Positions 1-64,000 of a stretch of DNA of 64,000 nt are shown in pieces; the first letter of the stretch is position 1; each line of letters begins with the position of its first letter. Location: assembly GCA_965262745.1 (NCBI GenBank), contig OZ253558.1, positions 1,858,494 to 1,922,493 on the forward strand, given 5' to 3'. This stretch comes from Chloroflexota bacterium. Lineage in GTDB: Bacteria; Chloroflexota; UBA11872. The position numbers and the translations under genes were made by a program. The notes under the pieces are model-generated. The model made no database searches and was not told the origin of the DNA. It was given only the letters and a program-made list of their open reading frames with translations.

Positions 1-3000
1 AGCCATCACGGCAGCTTGTCCAAAGAGCGCCGGCTTCGGGTGGAGCATCGGTTGAAGTCCGGCGACCTGAAGGCGCTGGTGGCCACGGCCTCGCTCGAGC
101 TGGGCATCGACATCGGCAGCATCGACCTGGTGTGCCAGATCGGCTCGCCACGGAGCATGGCCACGTTCTTGCAGCGCATTGGCCGCTCGGGTCACGCCTT
201 GGGCTTGCGTCCGCATGGGCGGATGTTTCCCACCACGCGCGACGAGCTGATCGAGGCCGCGGCGCTCATCCGCGGGGTGCGCGCGGGGCGCCTGGACCGC
301 ATCAGCATCCCTGAGGCGCCGCGCGACGTGCTGGCGCAGCAGATCGTGGCCGAATGCGCCTGCGAGGACTGGTCCGAAACCGCACTGTTTGACCTCATGC
401 GCACCGCCCAGCCGTATGCACAGCTTGCGCGGAGCGACTTCGACGAGATCGTGCAGATGCTCGCCAGCGGCATCGGCGAAGGCGCCGGCCGCTCGGCGCC
501 GCTCCTGCATCACGACCGGATTCACGGCGTCGTGCGAGGCAGGCGGGGCGCGCGCCTCACCGCCCTGATGAACGGCGGGACGATTCCCGAGACGGGTGAC
601 TACCAGGTCGTGGCGGAGCCCGACGACACAGTTGTGGGCTCGGTGAATGAGGACTTCGCCATGGAGAGCATGGCGGGCGATATTTTCCTTCTCGGCAGCA
701 CGTCGTGGCGCATCCGCCGCGTGCACCAGAGCACGGTGCGCGTCGTGGACGCGCAGGGCGCGCCGCCGACGATCCCCTTCTGGCTGGGCGAGGCGCCGGG
801 GCGAACCCGGGAGCTATCGCAAGAAGTGAGCCGGCTGCGCCGGGACATGGCGGACGGTGTCGACGACCCGACGACCCTGCACGCGCGACTGCAACAGGAG
901 TGCGCGGTGCCGCCCACGGCAGCGGCGCAAATGATCGACTACGTGCGCGCGACGCGCGACGGACTGGGTCTGGTGCCTTCCGACAGCGACGTGGTCTACG
1001 AGCGGTTCTTCGACGATTCCGGTGGTATGCAGCTGGTGGTGCACGCGCCGTTCGGCCAGCGGGTGAATCGGGCCTGGGGGCTGGCGCTGCGCAAGCGCTT
1101 CTGCGTGCGCTTCGACTTCGAGCTGCAGGCCGCGGCCAACGACGACGCCATCCTCCTATCGCTGGGTCCGCAGCATTCGTTTCCGCTGGAGGAGACGTTT
1201 CGCTACGTCACCGCCGGCAACGTGACGCGCGCGCTACAGCAAGCGATTCTCTACGTGCCGTTGTTTCCGACCCGTTGGCGCTGGAACGTGACGCGCGCGC
1301 TGGCGGTTGCGCGCCAGCGCGGCGGTCGCCGCGTGCCGCCCTATCTGCAGCGCCTGCGATCCGACGATCTGCTCGCCGCCGTATTTCCCGAGCAAGTCGG
1401 TTGTCAGGAGAACGTCACCGGGCCGCTCGAAGTGCCGGATCATCCGCTGATGGATCAAACGGTGCGCGACTGCCTCACCGAAGCGATGGACCTGCCGGGG
1501 CTCGTTGACATCCTGGAGAAGATCGAGACCGGCCACATCCGGCTGCACGCGCGCGACACGGTTGAGCCCTCGCCCATGGCCCATGAGGTCGTGAGCGGCA
1601 AGCCCTATACCTACCTCGACGACGCGCCGATCGAGGAACGCCGGACGCGGGCCGTGAGCCTGCGGCGCGCACTGCCCGAGAGCGCCCGCGATCTTGGCGC
1701 CCTGGACGCGGATGCCATCGCCCAAGTTGCCGAGGGAGCCTGGCCCGATCCCCGCGAGGCAGAGGAGGCGCACGACGCCCTGCTGAGCCTGGTGGCGGTT
1801 GCCGAGTCGGTCGTGGGCGATTGGCTCGACTGGTTGCATGACCTGCGGACGGCCGGCCGCGCCCTCAAGATTGGCGTCGCCGACGCGATCCTGTGGGCGG
1901 CGGCGGAGCACACGCGAGCCCTGCGGCTGCTGTATCCCGAGGCGCAGATTCCGGATCTACGGCTGCCTCCCGGAGCGGAGCTTCCCGTGGATGATCGTGA
2001 ATCGGCCCGCCGGCTGCTGCTCCGGGGTCACGCCGAGGTCTCGGGTCCGTTCACGGCAGACGATCTGGCCGTGCGCACCGGCCTGCCGACCGAGGACGTG
2101 TCACGCGGACTGATCCAACTCGAGGCGGGTGGATTTCTGCTGCGCGGTCAGTTCACCCCCGGCCTGGGCGCCGAGGAGTTCTGCGACCGGCGCCTGTTGG
2201 CCCGCATTCACCGCGCCACGCTCGATCGGTTGCGGCGCGCCATCGACCCGGTATCGGCGCAGGACTACATGCGCTTCCTGGTCGCTTGGCAGGGGCTCGA
2301 GCCGGCTGGCCGGTTCGAGGGCCGTGCGGGCCTGCGCACCGCGATCGAGCGGCTGCAGGGCTTCGAAGCGCCAGTAGCCGCGTGGGAGAGCGTGCTCCTG
2401 CCCGGCCGCGTGCGCGACTTCCAGCCGCGCTGGCTCGACGAACTGTGCCTGAGCGGCGAGGTGGCGTGGGGCCGCCTGTCGCGGCCGCGCTCCAATGCGA
2501 ACGGCGGGGCGCCGATCACGGGGCACACACTGGCCGCAACGCGCGCGACGCCCATCACTCTCGTGCCGCGTCGGGACCTGAACCTGCTGCTTTTGGCCGC
2601 ACGCGGCGAGGATGGCGGGCCGGCCCCGCCGCCAACGGCCGGCGCGGCCGGTGAAATCTACCGGCTGCTCAAGTCCCGCGGCGCGCTGTTCTTCGACGAG
2701 CTCGCCGCCGCCACCCGGCGCCTGCCAGTCGATGTTGAAGAGGGCTTGCGCGCCCTGATCGGCGGCGGATGGGTGACGTCCGACGGCTTCCACGGCGTTC
2801 GTGCGCTGGCCGGGCGGCGACGACGCAGCGGATCGCGGCGCCGCGGCGGCGGTCGGCACAGTCTGGGTGCGCCGGTCTCACCGCCGGGGCGATGGTCGCT
2901 CCTCGAGGCCGGTCCAGATGCTGAGGCTTTGGCCGACGACCTGGCGGAGGGCGTGGCACACGTCATGCTGGGACGTTACGGCGTCGTCTTCCGAGATTTG

Positions 3001-3321
3001 CGCCCACGAGAGGCGTTCATGCTTCCCTGGCGCGACGTGCTCCGCGCCCTGCGGCGTCTCGAGGCCAGGGGCGTTGTGCGCGGCGGCCGGTTCGTGACGG
3101 GATTCGTCGGCGAGCAGTACGCCCTCCCCGAGGCCGTCACGGCCCTTCGCCGCCAGCGAGCCGCGCCGCTCAGCGACCTGCGGGTGCGCATCAGCGCCGT
3201 GGACCCGCTCAACCTGACAGGCGTCGTCACCCCGGGCGCGCGCGTTCCGGCGTATCCCGGACGATCCATCGAACTCGTCGACGGCCTGCCCTCCGTGGAG
3301 CAGGGCGCCGCCGCTCGCTGA
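1..3321 (+). CDS. lhr: ATP-dependent helicase Lhr, C-terminal about 1100 aa (5-prime partial; gene starts upstream of the window)
   Basis: The frame is open from nt 1 (SHHGSLSKERR...). Helicase motif VI QRIGRSGH follows TASLELGIDIG. A long Lhr-type C-terminal region continues to the stop at 3319-3321. Confidence 0.85.
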   Translation, partial: SHHGSLSKERRLRVEHRLKSGDLKALVATASLELGIDIGSIDLVCQIGSPRSMATFLQRIGRSGHALGLRPHGRMFPTTRDELIEAAALIRGVRAGRLDRISIPEAPRDVLAQQIVAECACEDWSETALFDLMRTAQPYAQLARSDFDEIVQMLASGIGEGAGRSAPLLHHDRIHGVVRGRRGARLTALMNGGTIPETGDYQVVAEPDDTVVGSVNEDFAMESMAGDIFLLGSTSWRIRRVHQSTVRVVDAQGAPPTIPFWLGEAPGRTRELSQEVSRLRRDMADGVDDPTTLHARLQQECAVPPTAAAQMIDYVRATRDGLGLVPSDSDVVYERFFDDSGGMQLVVHAPFGQRVNRAWGLALRKRFCVRFDFELQAAANDDAILLSLGPQHSFPLEETFRYVTAGNVTRALQQAILYVPLFPTRWRWNVTRALAVARQRGGRRVPPYLQRLRSDDLLAAVFPEQVGCQENVTGPLEVPDHPLMDQTVRDCLTEAMDLPGLVDILEKIETGHIRLHARDTVEPSPMAHEVVSGKPYTYLDDAPIEERRTRAVSLRRALPESARDLGALDADAIAQVAEGAWPDPREAEEAHDALLSLVAVAESVVGDWLDWLHDLRTAGRALKIGVADAILWAAAEHTRALRLLYPEAQIPDLRLPPGAELPVDDRESARRLLLRGHAEVSGPFTADDLAVRTGLPTEDVSRGLIQLEAGGFLLRGQFTPGLGAEEFCDRRLLARIHRATLDRLRRAIDPVSAQDYMRFLVAWQGLEPAGRFEGRAGLRTAIERLQGFEAPVAAWESVLLPGRVRDFQPRWLDELCLSGEVAWGRLSRPRSNANGGAPITGHTLAATRATPITLVPRRDLNLLLLAARGEDGGPAPPPTAGAAGEIYRLLKSRGALFFDELAAATRRLPVDVEEGLRALIGGGWVTSDGFHGVRALAGRRRRSGSRRRGGGRHSLGAPVSPPGRWSLLEAGPDAEALADDLAEGVAHVMLGRYGVVFRDLRPREAFMLPWRDVLRALRRLEARGVVRGGRFVTGFVGEQYALPEAVTALRRQRAAPLSDLRVRISAVDPLNLTGVVTPGARVPAYPGRSIELVDGLPSVEQGAAAR

Positions 3322-3491
3322 CAGGACTGCCGCGGCGCTGCACAATCCACGAGGGGGCACGATGCGTAGTGTTTCAAAGCAACGCACTCTGTCTTGGAGT
3401 CCCGCTGCGATCGATAGAGAGACCCTGACGTGAGGAGCCTTCGACGACGTGCGCCGACGGCGCGCAGCCCGTCGCCCCATGCGCCATCGCC

Positions 3492-4748
3492 ATGTACCGG
3501 AGATCAAGCATGACGGATCGGATGCGGTGGTTGAGTCTGGCGGGCGCCCTTGCCGGCATTGCGGCGATCATCGCGGTGATTCTCGTTGTGGTGCAGCCGC
3601 CGCAAGCACTCGACGGCGCCGGGGTGCCGGACGATCCCGTCACGCCGCAGACCGCACCCACGCCTGATGTTGCGGCCGCGGCCAGCCCGGCCGCGGCTGT
3701 CACGAATCCACCCGTGGCCGTGGCAAGCCCGTCGGCAACCGTGGCAAGCCCCCAGGCAGCCACGGCAAGCCCGACAGTAGCCGTGGCAAGTCCCGCGGCA
3801 ACCGCGGCGCCACCTGAGCCGGCCGGACCGCTCGCGCCGGAGTTTGTGCACGTGACCCAATGGCTCAACAGTCCGGCGCTGAGCCTGGCCGACCTGCGCG
3901 GACAGGTCGTGCTGATCGATGTGTGGACCTTCGGCTGCTACAACTGCCGCAACACCCTGCCGTACCTCCGCGACTGGCACGCGAAATACGCCTCCGAGGG
4001 TCTGCAAATCGTAGGGGTGCACACGCCTGAGTTCGACTTCGAAAAAGTGGAAACCAATGTGCGGGACGCCATGATCCGGCTGGGCGTGACCTGGCCCGTG
4101 GCGATGGACAACGACTTCGGCACCTGGCGCGCCTATCGAAACCGCTATTGGCCGCGCAAGTACTTGGTGGATCAGCAGGGCCATGTCCGCTTTGACGTGA
4201 TCGGCGAAGGGTCCTACGCGGAGATGGAGCGCCGAATCCGGGAGTTGCTCACCGCCGGCGGGGCCTCCCTCGACCACATCCCAATCGGGGGCGTGGACGC
4301 CGGCGCTGCGTTCGCGCAGACGGCGCTGTACACCGGTGAAGCCTGGGAAGAGGGTCGCTTCGTGGCCAATGAAGGCGCGGCGGACGCGGGTCAACTCAGT
4401 CTCAGCGGCGCCTGGGTGGTGGAATCCGACCGGGTGCGGCCCGATGCGGCGACAGAGCTGACGTCTTGGGGCGCGACGGTCCGGGTGGCAACCGGCGCGG
4501 CCAACGTAGCCGCGGGGGCGACCTTGGATTCGCCGGTGCTGGTGGAAGTGACATTGGACGGTGCGCCCGTGCCTGAGCCGCTGCGCGGCGCTCACGTCTA
4601 TGCCGCCGAAGACGGAGCGACGTTCATCGCGGTGGGCGCATTCGGCACCTACGGGCTGCTGCGCAACGCCGGGGACGCGCCGCGCGAGTTGCGGCTGCAC
4701 ACGGCCGATGCCGGCCTGACGCTCTATACGTTCACCTTCGGGGCGTAG
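3492..4748 (+). CDS. Membrane-anchored TlpA/ResA-like thiol:disulfide oxidoreductase with a DipZ-like C-terminal domain
   Basis: N-terminal TM helix (LSLAGALAGIAAIIAVILVVV), an Ala/Ser/Pro repeat linker, and a redoxin motif WTFGCYNCRNTLPYL (CxxC). About 150 aa follow the Trx fold. A ccdA gene lies immediately downstream. Confidence 0.75.
   Translation: MYRRSSMTDRMRWLSLAGALAGIAAIIAVILVVVQPPQALDGAGVPDDPVTPQTAPTPDVAAAASPAAAVTNPPVAVASPSATVASPQAATASPTVAVASPAATAAPPEPAGPLAPEFVHVTQWLNSPALSLADLRGQVVLIDVWTFGCYNCRNTLPYLRDWHAKYASEGLQIVGVHTPEFDFEKVETNVRDAMIRLGVTWPVAMDNDFGTWRAYRNRYWPRKYLVDQQGHVRFDVIGEGSYAEMERRIRELLTAGGASLDHIPIGGVDAGAAFAQTALYTGEAWEEGRFVANEGAADAGQLSLSGAWVVESDRVRPDAATELTSWGATVRVATGAANVAAGATLDSPVLVEVTLDGAPVPEPLRGAHVYAAEDGATFIAVGAFGTYGLLRNAGDAPRELRLHTADAGLTLYTFTFGA
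3711..3800 (+). repeat. In-frame imperfect tandem repeat (GTGGCAAGCCC core, 4 copies) encoding a VA-SP-type linker
   Basis: The gtggcaagccc / acggcaagccc / gtggcaagtccc motif recurs every 21-27 nt. Translated: VAVASPSATVASPQAATASPTVAVASPAATA. Confidence 0.6.
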
Positions 4749-4759
4749 GCCCTTCTCCG

Positions 4760-5476
4760 GTGGACCAGTCGCTCAACCTGGCGGTGGCGTTTGGGGCCGG
4801 CGCGGCGTCGTTCATAGCGCCGTGCACGCTCGCGCTGGTGCCGGCCTACGTGCTGTATCTGGGCGGCCTCACCCTGAGCGACAGCGACGCGGCAGGGGCG
4901 CGCGCGACCCGAGGCGCGACATTGCGCAGCGTCCTCGCGTTCACGCTGGGATTCACTGGGGTATTCGTCATCCTCGGCGCATCGCTTGGAGCGCTCACCC
5001 AGACGCTCGCCGACCATTCGGTATGGCTGAACCGAGTCGGCGGCGCCCTCATCATCCTGCTCGGGCTGATGACCGTGGGGTTGCTGCGACTGCCGGTGGC
5101 GCAGCAAGGTTTCATCGTGCGGCCTCGGGTATCCCGCCAGCTGCACGTCGCCGGCTCGCTCTTGATCGGCGGGGCATTCGCGCTGAGTTGGGTTCCCTGT
5201 GTGGGGCCGATCCTCGGAGCGATCCTGGTGCTGGCGGCCACTACGGCATCCGTAGGCGACGGCGCCCTGCTGCTCTTGGCGTACTCGCTGGGCCTCATGC
5301 TCCCATTTGCGGCCGCGGGCGCGTTCTCGGGCTGGACGCGCGCGCTCCTGCAGCGTCATGGCCATGCCCTCAACTACGCGACCCACGTCGGCGGCGCCCT
5401 GCTCATTGCGCTGGGGATCGTGGTATTTACGAATCTGATGCCGGTCATCGCCCGATATATTCCAATTGGCGTATGA
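4760..5476 (+). CDS. ccdA: Cytochrome c biogenesis / thiol-disulfide transporter CcdA (DsbD transmembrane-domain family)
   Basis: Polytopic membrane protein with two conserved Cys-containing segments: FIAPCTLALVPAYV near the N-terminus and LSWVPCVGPILGAIL mid-protein. GTG start 12 nt after the Trx-like gene. Confidence 0.8.
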   Translation: MDQSLNLAVAFGAGAASFIAPCTLALVPAYVLYLGGLTLSDSDAAGARATRGATLRSVLAFTLGFTGVFVILGASLGALTQTLADHSVWLNRVGGALIILLGLMTVGLLRLPVAQQGFIVRPRVSRQLHVAGSLLIGGAFALSWVPCVGPILGAILVLAATTASVGDGALLLLAYSLGLMLPFAAAGAFSGWTRALLQRHGHALNYATHVGGALLIALGIVVFTNLMPVIARYIPIGV

Positions 5477-5582
5477 CGGGCGCGGCGGACCGAATAGAAT
5501 GAAAAAGGCCGTGGGCACGCGTCGACCGGCATAGGGTCCACCACGGAAGCGGACGCGTGGACGATGGGACGGAGCGAATAGC

Positions 5583-7058
5583 ATGACCAGCACGCCAGAC
5601 AGACAGGCTCTCGCGCGCCTTGCGGCCGCCATCGGGCAGCTGCTTCCGGTAGACGGTGAGCGCTCACTGACGGCCGTGGCCCAGAAATTCGATCTCGACG
5701 TTGCGCCCGCGGTTGACGCGGAGTACTACGCTGGGCGGCTGATCGCCGAAGCCAGCCGCACCGACACGCTCGGAGATGTCGTGCGTGCCGTCATCGAGTC
5801 GGGCGTCGTCTATCGACGGGACGCGCGCGAGCCCGTCGATGCCGCCGAATATGCCGAGTTGTCCACAGCCACGGAGGCGTTCGCGATAACCCTCGCACCA
5901 TTCGCGGAAATCGACGGCTCCGCCCAACAGGGCGATGCCTCCGAGCGGCGCACCCGGCTGCTTCGCGCCATGTTCGCCCTCTACTCAGACATGATGAGCG
6001 GGCCTGCCGACGAGCGCAGACTCAAGCTGGCCAACGTCATGGGCGGCTTGCTCCGAGCCAATGACATCGAGATTTTGCGTCTGCCGCACGCTCGCGCGAA
6101 CGATGTCCACGGGGTCGTACGCATGGGCGGCATCGAGCATTTGATGGTCGGCCTATGGGAAGTGGGCGACGACCCGCTGGCGATCGATTCCACGGAACAG
6201 TCCATCCACGTGCATGATCGGCGCACGCTGATCGTGGCCGTCCAGGGGTTTCCGCGCGATTTGCGGCTCGATCCCGACCGCGACCGTCGCAAGGTGCTCT
6301 TCGATGGCCGCGATCTCACGCTGCTCCTGGAAGGCCGCTGGAACCTGCCGCACGCCGTGCGCTGGAAGGCTCGCGAGCAGCGCGAGACGGGGGCGTTTGC
6401 GCGACTGCCGATGAGCCCGCCCCAGAACGATCCGACGGCGCTCGCCCTCTCGTCGGACACCCCCACAGACATCGTCGAGGTTGACGCCGAGCAGAAGACC
6501 GTGGCGGCCAACGTCTCCGAGTTCGACGAGACGATCTCAGAGGAGCTCGAGGCGTCCGAAGCCGAGGCGAAGCGCCTGCGCACGATCGGCATCGCGCTGG
6601 CGTCGCTGGTGGTGGCCGTGATCATTGGACTGTTCATCAATGCAAAGGTGCAAGAATCGATCCAAGCCGGGCACCTCGATACCGCGAGTTCCATGGCGCT
6701 GCGCGCCGCCCAGGCGCAAGAAGATGCCTTCGAACGGCTCGAGACCACCGGCCTGGCCCGCTACTTCGAAGACTCCATTATCGCTTCCATTCAGCAGCAG
6801 ATTAACCAACTGCGCGGCGCGGGTGTCCGCATCACCGCCCGCGTTGACCGGGAAGTCCTGCGCGAGAACTCAGCCGTGCAGGACGAGCAGGCATTCATCA
6901 CCTTTCGCGAGAGCGGCGTAACCGAGATTCGCAACCTCAGTGACGGACAGATCAGAAGTAGCAATCAGGCATACCGCGCGATCCTCGGCTTCCTCATGAC
7001 TCGAGCCGAGAGCGGTGATTGGCTCGTAGTCGGTCAGCGGGAGTTCGATAGCGGCTGA
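5583..7058 (+). CDS. Hypothetical bitopic membrane protein (about 330-aa cytoplasmic part, one TM, about 130-aa C-terminal domain)
   Basis: Long ORF with GC3-rich codons and a single hydrophobic helix, IGIALASLVVAVIIGLFI. I recognise no family. Confidence 0.6.
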   Translation: MTSTPDRQALARLAAAIGQLLPVDGERSLTAVAQKFDLDVAPAVDAEYYAGRLIAEASRTDTLGDVVRAVIESGVVYRRDAREPVDAAEYAELSTATEAFAITLAPFAEIDGSAQQGDASERRTRLLRAMFALYSDMMSGPADERRLKLANVMGGLLRANDIEILRLPHARANDVHGVVRMGGIEHLMVGLWEVGDDPLAIDSTEQSIHVHDRRTLIVAVQGFPRDLRLDPDRDRRKVLFDGRDLTLLLEGRWNLPHAVRWKAREQRETGAFARLPMSPPQNDPTALALSSDTPTDIVEVDAEQKTVAANVSEFDETISEELEASEAEAKRLRTIGIALASLVVAVIIGLFINAKVQESIQAGHLDTASSMALRAAQAQEDAFERLETTGLARYFEDSIIASIQQQINQLRGAGVRITARVDREVLRENSAVQDEQAFITFRESGVTEIRNLSDGQIRSSNQAYRAILGFLMTRAESGDWLVVGQREFDSG

Positions 7059-7143
7059 CCCCAGGGTCGGCTGTACCGGGCCGCGGCGACGTTAGGTATT
7101 CTGGCGCGCGGTTGTTTGGGGCTGCCAAGGCTTGCGGCCGCCG

Positions 7144-7218
7144 GGCGACGTAGCCAAGTGGGAAGGCGGGGGTCTGCAAAACCCCTATTCCTCGGTTCGA
7201 TTCCGAGCGTCGCCTCCA
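7144..7218 (+). tRNA. tRNA-Cys (anticodon GCA), CCA encoded
   Basis: Hand-folded cloverleaf. Acceptor GGCGACG/CGTCGCC. Anticodon stem GGGGT/ACCCC with loop CTGCAAA. T arm CTCGG-TTCGATT-CCGAG. Discriminator T followed by CCA. 75 nt. Confidence 0.9.
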
Positions 7219-7313
7219 GCGGGTGTCCGCGCCACGCCCGTGATCGGTGTGTCGCGGCTATGCGCGGCGGTTCGCGCCGCCTGGCAACCGCGCGACTTCG
7301 CCGGTCCGTCTGC

Positions 7314-9134
7314 TCAGCTGTGCGCGACGCGACGCACGCGATCCCAAACCTGCTCGATGAACTCGCGCCCCGGGCTTCCCGGCGGCACCGTCAGAAACTC
7401 ATCGCGCCCGGCACGGGCGTGGAGCCATGCGACGACGATATTTCGATGATCGACCGAGACGGTGTCGGTCGGCTCGCGAGGCGCCAGTATCTGATGCACC
7501 GCGCGCCGAACGTCGGCACGGCGGGGACGCGCCAGGGAAACATGCTGAGCGATTTGCCCGTCCTCAATTCGCGCGATCTCCGCGTCGCCCGGCTGCCGGG
7601 CGGCATCCACGACAATCACGCGCTCACCCCCAAGTCCGCCGGCGAGCGGCAGACGCTCAACGCGCGCCCGCCGCAGCCGCTGCACGATCACCTCACGCTC
7701 ATCGTCCGCGGCGTCGGTGCTGGAGACGACGGCGATTGCCGCCTCGCGGCCATGTGTGAGATAGGCCATAGCCGCGGCACGCCGCCAGGGCTCGACACAG
7801 GCCACGCTCCGAGCCGGCATGTCCAGCAGGCGGCGCGCGGCTTGCGCAGCCAGCCGCGCATCACGCGCCGTGCGGTAGGGCCCCACATAGTTGCCCGCAT
7901 CGCCGCGCACGGTTGCCGCAGCGTTCACGACCGCCGCCTCGGCGGGGCCGACGTGCACGAGCAATCGTGAAGCCCGGCGCTGACGCTGCACGTTGTACAC
8001 CGGCGTCAGCTCGGCGATCAGCTCCGCTTCCCGCAGCAGGGCGCGTAGCTCCGATCCGGTGACTTCCCAGTCGACGCGGTCGATCCGCGGCAGCATGTCG
8101 GCTCGCTGCCGGACGAAGCTCTGCGACGTAGTGAAGTGCGCGCGTACGCGGCGCTGCAGCGAAACGGTCTTGCCGACGTAGAGCGCCCGGCCCGCCACGT
8201 CGCGAAACACGTAGTTTCCGGCAGATGGCGGAAGGTTGCGCGAGGCCCAGCGGGCAAGCTCCTTGGCGCGCTGCGGCATTGGACCCTCCGGCCCACCTTC
8301 CTCACCCAGCGCGCGCAGCGCCTCCACGGTTGTGACGTCCTTCGCGCGCGCACGGTCGAGCAGCGCCGCAAACAGCTGGTTGGTGGCGCGGGCGTCTGGG
8401 AGCGCCCGGTGGCGGGGCGCCTCATGTCCACCGAGCAGCTCGAGCGCATCGGCCAGGCCGGAGACTTCGGCCTCCGGCATCAGCACCTGCATCAACTCCA
8501 TCGTGTCGAGGCCATCGCCGGGAAAGAGCGGACGCTGGGCCCATACGGCCTCGCGGTTGAGGTAGCCAAGATCGGTGGGCAAGTTGTGCGCCACCAGCAC
8601 CGCCCCGGATTGGAAGTCCCGAAAGTCGTCGATCACGGTTTCAATCGGCGGTGCGTCGACCAGCATCTCCTCGGTGACGCCGGTGTAGCGCGTGATGAAC
8701 TTGGAGACGCGACCGGGAATGCGGACCAGGGACTCGAACGTGCCGACGACAGCGCCATCGCGCACGCGTTCGGCGCCGATCTCGAGAACGCGATGGCGGC
8801 CGCCGCGCCCGCCGTTGGTCTCGATATCGAAGATCACGAACTCGGCTTGGTCCAAGCTTTGGGCCCGGTGGCGCCACGCCGCCAGCTCCCACTGACCCGC
8901 CGAGGCGCGCCGCAAGCGGTCGTCCTTCAGCAGGAGCGGCTCCAGAGCGCGCGTCGCGATGGCGGCGGCCTTGGACTCCACGTGCAGCACCGCCTGTGCC
9001 AGATGCTCCAGCGACAACGGGCGGTCGGCTTCGGCCAGCTCGCCGATCGCGGCTTCAACGAGTGCGCTGCGGCGCGGCCGCGCTCCTCCGTTTACCGAGG
9101 TCACGCGGCGCCTGCGCGGCGCGTCATTCCTCAC
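7314..9134 (-). CDS. DEDDh 3-prime-5-prime exonuclease (DnaQ-like) fused to a GIY-YIG nuclease domain, with a long C-terminal region
   Basis: Exo I motif FVIFDIETNGG, a later HRALPDA (Exo III-like), and the GIY-YIG signature YVFRDVAGRALYVGKTVSLQRRVRAHF. Confidence 0.75.
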   Translation of the reverse strand: MRNDAPRRRRVTSVNGGARPRRSALVEAAIGELAEADRPLSLEHLAQAVLHVESKAAAIATRALEPLLLKDDRLRRASAGQWELAAWRHRAQSLDQAEFVIFDIETNGGRGGRHRVLEIGAERVRDGAVVGTFESLVRIPGRVSKFITRYTGVTEEMLVDAPPIETVIDDFRDFQSGAVLVAHNLPTDLGYLNREAVWAQRPLFPGDGLDTMELMQVLMPEAEVSGLADALELLGGHEAPRHRALPDARATNQLFAALLDRARAKDVTTVEALRALGEEGGPEGPMPQRAKELARWASRNLPPSAGNYVFRDVAGRALYVGKTVSLQRRVRAHFTTSQSFVRQRADMLPRIDRVDWEVTGSELRALLREAELIAELTPVYNVQRQRRASRLLVHVGPAEAAVVNAAATVRGDAGNYVGPYRTARDARLAAQAARRLLDMPARSVACVEPWRRAAAMAYLTHGREAAIAVVSSTDAADDEREVIVQRLRRARVERLPLAGGLGGERVIVVDAARQPGDAEIARIEDGQIAQHVSLARPRRADVRRAVHQILAPREPTDTVSVDHRNIVVAWLHARAGRDEFLTVPPGSPGREFIEQVWDRVRRVAHS

Positions 9135-9519
9135 GGCCCCCGAGCACGACCGATCCGGCCACGTTGATCAGGCCAACGATGATCGATCCGACCACCGCGC
9201 CGATCACGGTGCGGATTTCGATGGCCTCGACGGTCTGAGCCGCCAGCCAAAAGACGGCCGCGCTTACCACGACGTGCGAGAGCCCCAGCGTCAGCATGCC
9301 GAGCACACAGGTGACCGGCTTGAGCAGCAGATCCACCACGGGCCGGACGTACGCGTTGACCAGCGCGAGAACAGCGGCAAACGCCGTGATCGTGATCCAG
9401 AAGTCGCGCGTTCCCTCGGGTGGAAACGCGATGCCGTCGGGGACAAACGCCGCCACCGCCAGCACCGCGAAGAAGCACGTCACCAATCGCGCGAGCAGGT
9501 AGCGCAACTCGCGGGTCAT
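9124..9519 (-). CDS. Small 4-TM membrane protein, 'phage holin 4_2' (PF04020)-like family
   Basis: Four hydrophobic segments. LVNAYVRPVVDLLLKPVTCVLGMLTLGL resembles the family core. Its stop overlaps the start of the downstream exonuclease gene by 11 nt. Confidence 0.55.
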   Translation of the reverse strand: MTRELRYLLARLVTCFFAVLAVAAFVPDGIAFPPEGTRDFWITITAFAAVLALVNAYVRPVVDLLLKPVTCVLGMLTLGLSHVVVSAAVFWLAAQTVEAIEIRTVIGAVVGSIIVGLINVAGSVVLGGREE

Positions 9520-9558
9520 GCCTGACCCATCGCAGTGTCTGCGGCAGCGACCGCAAGT

Positions 9559-10458
9559 CTAGGCGGAGGCGCCGGAGCGAACCTCCACACCCGCAAGCTC
9601 CTCGAGTGGCTTGATCAGCGCCGCGGCATCCAGGTCGCCCAGGCCCTTGTGGCGCGTCTCTTGATAGAGCTGGTCGGCCAGCGTCGTCGCCAACAGGCGC
9701 ACGTTGCTGCGCCGTCCCAGCGCCAGCGCCAGCCCCAAGTCCTTGAGCAACAGCTCGACGCCGAATCGAGCCTCAAAGTCGCCCGGGAACACCAGGTTCG
9801 GCATGTCCACTTCCATGCAGCGGCTGGCGGCGTAGGCGCCCATGAGCGTATCGAAGAGCTGCTGCGGGTCGATGCCGTTCTTGACCGCCAGGACGAAGGC
9901 CTCGGCATTCGCGGCGCGCACCCCGGCGATGATCATCTGATTCGCCAGCTTGGCCACGCAGCCAGCACCCACCGGGCCGAAGTGCTGCACATTGCCGCCC
10001 ACGATATCGAGCAGCTCTTGTCCGGCGGCAAAATCCTCCGTGGTGCCGCCGACGAACACGGCGAGCGTCCCAGCGGTGGCTCCCGCCGGACCTCCGCTCA
10101 CGGGAGCGTCAAGGTAGCCGACACCCTTGCCGGCGGCCTCAGCCGCGCATTTCTGCGCGGTGTCGGGTCCGTTGGTGCCAAAGTCGATCCAGAGCTGGCC
10201 GTCGCGGGCCGTCTCGATGGCTCCGTTCTCGCCCATCAGGATCGCCTCGGAATCTTCCGGCAGCGGCACGTTGAGGCACACCACATCCGCCTCAGCAGCG
10301 ACCTCTGCCGGCGTGGCAGCAGCCGTGCCGCCATCGGCGACAAAGTCGTCGACCTTGCCTCGACTGCGGTTGTGCACGATCAGGTCATGCCCGGCCGCCC
10401 GTAGATTCGTCGCCATGGGAAGCCCCATCTTGCCGAGGCCGATATATCCAATTCGCAT
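9559..10458 (-). CDS. NAD(P)-dependent oxidoreductase, 3-hydroxyisobutyrate / tartronate-semialdehyde reductase family
   Basis: N-terminal Rossmann motif MRIGYIGLGKMGLPMATNL, DAPVSGG, and a C-terminal 6PGD-like helical domain. Confidence 0.85.
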   Translation of the reverse strand: MRIGYIGLGKMGLPMATNLRAAGHDLIVHNRSRGKVDDFVADGGTAAATPAEVAAEADVVCLNVPLPEDSEAILMGENGAIETARDGQLWIDFGTNGPDTAQKCAAEAAGKGVGYLDAPVSGGPAGATAGTLAVFVGGTTEDFAAGQELLDIVGGNVQHFGPVGAGCVAKLANQMIIAGVRAANAEAFVLAVKNGIDPQQLFDTLMGAYAASRCMEVDMPNLVFPGDFEARFGVELLLKDLGLALALGRRSNVRLLATTLADQLYQETRHKGLGDLDAAALIKPLEELAGVEVRSGASA

Positions 10459-10592
10459 GCGCGCGCAACTCCTTAGGCACTGACGTCAGACCCGCAGCGC
10501 GCCGCAGCACTCATCCCGCCCGCGGGTGCGAGCGGTCGGCGTCCACGCTGCCGCTAGGCTACTCCCAGCCTATGCAAACCATACCAACGGAC

Positions 10593-11537
10593 TCAGACGC
10601 GCGCCCACGCCGCGGCAAAGGTGCGCTTGGCGTTGCCGATGATCTCGGCCGTCGTCTGGTCCGGCGCCGGCTTCATTTCAAAGCTCACCAGCGGCATCGG
10701 GGTCGGCAAATCCTTGTCGAAGTAGCCAATCTCGAACAGCGCGCGCAGGAATGCCGCCAGCTCGGGCACGTCGTTCTCTCCGCCCGGTTCCCCGAACACG
10801 GGATGCTGGTCGCCGTATTGCGGGTGGGAGCGATCGCTGATGAGACAATTGCCGATGTGGGCCTGAATGACGTGGGCCGCCGCTTTCCGCACGGAGGTCG
10901 GTGGGTCCTCACCCAGCAGCGGAAGATGGCTGAGGTCCAGACAGAGCCCGAAGTTGGGCGTGTCCGCGCGAACCATCTCACTCACGCGGATGCAGAGCTC
11001 GACGGGACCGAGCAGCGAGCGCTTCTCGACCGCGCGATCAAACTGCTCGAGCGCGATCCAAATGCCGAAGCGGGCGGCGTAGTGGCAGATCTGCTGGAGC
11101 GAGTCGGCCAGGCGGCTCAGCGCCGGTTCAACGTCGTCGTCGGTCGACGGCGCCGAGTTGGGACCGTCGAGTAGCCCGACGAGCGGGGCGCCCAGCGCCT
11201 GGGCCTCATCCACCCCCCGCAGCATGGCTGCAATGGCCCGCTGCCGCACCTCGGGATCGGCCGACGAGAGATCGAGCTGTTCCAGCAGGAGCGCCGGGTG
11301 CGCGCCATATCCGAGCGCCAGACGAGCCGTGCGGGCACGGCGAGCCAGCTCCGCACGCGTGGCGTCGTCATTGACGTGGGTGACTTCGAGAGCCTGAAAG
11401 AAGCCGTCGGCGGCGAGCGCGCCAACCGATTCGAGAATTGGCCCATCCCCGCCCTGCAACTCCGGGTGCAGCATGAAGTGCACGATGCCCACATGCATAT
11501 AGGCCTCGGGTGGTCGGTCCATCGCACGGTCCCCCAT
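10593..11537 (-). CDS. Sugar phosphate isomerase/epimerase (xylose isomerase-like TIM barrel)
   Basis: General family resemblance (HVGIVHF..., WIALEQFD, LCLDLSHL). The start is placed at the first Met downstream of the dnaE stop, because the ORF-track start at 11666 overlaps dnaE. Confidence 0.6.
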   Translation of the reverse strand: MGDRAMDRPPEAYMHVGIVHFMLHPELQGGDGPILESVGALAADGFFQALEVTHVNDDATRAELARRARTARLALGYGAHPALLLEQLDLSSADPEVRQRAIAAMLRGVDEAQALGAPLVGLLDGPNSAPSTDDDVEPALSRLADSLQQICHYAARFGIWIALEQFDRAVEKRSLLGPVELCIRVSEMVRADTPNFGLCLDLSHLPLLGEDPPTSVRKAAAHVIQAHIGNCLISDRSHPQYGDQHPVFGEPGGENDVPELAAFLRALFEIGYFDKDLPTPMPLVSFEMKPAPDQTTAEIIGNAKRTFAAAWARV

Positions 11538-11601
11538 CACACGGCGCCGCGCGCATAGTGGACCGACCGGATGCGGCTGTCGAGGAGTGGGCTGGCGGAG
11601 G

Positions 11602-14600
11602 CTACGTGGAGTCGGAGGACGCGCGCTCCACCACGACGTTTTCCGCGTCGTATTCCCGGACCACATGCGCCACCAATTCAGGGCTGGCGCTCACGGACGT
11701 GCGCCAACGCAACCGCGTCAACGCGCCATCGGGCGCCTCGATATGCAGGTCAAGCGGCACGTCACCCGGATGTGCGGCGGCAGCCTCATCCAGCCGGCGC
11801 AGCAGGTCAATGTCATGCCCCAGGTCCGGGCTGCGGCGCAGAATCACGACGACGCGCCGCGGCGCACCGCCATTCGGCGCGCCATTCGACTCGCCCGACG
11901 CCGAGTGCGCGGCGCCGCCGTTCTCCGTGGCTGCAGGTGCTTCCTCGGCGCCCGGAGATTGGTATTCGCTACCCGCGGCCTGCACGTGCACGCTGCCGAC
12001 CACGGCGGAGGGTTCGGCTGGCAAGACTTCCTCGGACGTGGGGGCAGGCGCCGTGGCGTCTGAGACGCCGCCATTGACCGCAGCCTGGGCGTCCGCCGAA
12101 GTATCGTCATCAAGGCCGATGTCGCTTGGCTTTGCGGCGTCGCTCGCGTCGGCGTCATCGGCCGCGCCCGGGCGAACAGCCGGCATCGCCTCGTCGGCGG
12201 TCGCCGTCGCGTCCGCGGACTCGGCCGCGGTCGGCTCCGGCGGAAACAGGTTCTCCGCCACGAGTTGCATCGATCCGCGCCGATCCTCAATCTTGCCAGC
12301 GGCCACGATCACACGATCAATGTCCAGGCGGTCGCCAATCTGCGCCCAGAGCCGCGGGAACACCACCACTTCAATCGTCCCCGGCGCATCCTCGAGGGTG
12401 ACGATGGCCATCGTGTCGCCCTTCTGCGTGATGAGTTGGCGCACCCCCGCGACCAGTCCTCCAACCGTGAGCGTCTGGCCGACATGCGATGCGTCCAGGT
12501 CGAAGATTTGCGTGTCAACGCTTGCGCGCAAAGCCGCTCGCACCTGGGGATTCGAGAGCGGACTGGGTGAGACGTGCAGCCCGAGGAGATCCTTCTCCCA
12601 GCGTCGCCGATCGACATTGCCGGCGGCCTCGACGTCCGGCAGCTGCGCGTCGTCGGTCTGACCTGCAGGCAGCGCCCCCATGTCGAACATCGAGGTTTGC
12701 CCCGACACGCGGTCATGGCGGGTCTGCTGGCCGCGCTTGAATACGGATTCAAGCCCCTCAAGCAAGGCGTTGCGCTCACCTAGAGCGTCGAGCGCGCCAA
12801 CTTTGGCCAGCGCCTCCAGGGTGCGGCGCGTCACGACGCGACCGTCGATCCTGGCGCACAGGTCGGCCAGTGAGGCGAACGGTCCGCCATCGTCGCGGGC
12901 GTCGAGGATCGCCGCGACGGCCTGCTCCCCGACGGTCTTGATGGTCTCCATGCCAAACACGATCTGCTGGCCACGATGGACAAACGACGCACCGCTACGG
13001 TTGACGTCAGGCGCGAGCACCTCCAGGTCCAAGACCTCAGCCTCGGATTTGGCCCGCGCGACCTTGGCCAGGTCGCCGCTGTCGGTGACCATCAAGGCGG
13101 TAAGGAATTGCACGGGATAGAGCGCCTTGAGCCAGGCGGTCCAGTAGGCAATCACGGCGTAGGACACCGCGTGCGCCTTATTGAACCCGTAGCCGGCAAA
13201 CGGCTCGATCAGACCGAAAACGTCCTCGGCGACTGACTGCGTGAGACCGTTGGCCACGGCCCGCTCGATGAACTCCGCGCGCTCCTTCTCCAGCGCTGCG
13301 CGGATCTTCTTGCCGACGGCCTTGCGAAAGCGATCGGCCTCGTCCCAGTCATACCCCGCCAGCTCCCGCACCACGCGCAGCACCTGATCGGCGTAGACAA
13401 GCACGCCGTGCGTCTCGCGCAGAATCGGCTCGAGCTTGGGATGGGGATAGACCGGCTGCTCCCGGCCGTGCATCGTGTCGATATAGCGGTCGATGTGCTG
13501 CATCGGGCCGGGACGGTAGAGGGCGATAATCGCGGCCAGATCGTCGATGGTCGTCGGCTGCAGCCGCCGCAGCGTCGACGTCATGCCGCTGCTCTCAAGC
13601 TGGAACATGCCGACCGTGCGGCCCGACCGAAGCATGGCGAACGCCCGGTCATCGTCCAGCGGAATAGCCTGTGGCGCGATCTCGCGGCCCGTGTCCTTGC
13701 GGACGAGCTCAAGCGCGTGCGTGATGGTGCGGAAGTTCGAGAGCCCGAGGATGTCGAGCTTGAGGATGCCGATGCGCTCGATGGTCTGGCCCGTGAATTG
13801 CGCCACCGGCTGACCGTCGGCCGAGCGCATCAGCGGCACGTGCTCGACCAGGGGCTCCCGTGACACCACCAGTCCCGCGGCGTGCGTCGAAGCGTGCCGC
13901 GCCACGCCCTCCACCTCACGGGCCGTGTCGAGCAACCGGCGAATCTCGTCGTTGCCCTCATAGAGCTGCTGCAACTCCGTCACGGTCTCCAGCGATCGCT
14001 CGATGGTGAAGGGGTTCACGGAATTCACCGGAATCAGCTTGGCGACGCGGTCCACATCGGGCAGCGGCAACTCCATCACGCGGCCGACGTCCCGCACGGC
14101 CGCGCGCGCGGCCAGCGTGCCGAACGTCGCGATCTGGGCCACGTGATCCGACCCGTAGGTGTCTGTGATGTATTTGATGACTTCCTCGCGGCGGTCACTC
14201 GGGAAGTCGAGGTCCACGTCGGGCATGGATCCCTTGCGGCCGACCGTGAGGAAGCGCTCGAACATGATGTCGTGCTTGATCGGGTCGATATCCGACATGC
14301 CCATCGCGAAGGCGACCAGGCTGCCGTTCACGGAACCGCGCGGGGCCGTCAGCATCCCCCGCTCGCGGGCAAAGCGAATGATGTCGCCGACGAGGACGAG
14401 GTAGGGCGAAAACTCGGTCTTCTCAATCACGTCAAGCTCGTAGGCCAGCCTCGACTCATAGGCGGAGGGGACATCACCGGACAGCCGCCCACCTAGTCCC
14501 CGCTCAGCCAGGCCGCGCAGATAGCCAACGGCGTCGCTCCCCTCCGGCAGCGCAAGTTCGGGCATCGCGATGCGCCCGAAGGGAAGGTCGATGTCGCAGC

Positions 14601-15417
14601 GCTCGGCGATCGCCACTGTGTTGGCCAGCGCGTCCGGCACATCGGCGAAGATCCGGGCCATCTCATCGGGACCGCGCAGATAGAAGTCGCCCTCCATGCG
14701 CATGCGGGTAGCGTCGGAAAGCGCGCTCCCGGTCTGAATGCAGAGGAGCGTGTCATGAGCGTCGCGGTGCTCGCGCCTCACGTAGTGCACGTCGTTGGTC
14801 GCCACCAGCGGCAGCCCCAGCCCATCGGCAAGCTCCATCAGGCGCTGGTTCTGCCGCTCGATCACCTCCTGATCGGGCTGGCCGCATCGCTGGATCTCTA
14901 AGTAGTAGTTGTCCGGGCCGTACACATCGGCATGCCAGCGCGCCACCGACTCGGCGCGGGCCATGTCGTTCATCTCGATGGCGCGCATCAACTCGCCCGC
15001 GGGACATCCGCTGAGACAGATCAGCCCCTCGCTGTGCTCGCGGAGGAGCTCTCGGTCTACGCGGGGGCGGTAGTAGAAGCCCTCCAGATGCGCGCGCGAG
15101 GTGAGCTTGACGAGGCTGCGATAGCCGGCGGCATCACGTGCGAGCAAGGTGAGATGGAAGGCCCGCCGATCAAGGGAGGCATCACGGTCGGTGCGGGCCC
15201 TCGGCGCGACATAGACCTCGCAGCCGATGAGTGGCCGGACCCCGGCTTCCTTGGCCGCCAGATAGAAGTCGGCGGCCCCGTACATGACGCCGTGGTCGGT
15301 GAGCGCGACGGCGTCCATCCCGAGCTCACGGGTGCGCTCGAGGATCTCGGGAATGCGACAGAACCCGTCAAGCAAGCTGAACTCGCTGTGAACGTGCAAA
15401 TGCGCAAAATCAGCCAC
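11602..15417 (-). CDS. dnaE: DNA polymerase III alpha subunit
   Basis: PHP-domain start MADFAHLHVHSEFSLLDG, followed by the polymerase core, HhH and OB regions. 1271 aa, with an acidic low-complexity insert before the last 85 aa. Confidence 0.95.
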   Translation of the reverse strand: MADFAHLHVHSEFSLLDGFCRIPEILERTRELGMDAVALTDHGVMYGAADFYLAAKEAGVRPLIGCEVYVAPRARTDRDASLDRRAFHLTLLARDAAGYRSLVKLTSRAHLEGFYYRPRVDRELLREHSEGLICLSGCPAGELMRAIEMNDMARAESVARWHADVYGPDNYYLEIQRCGQPDQEVIERQNQRLMELADGLGLPLVATNDVHYVRREHRDAHDTLLCIQTGSALSDATRMRMEGDFYLRGPDEMARIFADVPDALANTVAIAERCDIDLPFGRIAMPELALPEGSDAVGYLRGLAERGLGGRLSGDVPSAYESRLAYELDVIEKTEFSPYLVLVGDIIRFARERGMLTAPRGSVNGSLVAFAMGMSDIDPIKHDIMFERFLTVGRKGSMPDVDLDFPSDRREEVIKYITDTYGSDHVAQIATFGTLAARAAVRDVGRVMELPLPDVDRVAKLIPVNSVNPFTIERSLETVTELQQLYEGNDEIRRLLDTAREVEGVARHASTHAAGLVVSREPLVEHVPLMRSADGQPVAQFTGQTIERIGILKLDILGLSNFRTITHALELVRKDTGREIAPQAIPLDDDRAFAMLRSGRTVGMFQLESSGMTSTLRRLQPTTIDDLAAIIALYRPGPMQHIDRYIDTMHGREQPVYPHPKLEPILRETHGVLVYADQVLRVVRELAGYDWDEADRFRKAVGKKIRAALEKERAEFIERAVANGLTQSVAEDVFGLIEPFAGYGFNKAHAVSYAVIAYWTAWLKALYPVQFLTALMVTDSGDLAKVARAKSEAEVLDLEVLAPDVNRSGASFVHRGQQIVFGMETIKTVGEQAVAAILDARDDGGPFASLADLCARIDGRVVTRRTLEALAKVGALDALGERNALLEGLESVFKRGQQTRHDRVSGQTSMFDMGALPAGQTDDAQLPDVEAAGNVDRRRWEKDLLGLHVSPSPLSNPQVRAALRASVDTQIFDLDASHVGQTLTVGGLVAGVRQLITQKGDTMAIVTLEDAPGTIEVVVFPRLWAQIGDRLDIDRVIVAAGKIEDRRGSMQLVAENLFPPEPTAAESADATATADEAMPAVRPGAADDADASDAAKPSDIGLDDDTSADAQAAVNGGVSDATAPAPTSEEVLPAEPSAVVGSVHVQAAGSEYQSPGAEEAPAATENGGAAHSASGESNGAPNGGAPRRVVVILRRSPDLGHDIDLLRRLDEAAAAHPGDVPLDLHIEAPDGALTRLRWRTSVSASPELVAHVVREYDAENVVVERASSDST

Positions 15418-15543
15418 GCGGTGCCTCCCGGGTCAGCCGGCGGCAATTGTAGGCACCGAACATATTGCGGACCACCCGGCGGGATTTCGACAAGCCGGCA
15501 GGGGCGCCCCCGGATGGGCGCGCGCCGCAGCCGGAGACGGTGG

Positions 15544-15563
15544 CCCAGGCTGCGCGCAGCCTG
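15544..15563. repeat. Perfect 18-nt palindrome CAGGCTGCGCGCAGCCTG (family A variant)
   Basis: Self-complementary by inspection. The same core occurs at 39855-39876. Confidence 0.8.
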
Positions 15564-15582
15564 AGAAATTCAACCGTGGCCA

Positions 15583-15613
15583 GTCGCACGCTGCACGCAG
15601 CGCGGGCCACCGG
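15583..15613. repeat. Family A palindromic intergenic repeat copy
   Basis: cacgctgcacgcagcgcgggccaccgg (27 nt) is identical to 38527-38553. Confidence 0.85.
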
Positions 15614-15720
15614 ATGGGGTCGCCGCGCTGGCACTAACTGACGCTGCCCCATCGCCGGTCGTCCATCGCGTGCGAGTACGCCCGTAGAATGGCGGCGCGT
15701 TCCATCTCTGGGGTCTTTGC

Positions 15721-16899
15721 GTGCTTCGTCCGATTCGCATGACCCCGTTCGGCTGGCTCGCGGCCGCCAACTTTGCCTTCGGCCTGGCCTTTGGCATCTA
15801 CGGCACGATCTTCTTCCCCTTCATCACCGAGGACCTCGGGATCAGCCCCAGTCAACTCGGCCTGCTGGAATCGGTCCGCGAGATTCCGGGCCTGCTCACG
15901 GTCGGCATGGCCGCGCTGGTCATGACGGTGGTGGAGCCGGTGGTGGGGGCCGTGGCGCTGTTGCTCCTCGGGGTGGGATACCTCAACTATTTCCACGTGG
16001 ATGGCATTCCGAGCCTGATCGTCTTTTCGCTGGTGACCAGCGTGGGCTTTCACATGTGGATGCCGATATCGAGCACCTTGGCGCTGCGGCTGAGCCGCGT
16101 GTCGGAGCAGGGCAGCCGGCTGGGTCAGCTGCGCGCCGTCGCGGCGGTGGCGAATCTTGCCGGCATCGGATTCGTGGCGCTGGTGGCTGGAGTGGGTGGA
16201 TTGCGACCGCTGTTCGTGGTGGCCGGGGCGATAGTGATCGTGGGGGCACTGCTCGTGCTGCGCGTGCGAGGAGTACCGCACACCCGGCGTCCGCCGCGGA
16301 TCTTGATTCGGCGAGCATATTGGCTCTACTACGTGCTGTCCTTCCTCGACGGCGGGCGCCGCCACATCTTCATGACGTTTGCCCTGTACCTGCTGGTGCG
16401 TGATCACGGATCGTCGGTGCAGACCGTTGCCATCCTCGGGCTCGTCAACGGCGTCATCAGCATCGCCGCCGTGTACCAGCTCGGACGCCTCATCGACCGG
16501 TTCGGCGAGCGCCCGATCCTCATGGTTGCCTACGGCGCGCTGGCCCTGATCTTCGTGGGTTACGCCATCATTCCCTTCGTGGCGGCGCTCTTCGTGCTGT
16601 ATGTGCTGGACAACTTGTTTTTCAGCGCCGACATGGGGGTGACGACCTATCTGGGCAAGATTTCCGTCGACCCCGCCGATCTCAGGCCAAGTCTTGTCAC
16701 GGGAATGACGGTGAACCACATCGCGGCCGTCATCATTCCCATCACCGGCGGGATCCTCTGGGAGGCCTACGGGCACTGGGTCCCGTTCATTGGCGGGGCG
16801 ATCCTGGCGGTCGCGTCGCTAGCACTAAGCTCGCGCATACGGGTGCAGACCGACGTGAGCAGTCGATCAGCGGTGGCCGAGGCCAAAGCCTCTCCCTGA
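15721..16899 (+). CDS. MFS transporter
   Basis: About 12 hydrophobic segments in 392 aa, with GTG start and a typical MFS length and layout. Confidence 0.7.
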   Translation: MLRPIRMTPFGWLAAANFAFGLAFGIYGTIFFPFITEDLGISPSQLGLLESVREIPGLLTVGMAALVMTVVEPVVGAVALLLLGVGYLNYFHVDGIPSLIVFSLVTSVGFHMWMPISSTLALRLSRVSEQGSRLGQLRAVAAVANLAGIGFVALVAGVGGLRPLFVVAGAIVIVGALLVLRVRGVPHTRRPPRILIRRAYWLYYVLSFLDGGRRHIFMTFALYLLVRDHGSSVQTVAILGLVNGVISIAAVYQLGRLIDRFGERPILMVAYGALALIFVGYAIIPFVAALFVLYVLDNLFFSADMGVTTYLGKISVDPADLRPSLVTGMTVNHIAAVIIPITGGILWEAYGHWVPFIGGAILAVASLALSSRIRVQTDVSSRSAVAEAKASP

Positions 16900-16919
16900 G
16901 CAGCCGCGCCGCCTACCGG

Positions 16920-18041
16920 CTAGGGCAACGAGTTCCGGTCCGTCCAGTCGATGATCTCGGACGTGAGCATGTAGCTGATCGGCTGCTCGTCGGTGCGCTG
17001 GGCGAGCCATTGGTCCAGCTGCCCCGCTCGCAGCCTCCGGGCGTGCTCGGCGCTGAGGGGACGCGAATCGACGCGTTCCGTCACGCGGAGCAGATACCAG
17101 CCGAGGTTGCCTTCGAAGGGACCAACAAGCTCGCCCAGCGGCGCGTCGAACGCCACGAGGTCCCAGACTGGCGGGCGAATGCCGCGCGGAATCCAGTCGA
17201 CCACCCCGCCGGCGGTGCGCGACACGTTGTCGACCGACACCTCGCGCGCCACGTCTTCAATCGTCTCGCCCTCCTCGATGCGCTGGATCACGGCGGGAGC
17301 GTCTTCCTCGCGGGCGAGCACGATTTCCACAGCCCGCAGGTGGGCGGGTGCGGGATTCGCCTGGGCGAACAACTCGTCGGAAAGTCGCTGGCGTCGCACG
17401 CTGTCCGCCGCGAATCGCTCAATTGAGACGTCGTCGAGACCGGTGGACGTTCGGAGGGCTTCGAGCGCAGCGTCCGCCGCGTCTTCACGATCCGGCGCCA
17501 CGTCCGCCAGCGCCACCAGCCGCGCGCGCAGGTCAGCCGGATCTACCGCGCGCCCCTCAGCCGCCCAGGCGTCGCGAATCAGCGCCGCGTGCGCCAGATG
17601 GGAAACGCCATTGAAGATGACACCGGCGAGTTGCGCTTGCAGGTCGGCCGCGCGGGCCTCGTAGTCCTCGACCGACTCGTCGGAGTCAAGCGCGGCGATC
17701 TCTTGCTCCAACTCCAATCTCCGGTAGGCCAAGAAGTCGCGGTATTCGCTCACCTTGATCGGCTCATCGCCAACCGTTGCCACCGCCGAGTTCGGGAGGG
17801 CGACATATTCGGCGTAGAAGACGCTCGCGACCAGGCTCAGCACGATGGCCGCGGCAAGGACGGCCACCACCGTCAGCCATTTCGTGGCGGCGGCCGTGCG
17901 CTGGGGCCGGCTGAGCATGCGCCAGTCCCGCAGCGCGACCATGAGGTCGCGCCAGCCGATGGTCCCGGCCCGCGGTCGTCGCTGCGCCCGTCGTCGGTCG
18001 CGCTCGGCACGGCGCCGCTGCGCGTGCGTGCGCGGTGCCAT
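16920..18041 (-). CDS. Membrane-anchored peptidyl-prolyl isomerase (SurA/PrsA-like, parvulin type)
   Basis: Basic N-terminus and a TM helix (WLTVVAVLAAAIVLSLV). C-terminal parvulin-like segment HLRAVEIVL...GGVVDWIPRG...GWYLLRV. Confidence 0.65.
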   Translation of the reverse strand: MAPRTHAQRRRAERDRRRAQRRPRAGTIGWRDLMVALRDWRMLSRPQRTAAATKWLTVVAVLAAAIVLSLVASVFYAEYVALPNSAVATVGDEPIKVSEYRDFLAYRRLELEQEIAALDSDESVEDYEARAADLQAQLAGVIFNGVSHLAHAALIRDAWAAEGRAVDPADLRARLVALADVAPDREDAADAALEALRTSTGLDDVSIERFAADSVRRQRLSDELFAQANPAPAHLRAVEIVLAREEDAPAVIQRIEEGETIEDVAREVSVDNVSRTAGGVVDWIPRGIRPPVWDLVAFDAPLGELVGPFEGNLGWYLLRVTERVDSRPLSAEHARRLRAGQLDQWLAQRTDEQPISYMLTSEIIDWTDRNSLP

Positions 18042-18061
18042 GCGGCGCTTTCGGCTAGTCG

Positions 18062-18457
18062 CTACGCGTGCAGGCGGCGACGCACCACGTACGGCAACAG
18101 GGCGAGGTAGCGTGCGCGCTTGATGGCGCGAGCCAACTCACGCTGGTGACGCGCGCACGTCGACGTCTTGCGGCGCGTCTCGATGCGACCGGAATCGCCG
18201 ATGAATCGGCGCAGGAGCTGCGCGTTCTTGAAGTCGATCAGCTCACGTGTCTCGCAGAAGTAGCACGCGCGGCGGCGAAAACCTCGCCCGCCGCGGCGCG
18301 GCCGTCCGCCTCCACCACCGCCCCCACCGCCACCGCCACCGCGACCACCACCCCCGGACGGCCGATTTTCGGGCGGCGGCGGGCGGGCGTCCTCGCGAAC
18401 TTGCCGCGCCGCGGCGGGAGCGCCATCACCGGCAGGGCCGGTACTGCGGTCAGTCAT
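18062..18457 (-). CDS. rpsR: 30S ribosomal protein S18 with a Gly/Arg-rich N-terminal extension
   Basis: S18 core [59 protein letters not shown]. Preceded by about 64 aa that include [25 protein letters not shown]. Confidence 0.9.
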
Positions 18458-18484
18458 ACCGTGTCATTCCAAATCATTAGGCGA

Positions 18485-18973
18485 TCAGAAGGGCAGATCA
18501 TCTGCCGTCACTGTGTCATCCGTTTCGGGGCGGCCGCTCGCTGGCGACTCGCCGCGCTGTTCGCGCCGGTCCCCTCCACCATCCTCGTCGCGCGGCCCAT
18601 CGGAGTCTGGCCTGCCGCCGAGCATGATCATGTCGCGGACGACAAGCTCGGTCGACGTGCGGTCGTTACCCTCGCGGTCTTTCCACTCGCGCGTCTGCAA
18701 GCGGCCCTCGACAAACACTTTGCCACCGCGCCGGAGGTACTGATTGGCGGTCTCCGCCAGATGGCTCCAGGCGACGACGCGGAACCACTCGGTGCGCTCA
18801 CGCTGCTCACCGTCCCGGCCGCGCCACGATTCGTTGACGGCGACCGTGAAGTTGGCGACCGGGGTGCCGTCCTGCGTGAAGCGCAATTCGGGATCGCGAC
18901 CGAGATTGCCGATGATCTGCACCCGGTTGAGGCCACGCGAGCGCCCCCGCCTGCCGCCGCCATCCTCACTCAT
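18485..18973 (-). CDS. ssb: Single-stranded DNA-binding protein
   Basis: OB-fold start LNRVQIIGNLGRDPELRFT, a Gly/Asp-rich tail and the canonical acidic tip DDLPF. Confidence 0.92.
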   Translation of the reverse strand: MSEDGGGRRGRSRGLNRVQIIGNLGRDPELRFTQDGTPVANFTVAVNESWRGRDGEQRERTEWFRVVAWSHLAETANQYLRRGGKVFVEGRLQTREWKDREGNDRTSTELVVRDMIMLGGRPDSDGPRDEDGGGDRREQRGESPASGRPETDDTVTADDLPF

Positions 18974-19302
18974 CGCCGCCCGTCAGCGTCGACCGCAAGC
19001 GCTGGCGAGACGCCCTGCTCTTGGCGGGCAACCAGAAACCGCATCACGTCCTCGTTAATGCGCAATGATTGCTCGAGGTTGGTGATACGGGCCGGGTCGG
19101 CCGAGAACTCAAGCAGCACGTAGTGCCCTTCGCGCTCGCCTTCAATTGAATAGGCAAGCTTGCGCTTGCCCCAGCTATTGACGCTGTTGACCTCGCCGTC
19201 CGCCCCGCTGATGTGATCGGCGACGGCGTCAATGTGGGCGGAACTGAGTGTGGGGATTCGCTCGGCGCCATAAATGACGACGAGCTCGTAATCGCGTGCC
19301 AA
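18970..19302 (-). CDS. rpsF: 30S ribosomal protein S6
   Basis: S6 begins at (M)ARDYELVVIY. I place the start at the TTG at 19302, preceded by GGGAAGGG. The longer ORF-track start at 19500 adds a non-S6 leader. Confidence 0.8.
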   Translation of the reverse strand: MARDYELVVIYGAERIPTLSSAHIDAVADHISGADGEVNSVNSWGKRKLAYSIEGEREGHYVLLEFSADPARITNLEQSLRINEDVMRFLVARQEQGVSPALAVDADGRR

Positions 19303-19405
19303 GGGCCCTTCCCACTGGGTTTGCACGGCTCGCTGCACGCGGCCGCGCCGAAAGGGATTCTGTGTTCGCTGCCATACTAGCACGGGGTATTTCCGAAACC
19401 GGCGC

Positions 19406-20344
19406 ATGGCAACTTGGTCCAAACTGATCTGGTTTGCCGCGCTCGCCGGCGGAGCGTGGGCGGCGACGCGCGGCCGGCCGCAACCCTTTGACGTCGCCAC
19501 ACATCTGGATGGCGGGACGCTGCGGCCGGTGAGGAACGGGCGGCTCTATCACCGCTCCGTCGGCGCCGGACCCGATCTGGTCATGCTGCCGGGGTTCGGC
19601 GGCAATGTCAGGACATGGGAGTTCATCACGCCGCCACTGGCGCAGACGCATCGCGTGCACTGGATCGACCTGCTGGGGCACGGCCTCTCCGACAAGCCGG
19701 CCACGGCGGACTACGGCGCTCAGGCGCAGGCTGAGCGGCTGGAAGAGCTGTTGAGTGCCGAAGGCCTGGACCGCGTCGTCATCACGGCGAGCTCGGCCGG
19801 CGGCCAGCCCGCGGTCTCCCTGGCCGCCCGCCATCCCCGCCGCGTGGCGGGCCTGGTGCTGGTCGATCCCTTCCTGGTCGCCGGTCCCTTCGTTCGACTG
19901 GGCATCTGGCTGAGCCAGCAGCTGCCGAGCACGGCGGGCACGATCTTGCGGAATCTGAGCGCGCAGCGATGGTACGTGCGCCTGGGCAACATGCTCGGGC
20001 GGCGGCATCCGTTCAGCGTGGACCGGGCAACGGTAGATCGCCAGTATCTGCCCTACGGCGCGCCCGGTTATTTCGATGCGCTGCCAGCGCTCCTGGCCGG
20101 CGTCGATCCTGCCCCGGCGCAGGCGGCGATCAGCGGCGTGCAGTGTCCGGTGCTGCTGATCTGGGGCGCCGCGGATCGACTGGCCGGCCGCGGTCAGGCC
20201 CTGGCCTTGGCGGCGAGCTTCGAGGACGCCGAGCCCGTGATCCTGGAAGACGCGGGCCACGTGCCTCAGGAAGAGGTGCCTGAACGGGTAGTTGCCTGCA
20301 TGCGGCCATTCCTGGAGCGGGTGCAGCGCGGGAGCCAGTCGTAG
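19406..20344 (+). CDS. Alpha/beta-fold hydrolase
   Basis: VMLPGFGG near the N-terminus, a nucleophile-elbow-like ITASSAGG, and C-terminal DAGHVPQEE. Confidence 0.75.
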
Positions 20345-20454
20345 AGCACCGAAGGTCAGGCACCGCCCGGGAATCGCGCGGCCGGGATGAGGCGAACGTC
20401 GCCGCCCTCACCGAGCTCGAGCAGCGCATCACCCACTGCCGGCGCTGTCCGCGA

Positions 20455-21087
20455 TTGGTGGCGTGGCGTGAGCAAACCGCGCGCGAGAAGCGCGCGGCCT
20501 ATCGCTCCGAAACGTATTGGGGGCGGCCGGTGCCCGGCTTCGGCGACCCAGCGGCCCGGATTCTCATCGTCGGTCTCGCGCCCGCGGCGCATGGGGGAAA
20601 CCGTACGGGTCGGGTGTTCACTGGCGATCGCTCGGGCGACTTTCTCTTCAGCGCACTGCACCGGGCGGGTCTTGCCAATCAACCGACGAGCACAAGGGCC
20701 GGAGACGGTTTGCAGCTGCGGAACGCCTTCGTCACCGCCACCGTCAGATGCGCCCCGCCCGGCAACAAGCCGACGACCGAGGAGCGCGAAAACTGCCGTC
20801 CTTACCTGGAGACCGAACTCGATTTGCTCCCCAACGTCCGCGTGATGATCGCCCTGGGGGGCTATGCCTGGTCGCAGGTCCTGCGCATCTGCCGCGCCCG
20901 CGGCGACCGACCACAAACTCCAGCACCGCGATTTGGCCACGGCGCGCACGTGCCTGTCGGTGATCGCGCCCTGCTCGGTTCGTATCACCCCAGCCAGCAG
21001 AACACGTTTACCGGTCGGCTCACGCCGGCCATGCTCGACGCCGTCATTGAACGGGCGGTGACGCTGGCAGGCGCGGCCGCGCCGTAG
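20455..21087 (+). CDS. Uracil-DNA glycosylase, family 5 (UdgB-like, 4Fe-4S); true 5-prime end lies upstream and is unresolved
   Basis: [22 protein letters not shown] motif and a downstream Cys pair (RCAPPG...ENCRPYL). The in-frame upstream sequence encodes [18 protein letters not shown], but there is no ATG/GTG/TTG between the stop at 20281 and 20455. Confidence 0.8.
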
Positions 21088-21088
21088 C

Positions 21089-21421
21089 TCAGGCGTCGCC
21101 GGGATCGGCGGTCGAGGAATCGGCCTCGCTCTTGGGCTCGCGGAATACGGCCGCCAGACTCCGACGCCGAGCCACGGCATAGACAACAAAGGCCAGAAAC
21201 ATCAGCAAGACTAGCGCGCCGAAGAGCGCAAAGGCCGCGGCCGCCGCGTACCAAAGCACCGACCAAAACACGACCAGCGGCACGACGGCGACGACCGACA
21301 GCAGCAGTGGCGCCAGCACGCCAAGCCGCACCCATCCCTTCACGGAGTGGGGTCGGAATCGCTCGCGCCAGCGCCTCGATGCCGACGGAGATTCAGTAAG
21401 CGCAGGCCACTTCGGCGACAC
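21089..21421 (-). CDS. Small membrane protein (2 TM), hypothetical
   Basis: A GTG lies 1 nt after the mnmG stop. Two long hydrophobic helices (LGVLAPLLLSVVAVVPLVVFWSVLWY..., FALFGALVLLMFLAFVVYAV). Confidence 0.4.
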   Translation of the reverse strand: MSPKWPALTESPSASRRWRERFRPHSVKGWVRLGVLAPLLLSVVAVVPLVVFWSVLWYAAAAAFALFGALVLLMFLAFVVYAVARRRSLAAVFREPKSEADSSTADPGDA

Positions 21422-21422
21422 G

Positions 21423-23552
21423 TCAGCGCACCGCGCTAACCGGCGCCCGCCGCGCCCTTCGCGCCGTGGCGGGCGGCATACATTCCGTCTGTGTCCGCGC
21501 GGCACCGTCACCGGCTTGCGGCGAAAGCGAGGACCCGTCCGTTGACGCAGTGGCGTCGGCAGAGCCCTCTCCGACCGAGAACCGCCTGAGATGGACGAGC
21601 AGCACCGCGATGTCCGCCGGGGTCACGCCCTCGATCCGCATCGCCTGACCGACTGTCGTGGGCCGGATTTTCTGGAGCCGAAGCCGCGCCTCGGTTCGCA
21701 TGCCGTGGATATCAAGGAAGCTGACCGCCGCTGGAATGCACGCCTGCTCCATCTCCCGCGCCCGGGCGACCTGCGCGGATTGTTGCCGCACATAGCCGGC
21801 GTAGCTCACGTCAAACTCCACCGCGGCGGCGGAGGCGGGCGAGACTGATGGAGCGCCACCCGCCAGGTCGGCGACGAGATCAAAAGAAACGCCCGGTCGA
21901 CGGAGGAAGTCGACGGCGGGCAGCGATTGCGTCACGGGCGGGAGGCCAAGCCGATCGAGTCGCGCCGCGATAGCCGGCGTTGCCGGAATGCGGGCACCCG
22001 CAAGCCACGCGTTGACTCGCCCAATCTCGTCTCGGGTCCGCTGAAGGCGGCGCACCCGGGCCGCACTGGCCAAGCCCACCCGATGACCAAGCTCGGTGAG
22101 CCGCATATCGGCGCTATCGTGCCGCAGCAACAAGCGGTATTCGGCCCGCGACGTGTGCAGACGATAGGGCTCGGTGAGGTCCCGACTCACCAGATCGTCG
22201 ATCATGACGCCGATGTACGCCTGATCGCGTCCAAGGATCACGGGCTCGCAGCCGCGAATGGCGCGGCAAGCATTGATGCCCGCCATGATTCCCTGTGCCG
22301 CCGCCTCCTCGTAACCGGTGGTGCCATTGATCTGGCCGGCGAGGAACAGGCCAACGGCGCGCTGCGTCTCGAGGGTGTGCGTGAGCTGGAATGGTCGAAC
22401 AAAGTCGTACTCCACCGCATAACCAAGACGGATGACGTGCGCGTGACGCAGCGCCGGTACGCTGTGGATCATCTCGATTTGCACCTCAGCCGGAAGGCTC
22501 GTGTTGGCCCCCTGCACGTAGACCTCCGGGGTGTCAAATCCTTCGGGTTCGAGAAACAGCGTGTGCGCCGGCTTGTCGGCAAATCGCACAACCTTGTCCT
22601 CGATCGAGGGGCAGTAGCGCGGTCCCGGCACCGTGATGGCGCCGTTGAACATTGGCGCGCGGTGCAGATTTGCGCGAATCACAGCGTGGGTGCGCTCGTT
22701 GGTGGTGGCGCGATAGCACGGCATTTGCAGCCGCCATCCGGGCGCGGGTACCTGGGGATAGGCCGGGTGCAGCGGCTGCGCCAACCGTTCCGCGGCCGGC
22801 ACGGGGTCGAAGCTGAAGTGCAGGGGAACCGTTGACCCGTGCTGCACCTCGGTTTGCGAAAAATCAATCGTGCGCGCGTCCAGCCGCGGGGGCGTGCCGG
22901 TCTTGAGTCGACCGAGATCAAACCCGTGGCGCGCCAGATCGTCGGCCAAGGCGGTGGCGGGCGCCTCACCCGCGCGACCACCGGGCGTCGACTCGTCGCC
23001 CCGGATCAGCCGCCCCTTGAGAAACGTGCCGGTGGTCACGATGACGGCGCGGGCCGTGTAGGCGCGCCCGTCTCCCGTGCGAACGCCGACGACCTGCCAG
23101 CACTGCTCATCGCGTGGGGAAAGCTGGCGCCATATCAGGCCCTCCACCGCGCCTGCCACGAGGTCGAGGTTGGGTTGGCATTCGAGCACCCGCCGCATGG
23201 CGACGCTGTAGAGCTGCTTGTCGGATTGCGCGCGCAGCGCGCGCACGGCCGGCCCCTTGCCCGTATTCAGCTCGCGAATCTGGATGAGCGTGCGGTCGGT
23301 GTTGCGGCCCATCTCGCCGCCCAGCGCGTCAATCTCGCGGACAAGATTTCCCTTGGCCGGACCGCCGATGGACGGATTGCAGGGCATCAGCGCTACGCCC
23401 GACTTGTCGAGGGTTAGCACCAGGGTGCGTGCCCCCATGCGAGCGGCGGCCAGCGCCGCTTCGCAGCCCGCATGACCGGCGCCGACCACGATGACGTCGT
23501 AGTCCGCCGCCGTTGGCATCGTCAGCGACGGCATTCGATCGAACTTGTCCAT
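21423..23552 (-). CDS. mnmG: tRNA uridine 5-carboxymethylaminomethyl modification enzyme MnmG (GidA)
   Basis: FAD motif YDVIVVGAGHAGCEAALAAARMG, plus NPSIGGPAKG and GQINGTTGYEEAAAQG. About 70 aa of low-complexity C-terminal tail. Confidence 0.93.
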   Translation of the reverse strand: MDKFDRMPSLTMPTAADYDVIVVGAGHAGCEAALAAARMGARTLVLTLDKSGVALMPCNPSIGGPAKGNLVREIDALGGEMGRNTDRTLIQIRELNTGKGPAVRALRAQSDKQLYSVAMRRVLECQPNLDLVAGAVEGLIWRQLSPRDEQCWQVVGVRTGDGRAYTARAVIVTTGTFLKGRLIRGDESTPGGRAGEAPATALADDLARHGFDLGRLKTGTPPRLDARTIDFSQTEVQHGSTVPLHFSFDPVPAAERLAQPLHPAYPQVPAPGWRLQMPCYRATTNERTHAVIRANLHRAPMFNGAITVPGPRYCPSIEDKVVRFADKPAHTLFLEPEGFDTPEVYVQGANTSLPAEVQIEMIHSVPALRHAHVIRLGYAVEYDFVRPFQLTHTLETQRAVGLFLAGQINGTTGYEEAAAQGIMAGINACRAIRGCEPVILGRDQAYIGVMIDDLVSRDLTEPYRLHTSRAEYRLLLRHDSADMRLTELGHRVGLASAARVRRLQRTRDEIGRVNAWLAGARIPATPAIAARLDRLGLPPVTQSLPAVDFLRRPGVSFDLVADLAGGAPSVSPASAAAVEFDVSYAGYVRQQSAQVARAREMEQACIPAAVSFLDIHGMRTEARLRLQKIRPTTVGQAMRIEGVTPADIAVLLVHLRRFSVGEGSADATASTDGSSLSPQAGDGAARTQTECMPPATARRARRAPVSAVR

Positions 23553-24373
23553 CTCGGGCTGCGATAGGCGCCGCCCGCTATAATTGGCATCAGTGTTGGC
23601 CGGCCGATCATTCCGTTGGTCGCACTCCGGAGCCCATTATCGTCACCAGCGGGCCTGACTTCACCACGCAGGTAGTCGACGCCTTTGTCGTGCCCACCGA
23701 AACTGGCGCCGCCCTGTTCATCGACGCCGACTATACGGCGCTCGACACCGCCAACGGGCCGGTGCAGCTGGCCATCTACAGTCCGTATGAGGTGTCTCCC
23801 GGCGAGGCCGCCGTGGTGCGTGCGCGTTTAGAGGCGGATCTCTTCAGCTATGCGGCATCGGCGGCGGGCTTTGGCCGGGCCTGGGCGCGTCACGCGCTGC
23901 TGGCGCTCCTCGAGCTCACGATCCTCGGGGTGCTCGTCGCGTTTCTGATCGCCAATCCATCACGCGTGGCGTTCATTGTGGGCTGGGCGCTTCCCTTTGG
24001 GTTCTTGATCGCCACTCGCTCAGCGCTGCGCGCCTTTGCCCACCGGAGAATCGGCGCACGCGCGCGCCGAATGCTGGAGTCCGGGGCTGTCATCGCCGAG
24101 CCGGCCATCGCCCAGTTTGGCGGCAGCTTGGCCCACGTGCGTGACATTTGGCGCGGGCTCGAGGAAGGCGCGTTTGCCCGCGACATCGTCGCCCTCGAGC
24201 TGGCCGCGGAGCGGCTGCTGCGCTGGCCCGGCGCCGTCACGTTCTATCGATCACTGCGGCTAGCCGAGGACCAATCGCGGCCGCGGCCTCCGCGGAGCCG
24301 GCTGGCCCGTCTGCTGCTGCCGGAACGGCCTGACGCGCCGCTGACGACGCTCGTCGCCCGGCCCCGCCCATGA
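23513..24373 (+). CDS. Hypothetical membrane protein P1 (soluble N-domain, TM hairpin, C-tail); start uncertain
   Basis: GC3-rich ORF with a TM hairpin, LLALLELTILGVLVAFLIA / FIVGWALPFGFLIA. The TTG at 23513 overlaps the divergent mnmG start by 40 nt, so the real start is probably further downstream. Confidence 0.5.
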   Translation: MASSATAFDRTCPSRAAIGAARYNWHQCWPADHSVGRTPEPIIVTSGPDFTTQVVDAFVVPTETGAALFIDADYTALDTANGPVQLAIYSPYEVSPGEAAVVRARLEADLFSYAASAAGFGRAWARHALLALLELTILGVLVAFLIANPSRVAFIVGWALPFGFLIATRSALRAFAHRRIGARARRMLESGAVIAEPAIAQFGGSLAHVRDIWRGLEEGAFARDIVALELAAERLLRWPGAVTFYRSLRLAEDQSRPRPPRSRLARLLLPERPDAPLTTLVARPRP

Positions 24374-25155
24374 TGCACCTGGTGTGCTGGGCAGTTCCGG
24401 TGCGCGGCGGCTACGTGCTGCGCGCCGATCAGGCGGCGCAGGCCGCCGTGCGGGCCGCCAACGGGCGCGGACCGCAGCTCGTCGATTGGGAGGTGACGAT
24501 CGTCCACCCGGGGCCGGCGGCGTTGGCCCCCGAGCGCCTCCGCCGGCAGGCGGTGCTGGCGATCGAGGCGGCCATGCGCCATGGGACACCGGTGCCGACC
24601 AAGGCTTCAGGACGCTTTTCCCGTCTGCGTCGCTCGTGGACGTCGCTCGCGCTCGGCGTAGCGCTGATAGCGGTTTCGGGAGCGCACTGGGTGTTCGCCC
24701 TGGCGGGGGCGTGGCTGCTGGCTGGGCGTCCCTGGGTCGCGGCGCTGCTCCGCATCGGCGCCCCAGAAGCACCCGCCACGGCCTGGACGGCCGCGCCTGT
24801 GCATGTCACGGCTGAGCCGCACACGGGTCTCGCGGAGGTCGCCGCCGCCCTCGAAGCCACGCCGGACGGCAGCACCGGCAACGGACTGGCGCTGGCGCAG
24901 GCCCTGACGCTCGGGCTGGATGAGGCAGCGGCCGTCTATGCGGCCCTCATCAAGTACCCGAACCCGATGGCGCTGTCAGTCGAGGTCGGCATGTGGATGC
25001 CGTCGGAGGCCGCGCACGACCCGGCGCTGGCCGCAGCATCCGCGGATGCCGACGCGATGCTCGAACCGCAGGCCGGCAGCGACCACGCTGGCGCGGCGCC
25101 CGAGCCCGCTGCCGGCGACGAGGCTTCCGACGACCCAATGGACGACCTGCCATGA
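24370..25155 (+). CDS. Hypothetical membrane protein P2 (N-domain, TM hairpin, acidic C-tail)
   Basis: ATGA start/stop overlap with P1. TM hairpin LALGVALIAVSGAHWVFALAGAWLLA. Acidic tail ending DEASDDPMDDLP. Confidence 0.55.
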   Translation: MMHLVCWAVPVRGGYVLRADQAAQAAVRAANGRGPQLVDWEVTIVHPGPAALAPERLRRQAVLAIEAAMRHGTPVPTKASGRFSRLRRSWTSLALGVALIAVSGAHWVFALAGAWLLAGRPWVAALLRIGAPEAPATAWTAAPVHVTAEPHTGLAEVAAALEATPDGSTGNGLALAQALTLGLDEAAAVYAALIKYPNPMALSVEVGMWMPSEAAHDPALAAASADADAMLEPQAGSDHAGAAPEPAAGDEASDDPMDDLP

Positions 25156-26054
25156 TCTCGTCTGAGGCGCGAAGTCTCGACATCCCCATGGACGTGGACC
25201 GATTTGCGGACAGTCTGCGGGGGAGCAAGTGGCGCGATATTCGGCGGACGCTTGGCGACATCTACGAGGTGCAATCGCTGTACGAGGGTCCGTTGCCGGG
25301 CCTGCCGCAAGCACAGGTGCTGCGCCTCTCATCCGGGGATCCCGACAGCCCGATACGGATTCTGATCGACGCCGTGCCGCTGAGCCTCTCGCGGCCGGTG
25401 CTCGTGGCCGGGCGCGCGGTGACCCGGGTCTTCACCTCACGCGCCCGCGAGCGAGCCGTCCTGCTCGATCAGATCGCGGTGCGGATTCACGTGATCGAGG
25501 TGGATGGCGATGCCGCCGATATCCCGCCACTGCCGCTGGCATCAGGACTCGACGGCGGCTTGCGGCTGGCGCATAGCGTCGCCAACGACGAGGCGTGGGG
25601 CGCGTTGCGCGCGTCGGTGCAACGGTTTCGGCCGACGCTGGCCATGGATCTCCGCGATGCCGGGGCGGCGGTGCCAGACGCGCATCTGGCTCTCATGGTC
25701 CACAGCCTGACGCATGCAGCCGACCACTTCGGCGCGGCGTCGCTTCCGGGCACCACGGAGGCCAGAGCCATCGCGCGGGACGTCAGGCGCCGAGGTATTT
25801 CGCCATATCGAGGGACGCCGCAAGAGCGCGCGTCGGCCGGGTTACGGATCCTGGGCGACGGCGCCCTGACTCGCATGAGTCCTCGCGACCCGTCGCGATC
25901 CGTCGCCAGCGTCGCGAGCGATATTGGGGCAGCCATCGGGATTACGGCGCTGGCGCTGGGGATGCAGGAGCTTGACCGGACGATCGCCCTCGTCGAGAGC
26001 GTCGCCGCGGGCGTGGATCAGTCAATCCACGAGTTTCGGCGGCTGGGGGCCTGA
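25152..26054 (+). CDS. Hypothetical protein P3 (mostly soluble, about 300 aa)
   Basis: ATGA overlap with P2, GC3-rich codons, no recognisable family. The ORF-track start at 24993 would overlap P2. Confidence 0.55.
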   Translation: MISSEARSLDIPMDVDRFADSLRGSKWRDIRRTLGDIYEVQSLYEGPLPGLPQAQVLRLSSGDPDSPIRILIDAVPLSLSRPVLVAGRAVTRVFTSRARERAVLLDQIAVRIHVIEVDGDAADIPPLPLASGLDGGLRLAHSVANDEAWGALRASVQRFRPTLAMDLRDAGAAVPDAHLALMVHSLTHAADHFGAASLPGTTEARAIARDVRRRGISPYRGTPQERASAGLRILGDGALTRMSPRDPSRSVASVASDIGAAIGITALALGMQELDRTIALVESVAAGVDQSIHEFRRLGA

Positions 26055-27569
26055 ATGGCTTCGACAGACCGTCCATCCGGCAGCGCTACCTTCGAGCGCG
26101 CGCGCCACGCCCCCAGCATGCCCATCGAGTACGCGCCGATCCCGGTCGGTCCAGACGACGGCATGCTCGTGGCGCACGACCGGCACCGCTTGAGCGATGC
26201 CTTCGTGCGAGGAATCCCCATCTCACGCACGCTGCGCATTGAGGGGCTTCCCGAGGACGTCGCCAGCGTTGCCCGCATCGAGGTTGGCACGATTCGCCGC
26301 TTGCGCCAGGCCGCCCAGGCGGCACAGGCGCGACGCTGGAGGGTCTACGTGGCGGCAGCCGGGCTGCCGTTTCTGACGGCGGCGCTGCTGGGATTGGTCG
26401 GTGTATGGCTAGGCACGCTTCCGATAATCGGCGAGCCGCTCGGCGCGTTCGTGGGCACGGCCGGCGGCAACGTGGGCGGGCTGCCCCTGGCGGCCGTCAT
26501 CGCGGCCTTGCCGTCCGTCTGGTGGATTCGACGCGTCCGCCGCGCCGCACGCGCCTCGCCGAACCTCAACCTGCGTCCGGATTCGGTCGCCACGAGCGAT
26601 CTGACCGTGCAAGCCGATCTGGGGCCCTTCGCCGCCGACGCCGGCGAGACGATGCGCGACATCGGCGGCATCCTCAGCGGCAATCCTCGGCCCGGCGGCG
26701 AGCAGGCGCATCGCCTGGCCACACGATTCAGCGCCCTGGCGCGCATTGCGGCGCGTCACGATGTGCCGTCCGTGGTTGCCTTTGCGGCCGACGCCAGCGA
26801 GCAGTTCCGCATCGCGTCACAGCCGTCCACACGGCTCATCCCCGGCCTGCGATTGCGCCGCCGGCCGGCCAGCGTGGCTCGGATTCTTGCCCCGTACCTG
26901 CAACGGAAGCCATCGCGAATCGCGCCGCGCGCGTCTCGCCTGCTGGGGGTAGCCAGCGGATTGGTTGTTGCAGCCGCCGCGTTTCTCGTCGCCGGCGCGT
27001 TTGGCATCAGAGGCGATGAAGCACTGCTGTTGCGATCGAACGAGGCCGCCGTCTTCCCATCGTCGGGCACGGTGCTGGCTCTGAGGCACGGGTTCGACGG
27101 TCCATCGGAGCCCAACGCAGGCACGCTCACGGTGGTGCAAGGCCCCGGGTTCTTCTGGGGCTGGCCACGGCCGATCACCGAACGCGAGTTCGTCCCGCTC
27201 ACCAACCGCGTTCTCGCGATCTCCGTGCCGTTCCCAGGAGACCCACCAGGCCAACGCCTGGACGTTGAGTTCCGCTACGAGATCGACGACCTGAAGTCAT
27301 TTGTCGCCACAATCGAATCCCTCGATGCGATCGACGCCGCGTTGGCGCGGGTTGTCTCCGAGGAATTGGCCGACGGGTTCGTAGAGCGGTACGAACAGGA
27401 AATCGCTGCGTCGAATGCTCTGCCGGCGCAGTTCATCGCCGCCGGGCTCCGCGAGGGCGTGAGCGAGCTGCTGGGCAGATTCGTCGAGTTCACGGAAGTC
27501 AACGACGTATTCGCGACGTTCGGCGTAACCCTGCGGCCGGACCCATCACACAGCTTCACGGGAGAGTGA
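26055..27569 (+). CDS. Hypothetical membrane protein P4 with a C-terminal SPFH/band-7-like region
   Basis: Starts directly after the P3 stop (TGAATG) and has three TM segments. The C-terminal about 170 aa (GDEALLLRS...GPGFFWGWP...RLDVEFRYEIDDLKSFV...) looks like an SPFH fold. Confidence 0.5.
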   Translation: MASTDRPSGSATFERARHAPSMPIEYAPIPVGPDDGMLVAHDRHRLSDAFVRGIPISRTLRIEGLPEDVASVARIEVGTIRRLRQAAQAAQARRWRVYVAAAGLPFLTAALLGLVGVWLGTLPIIGEPLGAFVGTAGGNVGGLPLAAVIAALPSVWWIRRVRRAARASPNLNLRPDSVATSDLTVQADLGPFAADAGETMRDIGGILSGNPRPGGEQAHRLATRFSALARIAARHDVPSVVAFAADASEQFRIASQPSTRLIPGLRLRRRPASVARILAPYLQRKPSRIAPRASRLLGVASGLVVAAAAFLVAGAFGIRGDEALLLRSNEAAVFPSSGTVLALRHGFDGPSEPNAGTLTVVQGPGFFWGWPRPITEREFVPLTNRVLAISVPFPGDPPGQRLDVEFRYEIDDLKSFVATIESLDAIDAALARVVSEELADGFVERYEQEIAASNALPAQFIAAGLREGVSELLGRFVEFTEVNDVFATFGVTLRPDPSHSFTGE

Positions 27570-27620
27570 GCACGGGCAGCACGGCCCCAGCGTTGCGCTT
27601 CCGCGGGCAATAATCCCTGC

Positions 27621-28328
27621 ATGGCATCGCTAGGCGAACAGCTGCGGACCGCCCGGGAGGCTGCCGCGCTTACCATCGAGGAAGCCGCCGTCGTGACGCA
27701 TATTCCGCGTGAGCACCTGGCAGCTCTGGAATCGGACAATTTCGCGTCGCTGCCAGGGCCGCCGTTCAACGCCGGGTTCATTCGCATTTACGCAGAGGCG
27801 CTGAAACTGCCCGTCGAGCCACTGCTCGAGATGTACTACGCGCAGGCGGGCGAGCAGTCGTCGGCGGTCGCCACGGCACTGACCCCCAACTTGGAGCGTG
27901 GGCGCCCGGTGACGCTGGCGGCCCTCCTGCTCACTGCCGCGCTTGGCGTCATCCTGGCCCTGCTGGTCGTCAACAACTTTGGCGGGCTGGGGGACAGCGG
28001 CGGCGCGGCGGATGGCGTCGACGCCGGTCCGCCCTCCACCGTCGCGCGCGGGGCCGTGTTCGAGTTGGTCGTCGTGAGCGCCACGCAGGTGCGCATCGAG
28101 GTCGATGGACGAACGCTTGTCGACGAGAGCCTGGAGCCCGGCGAGGCGCGGCAATGGAGCCTGGAGCGGGAAACGATGATTAGCGTCGGCGCGGCCGACG
28201 CCGTGACCCTAACCATCAACGGGCAGCCGGTGCCGCCACTTGCCCCCGCGGGCGAGCCGGCGGGGCATACGTGGCGGGTCGATATCCCGACGGCGCCCAC
28301 CGCCGTGCCGCGGCCCACGAGCAGCTAA
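27621..28328 (+). CDS. rodZ: RodZ-like helix-turn-helix membrane protein (HTH + TM + DUF4115-like C-terminus)
   Basis: N-terminal XRE-type HTH LGEQLRTAREAAALTIEEAAVVTHIPREHLAALE, then FNAGFIRIYAEAL, one TM helix, and a C-terminal beta-rich domain (VRIEVDGRTL...LTINGQPV). Confidence 0.65.
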   Translation: MASLGEQLRTAREAAALTIEEAAVVTHIPREHLAALESDNFASLPGPPFNAGFIRIYAEALKLPVEPLLEMYYAQAGEQSSAVATALTPNLERGRPVTLAALLLTAALGVILALLVVNNFGGLGDSGGAADGVDAGPPSTVARGAVFELVVVSATQVRIEVDGRTLVDESLEPGEARQWSLERETMISVGAADAVTLTINGQPVPPLAPAGEPAGHTWRVDIPTAPTAVPRPTSS

Positions 28329-28331
28329 GCC

Positions 28332-28925
28332 GTGGCGTCAGAACTACGAGGCTTCCGCTTCCCAATCGCACGGTGGCGCTCGTATGTGCCGAATGGCCTG
28401 ACGCTCGCCCGCGTCGGATCGATTCCGATCATCGTCTGGCTGCTGTTTTGGGACTGGTCGTTCTCCAACCAGACTGCCGGATTCGTCTTTGCCGCGGCTG
28501 GGGCCAGTGACGTCTTCGACGGAACGCTGGCGCGCCGCTTCGGCACGGGCTCGCAGCTGGGAATCTTTCTCGACCTGATCGGCGACAAGCTGCTTATCGC
28601 CGCCGTCTTGTTCACCATGGTCGAGCTGGATTGGATGCCGGGGTGGCTGGGCGCCAGCTTCGTCGCGCGTGAGTTTGCAGTCATGGGCTTGCGGGCGTAT
28701 GCCGGCGCTCAGGGCGTGACGGTGGGCGCCGGCCGTCTCGGCAAGGCCAAGATGATGTGGCAGTACATCGCGTTCAACGCGCTGATGTGGGAACGCACCG
28801 CAATGCCGTGGTTCCTGGTCGGCATGGCCCTGTTGCTGACGTTTGCCTCCGGCATCCACTACGCCGTGGGCGTCTGGCGAGGACTTCGCACCCGGCCCGC
28901 CCCGAATATCCCGGACGTGATCTAG
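28332..28925 (+). CDS. pgsA: CDP-diacylglycerol--glycerol-3-phosphate 3-phosphatidyltransferase (CDP-alcohol phosphatidyltransferase)
   Basis: CDP-alcohol motif DVFDGTLARRFGTGSQLGIFLDLIGDKLL in a polytopic 197-aa membrane protein. Confidence 0.85.
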   Translation: MASELRGFRFPIARWRSYVPNGLTLARVGSIPIIVWLLFWDWSFSNQTAGFVFAAAGASDVFDGTLARRFGTGSQLGIFLDLIGDKLLIAAVLFTMVELDWMPGWLGASFVAREFAVMGLRAYAGAQGVTVGAGRLGKAKMMWQYIAFNALMWERTAMPWFLVGMALLLTFASGIHYAVGVWRGLRTRPAPNIPDVI

Positions 28926-29128
28926 ACCGGTCGGATCTGCTTCGGCACGGGTAGCGAGCAACTCTGATCCAGGCGTGGGCCGCCCCGCTACGCGGCGGGC
29001 CGGACCACGCCCGCGGCCGCGGACGAGCGTCCTAGATTCCTCACTGCGTTCGGAACGTCGAATGGGGAGCCGTCGCGGTCCGAAGCCGGACTGGCTACCA
29101 TGGCGGCGGCCGGGATTCGTGAGGGGAT

Positions 29129-30109
29129 TTGGCGTTGATGACGCGCTTGGCGTTGGTCGGCAGCGGGCCGATCGACGACGCCTACGCTCGGAGCGCACCG
29201 CGCGCTTCCGGCGCCAGCATCGCCGCCGCGACAGACGGCGCGACGATTGACTCCGGCAACGTCATCGCAGCGCCCACGCTCGCTGAGCTGTTGGAAGCGC
29301 ACCCGGACGAGATCGACGCCGTGATCCTCCAGACGCCAACCGACGAGCGGGCGTCACACATCAAGCTGGCCGCCAACGCCGGAAAGCATGTGCTCGTGCA
29401 AGGCCCGTTGGCACGCTCCGCCGCCGGGGCGCGCGCCGTGGCCGATGCCTGCGCCGCCGCCGACGTGGTGCTTATGGCCGGCCAGCTCGATCGATACCGG
29501 TCGGATGTCGCGGCCGTGCGCACGAGCATGGACGCGGGCCAGGTCGGCCGGATCGGCCTGGTGCGCAGCCACCGTTGGCAACCGCCCGCCACGTCGTGGG
29601 AGCTCGACCCCGACCGCAGCGGCGGGATCTTCGTCCACGAGCTCACGCGGGAGATTGACCTGGCGGCCTGGCTCTTCGACGCCCCGCCCAACGCCGTGTT
29701 CGCACTCGCACGCGGGCAGGATGCCGACCGCCCGGACGCGGCCCTAGTGCATCTCGGGTTTCCCGACGGCGGGATGGCCGTGCTTGACGTTACGACGGCG
29801 CTGCCCGAGGGCGACGGGTATTGGTCCCTCGAGCTCATCGGAGCGGACGGCGCCGTGTATGCGGACGACCAGCACAACATGCAGCTGCTTTACCGGGGCG
29901 GAACGCCCGCCGCGCAGCTCACGACGCAAGGCGACGCCGCGGCGATCAGCCAGCTCCAGGCGTTCGTGGCGGCGGTGAGCGACGGCTCGGATGCATCAGC
30001 CAGCGTCACGGCCGGCGTCCTCGCCCTTGAAGTCGCCGAAGCCGCCATGGCGTCGGCGGCGTCCGGTCAGGCAGCCACACGCACGGACAACGGCTATGTC
30101 CTCATCTAG
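29129..30109 (+). CDS. Gfo/Idh/MocA family oxidoreductase
   Basis: LALVGSGPI Rossmann start, KHVLVQGP (EKP-like motif region), and a C-terminal alpha/beta dimerisation domain. Confidence 0.7.
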   Translation: MALMTRLALVGSGPIDDAYARSAPRASGASIAAATDGATIDSGNVIAAPTLAELLEAHPDEIDAVILQTPTDERASHIKLAANAGKHVLVQGPLARSAAGARAVADACAAADVVLMAGQLDRYRSDVAAVRTSMDAGQVGRIGLVRSHRWQPPATSWELDPDRSGGIFVHELTREIDLAAWLFDAPPNAVFALARGQDADRPDAALVHLGFPDGGMAVLDVTTALPEGDGYWSLELIGADGAVYADDQHNMQLLYRGGTPAAQLTTQGDAAAISQLQAFVAAVSDGSDASASVTAGVLALEVAEAAMASAASGQAATRTDNGYVLI

Positions 30110-31208
30110 CGCCAACACAGTCTTCCGAGTGGCGGTTCTCGGCGTGGTCAAACACGACTACGTGCCGCTGGGACTCGCCACGCACCCGCGATTCGATCCC
30201 GTCGTGGTGGCGGACGACGCCAGTCAGCCCGAATGGGTCCACGAGCGCAACCAGAAACTGGCCGACGAGTTGAACATCCCCTACGTGCGCGGCGTGGAGG
30301 CGGCGCTGCGGGACTACGACGTCCAGGTGGCCTGCGTGAGCCCCGAGGCCGAGCGGCACGCGGACCTGAGCGTGCGCGCCGCCAACGCCGGGCTGCACGT
30401 GGTGCAGGACAAGCCGATGTCGACCCTGGTCTCCGAGTGCGACCGCGTGGTGGAGGCCGTCGAACGCAATGGCGTGCAGTTCATGATGTGGAACCGCAAC
30501 ATGATGCCGGCAATGCTGCAGGCCCGGCGGGAACTAGAGAGCGGCGCGATCGGACACATACGCGCCGTGCATATCGACTTCTACTTCGCGAAGGATGCGG
30601 GACCGCGACGCGGGGAAGGTCGGCCCGACTCCCCCAAGATCGACTGGCTGGAAGCGCTCAAGGCGGCGCACGTGGACGGCTCGGACGGCGGCGTGGGGCA
30701 CGCGCCGATGGGCGAGTTGCAGATCGAGGGCATCTACCCGCTGTCGCACATCCGGACGCTCACGGGCGCGCGAATCCAGCGCGTGTTCGCGCGCGCGACG
30801 GCCCATTTCCACCAACGCAACGTCGATCACGGCATCGACGACCTAGCGTCGGTGACGTTGGAGATGGAGCACGGGATCGTGGGCACGCTGTGCATTGGCC
30901 GCATCGGGCGCGCCAAGCACGAAAACGACGGTGAGATCAAGATCCATATCGTGGGCACGACCGGCGCGATGGTGATAAACGAGCCGCGGCCCGAGGTGCG
31001 GGTGTTTTACCGGGGACGGACGGCCAGCGATTCGCCCGCACGGCGCGTCGGCGGAGACGCGGACTGGCTCCTGATGGAGAACTTTGCCCACGCGATCGAC
31101 ACGAACGGCGACACGATCCTGAACGCGCGCGTTGGCCGGGACATCGCGGCAACGGCGCAGGCCGCCATCGACTCAGGTCGCTCAGGCCGCCCCGTTGAGG
31201 TGACCTGA
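30096..31208 (+). CDS. Gfo/Idh/MocA family oxidoreductase
   Basis: Start at the ATG at 30096 (FRVAVLGVVKHDY), with LHVVQDKPM. Overlaps the upstream paralog by 14 nt. Confidence 0.7.
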   Translation: MSSSSANTVFRVAVLGVVKHDYVPLGLATHPRFDPVVVADDASQPEWVHERNQKLADELNIPYVRGVEAALRDYDVQVACVSPEAERHADLSVRAANAGLHVVQDKPMSTLVSECDRVVEAVERNGVQFMMWNRNMMPAMLQARRELESGAIGHIRAVHIDFYFAKDAGPRRGEGRPDSPKIDWLEALKAAHVDGSDGGVGHAPMGELQIEGIYPLSHIRTLTGARIQRVFARATAHFHQRNVDHGIDDLASVTLEMEHGIVGTLCIGRIGRAKHENDGEIKIHIVGTTGAMVINEPRPEVRVFYRGRTASDSPARRVGGDADWLLMENFAHAIDTNGDTILNARVGRDIAATAQAAIDSGRSGRPVEVT

Positions 31209-31209
31209 C

Positions 31210-32334
31210 CTAACCCGCTTCGGCGGCGTCGAACTCAGCCGTCTCGACCCAGGCGCCTCGCTGCGCCGAGGCGACGGCGGCGTCGGTGAATACCTGCACC
31301 CGCCAGCCGTCGTGCAGCCCAGGAGCCTCGGTTGGCTCTTGCGCCATGGTCGCGAGCAGGCCGGGATACACGAGGTCGGCGAAATTGTTGGGCGCATCGG
31401 GCGCGGGCACGGCCTCGAGCAGCTCCGATTCGCCGGGCTTCCGCGCGATGCGCAGATCGCCGGTATAGCGGCCGATGGAAATGGAGGCCTCGGAGCCGTG
31501 CAACTCGACATCCGGCGCCAGCGCCGATCGCAGGTAGGGCGCGTGGGAGACCATGAGCACGCCGACCGCGCCGTTCTCCAGTTCGAACGTGATATTGCCG
31601 TAGTCGAACGCCGTGCCGGCCCGGCGCGACTGCCCCGCCGTCGCGTCGTGCGCTTCGCTCCAGGCGAGAGCTTCCTCGAGATTGGGTTCGCCCAGGTCGG
31701 GTTTCGGCGGCGACAACACGCCGGCCTGCGCGAAAACGCGCCGCGCTTCGAGGCCGGTGAGCCAGCGCAAGGCGTCGTAGGCGTGCGAGCCGCCGTCGGC
31801 GACGCTGCCGGCGGCCGATTGCTCGGCGTCGTCACGCCAGGTGAAGGGCATCGATTGCAGCCGCGGGTTGTGCCAGCGATAGACCACGCCACGGATCTCG
31901 CCGATCAGGCCCTCGGCCAGCAGCTGGCGCACGCGCCGAAACACCGGCACGCCGCGGGTCCAGAACGGGACGAAGTGGCCCAGGCCGTGATCGCGGTAGG
32001 CCGTCCAAATCTCATAGGCCTCGCGCGCGTTCATGGCCACGGGCTTCTCGCACACGATGTGCTTGCCCCGCGCGGCGCATTCCAGGGCCATTTCGTGGTG
32101 CAGGACGTCGGGAACCGCCACGAGGACAACGTCGACGTCCGGGTGAGCCACCAGCTCACGCCAGTCCGTGGTGACGACCGAGGCGCCGTCCTCGCGCCCG
32201 GCGGCCTCCAGCAGGTCGCGGCGGCGCGCGCTGACCGCGACGATTTCATATTGCTCGGGTGCGTCGCGCATCTCGCGCCGGTACGGCACGCCAATGAACC
32301 CCGACGCGCCAATGACGCCAACCTTGAATCGCAT
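31210..32334 (-). CDS. Gfo/Idh/MocA family oxidoreductase
   Basis: MRFKVGVIGASGFIGVPY start and the KHIVCEKPVAMN motif. The ORF-track start at 32526 adds an Arg/Pro-rich leader that is unlikely to be real. Confidence 0.8.
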   Translation of the reverse strand: MRFKVGVIGASGFIGVPYRREMRDAPEQYEIVAVSARRRDLLEAAGREDGASVVTTDWRELVAHPDVDVVLVAVPDVLHHEMALECAARGKHIVCEKPVAMNAREAYEIWTAYRDHGLGHFVPFWTRGVPVFRRVRQLLAEGLIGEIRGVVYRWHNPRLQSMPFTWRDDAEQSAAGSVADGGSHAYDALRWLTGLEARRVFAQAGVLSPPKPDLGEPNLEEALAWSEAHDATAGQSRRAGTAFDYGNITFELENGAVGVLMVSHAPYLRSALAPDVELHGSEASISIGRYTGDLRIARKPGESELLEAVPAPDAPNNFADLVYPGLLATMAQEPTEAPGLHDGWRVQVFTDAAVASAQRGAWVETAEFDAAEAG

Positions 32335-32557
32335 TGCTCTACCTACCGGAGACCGCGCCGCATCATCAAACCGTGCGCGGTCGGCTTTGTCCACCCGGGC
32401 GGGGGGTCGTGAGGCGCGTGGCGTCCTTGGGCGGACGGTCTTTCCCGGCCCGATGCCCACCCTCGGACGATCCGAGGGCCTTGCAACAAAAAAGGGCGGT
32501 TCGCGAACCGCCCCTACGCCAAACATCCAAAGCGCCTCGTGGCTGATCAGGTTCGGC

Positions 32558-32629
32558 GGGGCCTGGATTCCGGCCCCGTATCGAGTACGGGGCAGGCTCT
32601 TCGCCGGAATGACAAAGGGTTACGCAAAG
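32558..32629. repeat. Family B intergenic palindromic repeat (GGATTCCGG...CCGGAATGAC arms with inner hairpin)
   Basis: ggggcctggattcc...ggaatgac...gggttacgcaaag shares both ends with 53881-53970. Inner stem CCCCGTA/TACGGGG. Confidence 0.8.
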
Positions 32630-32650
32630 CCCTCAGGGCAGGTCAGGGGA

Positions 32651-33904
32651 TCAGGTCGCGGCGCTGTGCGCCTCGGAAGCCCGAAGGCGTCGATTGAGCC
32701 GTCCGAGCCGATGCTCGAGCGCGGGGCGCGCGAGTGGATGGGGCAGGCCGTCGAGGAGCCGGTCGGCGCGCGTCAGCGCCTCGCGGGTGTAGTCGCGGGC
32801 CTTGGCAAAGTCGGCGGCCCGATGCTCGTAGTACTTGGCCAGCTCCACCAGCGCCCAGACGGCGCCGCGCCCCTCAAGCCCCCGCATGCCCTCCCACAGG
32901 GCCAGTGCATGGGTCCAAGCGCCGCGCCGCTTATGGGCCAGGCTGAGCGGCACTTGCGCCAACGGCCGCAAGGCTTCGTCCAAGCCAAGCTCCAGCGCCC
33001 GCGCGTAGGCCGCCAGCGCCGTGTCCATGTCCCCGGCAAGCGCGAAGGACCGCGCCGCGCCCAGCACCTGGGCGGGCTGGGCGTTCGGGCTGCGCCAGTC
33101 GTTGCAGGCGTCGCACGCGCGCGCCAGCAACGCCGCCATGGAAACCATGTCCTGCCGGTTGTGGGCCATCACCGGCACCAGCTCGTGAGCGTCGCCGGTG
33201 CGGAGATAGCGAAAGTAGATCTCGGGAATCTCATGGCTCGGTACATCGAGCGTTCGCTCAACGCCGAGGATCTCGCGCTCGAGGGTGCCAAGATCACGGC
33301 GCGGCAGCTGATGGCGCCACAAGCGGCGCGCGGCGTGCAGGAGGTCCAGCGCGCCCAGGGCATCGAGGGCGGTGCGCGTGCGATTCATGATGAAGCGCGT
33401 CCGCAACAGCGGTAGATCGAAGCTCTTGCCGTTGAAGCTCACCGTCCAGTCGAAGCGCGAGATCAGGCGCGCGAGGTGCGCCATCATGGCCGGCTCGTCG
33501 GCGTGATCGCGCATGAAGTACTGCTCGACCCGCAGCGCGCCGTCCTCCAGCCAGCCGCACCCGATCAGGAACGCGTAGGTGCCCGTCCCGCCGGCCAATC
33601 CGGTCGTCTCCGTGTCGATGAACAGCGCCTGGGCAAGCTCGAAATCCTCAAGGTCCGGGTCGCCGGTGAGCGTCGTCAGGGCGCGTCGAGCGGCGCCGTC
33701 GGGCCACGCCGGCGACAGCCCGCGCGGCAAGGGGTGACTCTGACTGATGACGAAGAACGACCCGGCGTCGTTGGACTCGAGCGCGCCGCCGATGAGATCC
33801 TCGACCGGAACGCCGGGTGCGGCAGATCGGGGCACGACCTCCGGAGACCCTTCGACCGGCTCCCACGGCCGCTTCCACGCCATCGCCCGAGGGTGTTGCG
33901 GCAT
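32651..33904 (-). CDS. mrfB: RNase H-like (YprB/MrfB-type) exonuclease with a TPR-like C-terminal domain
   Basis: LFIDTETTGL exonuclease motif, FNGKSFDLPLL, and a helical repeat C-terminus. Lies immediately downstream of the mrfA-like helicase. Start set after the helicase stop. Confidence 0.7.
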   Translation of the reverse strand: MPQHPRAMAWKRPWEPVEGSPEVVPRSAAPGVPVEDLIGGALESNDAGSFFVISQSHPLPRGLSPAWPDGAARRALTTLTGDPDLEDFELAQALFIDTETTGLAGGTGTYAFLIGCGWLEDGALRVEQYFMRDHADEPAMMAHLARLISRFDWTVSFNGKSFDLPLLRTRFIMNRTRTALDALGALDLLHAARRLWRHQLPRRDLGTLEREILGVERTLDVPSHEIPEIYFRYLRTGDAHELVPVMAHNRQDMVSMAALLARACDACNDWRSPNAQPAQVLGAARSFALAGDMDTALAAYARALELGLDEALRPLAQVPLSLAHKRRGAWTHALALWEGMRGLEGRGAVWALVELAKYYEHRAADFAKARDYTREALTRADRLLDGLPHPLARPALEHRLGRLNRRLRASEAHSAAT

Positions 33905-33917
33905 GGCGCGCGGAGGC

Positions 33918-36176
33918 TTAGACCGAAATGGCCGCGCGCGCTTGCAGCACCCGCAGCGTGGCCGCCTTAGCGCTGATGCCGTCGGCGACCGGCGGCCCCA
34001 CGCAGGCCGGGCAGCCCTCGTGGCAGTCGCAGTCGGCGGCCAGATCCGCCGCGGCCTGCATGACCTGATCGAACGAGGCGAACAGCCGCTCGCTGAGCCC
34101 CACGCCACCCGGATAGCGGTCGTAGAGGTAGAGCGTAGGCGCTTGCGTGAACGGCGACTTGATCTCGCTGACGACGCCGAGGTCGTGCGGGTCGCACATC
34201 AGATAGACCGCCGCCACGTTGGGCAACAGGTGCCGGGCGCCCCAGAGGCCGGATTCGATCTCGGCGCGGGACAGCGTCTCGGTCAACTCGGGGCGCATCC
34301 AGGCCCAGCACGCCTGCGTGTGCATCTCCTGCTCGGGGAGATCAATGGTGCCCCAGCCAACGTTGTCGTCGTCGCTGATACGCAGCTTCTTGAAGATCGT
34401 GGGCCGCGCCGTGACGCGAACCTCACCCCAGGCGCGCCCCAGCGGCGTCTCGTCTCGCTGCTCGAAGTCGTCGAGCACGGCGACGTTGACGTTCATGCTG
34501 GCGACGGTGTAGTGCTCCACCGAGACCTCTTCGACGTAGGCCTTGCCCTGATCCCAATCGAGGCGGTTGACGTGAAACTGGCGGCCGTCGTGGAGGTAGA
34601 TCGCGTCCTCGTGCACCCGCGTGGGCGCGGAGAAGCGGTCCACCTGGCCGATCACCTGCGGGCGGCTCTCGTCGGTGACGATGACGATGTTGTCGAGCGT
34701 GCCCATGCGCAGGCTCACGAACTGGGCGGGGTAGTCGTCAGCCGTCCAGTGATAGGTGCCCGCGGCCTTGTGCAGAATGCCCTCCTCGACGAGCATCCCC
34801 AGCGCGCCGTCCGTCGTGGAAACGCCGAAGGCCTCGTTTTCGATGAGCGGCAGCTCGAAGGCGGCGCACTTGAGGTGGCTGGTGTAGACGTAGAGGTTGT
34901 CGGGGTTGATGAGCGCCGACTCGACAGACTCGCGCAGCACGAAGTCCGGATTGCGCGCCACGAATTGGTCCAGCGGGCTCGACCCGGCCACGTAGACGGC
35001 AACCGACGCTTCGCGGCGGCGCCCGGCGCGACCGACCTGCTGCCAGAAGCTGGCCAGCGATCCCGGGTAGCCGCAGAGCACCGCTGCCTGGGCCTCGCCG
35101 ATGTCGACGCCCAACTCCAGAGCGTTGGTGGCCACGACCGCCCGAACCGTGCCGTCACGCAGGCCTTGCTCGATCTCGCGGCGTTCGGCCGGCAGGTAGC
35201 CGCCGCGATAGCCGCGAACCTCGCCGCGGCCCAGGTGCGGACCGCCGCGCAGCTTGCTGAGCAGCAGCTCGGTGGCCGTGCGGCTGCGTGCGAACGTGAG
35301 CGTCTGGATGTCATTGCCCAGCAGGACCCTTGAAATTTCCGCCGCCGCGTCGATCTCGGAGGCGCGAATCCCCAGCTGCGCGTTTACGACGCGCGGGTTG
35401 TAGAAGATCAGGTGCTTCTCGCCGCGCGGCGAGCCGTCGTCGTCAACCACGCGCAGGTCGCGGTCGGTGAGCCGGTCGGCAAGCTGCTTGGGGTTGGCGA
35501 TGGTGGCGGAGCAGGCCACGATCTGCGGTCGCGAGCCGTAGAACTCGGCGACTCGCAGCAACCGCCGCAGCACGTTGGCCAGATGGCTGCCGAAGATGCC
35601 GCGATAGACGTGCAGCTCGTCGAGCACGATGAAGCGCAGGTTCTCGAACAATCGGGTCCACTGGGTGTGGTGCGGCAGGATGCCCTGGTGGAGCATGTCG
35701 GGGTTGGTGATGACGACGTGCCCGGCCTGCCGCACCTTGCGCCGCGCGGCCGCCGCCGTGTCGCCGTCGTAGGTGAAGGTCTTGATGTCGGCGTCCGCCA
35801 CCTGGATCAGTGAGTAGAGCTCGTCCAGTTGGTCCTGCGCCAGGGCCTTGGTCGGAAAAAGATAGAGCGCGCGGGCCTGGGGATCGTCCAGGATGGCCTG
35901 CACGACGGGCACGTTGTAGCAGAGGGTCTTGCCCGAAGCCGTGCCGGTGACGATGCAGACGTCCTCGCCGTCAAGCACCTGCCTGATGGCCTCGGCCTGG
36001 TGGGTGTAAAGCTCGCGCACGCCGCGCTGCTCCAGCGCCCGCCGCAGGACCGGCGCGATGCCCTCTGGCCAGGGCGCATGCCGCGCCTCGCGCGCCGGCC
36101 GAACCTTCCAGGCCGTGACGCCGCGCGCGAAGGCAGCGTCACCGGACAGCCGGTCGGCAAGCTGGGCGGCGTTCAT
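33918..36176 (-). CDS. mrfA: DEAD/DEAH-box helicase with a C-terminal DUF1998/MZB domain (YprA/MrfA-type)
   Basis: Walker A TGTASGKT, DELH box (VLDELHVY), motif VI QQVGRAGRR, and a C-terminal Cys cluster CDCHEGCPACV. Confidence 0.85.
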   Translation of the reverse strand: MNAAQLADRLSGDAAFARGVTAWKVRPAREARHAPWPEGIAPVLRRALEQRGVRELYTHQAEAIRQVLDGEDVCIVTGTASGKTLCYNVPVVQAILDDPQARALYLFPTKALAQDQLDELYSLIQVADADIKTFTYDGDTAAAARRKVRQAGHVVITNPDMLHQGILPHHTQWTRLFENLRFIVLDELHVYRGIFGSHLANVLRRLLRVAEFYGSRPQIVACSATIANPKQLADRLTDRDLRVVDDDGSPRGEKHLIFYNPRVVNAQLGIRASEIDAAAEISRVLLGNDIQTLTFARSRTATELLLSKLRGGPHLGRGEVRGYRGGYLPAERREIEQGLRDGTVRAVVATNALELGVDIGEAQAAVLCGYPGSLASFWQQVGRAGRRREASVAVYVAGSSPLDQFVARNPDFVLRESVESALINPDNLYVYTSHLKCAAFELPLIENEAFGVSTTDGALGMLVEEGILHKAAGTYHWTADDYPAQFVSLRMGTLDNIVIVTDESRPQVIGQVDRFSAPTRVHEDAIYLHDGRQFHVNRLDWDQGKAYVEEVSVEHYTVASMNVNVAVLDDFEQRDETPLGRAWGEVRVTARPTIFKKLRISDDDNVGWGTIDLPEQEMHTQACWAWMRPELTETLSRAEIESGLWGARHLLPNVAAVYLMCDPHDLGVVSEIKSPFTQAPTLYLYDRYPGGVGLSERLFASFDQVMQAAADLAADCDCHEGCPACVGPPVADGISAKAATLRVLQARAAISV

Positions 36177-36452
36177 GCGGAACCTGGGTGCCTATGCAGA
36201 AGTGCACCACCGGTAACGCCAAGTATCACCGGCCCACCCTAGCGCACGACCGGCCACCACACAAATACCGAACACCCCGCTGCCAGAATCACTTGCCGGC
36301 GGCACCGGCATGGCCCCACATGTCAGATCCGCAGCCTCGCACCAGGTTGACCGGTCCCCGAGACTATGGAACATTGTTGGTTTAAGGCAGAAGCTGTTCT
36401 GATTGCCCCAGGCATCTCCATCCCTTTACGGAGGTACTGGAAGAAGCACGAT

Positions 36453-37253
36453 ATGCGTACGAAAGCACTTCCCTTGCGGATGGCGTCTATCTATGCGCTG
36501 AAGCTGATATTGATCATGCTTCTCAGCGTGTCTTGGCTGTTTGTCGATGTAGACCGAGTGCATGCATGTTCATGTTTTCCGATTGATCCTGCCGAGGCAT
36601 TTGACCGGTCTACAGCAGTGTTCTCCGGCGAGGTAGTTGATAGCCACCTGCTCTACGCAGACCTCGTCGATTACCTCAATATTTCCAATATACGTCGCCT
36701 TAATGATATCATGTCAGACCCTACTATTCTGGTCCTCTTCTACGAGTTTAAAATCGATGTCATCTGGAAGGGACATCCTTACGAATATGTTTACCTAATG
36801 ACGTCATCTTCCGACGCTTGTGGCGCGGTGTTCCAGCCGGGCAAAAAATATCTTGTCTACTCCGGCGACGGGACGTCAGCGTATCTTTGCGGATCGGTAC
36901 GCCTCGAATCGGCGCAGCAACACTTGGACGCGCTAGGACGGGTAGGACAAGGCCGTTTACCGGAGTCGGGATCACGCGCGCCGAGGCCGCCGAGCATGAG
37001 TGAGCGCATTTCCGCGGAGGGGATGGTTGCGAGGCTTTCGGGGTCTCTGTACGAGCTACTGGAGGAGCGCAATTCTAAGTCTCCAACGCCGACGCCAACG
37101 GCTACGCCAGCACCAACCCCACAGTTTGCTCGAGTCAGCGATGAGGCAGGCGCTCCGGAATGGCTCATTCCCACCGTCGCCGGCGTTGCGGGAGTCTTGA
37201 TTGGCGTCCTCACGACCACACTCACGCTGCGACGGCGCCGTGGCGGCACATAG
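36453..37253 (+). CDS. Secreted, C-terminally membrane-anchored protein with a TIMP/NTR-like N-domain
   Basis: Signal peptide ending VHA, then a mature start [12 protein letters not shown]. Later Cys residues at SSSDACG and AYLCGS. A PT-rich linker, then a TM helix plus RRRRGG tail. The region is markedly low in GC. An alternative upstream ATG at 36366 is possible. Confidence 0.7.
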   Translation: [266 protein letters not shown]

Positions 37254-37290
37254 GCTCCAGCCGTAGCGCGGTCGACTGAGGAGCGAGTTC

Positions 37291-38445
37291 CTAGGCGCTC
37301 CAGCAGTCCACGAACTGGTCCAGCGTCACGGGTTGCCGAGGCTCGGCGTGGAGGCGCTGCGCCAACCAGTCAAATCGCCGCCAGAGTTCGTCGGCCTCGG
37401 CCTCGCTGAACCGGTCGCCGAAGGCCGGTCCCCAGCCCAGCGTGAGCGGGTGGAGGTGTGTCGCCTGGCGCTGCACGTCCTCCGGCAGGTCGTCGAAGCC
37501 CGGCTGCTTGAGCAGGTGAATGTGCCGCGCGGCTTCGGCCAGGCAGGCCGTGAGGGTCAGCTTGGCGGCGGGTCCGGCGCCGGGGTGCAAGCGCTCGAGT
37601 GCCGTGCGAAAGGCCGTCGCGTCACCGTCCAGGACGCCGCGCAGCGCCTGCTCGGTGAGGTCCCGCTGCTCCGCCGCGCGGCGGTTCCAGGTCTGGAACT
37701 CGGCGGCGGCCGTCAGCGAGAGATGCCGGGTGAAGCCGATGTCCCGCGGCATGGCGTGCACCGCAATGCCGCCGTGCACCGTGCGCCGCAGCTTCGGGCT
37801 GTAGTTGCTGCCCCAGTGCAGCATGCTGTGGTAGTAGATCAAGCCGTCGCCGGCCTTCAACTCCACGCGCATGCCGCCCGGCAGCGGCGACCGCGGATCG
37901 TCCGCCAGTTGCCGATCCTCCTCGGGCGTATTCAGGCGGCGGTGGCTGCCCGGCACCACCCAGAGCACGTTGTCGTCGTAGAGCGGCAGGTTCCATTGCA
38001 GGTAGCGCGGGCCGGTTTCGGCCAGCTCCTCTTGCAGCAGCCACAGCGGCGCCACTTCGAGGTGCCCGATGTCGCGGTGCCACTTGGCGGGGCCGTGGTC
38101 GGTCCGCGGGTTGCACATCATCATCATGTGCATGGGTACCGCCTCGGTCCCGCTGAGCACCTCGCGGCTGACGCCCATGATCGGCTCGCTGAGCCATAGC
38201 TCGACCGCCAGCGCCGTCTCCGCGTCCACCAGCCGCTCAAACTCCGGCACGCGCGGCTGCGGGCGCGAGTCCCACACGCCGCCGGGCGGATCGCCGGGCC
38301 CGGCCTCGCGTCGCCAGATTTCGCGCTGCCGGTCGAGGATCGCCTCGCAAACCGTGCGCACGTCGTCGAGCTCCTCAGCCGGTATGACGTTGCGCAGGAT
38401 CAGATAGCCGTCGCGTCTGAGGCGAGAGCGGTTCAGGCTGGGCAT
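37291..38445 (-). CDS. Phytanoyl-CoA dioxygenase (PhyH) family Fe(II)/2-oxoglutarate dioxygenase, paralog 1
   Basis: RDGYLILRNVIP start, HxD in KWHRDIG, VVPGSHRR, and a distal His in MLHWGS/TVHGG. An extra helical C-terminal region of about 130 aa. Confidence 0.8.
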   Translation of the reverse strand: MPSLNRSRLRRDGYLILRNVIPAEELDDVRTVCEAILDRQREIWRREAGPGDPPGGVWDSRPQPRVPEFERLVDAETALAVELWLSEPIMGVSREVLSGTEAVPMHMMMMCNPRTDHGPAKWHRDIGHLEVAPLWLLQEELAETGPRYLQWNLPLYDDNVLWVVPGSHRRLNTPEEDRQLADDPRSPLPGGMRVELKAGDGLIYYHSMLHWGSNYSPKLRRTVHGGIAVHAMPRDIGFTRHLSLTAAAEFQTWNRRAAEQRDLTEQALRGVLDGDATAFRTALERLHPGAGPAAKLTLTACLAEAARHIHLLKQPGFDDLPEDVQRQATHLHPLTLGWGPAFGDRFSEAEADELWRRFDWLAQRLHAEPRQPVTLDQFVDCWSA

Positions 38446-38522
38446 GGGGACTCCAGTGCTGAGAAGCGCACTACACGGCGGTTCAGGCGGAACGTTTCAC
38501 GCAAGGTACTTGAGCGCTAAGT

Positions 38523-38553
38523 TTCCCACGCTGCACGCAGCGCGGGCCACCGG
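38523..38553. repeat. Family A palindromic intergenic repeat copy
   Basis: ttcccacgctgcacgcagcgcgggccaccgg; imperfect hairpin CCCACGCTG/CAGCGCGGG. Confidence 0.85.
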
Positions 38554-38615
38554 GGAATTGAGTTCCAGCCGTCGCCCGTTGGCATTGCGGGGCCGACATG
38601 TCGGGGAGGCTAGGC

Positions 38616-39770
38616 CTATCTAGCCCAGCTCGCAACAAATTCGTCCAGCGTCACGGGTTGCGGGGGATCGGCGTGGAGGCGTTGCGCCAGCCAGTCGAAG
38701 CGGTGCCAGAGTTGGTCGGCCTGGGTCTCGCCGAACCGGTCGCCGAAAGCCGGTCCCCAGCCCAGCGTGAGCGGGTGGATGTGCTGCGCGCGCGACTGCA
38801 CGTCCTCCGGCAGATCGTCGAAGTCCGACCGCCTGAGCAACTGGACATTCTGGGCGGCTTCGCCCAGGCAGGCCGTGAGGGCCAGCTTGGCGGCGGGGCC
38901 GGCGCCGGCGTGCAGTCGTTCGAGCGCCGCGTGAAAGGCCGCCGCGTCCCCATCCAGGACGCCGCGCAGCGCCTGCTCGGTGAGGTCCCGTTGCTCCGCC
39001 GCGCGGCGCGCCCAGGACTCGAACGCGGCGGCGGCCGACGGCGAGAGATGCCGCGTGAAACCTGTATCGCGCGGGTTGGCGTGCACGGCCATGCCGCCGT
39101 GCACCGTGCGCCGCAGCTTCGGGGTGTAGCTGCTGCCCCAGTGCAGCATGCTGTGGTGGTAGATCACCGCGTCGCCGGCCTTCAACTCCACGCGCATGCC
39201 GCCCGGCAGCGGGGACCACGGATCCTCCGCCAGCCGCCGATCCTCATCCGGCGTGTTCGGACGCCGGTGGCTGCCCGGCACGACCCAGAGCACGTCGTCG
39301 TCGTAGAGCGGCAGGTTCCACTGCAGGTAGCGCGGGCCGGTTTCCGCCAGTTCCTCCTGCAGCAGCCACAGCGGGGCCATGTCGTCAGCGCCGATGTCGC
39401 GGTGCCACTTGGCGGGGCCGTGCTCGGTCCGCGGGTTGCACATCATCATCATCTCCATGGGCACCGCCTCCGGCTGGCTCAGCAGCTCGCGGCTGGTCCC
39501 CATGATCGGATCGCTGAGCCAAAGCTCGACCGCCCGCGCCGTTTCCGCGTCCACCAGCCGCTCGAAGGCCGCCACGCGCGGCTGCGGGTGCTTGTCCCAC
39601 ATGCCGCCGGGCGGATCGTCGGGCCCGGCCTGGCGGCGCCAGATGTCGCGCTGCCGGTCCAGCAGCCCCTCACAGGCGGTGCGCACGGCGTCAATCTCGT
39701 CGGCCGGGATGACATTGCGCAGGATGAGGTAGCCGTCCCGCCTGAGGAGGGAGCGGTTCAGGCTTGGCAT
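38616..39770 (-). CDS. PhyH family Fe(II)/2OG dioxygenase, paralog 2
   Basis: 48/60 identical to paralog 1 over the first 60 aa (hand count). Same length (384 aa) and the same motifs. Confidence 0.8.
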   Translation of the reverse strand: MPSLNRSLLRRDGYLILRNVIPADEIDAVRTACEGLLDRQRDIWRRQAGPDDPPGGMWDKHPQPRVAAFERLVDAETARAVELWLSDPIMGTSRELLSQPEAVPMEMMMMCNPRTEHGPAKWHRDIGADDMAPLWLLQEELAETGPRYLQWNLPLYDDDVLWVVPGSHRRPNTPDEDRRLAEDPWSPLPGGMRVELKAGDAVIYHHSMLHWGSSYTPKLRRTVHGGMAVHANPRDTGFTRHLSPSAAAAFESWARRAAEQRDLTEQALRGVLDGDAAAFHAALERLHAGAGPAAKLALTACLGEAAQNVQLLRRSDFDDLPEDVQSRAQHIHPLTLGWGPAFGDRFGETQADQLWHRFDWLAQRLHADPPQPVTLDEFVASWAR

Positions 39771-39852
39771 GTGGTCTCCGATGCTGACAGGCGCACTACG
39801 CGTCGATCCTGAATGTGCTGCTCAGGCGAGATTCTTGCATGACGTGCTGCCC

Positions 39853-39883
39853 TTCCCAGGCTGCGCGCAGCCTGGGACACCGG
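39853..39883. repeat. Family A palindromic intergenic repeat copy (CAGG variant)
   Basis: ttcccaggctgcgcgcagcctgggacaccgg; perfect palindrome CCCAGGCTGCGCGCAGCCTGGG. Confidence 0.85.
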
Positions 39884-39945
39884 GGAATTGAGCTCCAGCC
39901 GTCGCCCGTGGGCATTGAGCGGCCGACATGCGGGGAGTGCCAGGC

Positions 39946-41157
39946 CTACCCGGACCAGCTCGCAACGAATTCGTCCACCGCCACCGGCTCCGGCAAGTCG
40001 TTCTGGTAGTACCTGTTGGGGCTGCCTTGCAGACCGGTCACCGGCTGGATCGTGTCGGCGAGCAAGCGCGACTCCAGCCAGTCGAAGCGATGCCACAGCT
40101 CGTCGGCTTCGGCATCGGTGAATCGCCGCGCGAACGACGCCCCCCAGTTCAGCATGAACGGCTGGGTGTACGTCGCGTAAAGCCTCAATAACGGCGACAG
40201 CTCATCGAAGTCCGGCTGCTTGAGTTGGTGGATGTGCTGCGCCGCCTTGCAGAGGAAAACCGTGAGGACCAGCTTGGCGGCCGGTCCGGCACCGGGCAGG
40301 AGCGACTCGAGTGCGCCATGAAACGTGGGCGCGTCGCGGCCGAGCGCCGCGCGCAGCGCCCGCTCGGTGAGGTCACGCTGGTCCGCCGCGCGGCGCGACC
40401 AGGACTCGAACGCGGCGCGGGCCGGCGGCGAGAGATGGCGCGCGAAGCCAACGTCCCGCGGGTGGGCCTGCACCGCATGCCCGCCGTGCAGCGTGCGCCG
40501 GAGCTTGGGGGCATAGTTGCTGCCCCAATGCAGCATGCAGTTGTTATAGATCACGCCGTCGCCGGCCTTCAGGTCCACGGGCACGCCGCCGGGCAGGGGC
40601 GCTTGCGGGTCTTCCTCGAGCTGCCGCTCTTCCTCCGGCGTGTTGAGCCGACGATGGCTGCCGGGAACGACCCACAGCACGTCGTCGTCGTAGAGCGGAA
40701 CGTTCCACTGCAGGTACCGCGGGCCGGTTTCGAGAATTTCGGCTTGCAGGAGCCGCAGCGGCGCCATGTCGATGGGGTGGATATCCCGGTGCCACTTGGC
40801 GGGGCCGTGGTCGGTCCGCGGATTGCACATCATCGTCATGAGCATTGGCGACGCCTCCGGCAGGCACAGCAATTCACGGCAGACGCCCAGCACCGGCTCG
40901 CCTAGCCAGAGCTCGACCACCCGCGCCGTATCGGCGTCAACCAGGCGCTCCATGTCCGAAACCCGCGGCTGCGGGCGCGTGTCCCACACTCCGCCGGGAG
41001 GATCGTCGGGCCCAGCCTCGCGGCGCCAGATCTCCCGCTGCCGATCGAGGATCGCCTCGGAGGCCTCCCGCATGGCGTCGAGTTCGTCGACCGGAATGAC
41101 GTTGCGCAGGATGACGTAGCCGTCCCGCCTGAGAAGGGAGCGGTTCAGACTCGACAT
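39946..41157 (-). CDS. PhyH family Fe(II)/2OG dioxygenase, paralog 3
   Basis: Same architecture and motifs (KWHRDIH, VVPGSHRR, MLHWGSNY). 403 aa, with a short insert near the C-terminus (TGLQGSPNRYYQNDLPEP). Confidence 0.8.
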   Translation of the reverse strand: MSSLNRSLLRRDGYVILRNVIPVDELDAMREASEAILDRQREIWRREAGPDDPPGGVWDTRPQPRVSDMERLVDADTARVVELWLGEPVLGVCRELLCLPEASPMLMTMMCNPRTDHGPAKWHRDIHPIDMAPLRLLQAEILETGPRYLQWNVPLYDDDVLWVVPGSHRRLNTPEEERQLEEDPQAPLPGGVPVDLKAGDGVIYNNCMLHWGSNYAPKLRRTLHGGHAVQAHPRDVGFARHLSPPARAAFESWSRRAADQRDLTERALRAALGRDAPTFHGALESLLPGAGPAAKLVLTVFLCKAAQHIHQLKQPDFDELSPLLRLYATYTQPFMLNWGASFARRFTDAEADELWHRFDWLESRLLADTIQPVTGLQGSPNRYYQNDLPEPVAVDEFVASWSG

Positions 41158-41232
41158 CAGGCCTCCGATGCTGGGGCGCGCTGCGCGTCGGGTCGAGGTG
41201 CGCGTCTCACGCGAGACCGTTGCATGGTCGCC

Positions 41233-41263
41233 TTCCCACGCTGTACGCAGCGTGGGCCACCGG
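41233..41263. repeat. Family A palindromic intergenic repeat copy
   Basis: ttcccacgctgtacgcagcgtgggccaccgg; perfect 9-bp stem CCCACGCTG/CAGCGTGGG with loop TACG. Confidence 0.85.
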
Positions 41264-41292
41264 CGGTAGGCCCACCGGGCATGGCAGAGAAG

Positions 41293-42204
41293 TTACGGGT
41301 TGCCTTGGCGAACATAGTCGGCCACCTTCTCCTCCCACATTTCCTGGTAGCCCTTGCCCTCGAAAAGGTGGATCAGCGGCGCGTGCTCGTCGCCCGGATG
41401 TACGCCGCCCGACTCCTCGGCCAGCGCGCCCAGCAGCTGCCGGCGCACCGGGTCGGCGCGCGCGATGAGCTCCGGTGAGCTGGACATGCGGTCGCCCAGC
41501 CGCATCCACAGCGGCGCGTACACAAAGAAGACATTCTTGCGCCGCACCTCGGACCTATTGCGCGAGACAGCGTGCCAGAGCGCGTTGTGAAACAGCAGCG
41601 CGTCGCCGGCGCGCAGCAGCACCTGCTCGGCGCCCGGCACGCCGGCGTCGATCTCGTCGACCTCCTGGAAGCGGCTGGGGGAGCTGAGGGCTACCGCGTC
41701 GGCGTCGCTGCGCGGAAATTTTCCACGGTGGCTGCCGGGAATGAGCAGAAAGTTGCCCATGTCGGGCGCGTCGAGATCGGTGAGGAACCAGCCGATCTTG
41801 AGATGCAGCAAGGGTGTCAACCCGTTGGCGCGCGGAAACGGGTAGGGCTTGGGACCGTCGAAGTGCCAGCGACTGCCCGGATGCGGCGTCGGCGGGCGCA
41901 CCATGACCTGCGACGTTATGAGCTGGATGCACGCTCCCATCAAGTCCATCAGGATGCCCAGATGCCTGGGGTGATCGATGAGATCGAGGAAGGCGTCCTC
42001 CTCCTCGACCACGTTGAGGGTGCTCAGGAATTCGTCGGGGGCCCGGCCATCGCGCTGCGAAGCCCCGTCGAGGCGGTCGACGGCGTCGATCAGCCGCTCG
42101 ATCTCGTCGGTCGCCAGCACGCCCGGCAGGACGAGGTAGCCCTGCGTGTCCCAGTGCTCGCGCTGTTCCGGCGTGAGCCGTGTGAGGGTCGTGGGTTCGA
42201 TCAC
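41293..42204 (-). CDS. PhyH family Fe(II)/2OG dioxygenase (shorter, divergent fourth member)
   Basis: GYLVLPGVL, the HxD in RWHFDGP, LLIPGSHRG and LWHAVS. I place the start at the GTG at 42204, preceded by GGGGAGG. The ORF-track start at 42327 adds an Arg-rich leader. Confidence 0.8.
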   Translation of the reverse strand: MIEPTTLTRLTPEQREHWDTQGYLVLPGVLATDEIERLIDAVDRLDGASQRDGRAPDEFLSTLNVVEEEDAFLDLIDHPRHLGILMDLMGACIQLITSQVMVRPPTPHPGSRWHFDGPKPYPFPRANGLTPLLHLKIGWFLTDLDAPDMGNFLLIPGSHRGKFPRSDADAVALSSPSRFQEVDEIDAGVPGAEQVLLRAGDALLFHNALWHAVSRNRSEVRRKNVFFVYAPLWMRLGDRMSSSPELIARADPVRRQLLGALAEESGGVHPGDEHAPLIHLFEGKGYQEMWEEKVADYVRQGNP

Positions 42205-42347
42205 GGGCGCACCTCCCCGAGTGCTGTTTCCCGGCGTCCGAGCCTCGGCCAGGCCCAGCGTAGCGCGGGCGAACCAGCGCCAACCATCGCCGGGGCGCCG
42301 GGCGCGTCTTAGGCGAGGCTTCGGCAAACGTGGGAGGCCCGGATTGG

Positions 42348-42695
42348 ATGGACTCCTTGTCCACGCCGCGCACCTTCTGTGAAACCCTGCCGCTGAACCG
42401 GGCCGCTTTGGTGGTATGGGTCGCGGGCGATGTCGCGGCGATCGCCGCCGCCTTTTGGATGCTGGCGTCCGGCAAGTGGGGCGGGTTCATCGGGCTGACC
42501 TTTGGCGCATTCGCCGTCACGGCGACGTTGCTGGTCTTCCGGCGCCTGCAGGTTCGCGTCGATGCCAGCGGCGTCGCGGCCACGGGTGGCATCCATTGCT
42601 TCGGAGTCGAAGTTAAACCCCGAACACGTATAAAAACTCGCGGCCCCAAGGTCACCCCGCGGCCCGCCGCGGGGTGCGCTACCAGTTGCCGTTGA
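42348..42695 (+). CDS. Possible small 2-TM membrane protein, hypothetical
   Basis: Two hydrophobic helices (ALVVWVAGDVAAIAAAFWML, FIGLTFGAFAVTATLLVF) followed by RRLQVRVD. The 3-prime end overlaps the convergent SDR gene by 17 nt. Confidence 0.35.
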   Translation: MDSLSTPRTFCETLPLNRAALVVWVAGDVAAIAAAFWMLASGKWGGFIGLTFGAFAVTATLLVFRRLQVRVDASGVAATGGIHCFGVEVKPRTRIKTRGPKVTPRPAAGCATSCR

Positions 42696-43440
42696 CCAGC
42701 CAGCCGCCGTCGGCGAAGAGGCAGTGGCCGGTGACGAAGCTCGACTCATCCGAGGCCAGGAAGACCGCCGCGGCGGCGATCTCGTCGGCGCTGCCGAGGC
42801 GTCCGGCCGGGACGCGATCCAGCAGCGGCGCGATGGCCTCGTCGCCCTCCTCGCGAGCGCCGCGAAACAGCGGGGTATCCGTGTATCCGGGCCCTATCGA
42901 GTTAGCCCGCACGCCGTCGGCGGCCAGCTCGACGGCCATGACCTGCGTGGCCATGATGACCGCCGCCTTGGAGGTGCAGTAGCCCAGACGCTCGCGGACG
43001 GCGCGCGCGCCGTAGATGGAGGCGATGTTGATGATGGAGCCGGTGCCGTTGGCCACCATCTGGCGGGCGGCCGCCTGCGCGCCGAAGACAACGGCGTCGA
43101 GATTGAGGTCCATCACGCGGCGCCAGTCCTCACGCGTGTGGTCGAGCAGCGTGGCGCCGATCGATACCCCGGCGCTGCCGACCCAGACGGTGAGGCCGCC
43201 GAGGTCGCTGACGACGCCGTCGACGAAGCGGTCGAGGTCCGCCTGCTCGGTCACGTCGATCCGCATGTCCAGGGCGCGCCGGCCGAGCGCGCGCACCTCG
43301 GCGGCCACCTGCGCGGCCCGCTCGGGGTCGAGATCACCCACGGCGACGTCGGCGCCCTCACGCGCGAACGCGAGCGCGCAGGCGCGGCCGATGCCCGAGC
43401 CGCCACCGGTGATGGCCGCGATCTTGCCCTCCAGCCGCAT
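42679..43440 (-). CDS. SDR family oxidoreductase
   Basis: TGGGSGIGRA cofactor motif, NIAS, catalytic YCTSKAAV. Confidence 0.85.
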   Translation of the reverse strand: MRLEGKIAAITGGGSGIGRACALAFAREGADVAVGDLDPERAAQVAAEVRALGRRALDMRIDVTEQADLDRFVDGVVSDLGGLTVWVGSAGVSIGATLLDHTREDWRRVMDLNLDAVVFGAQAAARQMVANGTGSIINIASIYGARAVRERLGYCTSKAAVIMATQVMAVELAADGVRANSIGPGYTDTPLFRGAREEGDEAIAPLLDRVPAGRLGSADEIAAAAVFLASDESSFVTGHCLFADGGWLVNGNW

Positions 43441-43592
43441 GTTCAGCCCCCTTCAACGTCGGAATGCACGGACCAACGGCCGCATTGTCGCGAGAAATTC
43501 CGGCACGCGGGCATGGCCGGGCGAACATGTACCGAACTGCCTGCTGAAACCGTGCGAAACTAGCCACCCCTACAGTTGTTGAGCGTGGTGCA

Positions 43593-44531
43593 GTGCGTCC
43601 TGTAGTCAAGGAAGGCGTCTACTCCGGCCCACGGCCGGGGTTGCACTACTTCCGGTCCGGTCTCCAAGTGCTGCGGTCGAGCCCGCGACTCTATGTGCAG
43701 CTCGTGGTGCTGTTTTCCGCCCCGGCGGTTGGCGCCGCGCTGCTGAGCGTGTCCGGGGCAGGCAACGACTTCAGCCGAGCGGCTGGAGCTGTGGTGCTGG
43801 ATTTCTTTCCAGCGCAAGTAGCGCCGGCGGTGATGATGGTGGCCGTGGCGGCAGGGTTCGCCGGACGCACGCTGGGCGTGGGGGATTCGTTGCGGCAGGG
43901 CCTGCCGTGGCTGCCGCGGTATATCTGGACGAACCTGCACACCTCGGTGGTGTTCTGGGTGCCGGTTGGCACGCTGGTCGCGCTCTATCAACGCCGGATT
44001 GGCGGGTTGCCGGACGACGGCGCTTTGGGTACCGCCATTTCGGTGACGCTGATCGCCGCCATGATCGTCCTGGGGCTCTACATCCAGACACGCACGCTGC
44101 TGGCGTCGTTCCTGGCTGTTCACGAGAACCAGCCGGGAACGCTGGCGGCCCTGAACTCCTGGCGGATAGGCGGCAGGCACACGGGCCGCATCCTCGGCAC
44201 CTTCGTGGTGGCGGGCTTGCCGGTGGCGTTGCCGCTGTTTCTGCTGGTTTCGGGACTGCTGATTGCCTGGCAGGGGCTACCCGAGGTGCAGGCCGTACTG
44301 CTGGCCATGCTGCCGTCGCTGGCTTGGGCGGCGATCCAGGTCGTGCGCCCGGTCATGGTGCCGGCGGTCTATAGCCTGTATCGCGACCTCTGGGACGACG
44401 AGGTCGCCCGGCGCAGGCGCGATGGCGAGCCGCGCAACCCGGCCTTCGTGGCGCCGCTGCTGGCGGTGTCGGCCTGGCTGCCGCGAGCCGCGGGGAGTCT
44501 GGTCGGCCGGCGACTTTACGGGAGCCTCTAG
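43593..44531 (+). CDS. Hypothetical polytopic membrane protein
   Basis: About 6 hydrophobic segments and GC3-rich codons. No family recognised. Confidence 0.5.
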   Translation: MRPVVKEGVYSGPRPGLHYFRSGLQVLRSSPRLYVQLVVLFSAPAVGAALLSVSGAGNDFSRAAGAVVLDFFPAQVAPAVMMVAVAAGFAGRTLGVGDSLRQGLPWLPRYIWTNLHTSVVFWVPVGTLVALYQRRIGGLPDDGALGTAISVTLIAAMIVLGLYIQTRTLLASFLAVHENQPGTLAALNSWRIGGRHTGRILGTFVVAGLPVALPLFLLVSGLLIAWQGLPEVQAVLLAMLPSLAWAAIQVVRPVMVPAVYSLYRDLWDDEVARRRRDGEPRNPAFVAPLLAVSAWLPRAAGSLVGRRLYGSL

Positions 44532-44627
44532 CGGGTCACTCCTGGTCCAGGCGCTATCCTTAGCGCACACCCGGATCAACGCGCGGTTCGACCTGGCCGC
44601 CAACTGAACATTCCCGGAGGATGTCCT

Positions 44628-45596
44628 ATGCCCCCCAGCAGTGACCGCGCCTTGCGCGAGTTGCGCGGTCCCGCCGCCTTGGTGATGGCGCCGTTCGATG
44701 ACGACCTGCGGCTCGACCTGGACGCCCTGCGCTCGAACATCCAGTTCATGCTGGACGCGGGCTTGGAGACCGGGAAGGGGTTCATCATCTCGCCGTGCGG
44801 CAGCGGCGAGTACCTGAGCCTTTCGCCGTCCGAGCATCGCGACATGGTGGCGGTGTCGATTGAGGCCGCCGCCGGCCGGGCGCCAGTGGTTGCGGGCGCG
44901 GCGAGCCTGAACCTGGACGAGGTGATCGCGCTCTCGCAGGGCGCGGTGGACGCCGGCGCGGAGTACGTGATGATCTCGCCGCCCTGCTACTACCCGATCA
45001 GCCAGGAGGGCATGTACGAGTGGTACCGGATCCTCACCGAGTCGCTCGACGCCGGGATCATGATCTACGACCAATCCTGGCGGCAGGACATCGGCACGTC
45101 GCTGGGCGTGGAGCTCATCGGGCAGCTGGCCGAGTTGCCGGGCATCGTGTCGCTCAAGTACGGCGCGCCAAACATCATCGAGCCCATGGTCGAGGCGCTG
45201 GATCGGTTCGCCGACCGCTTCGCCTTCATCGACAACTCGCTGGGCTACATCTCAACGCTGGCCTACATGCACGGCGCCGCCGGGTTCATTTCCGGTCCGT
45301 CGACCTGGTGGCCGGAGTTCGAGCTGGAGTTCTTCCGCCTGCTGGAAGCGGGAGACTTCGCCGGCGCGGACCGCTGGCACGCAAAGATCGGGCCTTACAT
45401 GTGGCTGCACCAGAGCGAGGGCGGCCCGGGCTGGCGGGGCCTGCAGGACGCGGCCATCATCAAGGCGGCGCAGGACTTCGTGGGCCTCCACGGCGGACCG
45501 TCACGACCGCCGTTCCGCGGCGTGAATGATGAGGAGCGGCGCGTGATCAATGCGGTCCTGGACGACCTGGGCGTGCGGCAGGCGGTGCCCGCCTAG
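44628..45596 (+). CDS. Dihydrodipicolinate synthase / N-acetylneuraminate lyase family (class I aldolase) protein
   Basis: Family-typical layout: GFIISPCGSGEYLSLSPSEH, YVMISPPCYY, and a candidate Schiff-base Lys in IVSLKYG. Confidence 0.75.
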   Translation: MPPSSDRALRELRGPAALVMAPFDDDLRLDLDALRSNIQFMLDAGLETGKGFIISPCGSGEYLSLSPSEHRDMVAVSIEAAAGRAPVVAGAASLNLDEVIALSQGAVDAGAEYVMISPPCYYPISQEGMYEWYRILTESLDAGIMIYDQSWRQDIGTSLGVELIGQLAELPGIVSLKYGAPNIIEPMVEALDRFADRFAFIDNSLGYISTLAYMHGAAGFISGPSTWWPEFELEFFRLLEAGDFAGADRWHAKIGPYMWLHQSEGGPGWRGLQDAAIIKAAQDFVGLHGGPSRPPFRGVNDEERRVINAVLDDLGVRQAVPA

Positions 45597-45612
45597 CGGC
45601 TGCCCCGGTCGC

Positions 45613-46383
45613 TCAGCCTTGCTCGGAGGCGACGCGGACGTCTTCGGCCGTATCCCGCAAGACCGTAGGGCGGATGGCGATCTCCTCGATGAGCGTGCGC
45701 GCCGGCATGGCGGCACAGAAGAGGATGGCGTCCGCCACGTCCGAGGCGCCGATCATGGTTGCGCGGTCCTCGGCCGTCGGCGGACGCGGGCGCTCCGCGA
45801 GCAGCGGCGTGTCGACCTCGCCGGGAAGGATCGTGCAGGCGCGGATGCCCCGGTTGCGGAATTCGGCGTTCACGCTGCCCATGAGATTGAGCAGCGCCGC
45901 TTTGGACGCCGCATAGGCCGCTCCGCCCAGCGGCCCGGGACTGTACACGGCGAACGACGACACGCTCACGATCGTGCCGCCGCCGCGCTCGATCATGCCC
46001 GGGATAAGCCCGCGGCAGAGGATCGCCGGGGCGGTGACGTTGATGCGGAAAAGGCGGTCAAGCGCGGCGTGGGCCTCTATCGAGCTGCGGTGGGGGGAGT
46101 TCGCGCCGGCGTTATTGACCAGGACGTCGACGCGATCCAGCGTCTCCGCCGCCCAGCGCCCGAGATCGTGAACTTGCTCCGCGTGCATGAAATCCGCGAC
46201 GTAGGTGGGAACGTCGACGCCGCCGGCGTCTTCAACGGCGGCCACGGTGCGGGCCAGGCGGTCGGGACTGCGGCTGGTGAGCGCCACCCGCGCGCCGGCC
46301 TGCGTGAGCGCAATGGCGGCGGCCGCCCCAATGCTCCCTCCGGCTCCCGTGACCAGCGCGACTTTCCCGTCCAACCGTTCCAT
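45613..46383 (-). CDS. SDR family oxidoreductase
   Basis: GKVALVTGAGGSIG, NNAG, catalytic YAASKAAL. Confidence 0.85.
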   Translation of the reverse strand: MERLDGKVALVTGAGGSIGAAAAIALTQAGARVALTSRSPDRLARTVAAVEDAGGVDVPTYVADFMHAEQVHDLGRWAAETLDRVDVLVNNAGANSPHRSSIEAHAALDRLFRINVTAPAILCRGLIPGMIERGGGTIVSVSSFAVYSPGPLGGAAYAASKAALLNLMGSVNAEFRNRGIRACTILPGEVDTPLLAERPRPPTAEDRATMIGASDVADAILFCAAMPARTLIEEIAIRPTVLRDTAEDVRVASEQG

Positions 46384-46424
46384 GCATCCCTCCGCCTTGG
46401 CGCGTCCGGGGTGACGACGGCCCG

Positions 46425-47576
46425 CTATTGGCTGCGGCCGCGGGCGGTGACGTGCCAGACGGCCTCAACGATACCGCCCCGGACGGCGAACGCATGATCG
46501 TAGAGGTTGACGCAGGGACAGATGTGGTTCGGGATGACGCGCAGCGTTTGGCCAATGGTGAAGACGCTGGCATCGGGCACGGCGATCACCCCGTGCTCGT
46601 CGGAAACGCTGGTGATGACGGCTTCCGGATGGCCCACCACGATGCCGTGCCCCGTGTTCGCGAGCACGCCGGGGCCCCGCCGGTCGGACGTGAGCGCCTT
46701 GGCGCCGGCGTCGATGACGGCGCGATCGGGCGCCGGCAGGTTCACCACCGTGGCCAGAACGCTGGCCGCGCACCATGCCGTATGCCCCAGGAGATGCGCG
46801 TGCGACGCGTCGTTGAACACGGCCGTGCCAGGGCGCAGCTCGTCAATCGGAGCATGGAACGACTCCAGCAGGAATGACGGCGAGGACCCAATGCTCACCT
46901 CGCACGGCGCCCCGGTGGCGGCCTGAATTGCCGCGGCGACGCTCGCCATCAACTGCTGCGCCTCCGCGGCGGCGGCGTGGACCCCGGCTGGATCGGCCGC
47001 CTGATAGTCGTGGCCCTCGTGGGTGTAGATGCCGCGGAGGTTCAGGCCCTCGGTGCGCTGGGTCTGATGCGCCAGCTCGACGGCGGCCGCGGCGGTCGTC
47101 ACGCCGGTGCGCTGCTGGCCGGTATCGATCTCGATGGCCACGTCGATGGTCGAATTGGCCGCCGCGAAGGCCGCGCCAAGCGCCCGCACGTGCTCGGCAT
47201 GATCGACGCCGATGGCGAGGCGGGTTCTGGCCGCGAGCTCGGCGAGGCGCCTCAGGCGGGTCGGCCCGACGACCTGGTTGGCGATGAAAATGTCGTCGAA
47301 GCCGGCGTCGGCGAAGGCCTCGGCCTCGCCGACCTTGGCGCAGCAGATTCCCTCGGCGCCCGCGAGCCGCAGACGCGCGGCGACCTCCACCATGCGGTGG
47401 GTCTTGACGTGCGGGCGCAGTCTGGCACCCGCCTTGCGCGCGCTTTCGACGAGGCGGGCGACGTTGGCGTCGAGCACCGCCACGTCGATCACCAGCGCTG
47501 GGGTTTCGAGGTCCTCCACGGCGCGCCCGATGGCGGCGGAAGGCTCCCGGCTCGAGAGCACGAGGTCGGACGTCAT
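46425..47576 (-). CDS. DSD1 / D-threonine aldolase-type PLP enzyme (alanine racemase N-terminal domain family)
   Basis: TPALVIDVAVLDANV...LRPHVKTHRM (PLP Lys) and a C-terminal beta-barrel domain. Only the part downstream of Met (MTSDLV) is coding. The upstream 297 aa of the 681-aa ORF is antisense to mmsA. Confidence 0.8.
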   Translation of the reverse strand: MTSDLVLSSREPSAAIGRAVEDLETPALVIDVAVLDANVARLVESARKAGARLRPHVKTHRMVEVAARLRLAGAEGICCAKVGEAEAFADAGFDDIFIANQVVGPTRLRRLAELAARTRLAIGVDHAEHVRALGAAFAAANSTIDVAIEIDTGQQRTGVTTAAAAVELAHQTQRTEGLNLRGIYTHEGHDYQAADPAGVHAAAAEAQQLMASVAAAIQAATGAPCEVSIGSSPSFLLESFHAPIDELRPGTAVFNDASHAHLLGHTAWCAASVLATVVNLPAPDRAVIDAGAKALTSDRRGPGVLANTGHGIVVGHPEAVITSVSDEHGVIAVPDASVFTIGQTLRVIPNHICPCVNLYDHAFAVRGGIVEAVWHVTARGRSQ

Positions 47577-47745
47577 GTAAGTACGGCGCGGTCCTGCGCT
47601 GGGGTCAGTGTACGTCCGGCGGCGACTCGGCCGCAGGGGTTGAGCGCCCACGAGGGGCGCCCCTACGGGGGCGGCCGATGTCGTACCGTGCCACACGGGC
47701 AGCAGGAGTCGTGCGAACGTCACGGCAGTCGGAGGGTGTGCCGCT

Positions 47746-49236
47746 ATGAGCTCTGACGTGAGGCAGCTGGGCAACTGGATCAACGGCGAGTGGGTCGACT
47801 CATCCAGCGGCGAGCGCCTCGACGTGGACAACCCGGCGACGGGCGAGGTGATTGCAACTCTTCCGCTCTCGACCGGTGATGAGATCGACGCGGCCGTGCA
47901 AGCGGCGCAGGCGGCCTTCCCCGCCTGGCGCGACACGCCGGCGGTGGACCGGGGGCGGGTGCTCTTCCGTCTGCACGCGCTGATGCAGGAGCGATTCGAG
48001 GAGCTTTCGCGCACCGTCACCATTGAGAACGGCAAGACGCTGGACGAGGCGCGCGGCGAGGTCTTGCGGGCCGTCGAAAACGTCGAGTTGGCGGCGGGCA
48101 TCCCGACCTTGCAGCAAGGCTCGTTCTCCAACGACATTTCGGCGGCCATCGACGAGCACTCGATCCGCGAGCCGCTGGGGGTGTTTGCGCAGATCGGCCC
48201 CTTCAACTTTCCGGCGATGGTTCCCTTCTGGTTCGCCCCGATGGCGGTGGCGTGCGGCAACACGTTCGTGACCAAGCCCTCCCAGCGGACGCCGCTGAGC
48301 CAGACGCTGCTCACGGAGCTCACGGCCGAGGCGGGATTTCCGCCGGGCGTGATGAACCTGGTGCACGGCGCCGGCGACCAGGCGCAGGCGCTGAGCGGCC
48401 ATCCCGGCGTGGCCGGGGTGTCATTCGTGGGCTCGACGCCGGTGGCGCGCGCCGTGTACGAGACGGCCACTGGTCAGGGCAAGCGAGCGCAGTGCCAGGG
48501 CGGAGCCAAGAATCACCTGGTGGTGATGCCGGACGCCGAGTTGGACGCCGCCATTCCCAATATCTGCGGCTCAACCTTCGGCTGCGCCGGTCAGCGGTGC
48601 CTGGCCGGGTCGGTGGTGGTGACGGTTGGCAGCGTGCGCGACGAACTGACGGCGCGGCTGGTCGAAGCCTCCGCGTCATTTCGTCTGGGCGACGGGCTCG
48701 ATCCCGCCAGCGGCATGGGTCCGGTGATTTCAGCCGAGTCCCGCGACCGGGCGTTCGCGTACATCGATCGGGCGGTCGCCGACGGCGCGCAACTGCTGCT
48801 GGACGGGCGCGGCGCGACGGTGGATCACCTGCCGGGCGGCTATTGGGTGGGTCCAACGGTTATCCACGAGGTGACCCCGGACATGGCGGTGGCCCGCGAC
48901 GAGATTTTCGGGCCGGTCGTGAGCGTGATGCACGCTGACACCCTGCAGGACGCCATCGACATGGTCGAGGCCAGCCCGTTTGGAAACGCGGCCACGCTCT
49001 ACACGAACAGCGGCGGGGCGGCCCGTGAGTTCGCGCGGCAGGTGAACGTCGGCAGCGTGGGGATCAACGTTGGCGTAGCGGCCCCGATGGCCTTCTTTCC
49101 CTTCGGCGGGCGCAAGGAGTCCTTCTTCGGAGACATTCACGCCCAGTCCAACGAATTGGTGCGGTTCTACACGGACCCGAAGGTCGTCATCACGCGATGG
49201 CCCGGCAAATCGGACGGGCGCGACCCGTGGGACTGA
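47746..49236 (+). CDS. mmsA: CoA-acylating methylmalonate-semialdehyde dehydrogenase (aldehyde dehydrogenase family)
   Basis: NWINGEWVDS start, FNFPAMVPFW, the catalytic Cys context GQRCLAGS, and ending ITRWP. Confidence 0.85.
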   Translation: MSSDVRQLGNWINGEWVDSSSGERLDVDNPATGEVIATLPLSTGDEIDAAVQAAQAAFPAWRDTPAVDRGRVLFRLHALMQERFEELSRTVTIENGKTLDEARGEVLRAVENVELAAGIPTLQQGSFSNDISAAIDEHSIREPLGVFAQIGPFNFPAMVPFWFAPMAVACGNTFVTKPSQRTPLSQTLLTELTAEAGFPPGVMNLVHGAGDQAQALSGHPGVAGVSFVGSTPVARAVYETATGQGKRAQCQGGAKNHLVVMPDAELDAAIPNICGSTFGCAGQRCLAGSVVVTVGSVRDELTARLVEASASFRLGDGLDPASGMGPVISAESRDRAFAYIDRAVADGAQLLLDGRGATVDHLPGGYWVGPTVIHEVTPDMAVARDEIFGPVVSVMHADTLQDAIDMVEASPFGNAATLYTNSGGAAREFARQVNVGSVGINVGVAAPMAFFPFGGRKESFFGDIHAQSNELVRFYTDPKVVITRWPGKSDGRDPWD

Positions 49237-49257
49237 GCGACTACCAGGAGCAACTCG

Positions 49258-49932
49258 ATGGCGCATGAGTACCGCCATTCCGGCGAACGACACATACGCG
49301 ACAGCGCGTATCTGGAGCGCATCCATCCGGACGTCGCTCCCGTGCTGCTCGACATGGAGGCGGAGGCCGAGCGCGACGGCTTGCCGATTACCGAGCGGCC
49401 GAGCACGCGCCTGCTGTCGCTGGTCGTGCGCGCGATGGGCGCGCGGCGCGCGCTCGAGATCGGAACCAACATCGGCTACTCGGCCATCGCAATTGCCTCG
49501 GCCCTGGCCGAGGGCGGCGAGCTGCTGACGCTCGACATCGACCCGGAGATGCACGCGCGAGCGCGCGTCAACCTGGACCGGGCCGGCGTCGGCGACCGCG
49601 TGAGGCTTATCACCGGATCGGCGCTCGACACGCTGCCGGGGATCGCCGGGCCGTTCGACTTTGCCTACATCGACGCCGACAAGTCGTCCTATCCGCAATA
49701 CCTCGATGCCGTGATCGAGCGGCTGCGGCCGGGGGGCGTGGTGGCCCTGGACAACCTGCTTTGGCTAGGCCAGGCGGCGCACGAGCCGGAGGACAGCGAC
49801 TTTAGTCGCGAGTCGACGCCGATCATCCGCGTCTTCAACGAGGCTTTCCTGGCGGATGCGCGGCTCGACGCCACCATCGTGCAGGTCGGCGACGGGATCG
49901 GGCTGGGCGTGAAGCGACACGCAATTGACTGA
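49258..49932 (+). CDS. Class I SAM-dependent O-methyltransferase (caffeoyl-CoA OMT-like)
   Basis: ALEIGTNIGYSAIAIA SAM motif, LTLDIDPE, and FDFAYIDADKSSYPQY. Confidence 0.8.
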   Translation: MAHEYRHSGERHIRDSAYLERIHPDVAPVLLDMEAEAERDGLPITERPSTRLLSLVVRAMGARRALEIGTNIGYSAIAIASALAEGGELLTLDIDPEMHARARVNLDRAGVGDRVRLITGSALDTLPGIAGPFDFAYIDADKSSYPQYLDAVIERLRPGGVVALDNLLWLGQAAHEPEDSDFSRESTPIIRVFNEAFLADARLDATIVQVGDGIGLGVKRHAID

Positions 49933-49970
49933 TACCGGCAGGACACGTAGCGTCACGCCGCAGAACGTGC

Positions 49971-50744
49971 GTGCGTAAGGGAACCACCCAGATGTTGAAC
50001 AACCGTGCGAAGCAGCGGATCACGAGCGGCCAGGTGGCGCTCGGCGTCAGCTGCGGGCTGGGTGCGCCCTATATCGCCGAAGTGCTGGCGGGCGCCGGTT
50101 TCGACTGGGTCCTGATCGACAACCAGCACGGGATGTGGGACCGGCAGTCGTCGGCCCTGGCCATGATGGGCGTGCGAGCCGGCGGGTCTACCGCCGTGGT
50201 GCGCGCGCCCGAAAACGACTACTACGCCATTGGCCGACTGCTGGACGAGGGCGCACTGGGCGTGATCGTGCCGATGGTGGAGAACCGCGCGGAAGCGGAG
50301 CAGGTGGTCCGCGCCAGCCGCTATCCGCCCATCGGCGGCCGGTCGGACGGCGTGAGCGGCGCGGGCATCTACGGCCCGAGCTATCGCGAGCGGGCCAACG
50401 ACGAGATTCTCGTGGCGATCCAGCTCGAATCGCGCACGGCCATCGACAATGCGGACGAGATCATGTCGGTGGAGGGCGTCGACGCCTGCTGGCTCGGGCC
50501 GGCTGACCTGGCCAACTCGCTGGGGCACGCGCGCAATACGCCCGAGCATGACGCGGCGGTCAACGAAATGATCGCGGCCTGTAAGCGGCACGGAAAGGCC
50601 GCCGGCATAGCCGGCGGCAGCGTGGAGCAGGTCGAGAAGTGGGTGGCGGCCGGATGCACATTCATCAGCGCCGGCGGTGACAAGATCTACCTCGGCGGCG
50701 GCGCGGCGGCGGAGTTCAACGCACTCGCAGGTCTGCGGGAGTAG
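49971..50744 (+). CDS. HpcH/HpaI family aldolase, copy 1
   Basis: GFDWVLIDNQHG, VVRAP, GVIVPMVEN and RYPPIGGRS. The start may instead be the Met at 49992. Confidence 0.8.
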   Translation: MRKGTTQMLNNRAKQRITSGQVALGVSCGLGAPYIAEVLAGAGFDWVLIDNQHGMWDRQSSALAMMGVRAGGSTAVVRAPENDYYAIGRLLDEGALGVIVPMVENRAEAEQVVRASRYPPIGGRSDGVSGAGIYGPSYRERANDEILVAIQLESRTAIDNADEIMSVEGVDACWLGPADLANSLGHARNTPEHDAAVNEMIAACKRHGKAAGIAGGSVEQVEKWVAAGCTFISAGGDKIYLGGGAAAEFNALAGLRE

Positions 50745-50750
50745 CTCGCC

Positions 50751-51533
50751 ATGGCGCGCATCGACTCGTTGACCAATCCCGTGAAGGCAAAGCTGCGCCG
50801 CGGCGAGGTCGCTCTGGGCGTGGGGAGCACGCTCGGCAGTCCAAATATCGTGGAGCTGCTCGCGCGCCAGGGGTTCGACTGGGTGCTGATCGACAACCAG
50901 CACGGCACCTGGGAGCGGGAGTCCACGTCCAGGGCGTTCATGGCGGCGAGGGCCGGGGGCGCGGTGCCCATCCCCCGAGTGCTCAGCAGCGAGTTCACGG
51001 CCATCGGGCGGCTGCTCGACGAGGGCCCCTTGGGCATCATCGTTCCCATGGTGGATTCTCCCGAGGAAGCGGAACAGGTGGTGCATGCCTGCCGCTATCC
51101 GCCCGCCGGCGGACGGTCGATCGGCGCGTCGGGGGCGATTGCCCACGGGCTGGACTACATGAGCCGCATCAACGACGAGTTGCTCATCATCGTGCAGATC
51201 GAGTCCAAGCGAGCCGCCGAGGCGGCCGACGAAATCATGGCGGTTGAGGGGGTCGACGGCACGTGGGTCGGTCCAGCCGACCTTGCGGCATCGATCGGAC
51301 ACGCGCAGGGCAGCGCCGAGCACACAGATACCGTTCTTGGCGTGTTCGAGGCCTGCCGCCGCCAGGGCAAGGTTCCGGGAATCTCCGGCGGGCCGGTGGA
51401 TTCCGCGAAGCGCTGGATCGAGCATGGCGCGCGCTTCGTGACCGTCGGCGCGGACGTGCTGTACCTGCTGCAGGGCGCGCAGGCCGAGCTCGAGGCCTTC
51501 GGACGGACGCCCGGCTTGGGCGACTGGTCCTAG
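50751..51533 (+). CDS. HpcH/HpaI family aldolase, copy 2
   Basis: Same motifs (GFDWVLIDNQHG, GIIVPMVDS, RYPPAGGRS). Starts 6 nt after copy 1. Confidence 0.8.
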   Translation: MARIDSLTNPVKAKLRRGEVALGVGSTLGSPNIVELLARQGFDWVLIDNQHGTWERESTSRAFMAARAGGAVPIPRVLSSEFTAIGRLLDEGPLGIIVPMVDSPEEAEQVVHACRYPPAGGRSIGASGAIAHGLDYMSRINDELLIIVQIESKRAAEAADEIMAVEGVDGTWVGPADLAASIGHAQGSAEHTDTVLGVFEACRRQGKVPGISGGPVDSAKRWIEHGARFVTVGADVLYLLQGAQAELEAFGRTPGLGDWS

Positions 51534-52508
51534 CTAGGGAATCAGCAGCAGCTTCCCGGTCGTGGCGCGGCCTTCCAGGTCGGTGTGGGCTTGCGCGGCG
51601 TCGGACAGGGCGTATTCGCCGTGGATCTTGACGTCAAGCGAGCCGTCGGCGACCCAGCGCAGGACGGACGAGGTGCGCCAGTCGAACTCTTCGCCTGAAG
51701 CCAAGTAGTGCCCGAGGCTCGGGCGCGCCAGAAACAGGGATCCCTTCTGGTTGAGCGTCTGCGGATTGAGCGACGGCACCGGGCCGCTGGCGGCGCCGAA
51801 GAGCACCATGTAGCCGCGCGGCTTGAGGCAGTCGAGCCCGCGATCAAACGTCGCCTTCCCAACCCCGTCGTAGACGACGTCCACGCCGACCCCATCGGTG
51901 AGCGCGCGGACGATCGGTAGGAAATCGACTTCCGCATAGTTGATGACGTGATCCGCGCCCACGTCACGCGCAATCTCCGCTTTGGCGTCCGTGCCCACGG
52001 TCGCGATGACCTTCGCGCCCGCTTTCTTGGCCATTTGAATGATCAGGCGACCGGCGCCGCCGGCGCCGGCGTGCACGAGCGCGGTGTGGCCGGCGCGCAG
52101 CGGGAACGTCGAGCTCGTGAGGTAGTGCGCGGTGGCGCCCTGGAGCATCACCGCGGCGGCCGTGCGGGTGTCCAGCGCTTCCGGAACGCGCACCAGCCGG
52201 TCGGCGGCCACGGCCTGCAGCTCAGCATAGGCGCCGAGCTCGGTGCCATGCGCGACGCGATCGCCGCGCTCAAGCGTGGTCACATCGGCCCCCACGTCCT
52301 CGACGACGCCGGCGCCTTCCATGCCCAGCGTGAACGGCGGGTCGAGCGGGTAGCTGCCCGTGCGTTGATAGGTGTCGATGAAGTTCACCCCCGCGGCTTC
52401 CATCCGCACGACGACCTCGTTCGGCGCGGGCGTCGGGTCCGGGATGTCCTCGTAGGTCAGCGCCTCAATTCCTCCGGGCGTGTGGACGCGCATGGCTTTC
52501 ATGGGCAA
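51534..52508 (-). CDS. NADPH:quinone oxidoreductase (zinc-independent MDR family)
   Basis: MKAMRVHTPGG start, VNFIDTYQRTG, and the cofactor motif VHAGAGGAG. Confidence 0.85.
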   Translation of the reverse strand: MPMKAMRVHTPGGIEALTYEDIPDPTPAPNEVVVRMEAAGVNFIDTYQRTGSYPLDPPFTLGMEGAGVVEDVGADVTTLERGDRVAHGTELGAYAELQAVAADRLVRVPEALDTRTAAAVMLQGATAHYLTSSTFPLRAGHTALVHAGAGGAGRLIIQMAKKAGAKVIATVGTDAKAEIARDVGADHVINYAEVDFLPIVRALTDGVGVDVVYDGVGKATFDRGLDCLKPRGYMVLFGAASGPVPSLNPQTLNQKGSLFLARPSLGHYLASGEEFDWRTSSVLRWVADGSLDVKIHGEYALSDAAQAHTDLEGRATTGKLLLIP

Positions 52509-52539
52509 GTTCTCCAGGATGGGAAAACGCCAGCATAGG

Positions 52540-53808
52540 ATGCAGCGGTGTGGGGTTGGGCGCGCGTGGCTTATATTTCGGCCCGTGCGCTCCCCCGACG
52601 TGCTCGCAACAGTCCGCCGGCTGATCCCCGGCGTGTACGCCCCAGCGTTCCTGATGTTCTTTGGCGTAGGGATGCTGTTGCCAACGCTGCCGCTGTTCGC
52701 GGCGGAACTGGGCGTGAACTACACCCTGGTCACGCTGGCGGTGGCGGTGACCGGGCTGGGGACGCTGCTGTGGAACGTGCCGGCCGGCCTGCTGCAAGCG
52801 CGCTGGAGCGAGCAGCGGGCGGCGATTGTGGGCGTGCTGGTCGTGGCGGCGGCGACCCTGGCGCTGGGATTCACGCGCGACTATGCGCTGGTGGTGGTCT
52901 TCCGGGCGCTGGCGGGAATCGGGACGGCGACGTGGACGATCTCGCGCATGGCGCATCTCGTGGCCACAGTGCCGCAGCATCACCGTGGGCGGGCGATGTC
53001 CCTGTTCGGCGGGATCATGCGCATCAGCATATTTCCGAGCCCCGCCGTGGGCGGCTGGATAGCCGAGAACGTGAGCTTCGAAGCGTCGTTCCTGGTGGCC
53101 GGCCTGATCACCTGCACCGGCGCGCTGCCGCTGCTGCTGATGCGGCACCGCGTCGAGCGGCCCATGGGCAGCATTCCGGTCACGCGCGCGGCGCCGTCGA
53201 GCCTCTTGGCCATGCTGCGGTCGCACCGCCGCGATCTCGCGACCGCCGGCACCGGCCACGTGCTCGGATCGGCCGTGCGCGCGGGGCGCCAGGTGATCAT
53301 CCCGATCTACGCCGCGTTCGTCCTCGACCTGGATGCAGCCGCGGTCGGCGTGGCGGTGAGCGCTTCGGCGGCCATCGACATGACGCTGTTCCCGATTGCC
53401 GGATATGTGATGGATCGGTACGGCCGCAAGTTCACCAATGCCCCCTCCATGGTGATGCTCGGGCTATCCATGGCCGTGCTGCCGCTGGCGCAGGACCTCA
53501 CGGGACTCATCGTCGTGGCGCTCTTTGCCGGCGTGGCGAATGGGTGGGGGTCGGGCGCGATGCTCACCCTGGGGACCGACCTTGCCCCGCGCGAGTCGCC
53601 GGGCCCGTTCCTCGGCATATGGCAGCTCATGGGCAACTCGGGAATGACCGCCGGGCCGCTGATGGTCGGCGTCGTGTCGGATGCAGCCGGTCCGGAGGTG
53701 GCGCCGTACTACCTCGCGGCGGTGGGGATCGCCAGCGGGCTGATCTTCTGGCTGCTGGTGCGCGAAACCCACCGCCCCCGGGAACAGCCGGCCGCGGCGT
53801 CCCCGTAG
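52540..53808 (+). CDS. MFS transporter
   Basis: About 12 TM segments. MFS loop-like signatures: GRAMSLFG and MDRYGRK. Start chosen downstream of the divergent QOR start and is uncertain. Confidence 0.7.
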   Translation: MQRCGVGRAWLIFRPVRSPDVLATVRRLIPGVYAPAFLMFFGVGMLLPTLPLFAAELGVNYTLVTLAVAVTGLGTLLWNVPAGLLQARWSEQRAAIVGVLVVAAATLALGFTRDYALVVVFRALAGIGTATWTISRMAHLVATVPQHHRGRAMSLFGGIMRISIFPSPAVGGWIAENVSFEASFLVAGLITCTGALPLLLMRHRVERPMGSIPVTRAAPSSLLAMLRSHRRDLATAGTGHVLGSAVRAGRQVIIPIYAAFVLDLDAAAVGVAVSASAAIDMTLFPIAGYVMDRYGRKFTNAPSMVMLGLSMAVLPLAQDLTGLIVVALFAGVANGWGSGAMLTLGTDLAPRESPGPFLGIWQLMGNSGMTAGPLMVGVVSDAAGPEVAPYYLAAVGIASGLIFWLLVRETHRPREQPAAASP

Positions 53809-53880
53809 CCTAGCGAGGTTTGCGTCACCCGGTCAGGTAAAGGGTGTCCGGGGAGACGCCTACGCGGGGCCAGGTTGAGT

Positions 53881-53970
53881 GGGGCCTGGATTCCCGCTTC
53901 CGCGGGAATGACGAACTGGGGGGGGCGGGAATGACGAACTGGGGGCGGGAATGACGATGGGCTACGCAAG
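53881..53970. repeat. Family B intergenic repeat with palindrome ATTCCCGC-TTCC-GCGGGAAT and 2.5 tandem CGGGAATGACGAACTGGGGG units
   Basis: Read directly from the sequence. Both ends (ggggcctggattcc / gggctacgcaag) match 32558-32629. Confidence 0.85.
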
Positions 53971-53979
53971 CGTCTCTGG

Positions 53980-55086
53980 CTACGTGGGTATCACGGCGGC
54001 GTGGCGGGAGGACATGCGCTCAAGACGCTCCGGGTCGGGTTCGGGGAGGCCCTCGGTGGCCGGCGCGAAGGTCAGATCGGGCTCGAGCTCCAAGGCGGGC
54101 TCCGCCAAATCCTGTCGATAAAACTTCGACGATGGGAACAAGTCGCCGGGATAGGTGAAGTTGGGCAGCGTGGCCAGCTCCACGCACAGCGCGGCGCCCA
54201 CGGAGCTTTCAAGCATCCCGCCGATCCACACCGGAATGCCGCTATCCCGGCAGACATCATGCATCGCGACCGAGTTGGTAAACCCGCCGGCGCGGCCGGG
54301 CTTGATGTTGACGTAGTGGCAGGCGCCGATCTGGATGGCCTGGCGCACCATGTCGAGGTCGCGCGCGGATTCGTCGAGGCATATGGGCGTGTCGATCTTG
54401 CGCGCCAACTCCGCGTGATCGAGGATGTCGTTCCAGCCGAGCGGCTGCTCGATGAAGGCCAGCCCCAGATCGTCAATCGCCTCGAAGGTGGCGAGGTCGT
54501 CGAGGGTATAGCCGGCGTTGCAGTCAATGTGGATGAGGTGATTCGGGAAGGCTGAGCGCACGGCGCGGAGCATGTCGACGTCCCAGCCCGGCCGCACCTT
54601 GAGCTTGGTGCGCGGGAAGCCGGCGTCGACGGCCTGCTGCATGTTGGCCAGGAGCATGTCGATCGAGTCCTGCACGCCAAAGTCGGCACCGGCAATGACC
54701 GGGCGCGTCTGGCCGCCGAGCAGGCGGTGGACCGGCGTGCCGGTGATCTTGCTCTCCAGGGTCCACCAGCACAGCTCGATCGCCGCCTTGGCGAATCCGT
54801 TGCCCTTGGCGAAGGCGAGCCGATCATGGAGGTCCTGGGCGGTCTCGTAGTCGCGCCCCACTACGTGCGGCCCGAATACCTCGGCCACCAGGTAGAACAC
54901 GCCGCCGGCGCACTCGGCTACGTAGTGCGGGGCGAAGAAGGGCGTCGCCTCGGCCCAGGCCTCGCATTCGCCGCTGGTGGCCTTCACGAGCACCGAGTCG
55001 ATGTCGTGGTCTTCCCCGTAGGCGGTGCGCCAAGGGTAGATGAGCGGCATTCGAACGTAGTAAACGTCCAAGCGGTCAATGCGCAT
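53980..55086 (-). CDS. Enolase-superfamily enzyme, o-succinylbenzoate synthase / N-acylamino-acid racemase subgroup
   Basis: MRIDRLDVYYVRMPL start, KxK (TKLKV), metal ligands in IDCNAGY / IEQP / LDES, and a second Lys in NIKPGR. The ORF-track start at 55329 overlaps the MMPL gene. Confidence 0.85.
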   Translation of the reverse strand: MRIDRLDVYYVRMPLIYPWRTAYGEDHDIDSVLVKATSGECEAWAEATPFFAPHYVAECAGGVFYLVAEVFGPHVVGRDYETAQDLHDRLAFAKGNGFAKAAIELCWWTLESKITGTPVHRLLGGQTRPVIAGADFGVQDSIDMLLANMQQAVDAGFPRTKLKVRPGWDVDMLRAVRSAFPNHLIHIDCNAGYTLDDLATFEAIDDLGLAFIEQPLGWNDILDHAELARKIDTPICLDESARDLDMVRQAIQIGACHYVNIKPGRAGGFTNSVAMHDVCRDSGIPVWIGGMLESSVGAALCVELATLPNFTYPGDLFPSSKFYRQDLAEPALELEPDLTFAPATEGLPEPDPERLERMSSRHAAVIPT

Positions 55087-55211
55087 GCAGGCCTCCTCCT
55101 CCGGCATGGTGACGGGGCGGCGCTCGCGATGCAATAGCGGCACGGCGACGGGATCGGGCAGGCCACGCCAGTCGGGCCGCGGGCGGCGGAGCAACCGATG
55201 CGAAGGACGAG

Positions 55212-57530
55212 CTAAGGGATGCGGCGCTTGCGGCGAGTCTTTACGGGTGCGGCGGCCAACTTGGGCGGGGTGACCGCGGCGCCTTCCACATTCAGGTGAG
55301 GCAGCCAGCGCAGCGCCCGCGGCAGCCACCAGTTGCGAGTTCCCAACAGTTTCATCGAGGCCGGCACGACCACGGAGCGGATGAGCGTGGCGTCGATGAA
55401 GACGGCAACCGCGAGCCCAAAGCCGATCTGCTGAAATATGACCAGATCACCGGCGGCAAAGCCGCCGAACACGGCGACCATGATCAAGGCGGCACCGGTG
55501 ATGAGCGCGCCCGTCCGCCGCAGGCCGAAGGCCACCGACTCGGTGTTGTCGCCGGTGCGGTCGAAACGCTCGCGAATGCGGCTGAGCAGGAAGACGTGGT
55601 AGTCCATCGAGAGTCCGAACAGCACCGCAAAGAGCAGGATCGGGATCCAGGCCTCGATGGCGGTGACCTGCTGAAAGCCCAGCAAGTCGGCGGCGAAGCC
55701 CATTTGGGAGACCAGCACCATCAGGCCGTAGGCGGCGCCCACCGCCAAGAGATTCATGAGAATCGCCTTGGCCGGCACAACCAGCGAGCGGAAGACCACC
55801 ATCAGCAGGACGAAGCTGACGCTCAGGACGATCCCGAAGACCAACGGGGTGTACTGCCTGGTGACGTCGAAGTAGGCCACGTTCTGTGCCGAGACGCCGG
55901 TGACGAAGGCCTCGGCTTCGGCATCGGCCAGCGCCGTCGGAATAACGTCCGCGAGCAGGCGGCGGACGGCGTCGGCGCCGGCGTCGCTGGTGGGGTCCAC
56001 GACCAGCGGCACGGTGACGAGGGCGGCGGAGCCGTCGCGGCTGATTTCGAGTCGCGAGGGGCCGAAGTCGGGGTCGCCAGCGAGGGCCGTCCGCAGCCGG
56101 GCGATGGCCGCCTGCACGTCGGCGGCGTTGGTGTCTCCTTCGACAACGATTTGGGCCGGCGAGAGCAAGCCGCCGAGAAACTCGCGCTGCAGCATGAGCA
56201 CGCCGTCCCGGGCACGGGTTCCCGGCGGCAGGCTGGAAATGCTGGACGAACCGGTGTTGATGCCGATGTTGGGCACGGCGGCGGCCACGAGCAGGCCAAC
56301 GCCGATGACGAGGCTGACAATCGGGCGGCGCATGACCGCGTAGGCCAGACGGTCCCACAGGGGCCGGCCTCGCCGACGCTTGGCGGCAGCGGCAAGCCGC
56401 CCCATGAACGGGATGCGGAGCGCATCGACGCGGTCGCCCATGAGGCTGAGCACCGCCGGGAGCAGGGTGAGCGCGGCGAGCACGGCCGCGGCGACGACGA
56501 GGATCGCGCCGGCCGCCAGGTCTTGGAAGACGTTCACGGGAACGACCAGCAGCCCGAGCAGCGCCACGATGACGACCATGCCGCTGATGAGCACGGCGCG
56601 GCTGGCCGTGGCGCCCGCGACGGTGATGGCCTCAATCGTGTCGCGACCAGCACGGCGCTCCTCGCGGTAGCGCGAGACGACGAAGAGTGAGTAGTCGATG
56701 CCAACGGCCAAGCCCATCATCGTGATCATGTTGACCACGAAGAACGAGAGATCGAAGACCTGACCGACCAGCGCGGTAGCGCCCAAGGCGATGACGATCG
56801 CGACGGCGGCGAGCACGATTGGGAGCAGTGCCGCCGCAAAGGCGCCAAAGACCAGGACGAGGATGAGAAAGGCGATCGGCAGTGCGACCAACTCGCCCTT
56901 TTGCAGGTCGCGCTCAGCGATGTCCTGGAAGTCCTGGCCACCGGTGGCGCGGCCGGTCACGAAGGTCGTGAAGCCGTCCGCCTCGGCCGCGGCGTCGACC
57001 ACCGCATGGAGCTGGTGGACGTTGACGATGGCCTCCGCCAGCTCGCCGGTCATGAGCACGGGCAGCAGCAGCGATTGCCGGTCCTGCGATACCAGCGAGG
57101 GATCGCCGATTTGGTAATAGCTGACCACGCCCTGGACCGTTGCCGGGCCCAGGGCGGTGATGTCGGCGTGCAGTTGCTCGACCAAGGCCCGATAGGAGGG
57201 CTCATCCACGGTGCTGGCCTCGGCCTGCACGATCACGAGCTCGGTGCTGCCGTGCGGATGGTCGAACCGCTCGTCGATGATCTGCTCGGCAATGGCGTAT
57301 TCGGGGTTGTTCGAGGCCCGCTGGACGGTGGTGAGCGCGCCGCCCAACTGCGTCGCGACCAGCGTGCTGGCGGCCGCGAGGGTGATCGCCCAAATTGCGA
57401 CCGTGCGCCAGGGATGGCGCGCGCAGTCGGCGGCGAGACCTCCCAGCGAGAGCGCGGGGAAGCGCGGAACGTCACCTTCGCGCAGCAGCTTCCAGAGCTG
57501 CGCGCCGTGGCGCCGCAGGAACTGCCTCAT
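55212..57530 (-). CDS. MMPL family (RND superfamily) transporter
   Basis: 772 aa with two 6-TM bundles, each preceded by a large soluble loop, and the conserved GIDYSLF / GLSMDYHVFL segments. Confidence 0.85.
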   Translation of the reverse strand: MRQFLRRHGAQLWKLLREGDVPRFPALSLGGLAADCARHPWRTVAIWAITLAAASTLVATQLGGALTTVQRASNNPEYAIAEQIIDERFDHPHGSTELVIVQAEASTVDEPSYRALVEQLHADITALGPATVQGVVSYYQIGDPSLVSQDRQSLLLPVLMTGELAEAIVNVHQLHAVVDAAAEADGFTTFVTGRATGGQDFQDIAERDLQKGELVALPIAFLILVLVFGAFAAALLPIVLAAVAIVIALGATALVGQVFDLSFFVVNMITMMGLAVGIDYSLFVVSRYREERRAGRDTIEAITVAGATASRAVLISGMVVIVALLGLLVVPVNVFQDLAAGAILVVAAAVLAALTLLPAVLSLMGDRVDALRIPFMGRLAAAAKRRRGRPLWDRLAYAVMRRPIVSLVIGVGLLVAAAVPNIGINTGSSSISSLPPGTRARDGVLMLQREFLGGLLSPAQIVVEGDTNAADVQAAIARLRTALAGDPDFGPSRLEISRDGSAALVTVPLVVDPTSDAGADAVRRLLADVIPTALADAEAEAFVTGVSAQNVAYFDVTRQYTPLVFGIVLSVSFVLLMVVFRSLVVPAKAILMNLLAVGAAYGLMVLVSQMGFAADLLGFQQVTAIEAWIPILLFAVLFGLSMDYHVFLLSRIRERFDRTGDNTESVAFGLRRTGALITGAALIMVAVFGGFAAGDLVIFQQIGFGLAVAVFIDATLIRSVVVPASMKLLGTRNWWLPRALRWLPHLNVEGAAVTPPKLAAAPVKTRRKRRIP

Positions 57531-57958
57531 CGATCCGCCGCCAGGCCGCGCTCGATCAGGTTTGATGCCAACTAGGTCCTGTCTACGCCAACGTCGAGCG
57601 TTGCTGGCGCGCGCGGCGATGTGGCATACCGCGAGGGGTGCCTAAAGCTTGGTCCGCACGAACTGCTCTCGCCGTGGAGGCAGTTCCCGCCCCGTACAGC
57701 CATGCTCGGCGATGTGCAAGATCGCATGGAGCCGGTGCAGGTCTTGAGCGGCGGACATTGCCGCGTGCTAGGCGTAGCTAGTGTGTGGCCCGTTCGGGCT
57801 GCGCCTGTGTGAGTTCCACGACGCCATGGCGGGACGCATTCCCACTTGCGTGACCAGACCTACATTGCGGGCGGCAACAGGCCTCCCGCGGCGCACCAAG
57901 GTGAGCCGCGGGACGTGGCACGCTGGGGTTGAGCCTGGGGTACGGCGGGAGACGGCGC

Positions 57959-58780
57959 ATGGGAATTGAACTGGGTGGTCACCTCTTCAGCACACCGCAC
58001 TGCACGGTCGAGGAATCGGCGCGCATCTGGCATGCCCTGGGCGTGCGAGTGATGGACATCGGCAACGGACGCGATCTGGACCCGGACTACGTGGCTCAGA
58101 ACGTGGACGCCGAAGCCGAGCGCATCCGAGCCATTGGCGAGGCGGTTGGTATGCGATTTCACGACGCCTTTCCCCAGGCCACGGACAAGCACATCACCAA
58201 TACGCCCGATCCGGCCGAATACGAGCACCAGCGGGAGGTCGACGCGGCGTGGATCGAGTTCGCCGCGAAAGTTGGGATGGACGGCGTGACGCTCAGTCCA
58301 GGCATCTATTGGCCCGGCTTGACGGTTGAAGAGGCCTACGTGCGTTCGCGCGAGCAGCTGCGGGCGCTGGTGGACGTGGCCGCGCGGCACGACGTCAACC
58401 TGCGGATCGAGCCGCACGTGGACAGCGTGACCTGGAGCCCGGAGCTGGCGCTGCGGATGCTGGACGACGTGCCGGGCCTTTCGTTCACCCTGGATCACTC
58501 GCACTTCGTGTTTCACGGCATGCCGTATGAGCAGATCGCTCTGATGCATCCGCATGGGACGCACTGGCACGTGCGCCAGGCGTCGCTGTCGAAGCTGCAA
58601 GCGCGCATGGACGAGGGAACCATCGACTTCGCGCGGATCGTGGCGGACCTTAAGCGGGACGGCTACGACGGAGTGATGGCGCTGGAGGTGGTGACCACGC
58701 CGTGGTTGGATCTCAATCAGATGGACGTGCTGACGGAGACGATTCTGCTTCGAGACCAGATGCGGGGGTTGTTGGCTTAG
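57959..58780 (+). CDS. Sugar phosphate isomerase/epimerase (TIM barrel) family protein
   Basis: General family resemblance (LRIEPH, TLDHSHF, ALEV). Start taken at MGIELGG. Confidence 0.6.
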   Translation: MGIELGGHLFSTPHCTVEESARIWHALGVRVMDIGNGRDLDPDYVAQNVDAEAERIRAIGEAVGMRFHDAFPQATDKHITNTPDPAEYEHQREVDAAWIEFAAKVGMDGVTLSPGIYWPGLTVEEAYVRSREQLRALVDVAARHDVNLRIEPHVDSVTWSPELALRMLDDVPGLSFTLDHSHFVFHGMPYEQIALMHPHGTHWHVRQASLSKLQARMDEGTIDFARIVADLKRDGYDGVMALEVVTTPWLDLNQMDVLTETILLRDQMRGLLA

Positions 58781-58833
58781 CCGGGCGCCGGGGTTGGGTC
58801 TTTGTTACCCACGGCCGGTGGTCGAGAACCATA

Positions 58834-58882
58834 GATTCCTCGCCTGCGGCTCGGAATGACAGGGTTGGGTGGCTCGGAATGA
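58834..58882. repeat. Family B-related repeat (GATTCC...CTCGGAATGAC x2)
   Basis: gattcctcgcctgcggctcggaatgacagggttgggtggctcggaatgac read directly from the sequence. Confidence 0.7.
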
Positions 58883-58917
58883 CCGATCAGGTGATCCGAG
58901 CGTGAGGCCGGGGTCCG

Positions 58918-58948
58918 TTCCCGGGCTGCACGCACCCCGGGCCACCGG
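58918..58948. repeat. Family A palindromic intergenic repeat copy (divergent)
   Basis: ttcccgggctgcacgcaccccgggccaccgg; same length, same ends and same orientation as the other copies. Confidence 0.75.
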
Positions 58949-59001
58949 ACACACGAACCTCGGTGATGGCTGGCATGCTTCTATGCCGCATAGATTCCCT
59001 A

Positions 59002-60027
59002 GATTCACAAACGAAGTGCAACACCTCATTAGGGTGTTGCCATGGAACGACGCTATTCGCACCTCACCATTGAAGACCGCTGTGCCGTGGCCCGACGCCA
59101 CGCCGCCGGGGCCTCGATCCGCCAAATCGCGGCAAGTCTGGATCGCGCGCCATCGACGATTGCTCGGGAGCTGAGCCGCAATGGATCGCGCACCCAGGGC
59201 TATCAACCGCGCTACGCCGACCAGCAGGCCCGCGCGCGCCGCTGGCGCGGGCCCCGGCTCGACCGCGATCCCACCCTGCGCCGCCAGGTCCTCACCCGCC
59301 TCCAACAGGGCTGGTCGCCCGAGCAGGTGGCCGGCCGTCTGGCCCGCGAGGCCGGCCGGCCCGTCATCTCCCACGAATCCATCTACCGCTTCATTGACGC
59401 CCAGATCCGCCGCACGAAGGACTATGCCTGGCGTCACTATTTGCCGCGGGCCAAGTTCAAACGGGGCCGGCGGGGGCGCAAGGGCGGCAGCTCCGCCTCC
59501 TTTATCGCCCACCGTCGTCCCCTCGTCGACCGCCCAGCCCTCGCCGCGGACCGCCAGACCCCCGGCCACTGGGAGGCCGACCTCATGCTCTTCCGCACCT
59601 ACGGCCAGGCCGTCCTCACCCTCCACGAACGCCACTCCCGCCTGCTCCTCGCCGTCCGGCCCCCCGGCAAAGCCGCTGCCCCCATCGCCCGCGCCTTGTC
59701 CCGGCTCCTCGCACCCTTACCGCCCCCCTGGCGCCAAACCGTCACCTTCGACAACGGCACCGAGTTCGCCCGCCACCACCAGCTGCACGCCCGCGGCATC
59801 CAGACCTTCTTCTGCGACCCCCACGCCCCCTGGCAGAAGGGCGGCATCGAGAACGCCATCGGGCGCCTGCGCCGCACCCTGCCCCGCAAGACCGATCTCG
59901 CGAGCCTCCCGGCCGCTCGGTTCACCCAGCTCGTGCAGGCCTACAACAACACGCCACGCAAGTGCCTCGGCTACCAGACCCCCGCCGAGGTGTTTTGGGA
60001 TCATCTGTTGCACTTGGAATGTGAATC
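59002..60027 (+). mobile_element. IS30-family insertion sequence (IR-bounded, about 1.03 kb)
   Basis: Terminal inverted repeats gattcacaaacgaagtgcaaca (59002-) and tgttgcacttggaatgtgaatc (-60027) match at 19/22 positions by hand alignment. They enclose the IS30 transposase ORF. Confidence 0.8.
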
Positions 60028-60058
60028 CACCTTCCCGCTTTCGGAGACCTTTGCGTAA
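59042..60058 (+). CDS. IS30 family transposase
   Basis: N-terminal HTH (IRQIAASLDRAPSTIAREL) and a DDE triad context: HWEADLM, TFDNGTEF, WQKGGIEN. The stop lies 31 nt beyond the right IR. Confidence 0.9.
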   Translation: MERRYSHLTIEDRCAVARRHAAGASIRQIAASLDRAPSTIARELSRNGSRTQGYQPRYADQQARARRWRGPRLDRDPTLRRQVLTRLQQGWSPEQVAGRLAREAGRPVISHESIYRFIDAQIRRTKDYAWRHYLPRAKFKRGRRGRKGGSSASFIAHRRPLVDRPALAADRQTPGHWEADLMLFRTYGQAVLTLHERHSRLLLAVRPPGKAAAPIARALSRLLAPLPPPWRQTVTFDNGTEFARHHQLHARGIQTFFCDPHAPWQKGGIENAIGRLRRTLPRKTDLASLPAARFTQLVQAYNNTPRKCLGYQTPAEVFWDHLLHLECESTFPLSETFA

Positions 60059-61234
60059 TTCCAGGGCCGGGGCGGAAAATCGGGCGTTGCCGTCCTGACG
60101 ATTGGGGAGTGGTCGAATGCACCGCGATATGGGCCAGCCGTCGCTGGCGGAAGTGTTGGTGTCGGAGACCCTCGGCCAGAACCAGCGGCTGGAGCGAATC
60201 GCCGCCGCGGTGGACTGGGACCGGCTCGGTCAAGTGGTGGCCGGCGTGCACGCGGCACCGCGCGGGCGGCCCAGTTATCCGCCGCTGTTGATGGTCAAGG
60301 TGCTGCTGCTCCAGCAGTGGTACACGCTCTCGGATCCCCAGCTGGAAGAGGCGCTCGGCGACCGGCTCTCCTTCCGGCGCTTTGTGGGGCTGGGGCTGCA
60401 AGACGACACGCCCGACCACTCGACCATCAGCCGCTTTCGGGCCGCCTTGGAGGTCCAAGAGCTCAGCGCGCCGTTGTTCACGGAGGTGGCGGCCCAACTG
60501 GACGCGCAGGGCTTGGTGCTGAAGCAGGGCACGCTGTTGGACGCCACGCTGGTGGCGGCCCAGGTGCGCCGCCCGCCGCTGGCGGCGGGGCGCGGCGCGC
60601 GGAGTGCCACCGACCCGGAGGCGGCCTGGACGCAGACGGGGCGGGGCGGCCGGTCGCACTTCGGCTACAAGGTGCATCTGGGGGTGGACGCCGACACGGG
60701 GGTGGTGCGGCGGGCGGCGTTGACCCCCGCCAACGTCTACGAGAGCGAGGTGGCCGACGCGTTGGTGAGTGGGGACGAGCAGGCGATCTATGGCGACCGG
60801 GCGTATGAATCCAACCGCCGGCGCCAGTGGCTGCGGGCCCAGGGGATCAACGACCGGATCATGCACCGCTCCCACAAGCATCAGCGGGCCCTCCCCTACT
60901 GGCAGCAGCGGCGCAACGCCCTCATCGCGCCCCGCCGGGCGTTGGTGGAGAAGGTCTTCGGCACGCTCAAGCGCAGCTATGGCTACCAGCGGGTCCGCTA
61001 CCGCGGCCTGGGGCGCAACGCCGTGGAGCTGTGGTTCAAGCTCATGGCCTACAACCTGCGCAAAGCGGACACCTTGGCCTGGGGCGCCGCCTGACCCCGG
61101 GCGCGGTGCGCCTCGGGCTGGCGTGATCTCCGCCCCAGCGCGGCGGCGGAGGCGCGCTGGGGCAGCTGCGCCAGCTCCCGCGCCCCGTCGGCAGCCCTCC
61201 CCACGGGCCATCCCCCAATTATTCAAAGGTCTCC
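60043..61234 (+). mobile_element. IS5-family insertion sequence (about 1.19 kb)
   Basis: Inverted repeats ggagacctttgcgtaatt (60043-) and aattattcaaaggtctcc (-61234), 16/18 matching. Possible 3-bp direct repeat TTC (60040-42 and 61236-38). Confidence 0.8.
60129..61094 (+). CDS. IS5 family DDE transposase
   Basis: MGQPSLAEVL..., PLLMVKVLLLQQWYTLSDPQLEEAL (DUF772-type N-terminus), DATLV, YGDRAYES, and ERVFG-like VEKVFGTLKR. Confidence 0.88.
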   Translation: MGQPSLAEVLVSETLGQNQRLERIAAAVDWDRLGQVVAGVHAAPRGRPSYPPLLMVKVLLLQQWYTLSDPQLEEALGDRLSFRRFVGLGLQDDTPDHSTISRFRAALEVQELSAPLFTEVAAQLDAQGLVLKQGTLLDATLVAAQVRRPPLAAGRGARSATDPEAAWTQTGRGGRSHFGYKVHLGVDADTGVVRRAALTPANVYESEVADALVSGDEQAIYGDRAYESNRRRQWLRAQGINDRIMHRSHKHQRALPYWQQRRNALIAPRRALVEKVFGTLKRSYGYQRVRYRGLGRNAVELWFKLMAYNLRKADTLAWGAA

Positions 61235-61274
61235 GTTCGCGGGAATGACGGCCATTGAGGGGTCGAGCCGCCGT

Positions 61275-62036
61275 CTAGACCGGCTTGCCGCCGTGGACCA
61301 TGAGCACCTGGCCGGTGGCGAGGCGGTTGTGGAGCACGAAGCCCATGATGGCGTCGGCCACGTCTTCGGGCTCGCAGATGCGCTGGAGATAGGTCCCCGT
61401 GCGCGCCCGCTCACGGTTGTTGACCGCGTATGACGGGTCGGGATGGTCGAAGTGCCACTCGGTATTGATGAAACCCGGCGCGACGCAGTTGACCCGCACC
61501 TCGGGGGCCAGCGCCCGCGCGAGCGTGCGGGTGAGGCTGTGCACCGCGGCCTTCGAGGCGCAATAGGGGATCGAGCTGCCGGAGTCGCCGATGCCGGCGA
61601 CGGAGCCCACGTTGACCACGATGCCATCGCCGCCGGCACGCAGGTGCGGCGCGGCGGCTCGGGTGACGTCGAACAGCCCCTGGACGTTGGTGGCGAAGAT
61701 GACCTGCCAGGCTTCGTCGGCCACGCCGTCGAGGTCGTCGATGTCGGTGAAGCGGGTGGTCGCCGCGTTGTTGATGAGGATGTCGAGGCCGCCCAGCGCG
61801 GCAACGGCATCGGCAACGAGCGAGCGCGCGTCGTCCGGCGAGCTGACATCCGCCGCAATAGGCACGGCGGTGACCCCGTGCGATTGCGCTTGCGCCACCA
61901 CTTCGTCGGCGCGGTCCTTCGAACGCACGTAGTTCACGGCGACGGAGGCGCCGCGCTCGGCCAACATCTTGACCGTGGCGGCGCCGACGCCGCGGCTGCC
62001 TCCGGTGACCAGGGCGCGTTTGCCACTGAGCGTCAT
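61275..62036 (-). CDS. SDR family oxidoreductase
   Basis: [18 protein letters not shown], catalytic YCASKAAV. Confidence 0.85.
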
Positions 62037-62163
62037 TGCAGGAACTCCTTCGATCCGCCTGTCCGATCGGCATGGTACGCGCCCGCCGTTGGCGGCAGGC
62101 CCGTCGCCGGGTGAGAATCAAGCGCCGCCCGGACAGTCTCGCGGCCCAGCAACGGACTCCACC

Positions 62164-64000
62164 GTGCCCAATCGCCTAGCCGCCGAAACCAGTCCCTATC
62201 TGCTGCAACACCAGCACAACCCGGTGGATTGGTTTCCATGGGGCCCGGAAGCGCTGGCCCAGGCGCGCGCCGAGTCCAAGCCGGTGTTTCTGAGCATCGG
62301 CTACGCGGCCTGCCACTGGTGCCACGTGATGGAGCACGAATCGTTCGAGGACGATGCGACGGCGGCGTATCTCAACGAGAACTTCGTGTCGATCAAGGTT
62401 GACCGCGAGGAGCGGCCGGACCTGGATCAGATCTACATGAACGCGGTGACGGCGATCACCGGGCACGGTGGCTGGCCGATGACCGTATTCCTGATGCCTG
62501 ACGGGCGTCCGTTTCATGGCGGCACCTACTTTCCCCCTGAGCCGCGCTACGGCATGCCGTCGTTCCAGCAGTTGCTGGAGCAGGTGTACGAGGCGTGGGT
62601 GATCCGCCGCGAGGACCTGGACAACGGGGCGCAGCAGCTCGTCGAGGCGCTGCAACGCGTGCAAGTCGGCGCGTCGGCGAGTGAGCTCACCGAGCGGGCG
62701 CTGAGCCAGGCCAGCAGCGTGCTGGCGGCGAGTCACGATCGTCAACACGGGGGCTGGGGCACGGCGCCGAAGTTCCCGCAGCCGATGGCACTCGAGTTCC
62801 TGCTCCGGCGGCACGTCGCTACGGGTGAAGGGCTGTTGCTGGATGTCGTTGAGCGCTCGCTTACCAAAATGGCGCGCGGTGGCATCTACGACCATCTGGG
62901 CGGCGGCTTTCACCGCTATAGCGTTGACGCCGAGTGGCTGGCGCCTCACTTCGAGAAGATGCTGTACGACAACGCGCAGCTCGCTCGCGTGTATCTGCAC
63001 GCCTGGCAGGTGACCGGCAATTCGGAATACCGGGAGGTCGTCGAGGCGACGCTCGACTACGTGGGGCGCGAGATGACGCACCCGGCCGGCGGATTCTTCA
63101 GCACCCAGGACGCCGACTCGGAAGGCGAGGAGGGCAAGTTCTTCGTCTGGTCCATCGATGAGGTGGACGAGCTACTGGGCGACGACGCGCCGCTCTTCCG
63201 CGACGCGTATGACGTGTCGCGGAACGGCAACTGGGAGGGCAAGACCATTCTGCGGCGGGTGCGCGACGCCGACGTGGTGGCGTCGATGCACGGTCTCGCG
63301 GTTGACGATGTCGAGCCGCGGCTGGCGGCAGGGCGTGCGGCACTGCTCATGCGGCGCGAGCACCGCATCCGGCCCGGGCTGGATGACAAGGTGCTCACGG
63401 CGTGGAACGGCCTGATGCTGGCGACGCTGGCCGACGCGGCCCGGGTGCTGGATCGCGCCGACTACCGCGACATGGCGGTCGGGGCCGGCGAGTTTGCGCT
63501 GCGCGAGCTGCGCCGTCCCGATGGCCGGCTCTGGCGCACGTGGCGCGATGGGCGGGCCAAGCTGAACGGCTATCTTGAGGACTATGCCTACCTCGCGTCC
63601 GGCCTGGTGGAGCTCTACCAAACGACGTTCGATCCCCGGTGGTTCACGGCGGCGCGCGAGCTGGCCGACGCCATGCTCGGGCACTTCGCCGATCCCGCCG
63701 GGGGGTTCTTCGACACGAGCGACGACCACGAGACGCTGATCGCGAGGCCGAAAGACGTGCAGGACAACGCGACGCCTTCGGGAAACGGGATGGCGGCGAC
63801 CGTGCTGGCGCAGCTTGCCGCCCTGACGGGCGAGCCGCGATATGCCGACGCGGTTGCGCAGGCTCTGCCGCTCGTGGGGCGATTCGCCGCCGAGCATGCC
63901 GCCGGATTCGGGCAGTGGCTGTGCGCGGCCGACTTCGCGCTCGCGGGCGCGCACGAAGTCGCCATCGTGGGCGACCTCGACGATCCGGGGACGCGCGAAC
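62164..64000 (+). CDS. Thioredoxin-domain (DUF255) protein, YyaL/SSP411 type, with a six-hairpin glycosidase-like C-terminal domain (3-prime partial)
   Basis: Not in the ORF track because it has no stop in the window. My translation from the GTG at 62164 gives [61 protein letters not shown]...[12 protein letters not shown]... and stays open to nt 64000. Confidence 0.85.

Follow-up and report, generated by a model that had tools for sequence, protein, structure and literature searches.

Does a low-GC gene on the chromosome of an uncultured Chloroflexota bacterium encode a genuine relative of the animal tissue inhibitors of metalloproteinases (TIMPs), and, if so, how did it come to stand at its present site and what might its product do? 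The gene lies in the 64,000-nucleotide stretch of DNA analysed here (the window), between a helicase gene and an array of PhyH-family dioxygenase genes. A sequence-only reading of this stretch had proposed a secreted, membrane-anchored protein with an animal-type TIMP (NTR) N-domain, encoded on a horizontally acquired islet. The core of that proposal, a secreted and C-terminally membrane-anchored protein whose mature N-terminus opens a TIMP-type NTR domain, is supported by the analysis below. The locus is organized as follows.

33918..36176, minus strand: DEAD/MZB (YprA/MrfA-like) helicase, the conserved left flank (Pfam domains of the identical gene in L088)
36277..37290, no strand: variable segment ('islet'), present in the window and 5 related genomes, absent from 4 others
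36343..36348, plus strand: TTGACC hexamer, candidate -35 element
36439..36446, plus strand: purine-rich RBS-like GGAAGAAG, 6 nt upstream of ATG 36453
36453..37253, plus strand: TIMP-like gene, 266-aa precursor, start ATG 36453
37254..37290, no strand: spacer between the convergent stops of the TIMP-like gene and PhyH1, with the 11-mer GCTCCAGCCGT
37291..38445, minus strand: PhyH-family dioxygenase PhyH1, first of four tandem paralogues, the conserved right flank (Pfam PhyH)

The gene and its start codon

The open reading frame originally proposed (36366-37253, plus strand, 295 aa) was confirmed in the sequence, as were all of its motif strings and the RRRRGG tail; its implied start at 36366 had to be corrected. 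Homologues all begin at ATG 36453, which corresponds to Met30 of the open reading frame, and an alignment of the upstream regions shows this codon kept in 6/6 occupied loci (the window and five relatives). Because 1-nt indels separate the alleles within 36366-36452, we regard this interval as non-coding, and the true start is almost certainly ATG 36453. A pseudogene or spurious reading frame was ruled out by a dN/dS of ~0.3 (0.26-0.39 between alleles) and by an open reading frame that is intact in all alleles. Judged by these substitution ratios, the comparison of alleles shows the TIMP-like gene to be a real, functional gene under purifying selection.

Upstream of the start, the RBS-like GGAAGAAG is largely kept: relatives with an occupied slot have GGAAGAGG or a comparable purine-rich run there, weakest in L011 and L018. 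The TTGACC hexamer, which lies within an upstream stretch conserved among most occupied slots, is exact in the window, L008, L012, L016 and L018 and reads TTACCC in L011; since a sigma-70 consensus scan gave no full promoter match, it is treated as a candidate only. Scans for sigma-70 promoters and intrinsic terminators returned nothing within the slot.

A bacterial family homologous to the TIMP N-domain

The precursor encoded from ATG 36453 can be divided into the following parts, all on the plus strand.

36453..36566: Sec-type signal peptide, residues 1-38 (n-region 10 aa, h-region 21 aa, c-region DVDRVHA; predicted signal peptidase I cut after Ala38)
36567..36947: TIMP/NTR-type OB-fold domain, mature residues 1-127 (from the family profile, AlphaFold2 and Foldseek)
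36633..36740: hypervariable insert between beta-strands A and B, precursor residues 61-96, the gene's lowest-GC part
36903..37007: conserved post-barrel helix and LG-x-G-x-x-P-x-x-G-x-x-x-P-x-P motif, residues 151-185, a family-specific extension
37008..37121: stalk, made up of a helical segment (residues 186-209) followed by a 14-aa Pro/Thr-rich linker (37080-37121)
37161..37253: C-terminal membrane anchor of 23 aa (37161-37229), cytoplasmic tail RRRRGGT (37230-37250) and stop codon

Taken as a single sequence, the protein matched one Pfam family only, TIMP (PF00965), with E=0.015 and 15.5 bits over profile positions 2-94 of 183, which lies below the gathering score of 23.1. The profile check therefore fell short for the single protein, and it was at the level of the family that the TIMP/NTR assignment held: PF00965 was matched by 45/149 relatives (best E=5e-10), and a profile built from the 149 sequences aligned to N-TIMP-2 from Cys1 to Cys101, starting exactly at Cys1, with E=1.3e-11. 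The same profile matched TIMP-3 (E=2.6e-4) and TIMP-1 (E=6e-4), and one relative matched the Pfam NTR family PF01759 (E=3.6e-5). The AlphaFold2 model (mean pLDDT 83.5; mostly >90 in the domain and ~72-74 in the AB insert) bore out the predicted NTR-type fold, as its best 19 matches in a Foldseek search against the PDB were all TIMPs (TIMP-1, -2 and -3, probability 1.00), with a TM score of up to 0.70 against N-TIMP-3. Ranked after these came PCOLCE (1uap), agrin NtA (1pxu/1jc7), meteorin (7tlh) and C345C NTR modules. Taken together, profile and fold comparisons support true homology between this bacterial protein and the inhibitory N-domain found in animal TIMPs.

The label 'animal-type' is nevertheless misleading. 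When the origin of the homologues was checked, all detected relatives proved to be bacterial-type proteins with a bacterial architecture (signal peptide plus C-terminal anchor), and they form a large family, with at least 1041 clusters when grouped at 50% identity. Neither the protein nor the family is represented by a model in NCBIfam, and a genome-collection scan with the protein's own peptides gave no match. Cultured Paenibacillus are among the hosts, and there the annotation goes no further than 'hypothetical protein'; a literature search found no paper on this bacterial family, and public records give its members that same name.

Predicted N-terminus and cysteine pairing

A signal peptide ending in VHA and a mature protein beginning Cys-Ser-Cys had been read from the letters, and the family bears this out. 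The -3/-1 rule is the basis for calling a signal peptidase site, and directly before the Cys-x-Cys motif, position -1 is Ala in 139/144 members and position -3 is A/V/S/T/I, an Ala-x-Ala-type site found family-wide. Position -2 is His or Tyr in 89/144 members, and the protein itself reads V-H-A-C. Since -1 is so consistently Ala, Cys1 would be a free N-terminus; the mature protein is thus predicted to begin at Cys39 through cleavage by signal peptidase I. Processing as a lipoprotein by signal peptidase II was considered and ruled out, because His/Tyr at -2 is unlike a lipobox, the ~20-residue h-region is followed by a polar c-region of 7 residues, and Cys1 aligns to a disulfide cysteine.

In an HMM-anchored alignment, Cys39, 41, 123 and 146 (mature Cys1, Cys3, Cys85 and Cys108; codons 36567-36569, 36573-36575, 36819-36821 and 36888-36890) align to TIMP-2 Cys1, Cys3, Cys72 and Cys101, the same equivalences that had been drawn by eye, and each of the four is at least 90% conserved among the 149 sequences. 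The pattern predicts two disulfides, Cys1-Cys85 and Cys3-Cys108. The third pair of the TIMP N-domain is absent, as had been noticed: Asp51 (mature Asp13) aligns with TIMP-2 Cys13, and no partner cysteine is present. Residue 2 is Ser in 104/142 members and Thr in 11/142, as in human TIMPs, and no columns of the family are more conserved than the N-terminal Cys next to the signal peptidase site, the Ser/Thr that follows it at position 2, and the S-x-C-G loop. Because a few clade members lack Cys1 or Cys3 (P0008/L018, which reads 'ALASC', P0012 and P0017), the motif is not absolutely required.

Insert, stalk and membrane anchor

The AB insert is only 11-25% identical between alleles, compared with 40-77% in the remaining domain, and the model shows it as two short helices of lower pLDDT flanked by strands 55-68 and 93-106. 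In the post-barrel extension, columns are invariant or near-invariant in the family alignments A1 and A2, and the model places this region at high pLDDT. The stalk is modelled as a helix (188-209) followed by residues of low pLDDT, and the length of its linker varies greatly among alleles.

The Pro/Thr-rich linker, transmembrane helix and RRRRGG tail described from the sequence are present after the domain, and the C-terminal half that they form with the stalk helix contains no Cys. Within the clade, the W, L and P residues of the anchor are invariant; the model contains a helix at 236-262, and a hydrophobic C-terminal helix with at least two Arg/Lys occurs in 99/141 family members. None of the NCBIfam sorting-signal models matches the protein, although the tripartite shape (PxWLIP, transmembrane helix, RRRRGG) is present, and in ~330 kb of clade DNA such a tail was found on TIMP-like genes only. 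A GGCG...TM...RRR tail is found in other subfamilies, and MYXO-CTERM is weakly matched by one member.

Base composition and history of the slot

The hand counts behind the earlier impression of low GC are exact (49/120 at 36661-36780 and 44/60 at 35041-35100), and sliding-window GC and GC3 calculations found the gene strongly atypical relative to the rest of the window. The lowest 300-bp GC is 0.453, at 36501, compared with a window mean of 0.683 (sd 0.034). This dip is the deepest in the 64 kb, the sole stretch below 0.58 GC, and far beyond chance. It spans the 5' half of the gene (signal peptide and domain, GC 0.50), and the 3' half has a GC of 0.65. Third codon positions follow the same course, with a GC3 of 0.59 for the gene and 0.54 for the domain part, compared with 0.83 (sd 0.044, minimum 0.73) for 48 other putative genes. 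Because family members in other taxa match the GC of their hosts, the low GC seen here is not an effect of amino-acid composition.

To place the gene in its lineage, relatives were retrieved as a synteny series via the neighbouring helicase gene, and presence or absence at the slot was scored by tblastn of the flanking genes and the TIMP-like protein together with alignment of occupied and empty slots. Flanking genes are well conserved in these relatives (helicase 92-97% identity, PhyH1 86-92%). In the four empty slots (L007, L013, L009 and L010), the sequence stays homologous across the 5' part of the helicase gene as far as ~36276, and homology returns with the PhyH1 stop (37291); L007 and L013, both of which lack the segment, are the two closest relatives. 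The occupied slots, those of the window and of L008, L011, L012, L016 and L018, have a common upstream region and post-stop junction. One relative carries three tandem copies of the gene.

The TIMP-like alleles are 32-52% identical, compared with 86-94% for the flanking genes, and dS between alleles is 0.9-1.9 vs ~0.35 for the flanks; all alleles at the slot nevertheless keep a low GC3, near 0.5-0.6. The 11-mer GCTCCAGCCGT occurs exactly twice in the window, at 37254 and 39892 (chance expectation 0.08; two matches in 1/100 shuffles), and the spacer after the TIMP-like gene, which contains it, resembles the 3' spacers of PhyH2 and PhyH3. This shared match, noticed in the sequence-only reading, is real, but the suggestion drawn from it as a weak clue, that the islet had replaced part of a PhyH spacer, did not stand: the 11-mer follows the stop codon directly in all occupied slots, and this conservation in all alleles assigns it to the 3' junction of the gene itself and gives no evidence of spacer replacement.

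We weighed whether the segment could be a recently acquired horizontal islet, taken up from an animal or a low-GC bacterium beside the PhyH array. Its GC and GC3 far outside the range of the genome, its absence from the two closest relatives and the host-like GC of family members elsewhere would all suit such an import. The slot, however, is fixed, with the same upstream region and post-stop junction at six loci; the alleles are far more diverged than their flanks and yet uniformly low in GC3, unlike the products of one recent import; and the relatives detected are all bacterial-type proteins. The flanks of the segment hold no IS, integrase, tRNA, or direct or inverted repeats, and the lack of IS-like repeats rules out a transposon-type insertion. 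Searches of phage genomes, viral structure models and plasmids found no relatives, except for one weak match in a Nonomuraea chromosome-sized record, and on this basis a phage or plasmid origin was rejected. Horizontal acquisition, as first suggested, is accordingly not supported as a recent event, and a recent import strikes us as improbable.

Because the six occupied loci share their upstream region and post-stop junction, the gene already occupied this position when the lineages diverged. Most likely, these alignments suggest, it is an ancestral, old resident of a fixed PhyH/helicase slot in this Chloroflexota clade, with deeply diverged alleles, that was lost in some lineages. Three processes fit the data better than a recent import. 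Recombination may repeatedly have replaced alleles with others from a pool shared across the clade; copies may have been lost differentially from an old tandem array like that of L002; or GC-biased gene conversion may have ceased at a locus whose divergence prevents recombination. The locus offers a clean natural case in which the alleles greatly exceed the surrounding chromosome in age and fall far below it in GC3.

A putative surface-tethered metalloprotease inhibitor

What, then, might the protein do? We propose, with a probability of about one half for the proposal as a whole, that it is a surface-tethered zinc-metalloprotease inhibitor acting via its free N-terminal Cys. Signal peptidase I would cut the Sec signal peptide after Val-His-Ala38 to leave a free N-terminal Cys-Ser-Cys, and the following ~127 residues would fold as an OB-type NTR barrel. 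The Cys1-Cys85 and Cys3-Cys108 disulfides would tie the N-terminal segment to the 'SSSDAC-G' loop, and segment and loop together would form a wedge-shaped ridge like the one that TIMPs put into the protease active site. With the helical and Pro/Thr-rich stalk, the transmembrane helix and the RRRRGGT tail keeping the domain tethered at the outer membrane face, the alpha-amino and carbonyl groups of Cys1 would chelate the zinc in the active site of a metzincin-type metalloprotease, Ser2 would be directed into the S1' pocket, and the hypervariable AB insert would tune target specificity. The outcome would be a cell surface shielded from its own or foreign metalloproteases, or regulation of those proteases.

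Homology, fold, conserved cysteines, cleavage-site pattern, anchor, purifying selection and a strain-polymorphic slot are directly supported by the data, whereas we infer that cleavage takes place, that the disulfides form, that the protein inhibits a protease and which kind of protease it targets. Strain variability, in the form of presence or absence at the slot, the diverged AB insert and the three tandem copies, is consistent with an interaction under ecological pressure. Several observations weigh against an inhibitor. Neither at this locus nor in seven further contexts of the family does a metalloprotease gene adjoin the TIMP-like gene, the only hint being a weak Peptidase_M10 match ~5 kb away in L092, and the window holds no HExxH protease, its sole HExxH open reading frame being an O-methyltransferase. 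The single sequence is sub-threshold for Pfam TIMP, the Cys13-Cys126 disulfide and the whole TIMP C-terminal subdomain are missing, and NTR modules in many cases (netrin, sFRP, PCOLCE, agrin NtA) serve for binding and not for inhibition.

In an alternative reading, the domain is an NTR-fold surface binding or adhesion module without inhibitor activity, with matrix, cell wall or a partner cell as its ligand and an AB insert that provides ligand or antigenic diversity. Agrin NtA binds laminin, and the PCOLCE and netrin NTR modules bind partners; the return of non-inhibitory modules (PCOLCE, agrin NtA and meteorin) by the fold search, the lack of a cognate protease in any context and the alleles without Cys1 or Cys3 are all in keeping with such a role, and display on a stalk combined with a hypervariable loop would be typical of adhesins and surface antigens. 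TIMPs, on the other hand, clearly outscore other NTR modules in both sequence and fold, and the most conserved columns of the family are those specific to TIMPs; non-inhibitory NTR modules generally lack a free N-terminal Cys, Ser/Thr2 and the S-x-C-G loop. We regard a pure binding role as possible but on the unlikely side. The N-terminal Cys-x-Cys could also be a metal-binding or redox motif borne by an OB-fold carrier, for instance to handle copper or to exchange thiols and disulfides, in place of two halves of structural disulfides. CxC motifs can bind metals or take part in redox reactions, and a thioredoxin-like DUF255 protein is encoded at 61933-63999, though 25 kb away. Two further cysteines are, however, conserved exactly at the TIMP partner positions, so that the four-Cys pattern is explained by two disulfides; the model superposes on TIMPs, and no metal-binding or redox family was matched, which makes this reading very improbable.

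The protein might instead be a protease-processed effector like Listeria Tim, in which a secreted metalloprotease would cut the stalk and the freed domain would act on the cell wall or on neighbours. A precedent exists in a membrane-tethered TIMP-like protein that is cut and released by a metzincin, with cell-wall effects (Boichis et al. 2021; PMC8235301), and the long, exposed, variable-length Pro/Thr-rich stalk is an obvious cleavage target. Tim, however, is a lipoprotein whose TIMP likeness is by structure prediction only, and because it is anchored N-terminally its domain has no free Cys1 until cut, whereas in the Chloroflexota protein the N-terminus is already free and the anchor is C-terminal. 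Neither an adjoining metzincin nor a CI/Cro-like switch was found, and there are no phage relatives; we therefore think this scenario improbable.

Possible significance for TIMP origins

Should the inhibitor reading be right, its reach would extend well beyond this locus. The N-terminal hallmark of TIMPs stands exactly at the signal peptidase site throughout a family of bacterial proteins that numbers at least 1041 clusters, which opens two testable questions, namely whether prokaryotes use a TIMP mechanism for metalloprotease control and where TIMPs originated. It is conceivable, and we offer it tentatively, that bacteria have a large, old family of true Cys1-zinc-chelating TIMP-type surface inhibitors, and that the present locus is a strain-variable 'shield' whose diverged, tandem and null alleles are held under balancing or frequency-dependent selection by metalloproteases that competitors, predators or the cell itself produce. 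In that case TIMPs and metzincins would have been paired before animals arose, and the bacterial family could be ancestral to animal TIMPs. Active members would be small two-disulfide N-TIMP scaffolds with a natural hypervariable specificity loop, which could interest those who design selective metalloprotease inhibitors. The reviews and evolutionary studies of TIMPs consulted here (PMC4860685, PMC9409782, PMC10755359) treat animals only.

Comparison with known systems

With the N-domain of animal TIMP-1 to -4 (PF00965; MEROPS I35) the bacterial protein shares a signal peptide removed, by prediction, directly before Cys1-Ser/Thr-Cys3, an OB-type NTR barrel, cysteines at the Cys1-Cys72 and Cys3-Cys101 positions and the S-x-C-G loop, and the similarity in sequence and fold is statistically supported. 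It differs from them in being a single domain that lacks the six-Cys C-terminal subdomain, in having Asp at position 13 and no third N-domain disulfide, in carrying a 36-residue hypervariable, partly helical insert in place of the AB hairpin, and in its own LGxGxxPxxG...PxP extension, Pro/Thr stalk and C-terminal transmembrane anchor. Its sequence alone falls below the Pfam cut-off, and an inhibitory role is here putative.

The sole bacterial TIMP-like protein that we found described in the literature is Tim of Listeria monocytogenes (LMRG_00714), which likewise combines a membrane tether with a TIMP-like domain, and its authors found no earlier record of bacterial TIMP-like proteins (PMC8235301). 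Tim, the partner of the metzincin Mtz, resembles TIMPs in predicted structure 'but not in sequence'; it is a lipoprotein with the lipobox LTAC and an N-terminal anchor, and its gene lies directly after that of the metzincin that cleaves it, under a CI/Cro-like switch of phage origin (PMC8235301). The Chloroflexota protein differs in its sequence-level TIMP homology, predicted free Cys1 and C-terminal anchor, and in having no adjoining protease and no phage link.

The potempins of Tannerella forsythia are analogous to the proposed role, as surface-anchored inhibitors that shield the envelope from metalloproteases; PotA, for example, inhibits karilysin and MMP-12 (PMC9890683). They are unrelated in sequence, are N-terminally lipid-anchored lipoproteins encoded immediately upstream of their target peptidases, and do not bind the zinc through an N-terminal alpha-amino group (PMC9890683). 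The other NTR modules, those of netrins, sFRPs, PCOLCE, complement C3/C4/C5 (C345C), agrin NtA and meteorin, belong to the same fold class and come up further down the list of structural matches; they occupy internal or C-terminal positions in eukaryotic multidomain proteins, lack a free Cys1, mostly serve in binding, and score clearly worse than TIMPs.

Gene boundaries, setting and base composition

The reading frame 36366-37253 (+) proposed from sequence alone was present and held every peptide string quoted from it, but its start at 36366 is unlikely to be the one used. All homologues start at the position of ATG 36453, this ATG is kept in all loci that carry the gene, as is the purine-rich GGAAGAAG lying 6 nt before it, and alleles are separated by 1-nt indels within 36366-36452, which argues that this stretch is non-coding. 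The true start codon is thus almost certainly ATG 36453 (Met30 of the longer frame), and precursor residues are counted from this Met. Public gene calls for the window gene (P0001) and its paralogue P0006 begin at an earlier in-frame ATG (MEHCW..., MGFCW...); the ~29 extra residues, encoded in the window by 36366-36452 and not conserved, are probably not translated.

Features of the locus and window
32654-36176 (-): DEAD/Helicase_C/WHD_HRQ1/MZB helicase (33918-36176), then RNase_H_2-family exonuclease
36453-37253 (+): TIMP-like gene, 266-aa precursor
37291-42486 (-): PhyH array, four tandem dioxygenase paralogues
37291-38445 (-): PhyH1
38616-39770 (-): PhyH2
39946-41157 (-): PhyH3
~41296-42327 (-): fourth PhyH paralogue
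61933-63999 (+): large thioredoxin-like DUF255 (Thioredox_DsbH) protein, at the window edge

The gene lies between PhyH1 and the helicase, on the opposite strand to both, in what is otherwise ordinary core chromosome (DnaE, Lhr, MnmG, an MMPL transporter, the DEAD/MZB helicase, the RNase_H_2 exonuclease and four PhyH). The flanking helicase is 97% identical to helicases of two Chloroflexota MAGs, which identifies the source lineage, by sequence identity, as uncultured Chloroflexota. The helicase, ~50-55% identical across Bacillota and Chloroflexota, forms with the exonuclease a pair that we take to be Bacillus YprA/YprB (the MrfA/MrfB mitomycin-repair factors). The PhyH paralogues are alike in their 3' spacers, and with at least 2-3 copies detected per related locus (2-3 in L007-L018, 3 in L001, 4 in L087) the array itself looks dynamic. 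The DUF255 gene, the only thiol-redox gene noticed, is 25 kb off and probably unrelated to the TIMP-like gene.

The sharp drop in G+C described in the sequence-only reading is real, and its hand counts (49/120 and 44/60) were exact on recount. Over 300 bp, GC reaches its minimum of 0.453 at 36501 (mean 0.683, sd 0.034), making this the strongest compositional anomaly within the 64 kb; no other stretch falls below 0.58. It is the gene's 5' half, encoding signal peptide and domain, that dips; the 3' half is at 0.65. GC3 is 0.59 for the gene and 0.54 for its domain-coding part, and 0.83 ± 0.044 (minimum 0.73) for 48 other putative genes.

The protein belongs to a bacterial family homologous to TIMPs

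Searched as a single sequence, the protein gave a sole, sub-threshold Pfam match to TIMP (PF00965; E=0.015, 15.5 bits vs 23.1), and N-TIMP-2 as the best match among PDB sequences (E=0.11). Searched exhaustively with phmmer, 1.84 billion cluster representatives yielded 1041 relatives at E≤1e-3, most of them ~200 aa long. Cys-x-Cys preceded by Ala occurs in 142/154 sequences analysed, at a median position of 32, with Ser as the middle residue in 104 and Thr in 11. In A2, a 149-sequence family alignment, the columns conserved at ≥90% comprise Ala38, Cys39 and Cys41, the motifs Val-Phe-x-Gly and Trp-Lys-Gly, and Cys123, Phe127, Gly130, Tyr133, Tyr136 and Cys146.

The proposed TIMP-type N-domain is borne out at the family level. 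Pfam TIMP is matched individually by 45/149 A2 proteins (best E=5e-10) and Pfam NTR by one; the family profile matches the N-domains of TIMP-2 (E=1.3e-11), TIMP-3 (2.6e-4) and TIMP-1 (6e-4) in alignments that each begin at Cys1, the TIMP-2 one extending through Cys101. An AlphaFold2 model built on A2 (mean pLDDT 83.5, domain mostly >90) found TIMP-1, -2 or -3 as all of its 19 best PDB fold matches, each at probability 1.00 and with TM up to 0.70 (vs N-TIMP-3), followed by the NTR modules of PCOLCE, agrin NtA, meteorin and complement C345C. We put the probability of homology to TIMP/NTR above 0.9. The family-HMM alignment with N-TIMP-2 (Cys39=Cys1, Cys41=Cys3, Asp51=Cys13, Cys123=Cys72, Cys146=Cys101) reproduces the equivalences drawn earlier by eye, including the missing third N-domain disulfide, where Asp51 aligns with Cys13. 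Unlike animal TIMPs, the window protein thus lacks this disulfide, and it also lacks the entire C-terminal TIMP subdomain.

The accounts of TIMP evolution and the reviews consulted (PMC4860685, PMC9409782, PMC10755359) deal with animals only, and Boichis et al. 2021 (PMC8235301) report finding no previous mention of TIMP-like proteins in bacteria; the Tim protein that they describe from Listeria, a lipoprotein with a metzincin partner, is TIMP-like only by structure prediction. NCBIfam holds no model of the family, and its cultured Paenibacillus members are annotated 'hypothetical protein'. Precomputed Pfam TIMP matches exist for some members, so databases already see part of it. We file the window protein as a bacterial TIMP homologue, single-domain, with two predicted disulfides and a C-terminal membrane anchor, encoded at a strain-variable, compositionally deviant locus.

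Signal peptide, stalk and anchor

The precursor opens with a basic n-region, followed by ~20 hydrophobic residues and then the polar c-region DVDRVHA. Among family members, Ala occupies position -1 in 139/144, -3 is A/V/S/T/I and -2 is mostly His or Tyr, a combination that by the established -3/-1 rule is typical of signal peptidase I sites; a lipobox was rejected because these residues do not fit one. Because the site is of the signal peptidase I type, Cys39 would become the free N-terminus of the mature protein, and a free N-terminal Cys is the defining feature of inhibitory TIMPs.

Behind the barrel, residues 151-185 carry a conserved helix and LGxGxxPxxG...PxP motif, and the model places a stalk helix at 188-209; a Pro/Thr linker, a TM helix and the tail RRRRGGT follow. 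A TM helix with at least two basic residues at the C-terminus occurs in 99/141 family members, and by the positive-inside rule, used here to orient the anchor, the domain would be displayed outside the cell on its stalk. The Pro/Thr-rich stalk differs widely in length, being ~14 residues long in the window protein and >100 in the homologue P0002, with internal TPTPQPTPTAV-like repeats (alignment A1, columns 250-400: P0002, P0004-P0007, P0009, P0010), and in several A1 alleles the helix motif L-x-x-L-Y-x-L-x-E-E-R occurs twice.

We treat the RRRRGGT tail as a plain anchor, since NCBIfam sorting-signal models did not match it and it is limited to TIMP-like genes in ~330 kb of clade DNA. In another subfamily the C-terminus reads GGCG...D..LGL.AGL.W.G.RRR in place of PxWLIP-TM-RRRRGG (alignment A3: P0034, P0039, P0043, P0059, P0094, P0095, P0101, P0118 and others), one family member weakly matches MYXO-CTERM, and others match GG_III-CTERM and LPxTATN models. 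The same domain thus seems to have been joined to differing C-terminal anchoring or sorting signals across lineages.

History of the locus

We compared the PhyH1-helicase slot in twelve related loci. It is empty in L007, L013, L009 and L010, where 280-384 bp separate the PhyH stop from the helicase start, and holds one TIMP-like gene in each of L008, L011, L012 (= L001), L016 and L018; in the more distant L014, L015 and L017 the helicase has neither a PhyH nor a TIMP-like gene nearby. Aligning empty with occupied slots delimits a variable segment at ~36277-37290. All occupied slots share an upstream region, with a TTGACC hexamer exact except in L011, and a junction directly after the stop, TAGGCTC(C/A)AGCCG...., which argues that the gene was at this site before the lineages split and has since been lost more than once. 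Repeats, IS elements, integrases and tRNAs were absent from the segment borders, and a search for phage and plasmid relatives of the protein returned none.

The metagenomic contig L002 carries three tandem copies in the same slot (8648-12293); copies 1 (P0013) and 3 (P0010, two overlapping ORFs) look frameshifted or truncated, which could reflect genuine decay or an error of long-read sequencing. A palindromic hairpin, GGGCAGGTTTGAAACCTGCCC, sits inside a longer conserved unit beginning GGCGTAGAGCC, in or beside the slot, empty slots included (L007 9701-9721, L010 9737-9757, L013 9760-9780, L011 8835-8855, L016 7232-7252, L002 12363-12383). The unit appears partially duplicated in L010, and the window lacks the hairpin at up to 3 mismatches. 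A REP/MITE-like element and the PhyH terminator are both candidate identities for it.

The 11-mer GCTCCAGCCGT occurs in the window only at 37254 and 39892 (0.08 expected), the former within a stretch resembling the 3' spacers of PhyH2 and PhyH3. The match noted earlier is therefore genuine, but it is no evidence for an islet having overwritten that spacer, since the 11-mer directly follows the stop codon in all TIMP-like alleles. It marks the 3' junction of the gene.

Divergence of the window genes from five occupied relatives
Helicase: amino-acid identity 92-94%; dN 0.03-0.04; dS 0.33-0.36; dN/dS ~0.1
PhyH1: identity 86-88%; dN ~0.08; dS 0.31-0.39; dN/dS 0.2-0.3
TIMP-like gene: identity 32-52% (tblastn), 39-56% (global codon alignments); dN 0.34-0.58; dS 0.9-1.9; dN/dS 0.26-0.39

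By these comparisons the TIMP-like alleles are much more deeply diverged than the surrounding chromosome, with a dS contrast that is probably inflated because extreme GC3 depresses dS in the flanking genes. Purifying selection acts on them, indicating that they are functional. Most of the divergence falls within the A-B insert, residues 61-96 (11-25% identity); conservation is comparatively high in the signal peptide (32-74%) and in the anchor (47-79%). Reaching 74%, the signal peptide (36453-36566 and homologues) exceeds most of the mature domain in conservation, where the opposite is usual. Recombination that uses the gene's ends as its anchor points would fit this, as would a further role of the segment.

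The low G+C had been read as a sign of horizontal acquisition. Against one recent import, every allele is low in GC3 (domain 0.47-0.54) and the gene was at the site before the lineages split. An effect of amino-acid composition was rejected because family members from other phyla match their host genomes in GC (z 0 to +0.8). Low GC seen in all alleles here and host-like GC elsewhere point to a lasting property of the locus in this clade. Three explanations would fit low GC and divergence better than recent acquisition: alleles may have been replaced from a pool shared across the clade, through recombination within the conserved ends; old tandem paralogues may have survived differentially; or the locus, diverged beyond recombining and hence spared GC-biased gene conversion, may have decayed AT-ward.

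A putative metalloprotease inhibitor

The mechanism best supported for the window protein, by analogy, is the one established for N-TIMPs by structures of TIMP-MMP complexes (among them 1uea, 1bqq and 3cki). The Cys1-Ser2-Cys3 segment would be held to an S-x-C-G loop by two disulfides, and the resulting ridge would insert into the active-site cleft, where the alpha-amino and carbonyl groups of Cys1 would chelate the zinc of the metalloprotease and residue 2 would enter the S1' pocket. Conservation within the bacterial family is highest at the features that this mechanism requires. Counting against an inhibitor, Cys1 or Cys3 is missing in some alleles, and many NTR modules are not inhibitors. 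No metalloprotease gene is encoded across the 64 kb window, and no protease gene adjoined family members in eight contexts. We regard the odds that the protein is a metalloprotease inhibitor as about even. Membrane tethering suggests that it might protect the cell surface from metalloproteases or regulate them there, a role for which the potempins of Tannerella (PMC9890683) offer a functional analogue. The hypervariable AB insert, presence/absence polymorphism and tandem copies fit an interaction under diversifying ecological pressure. The only protease hint among the contexts examined is in L092, where a 167-aa ORF (1457-1960) with a weak Pfam match to Peptidase_M10 (matrixin) lies ~5 kb from the family member P0082 (7001-7576).
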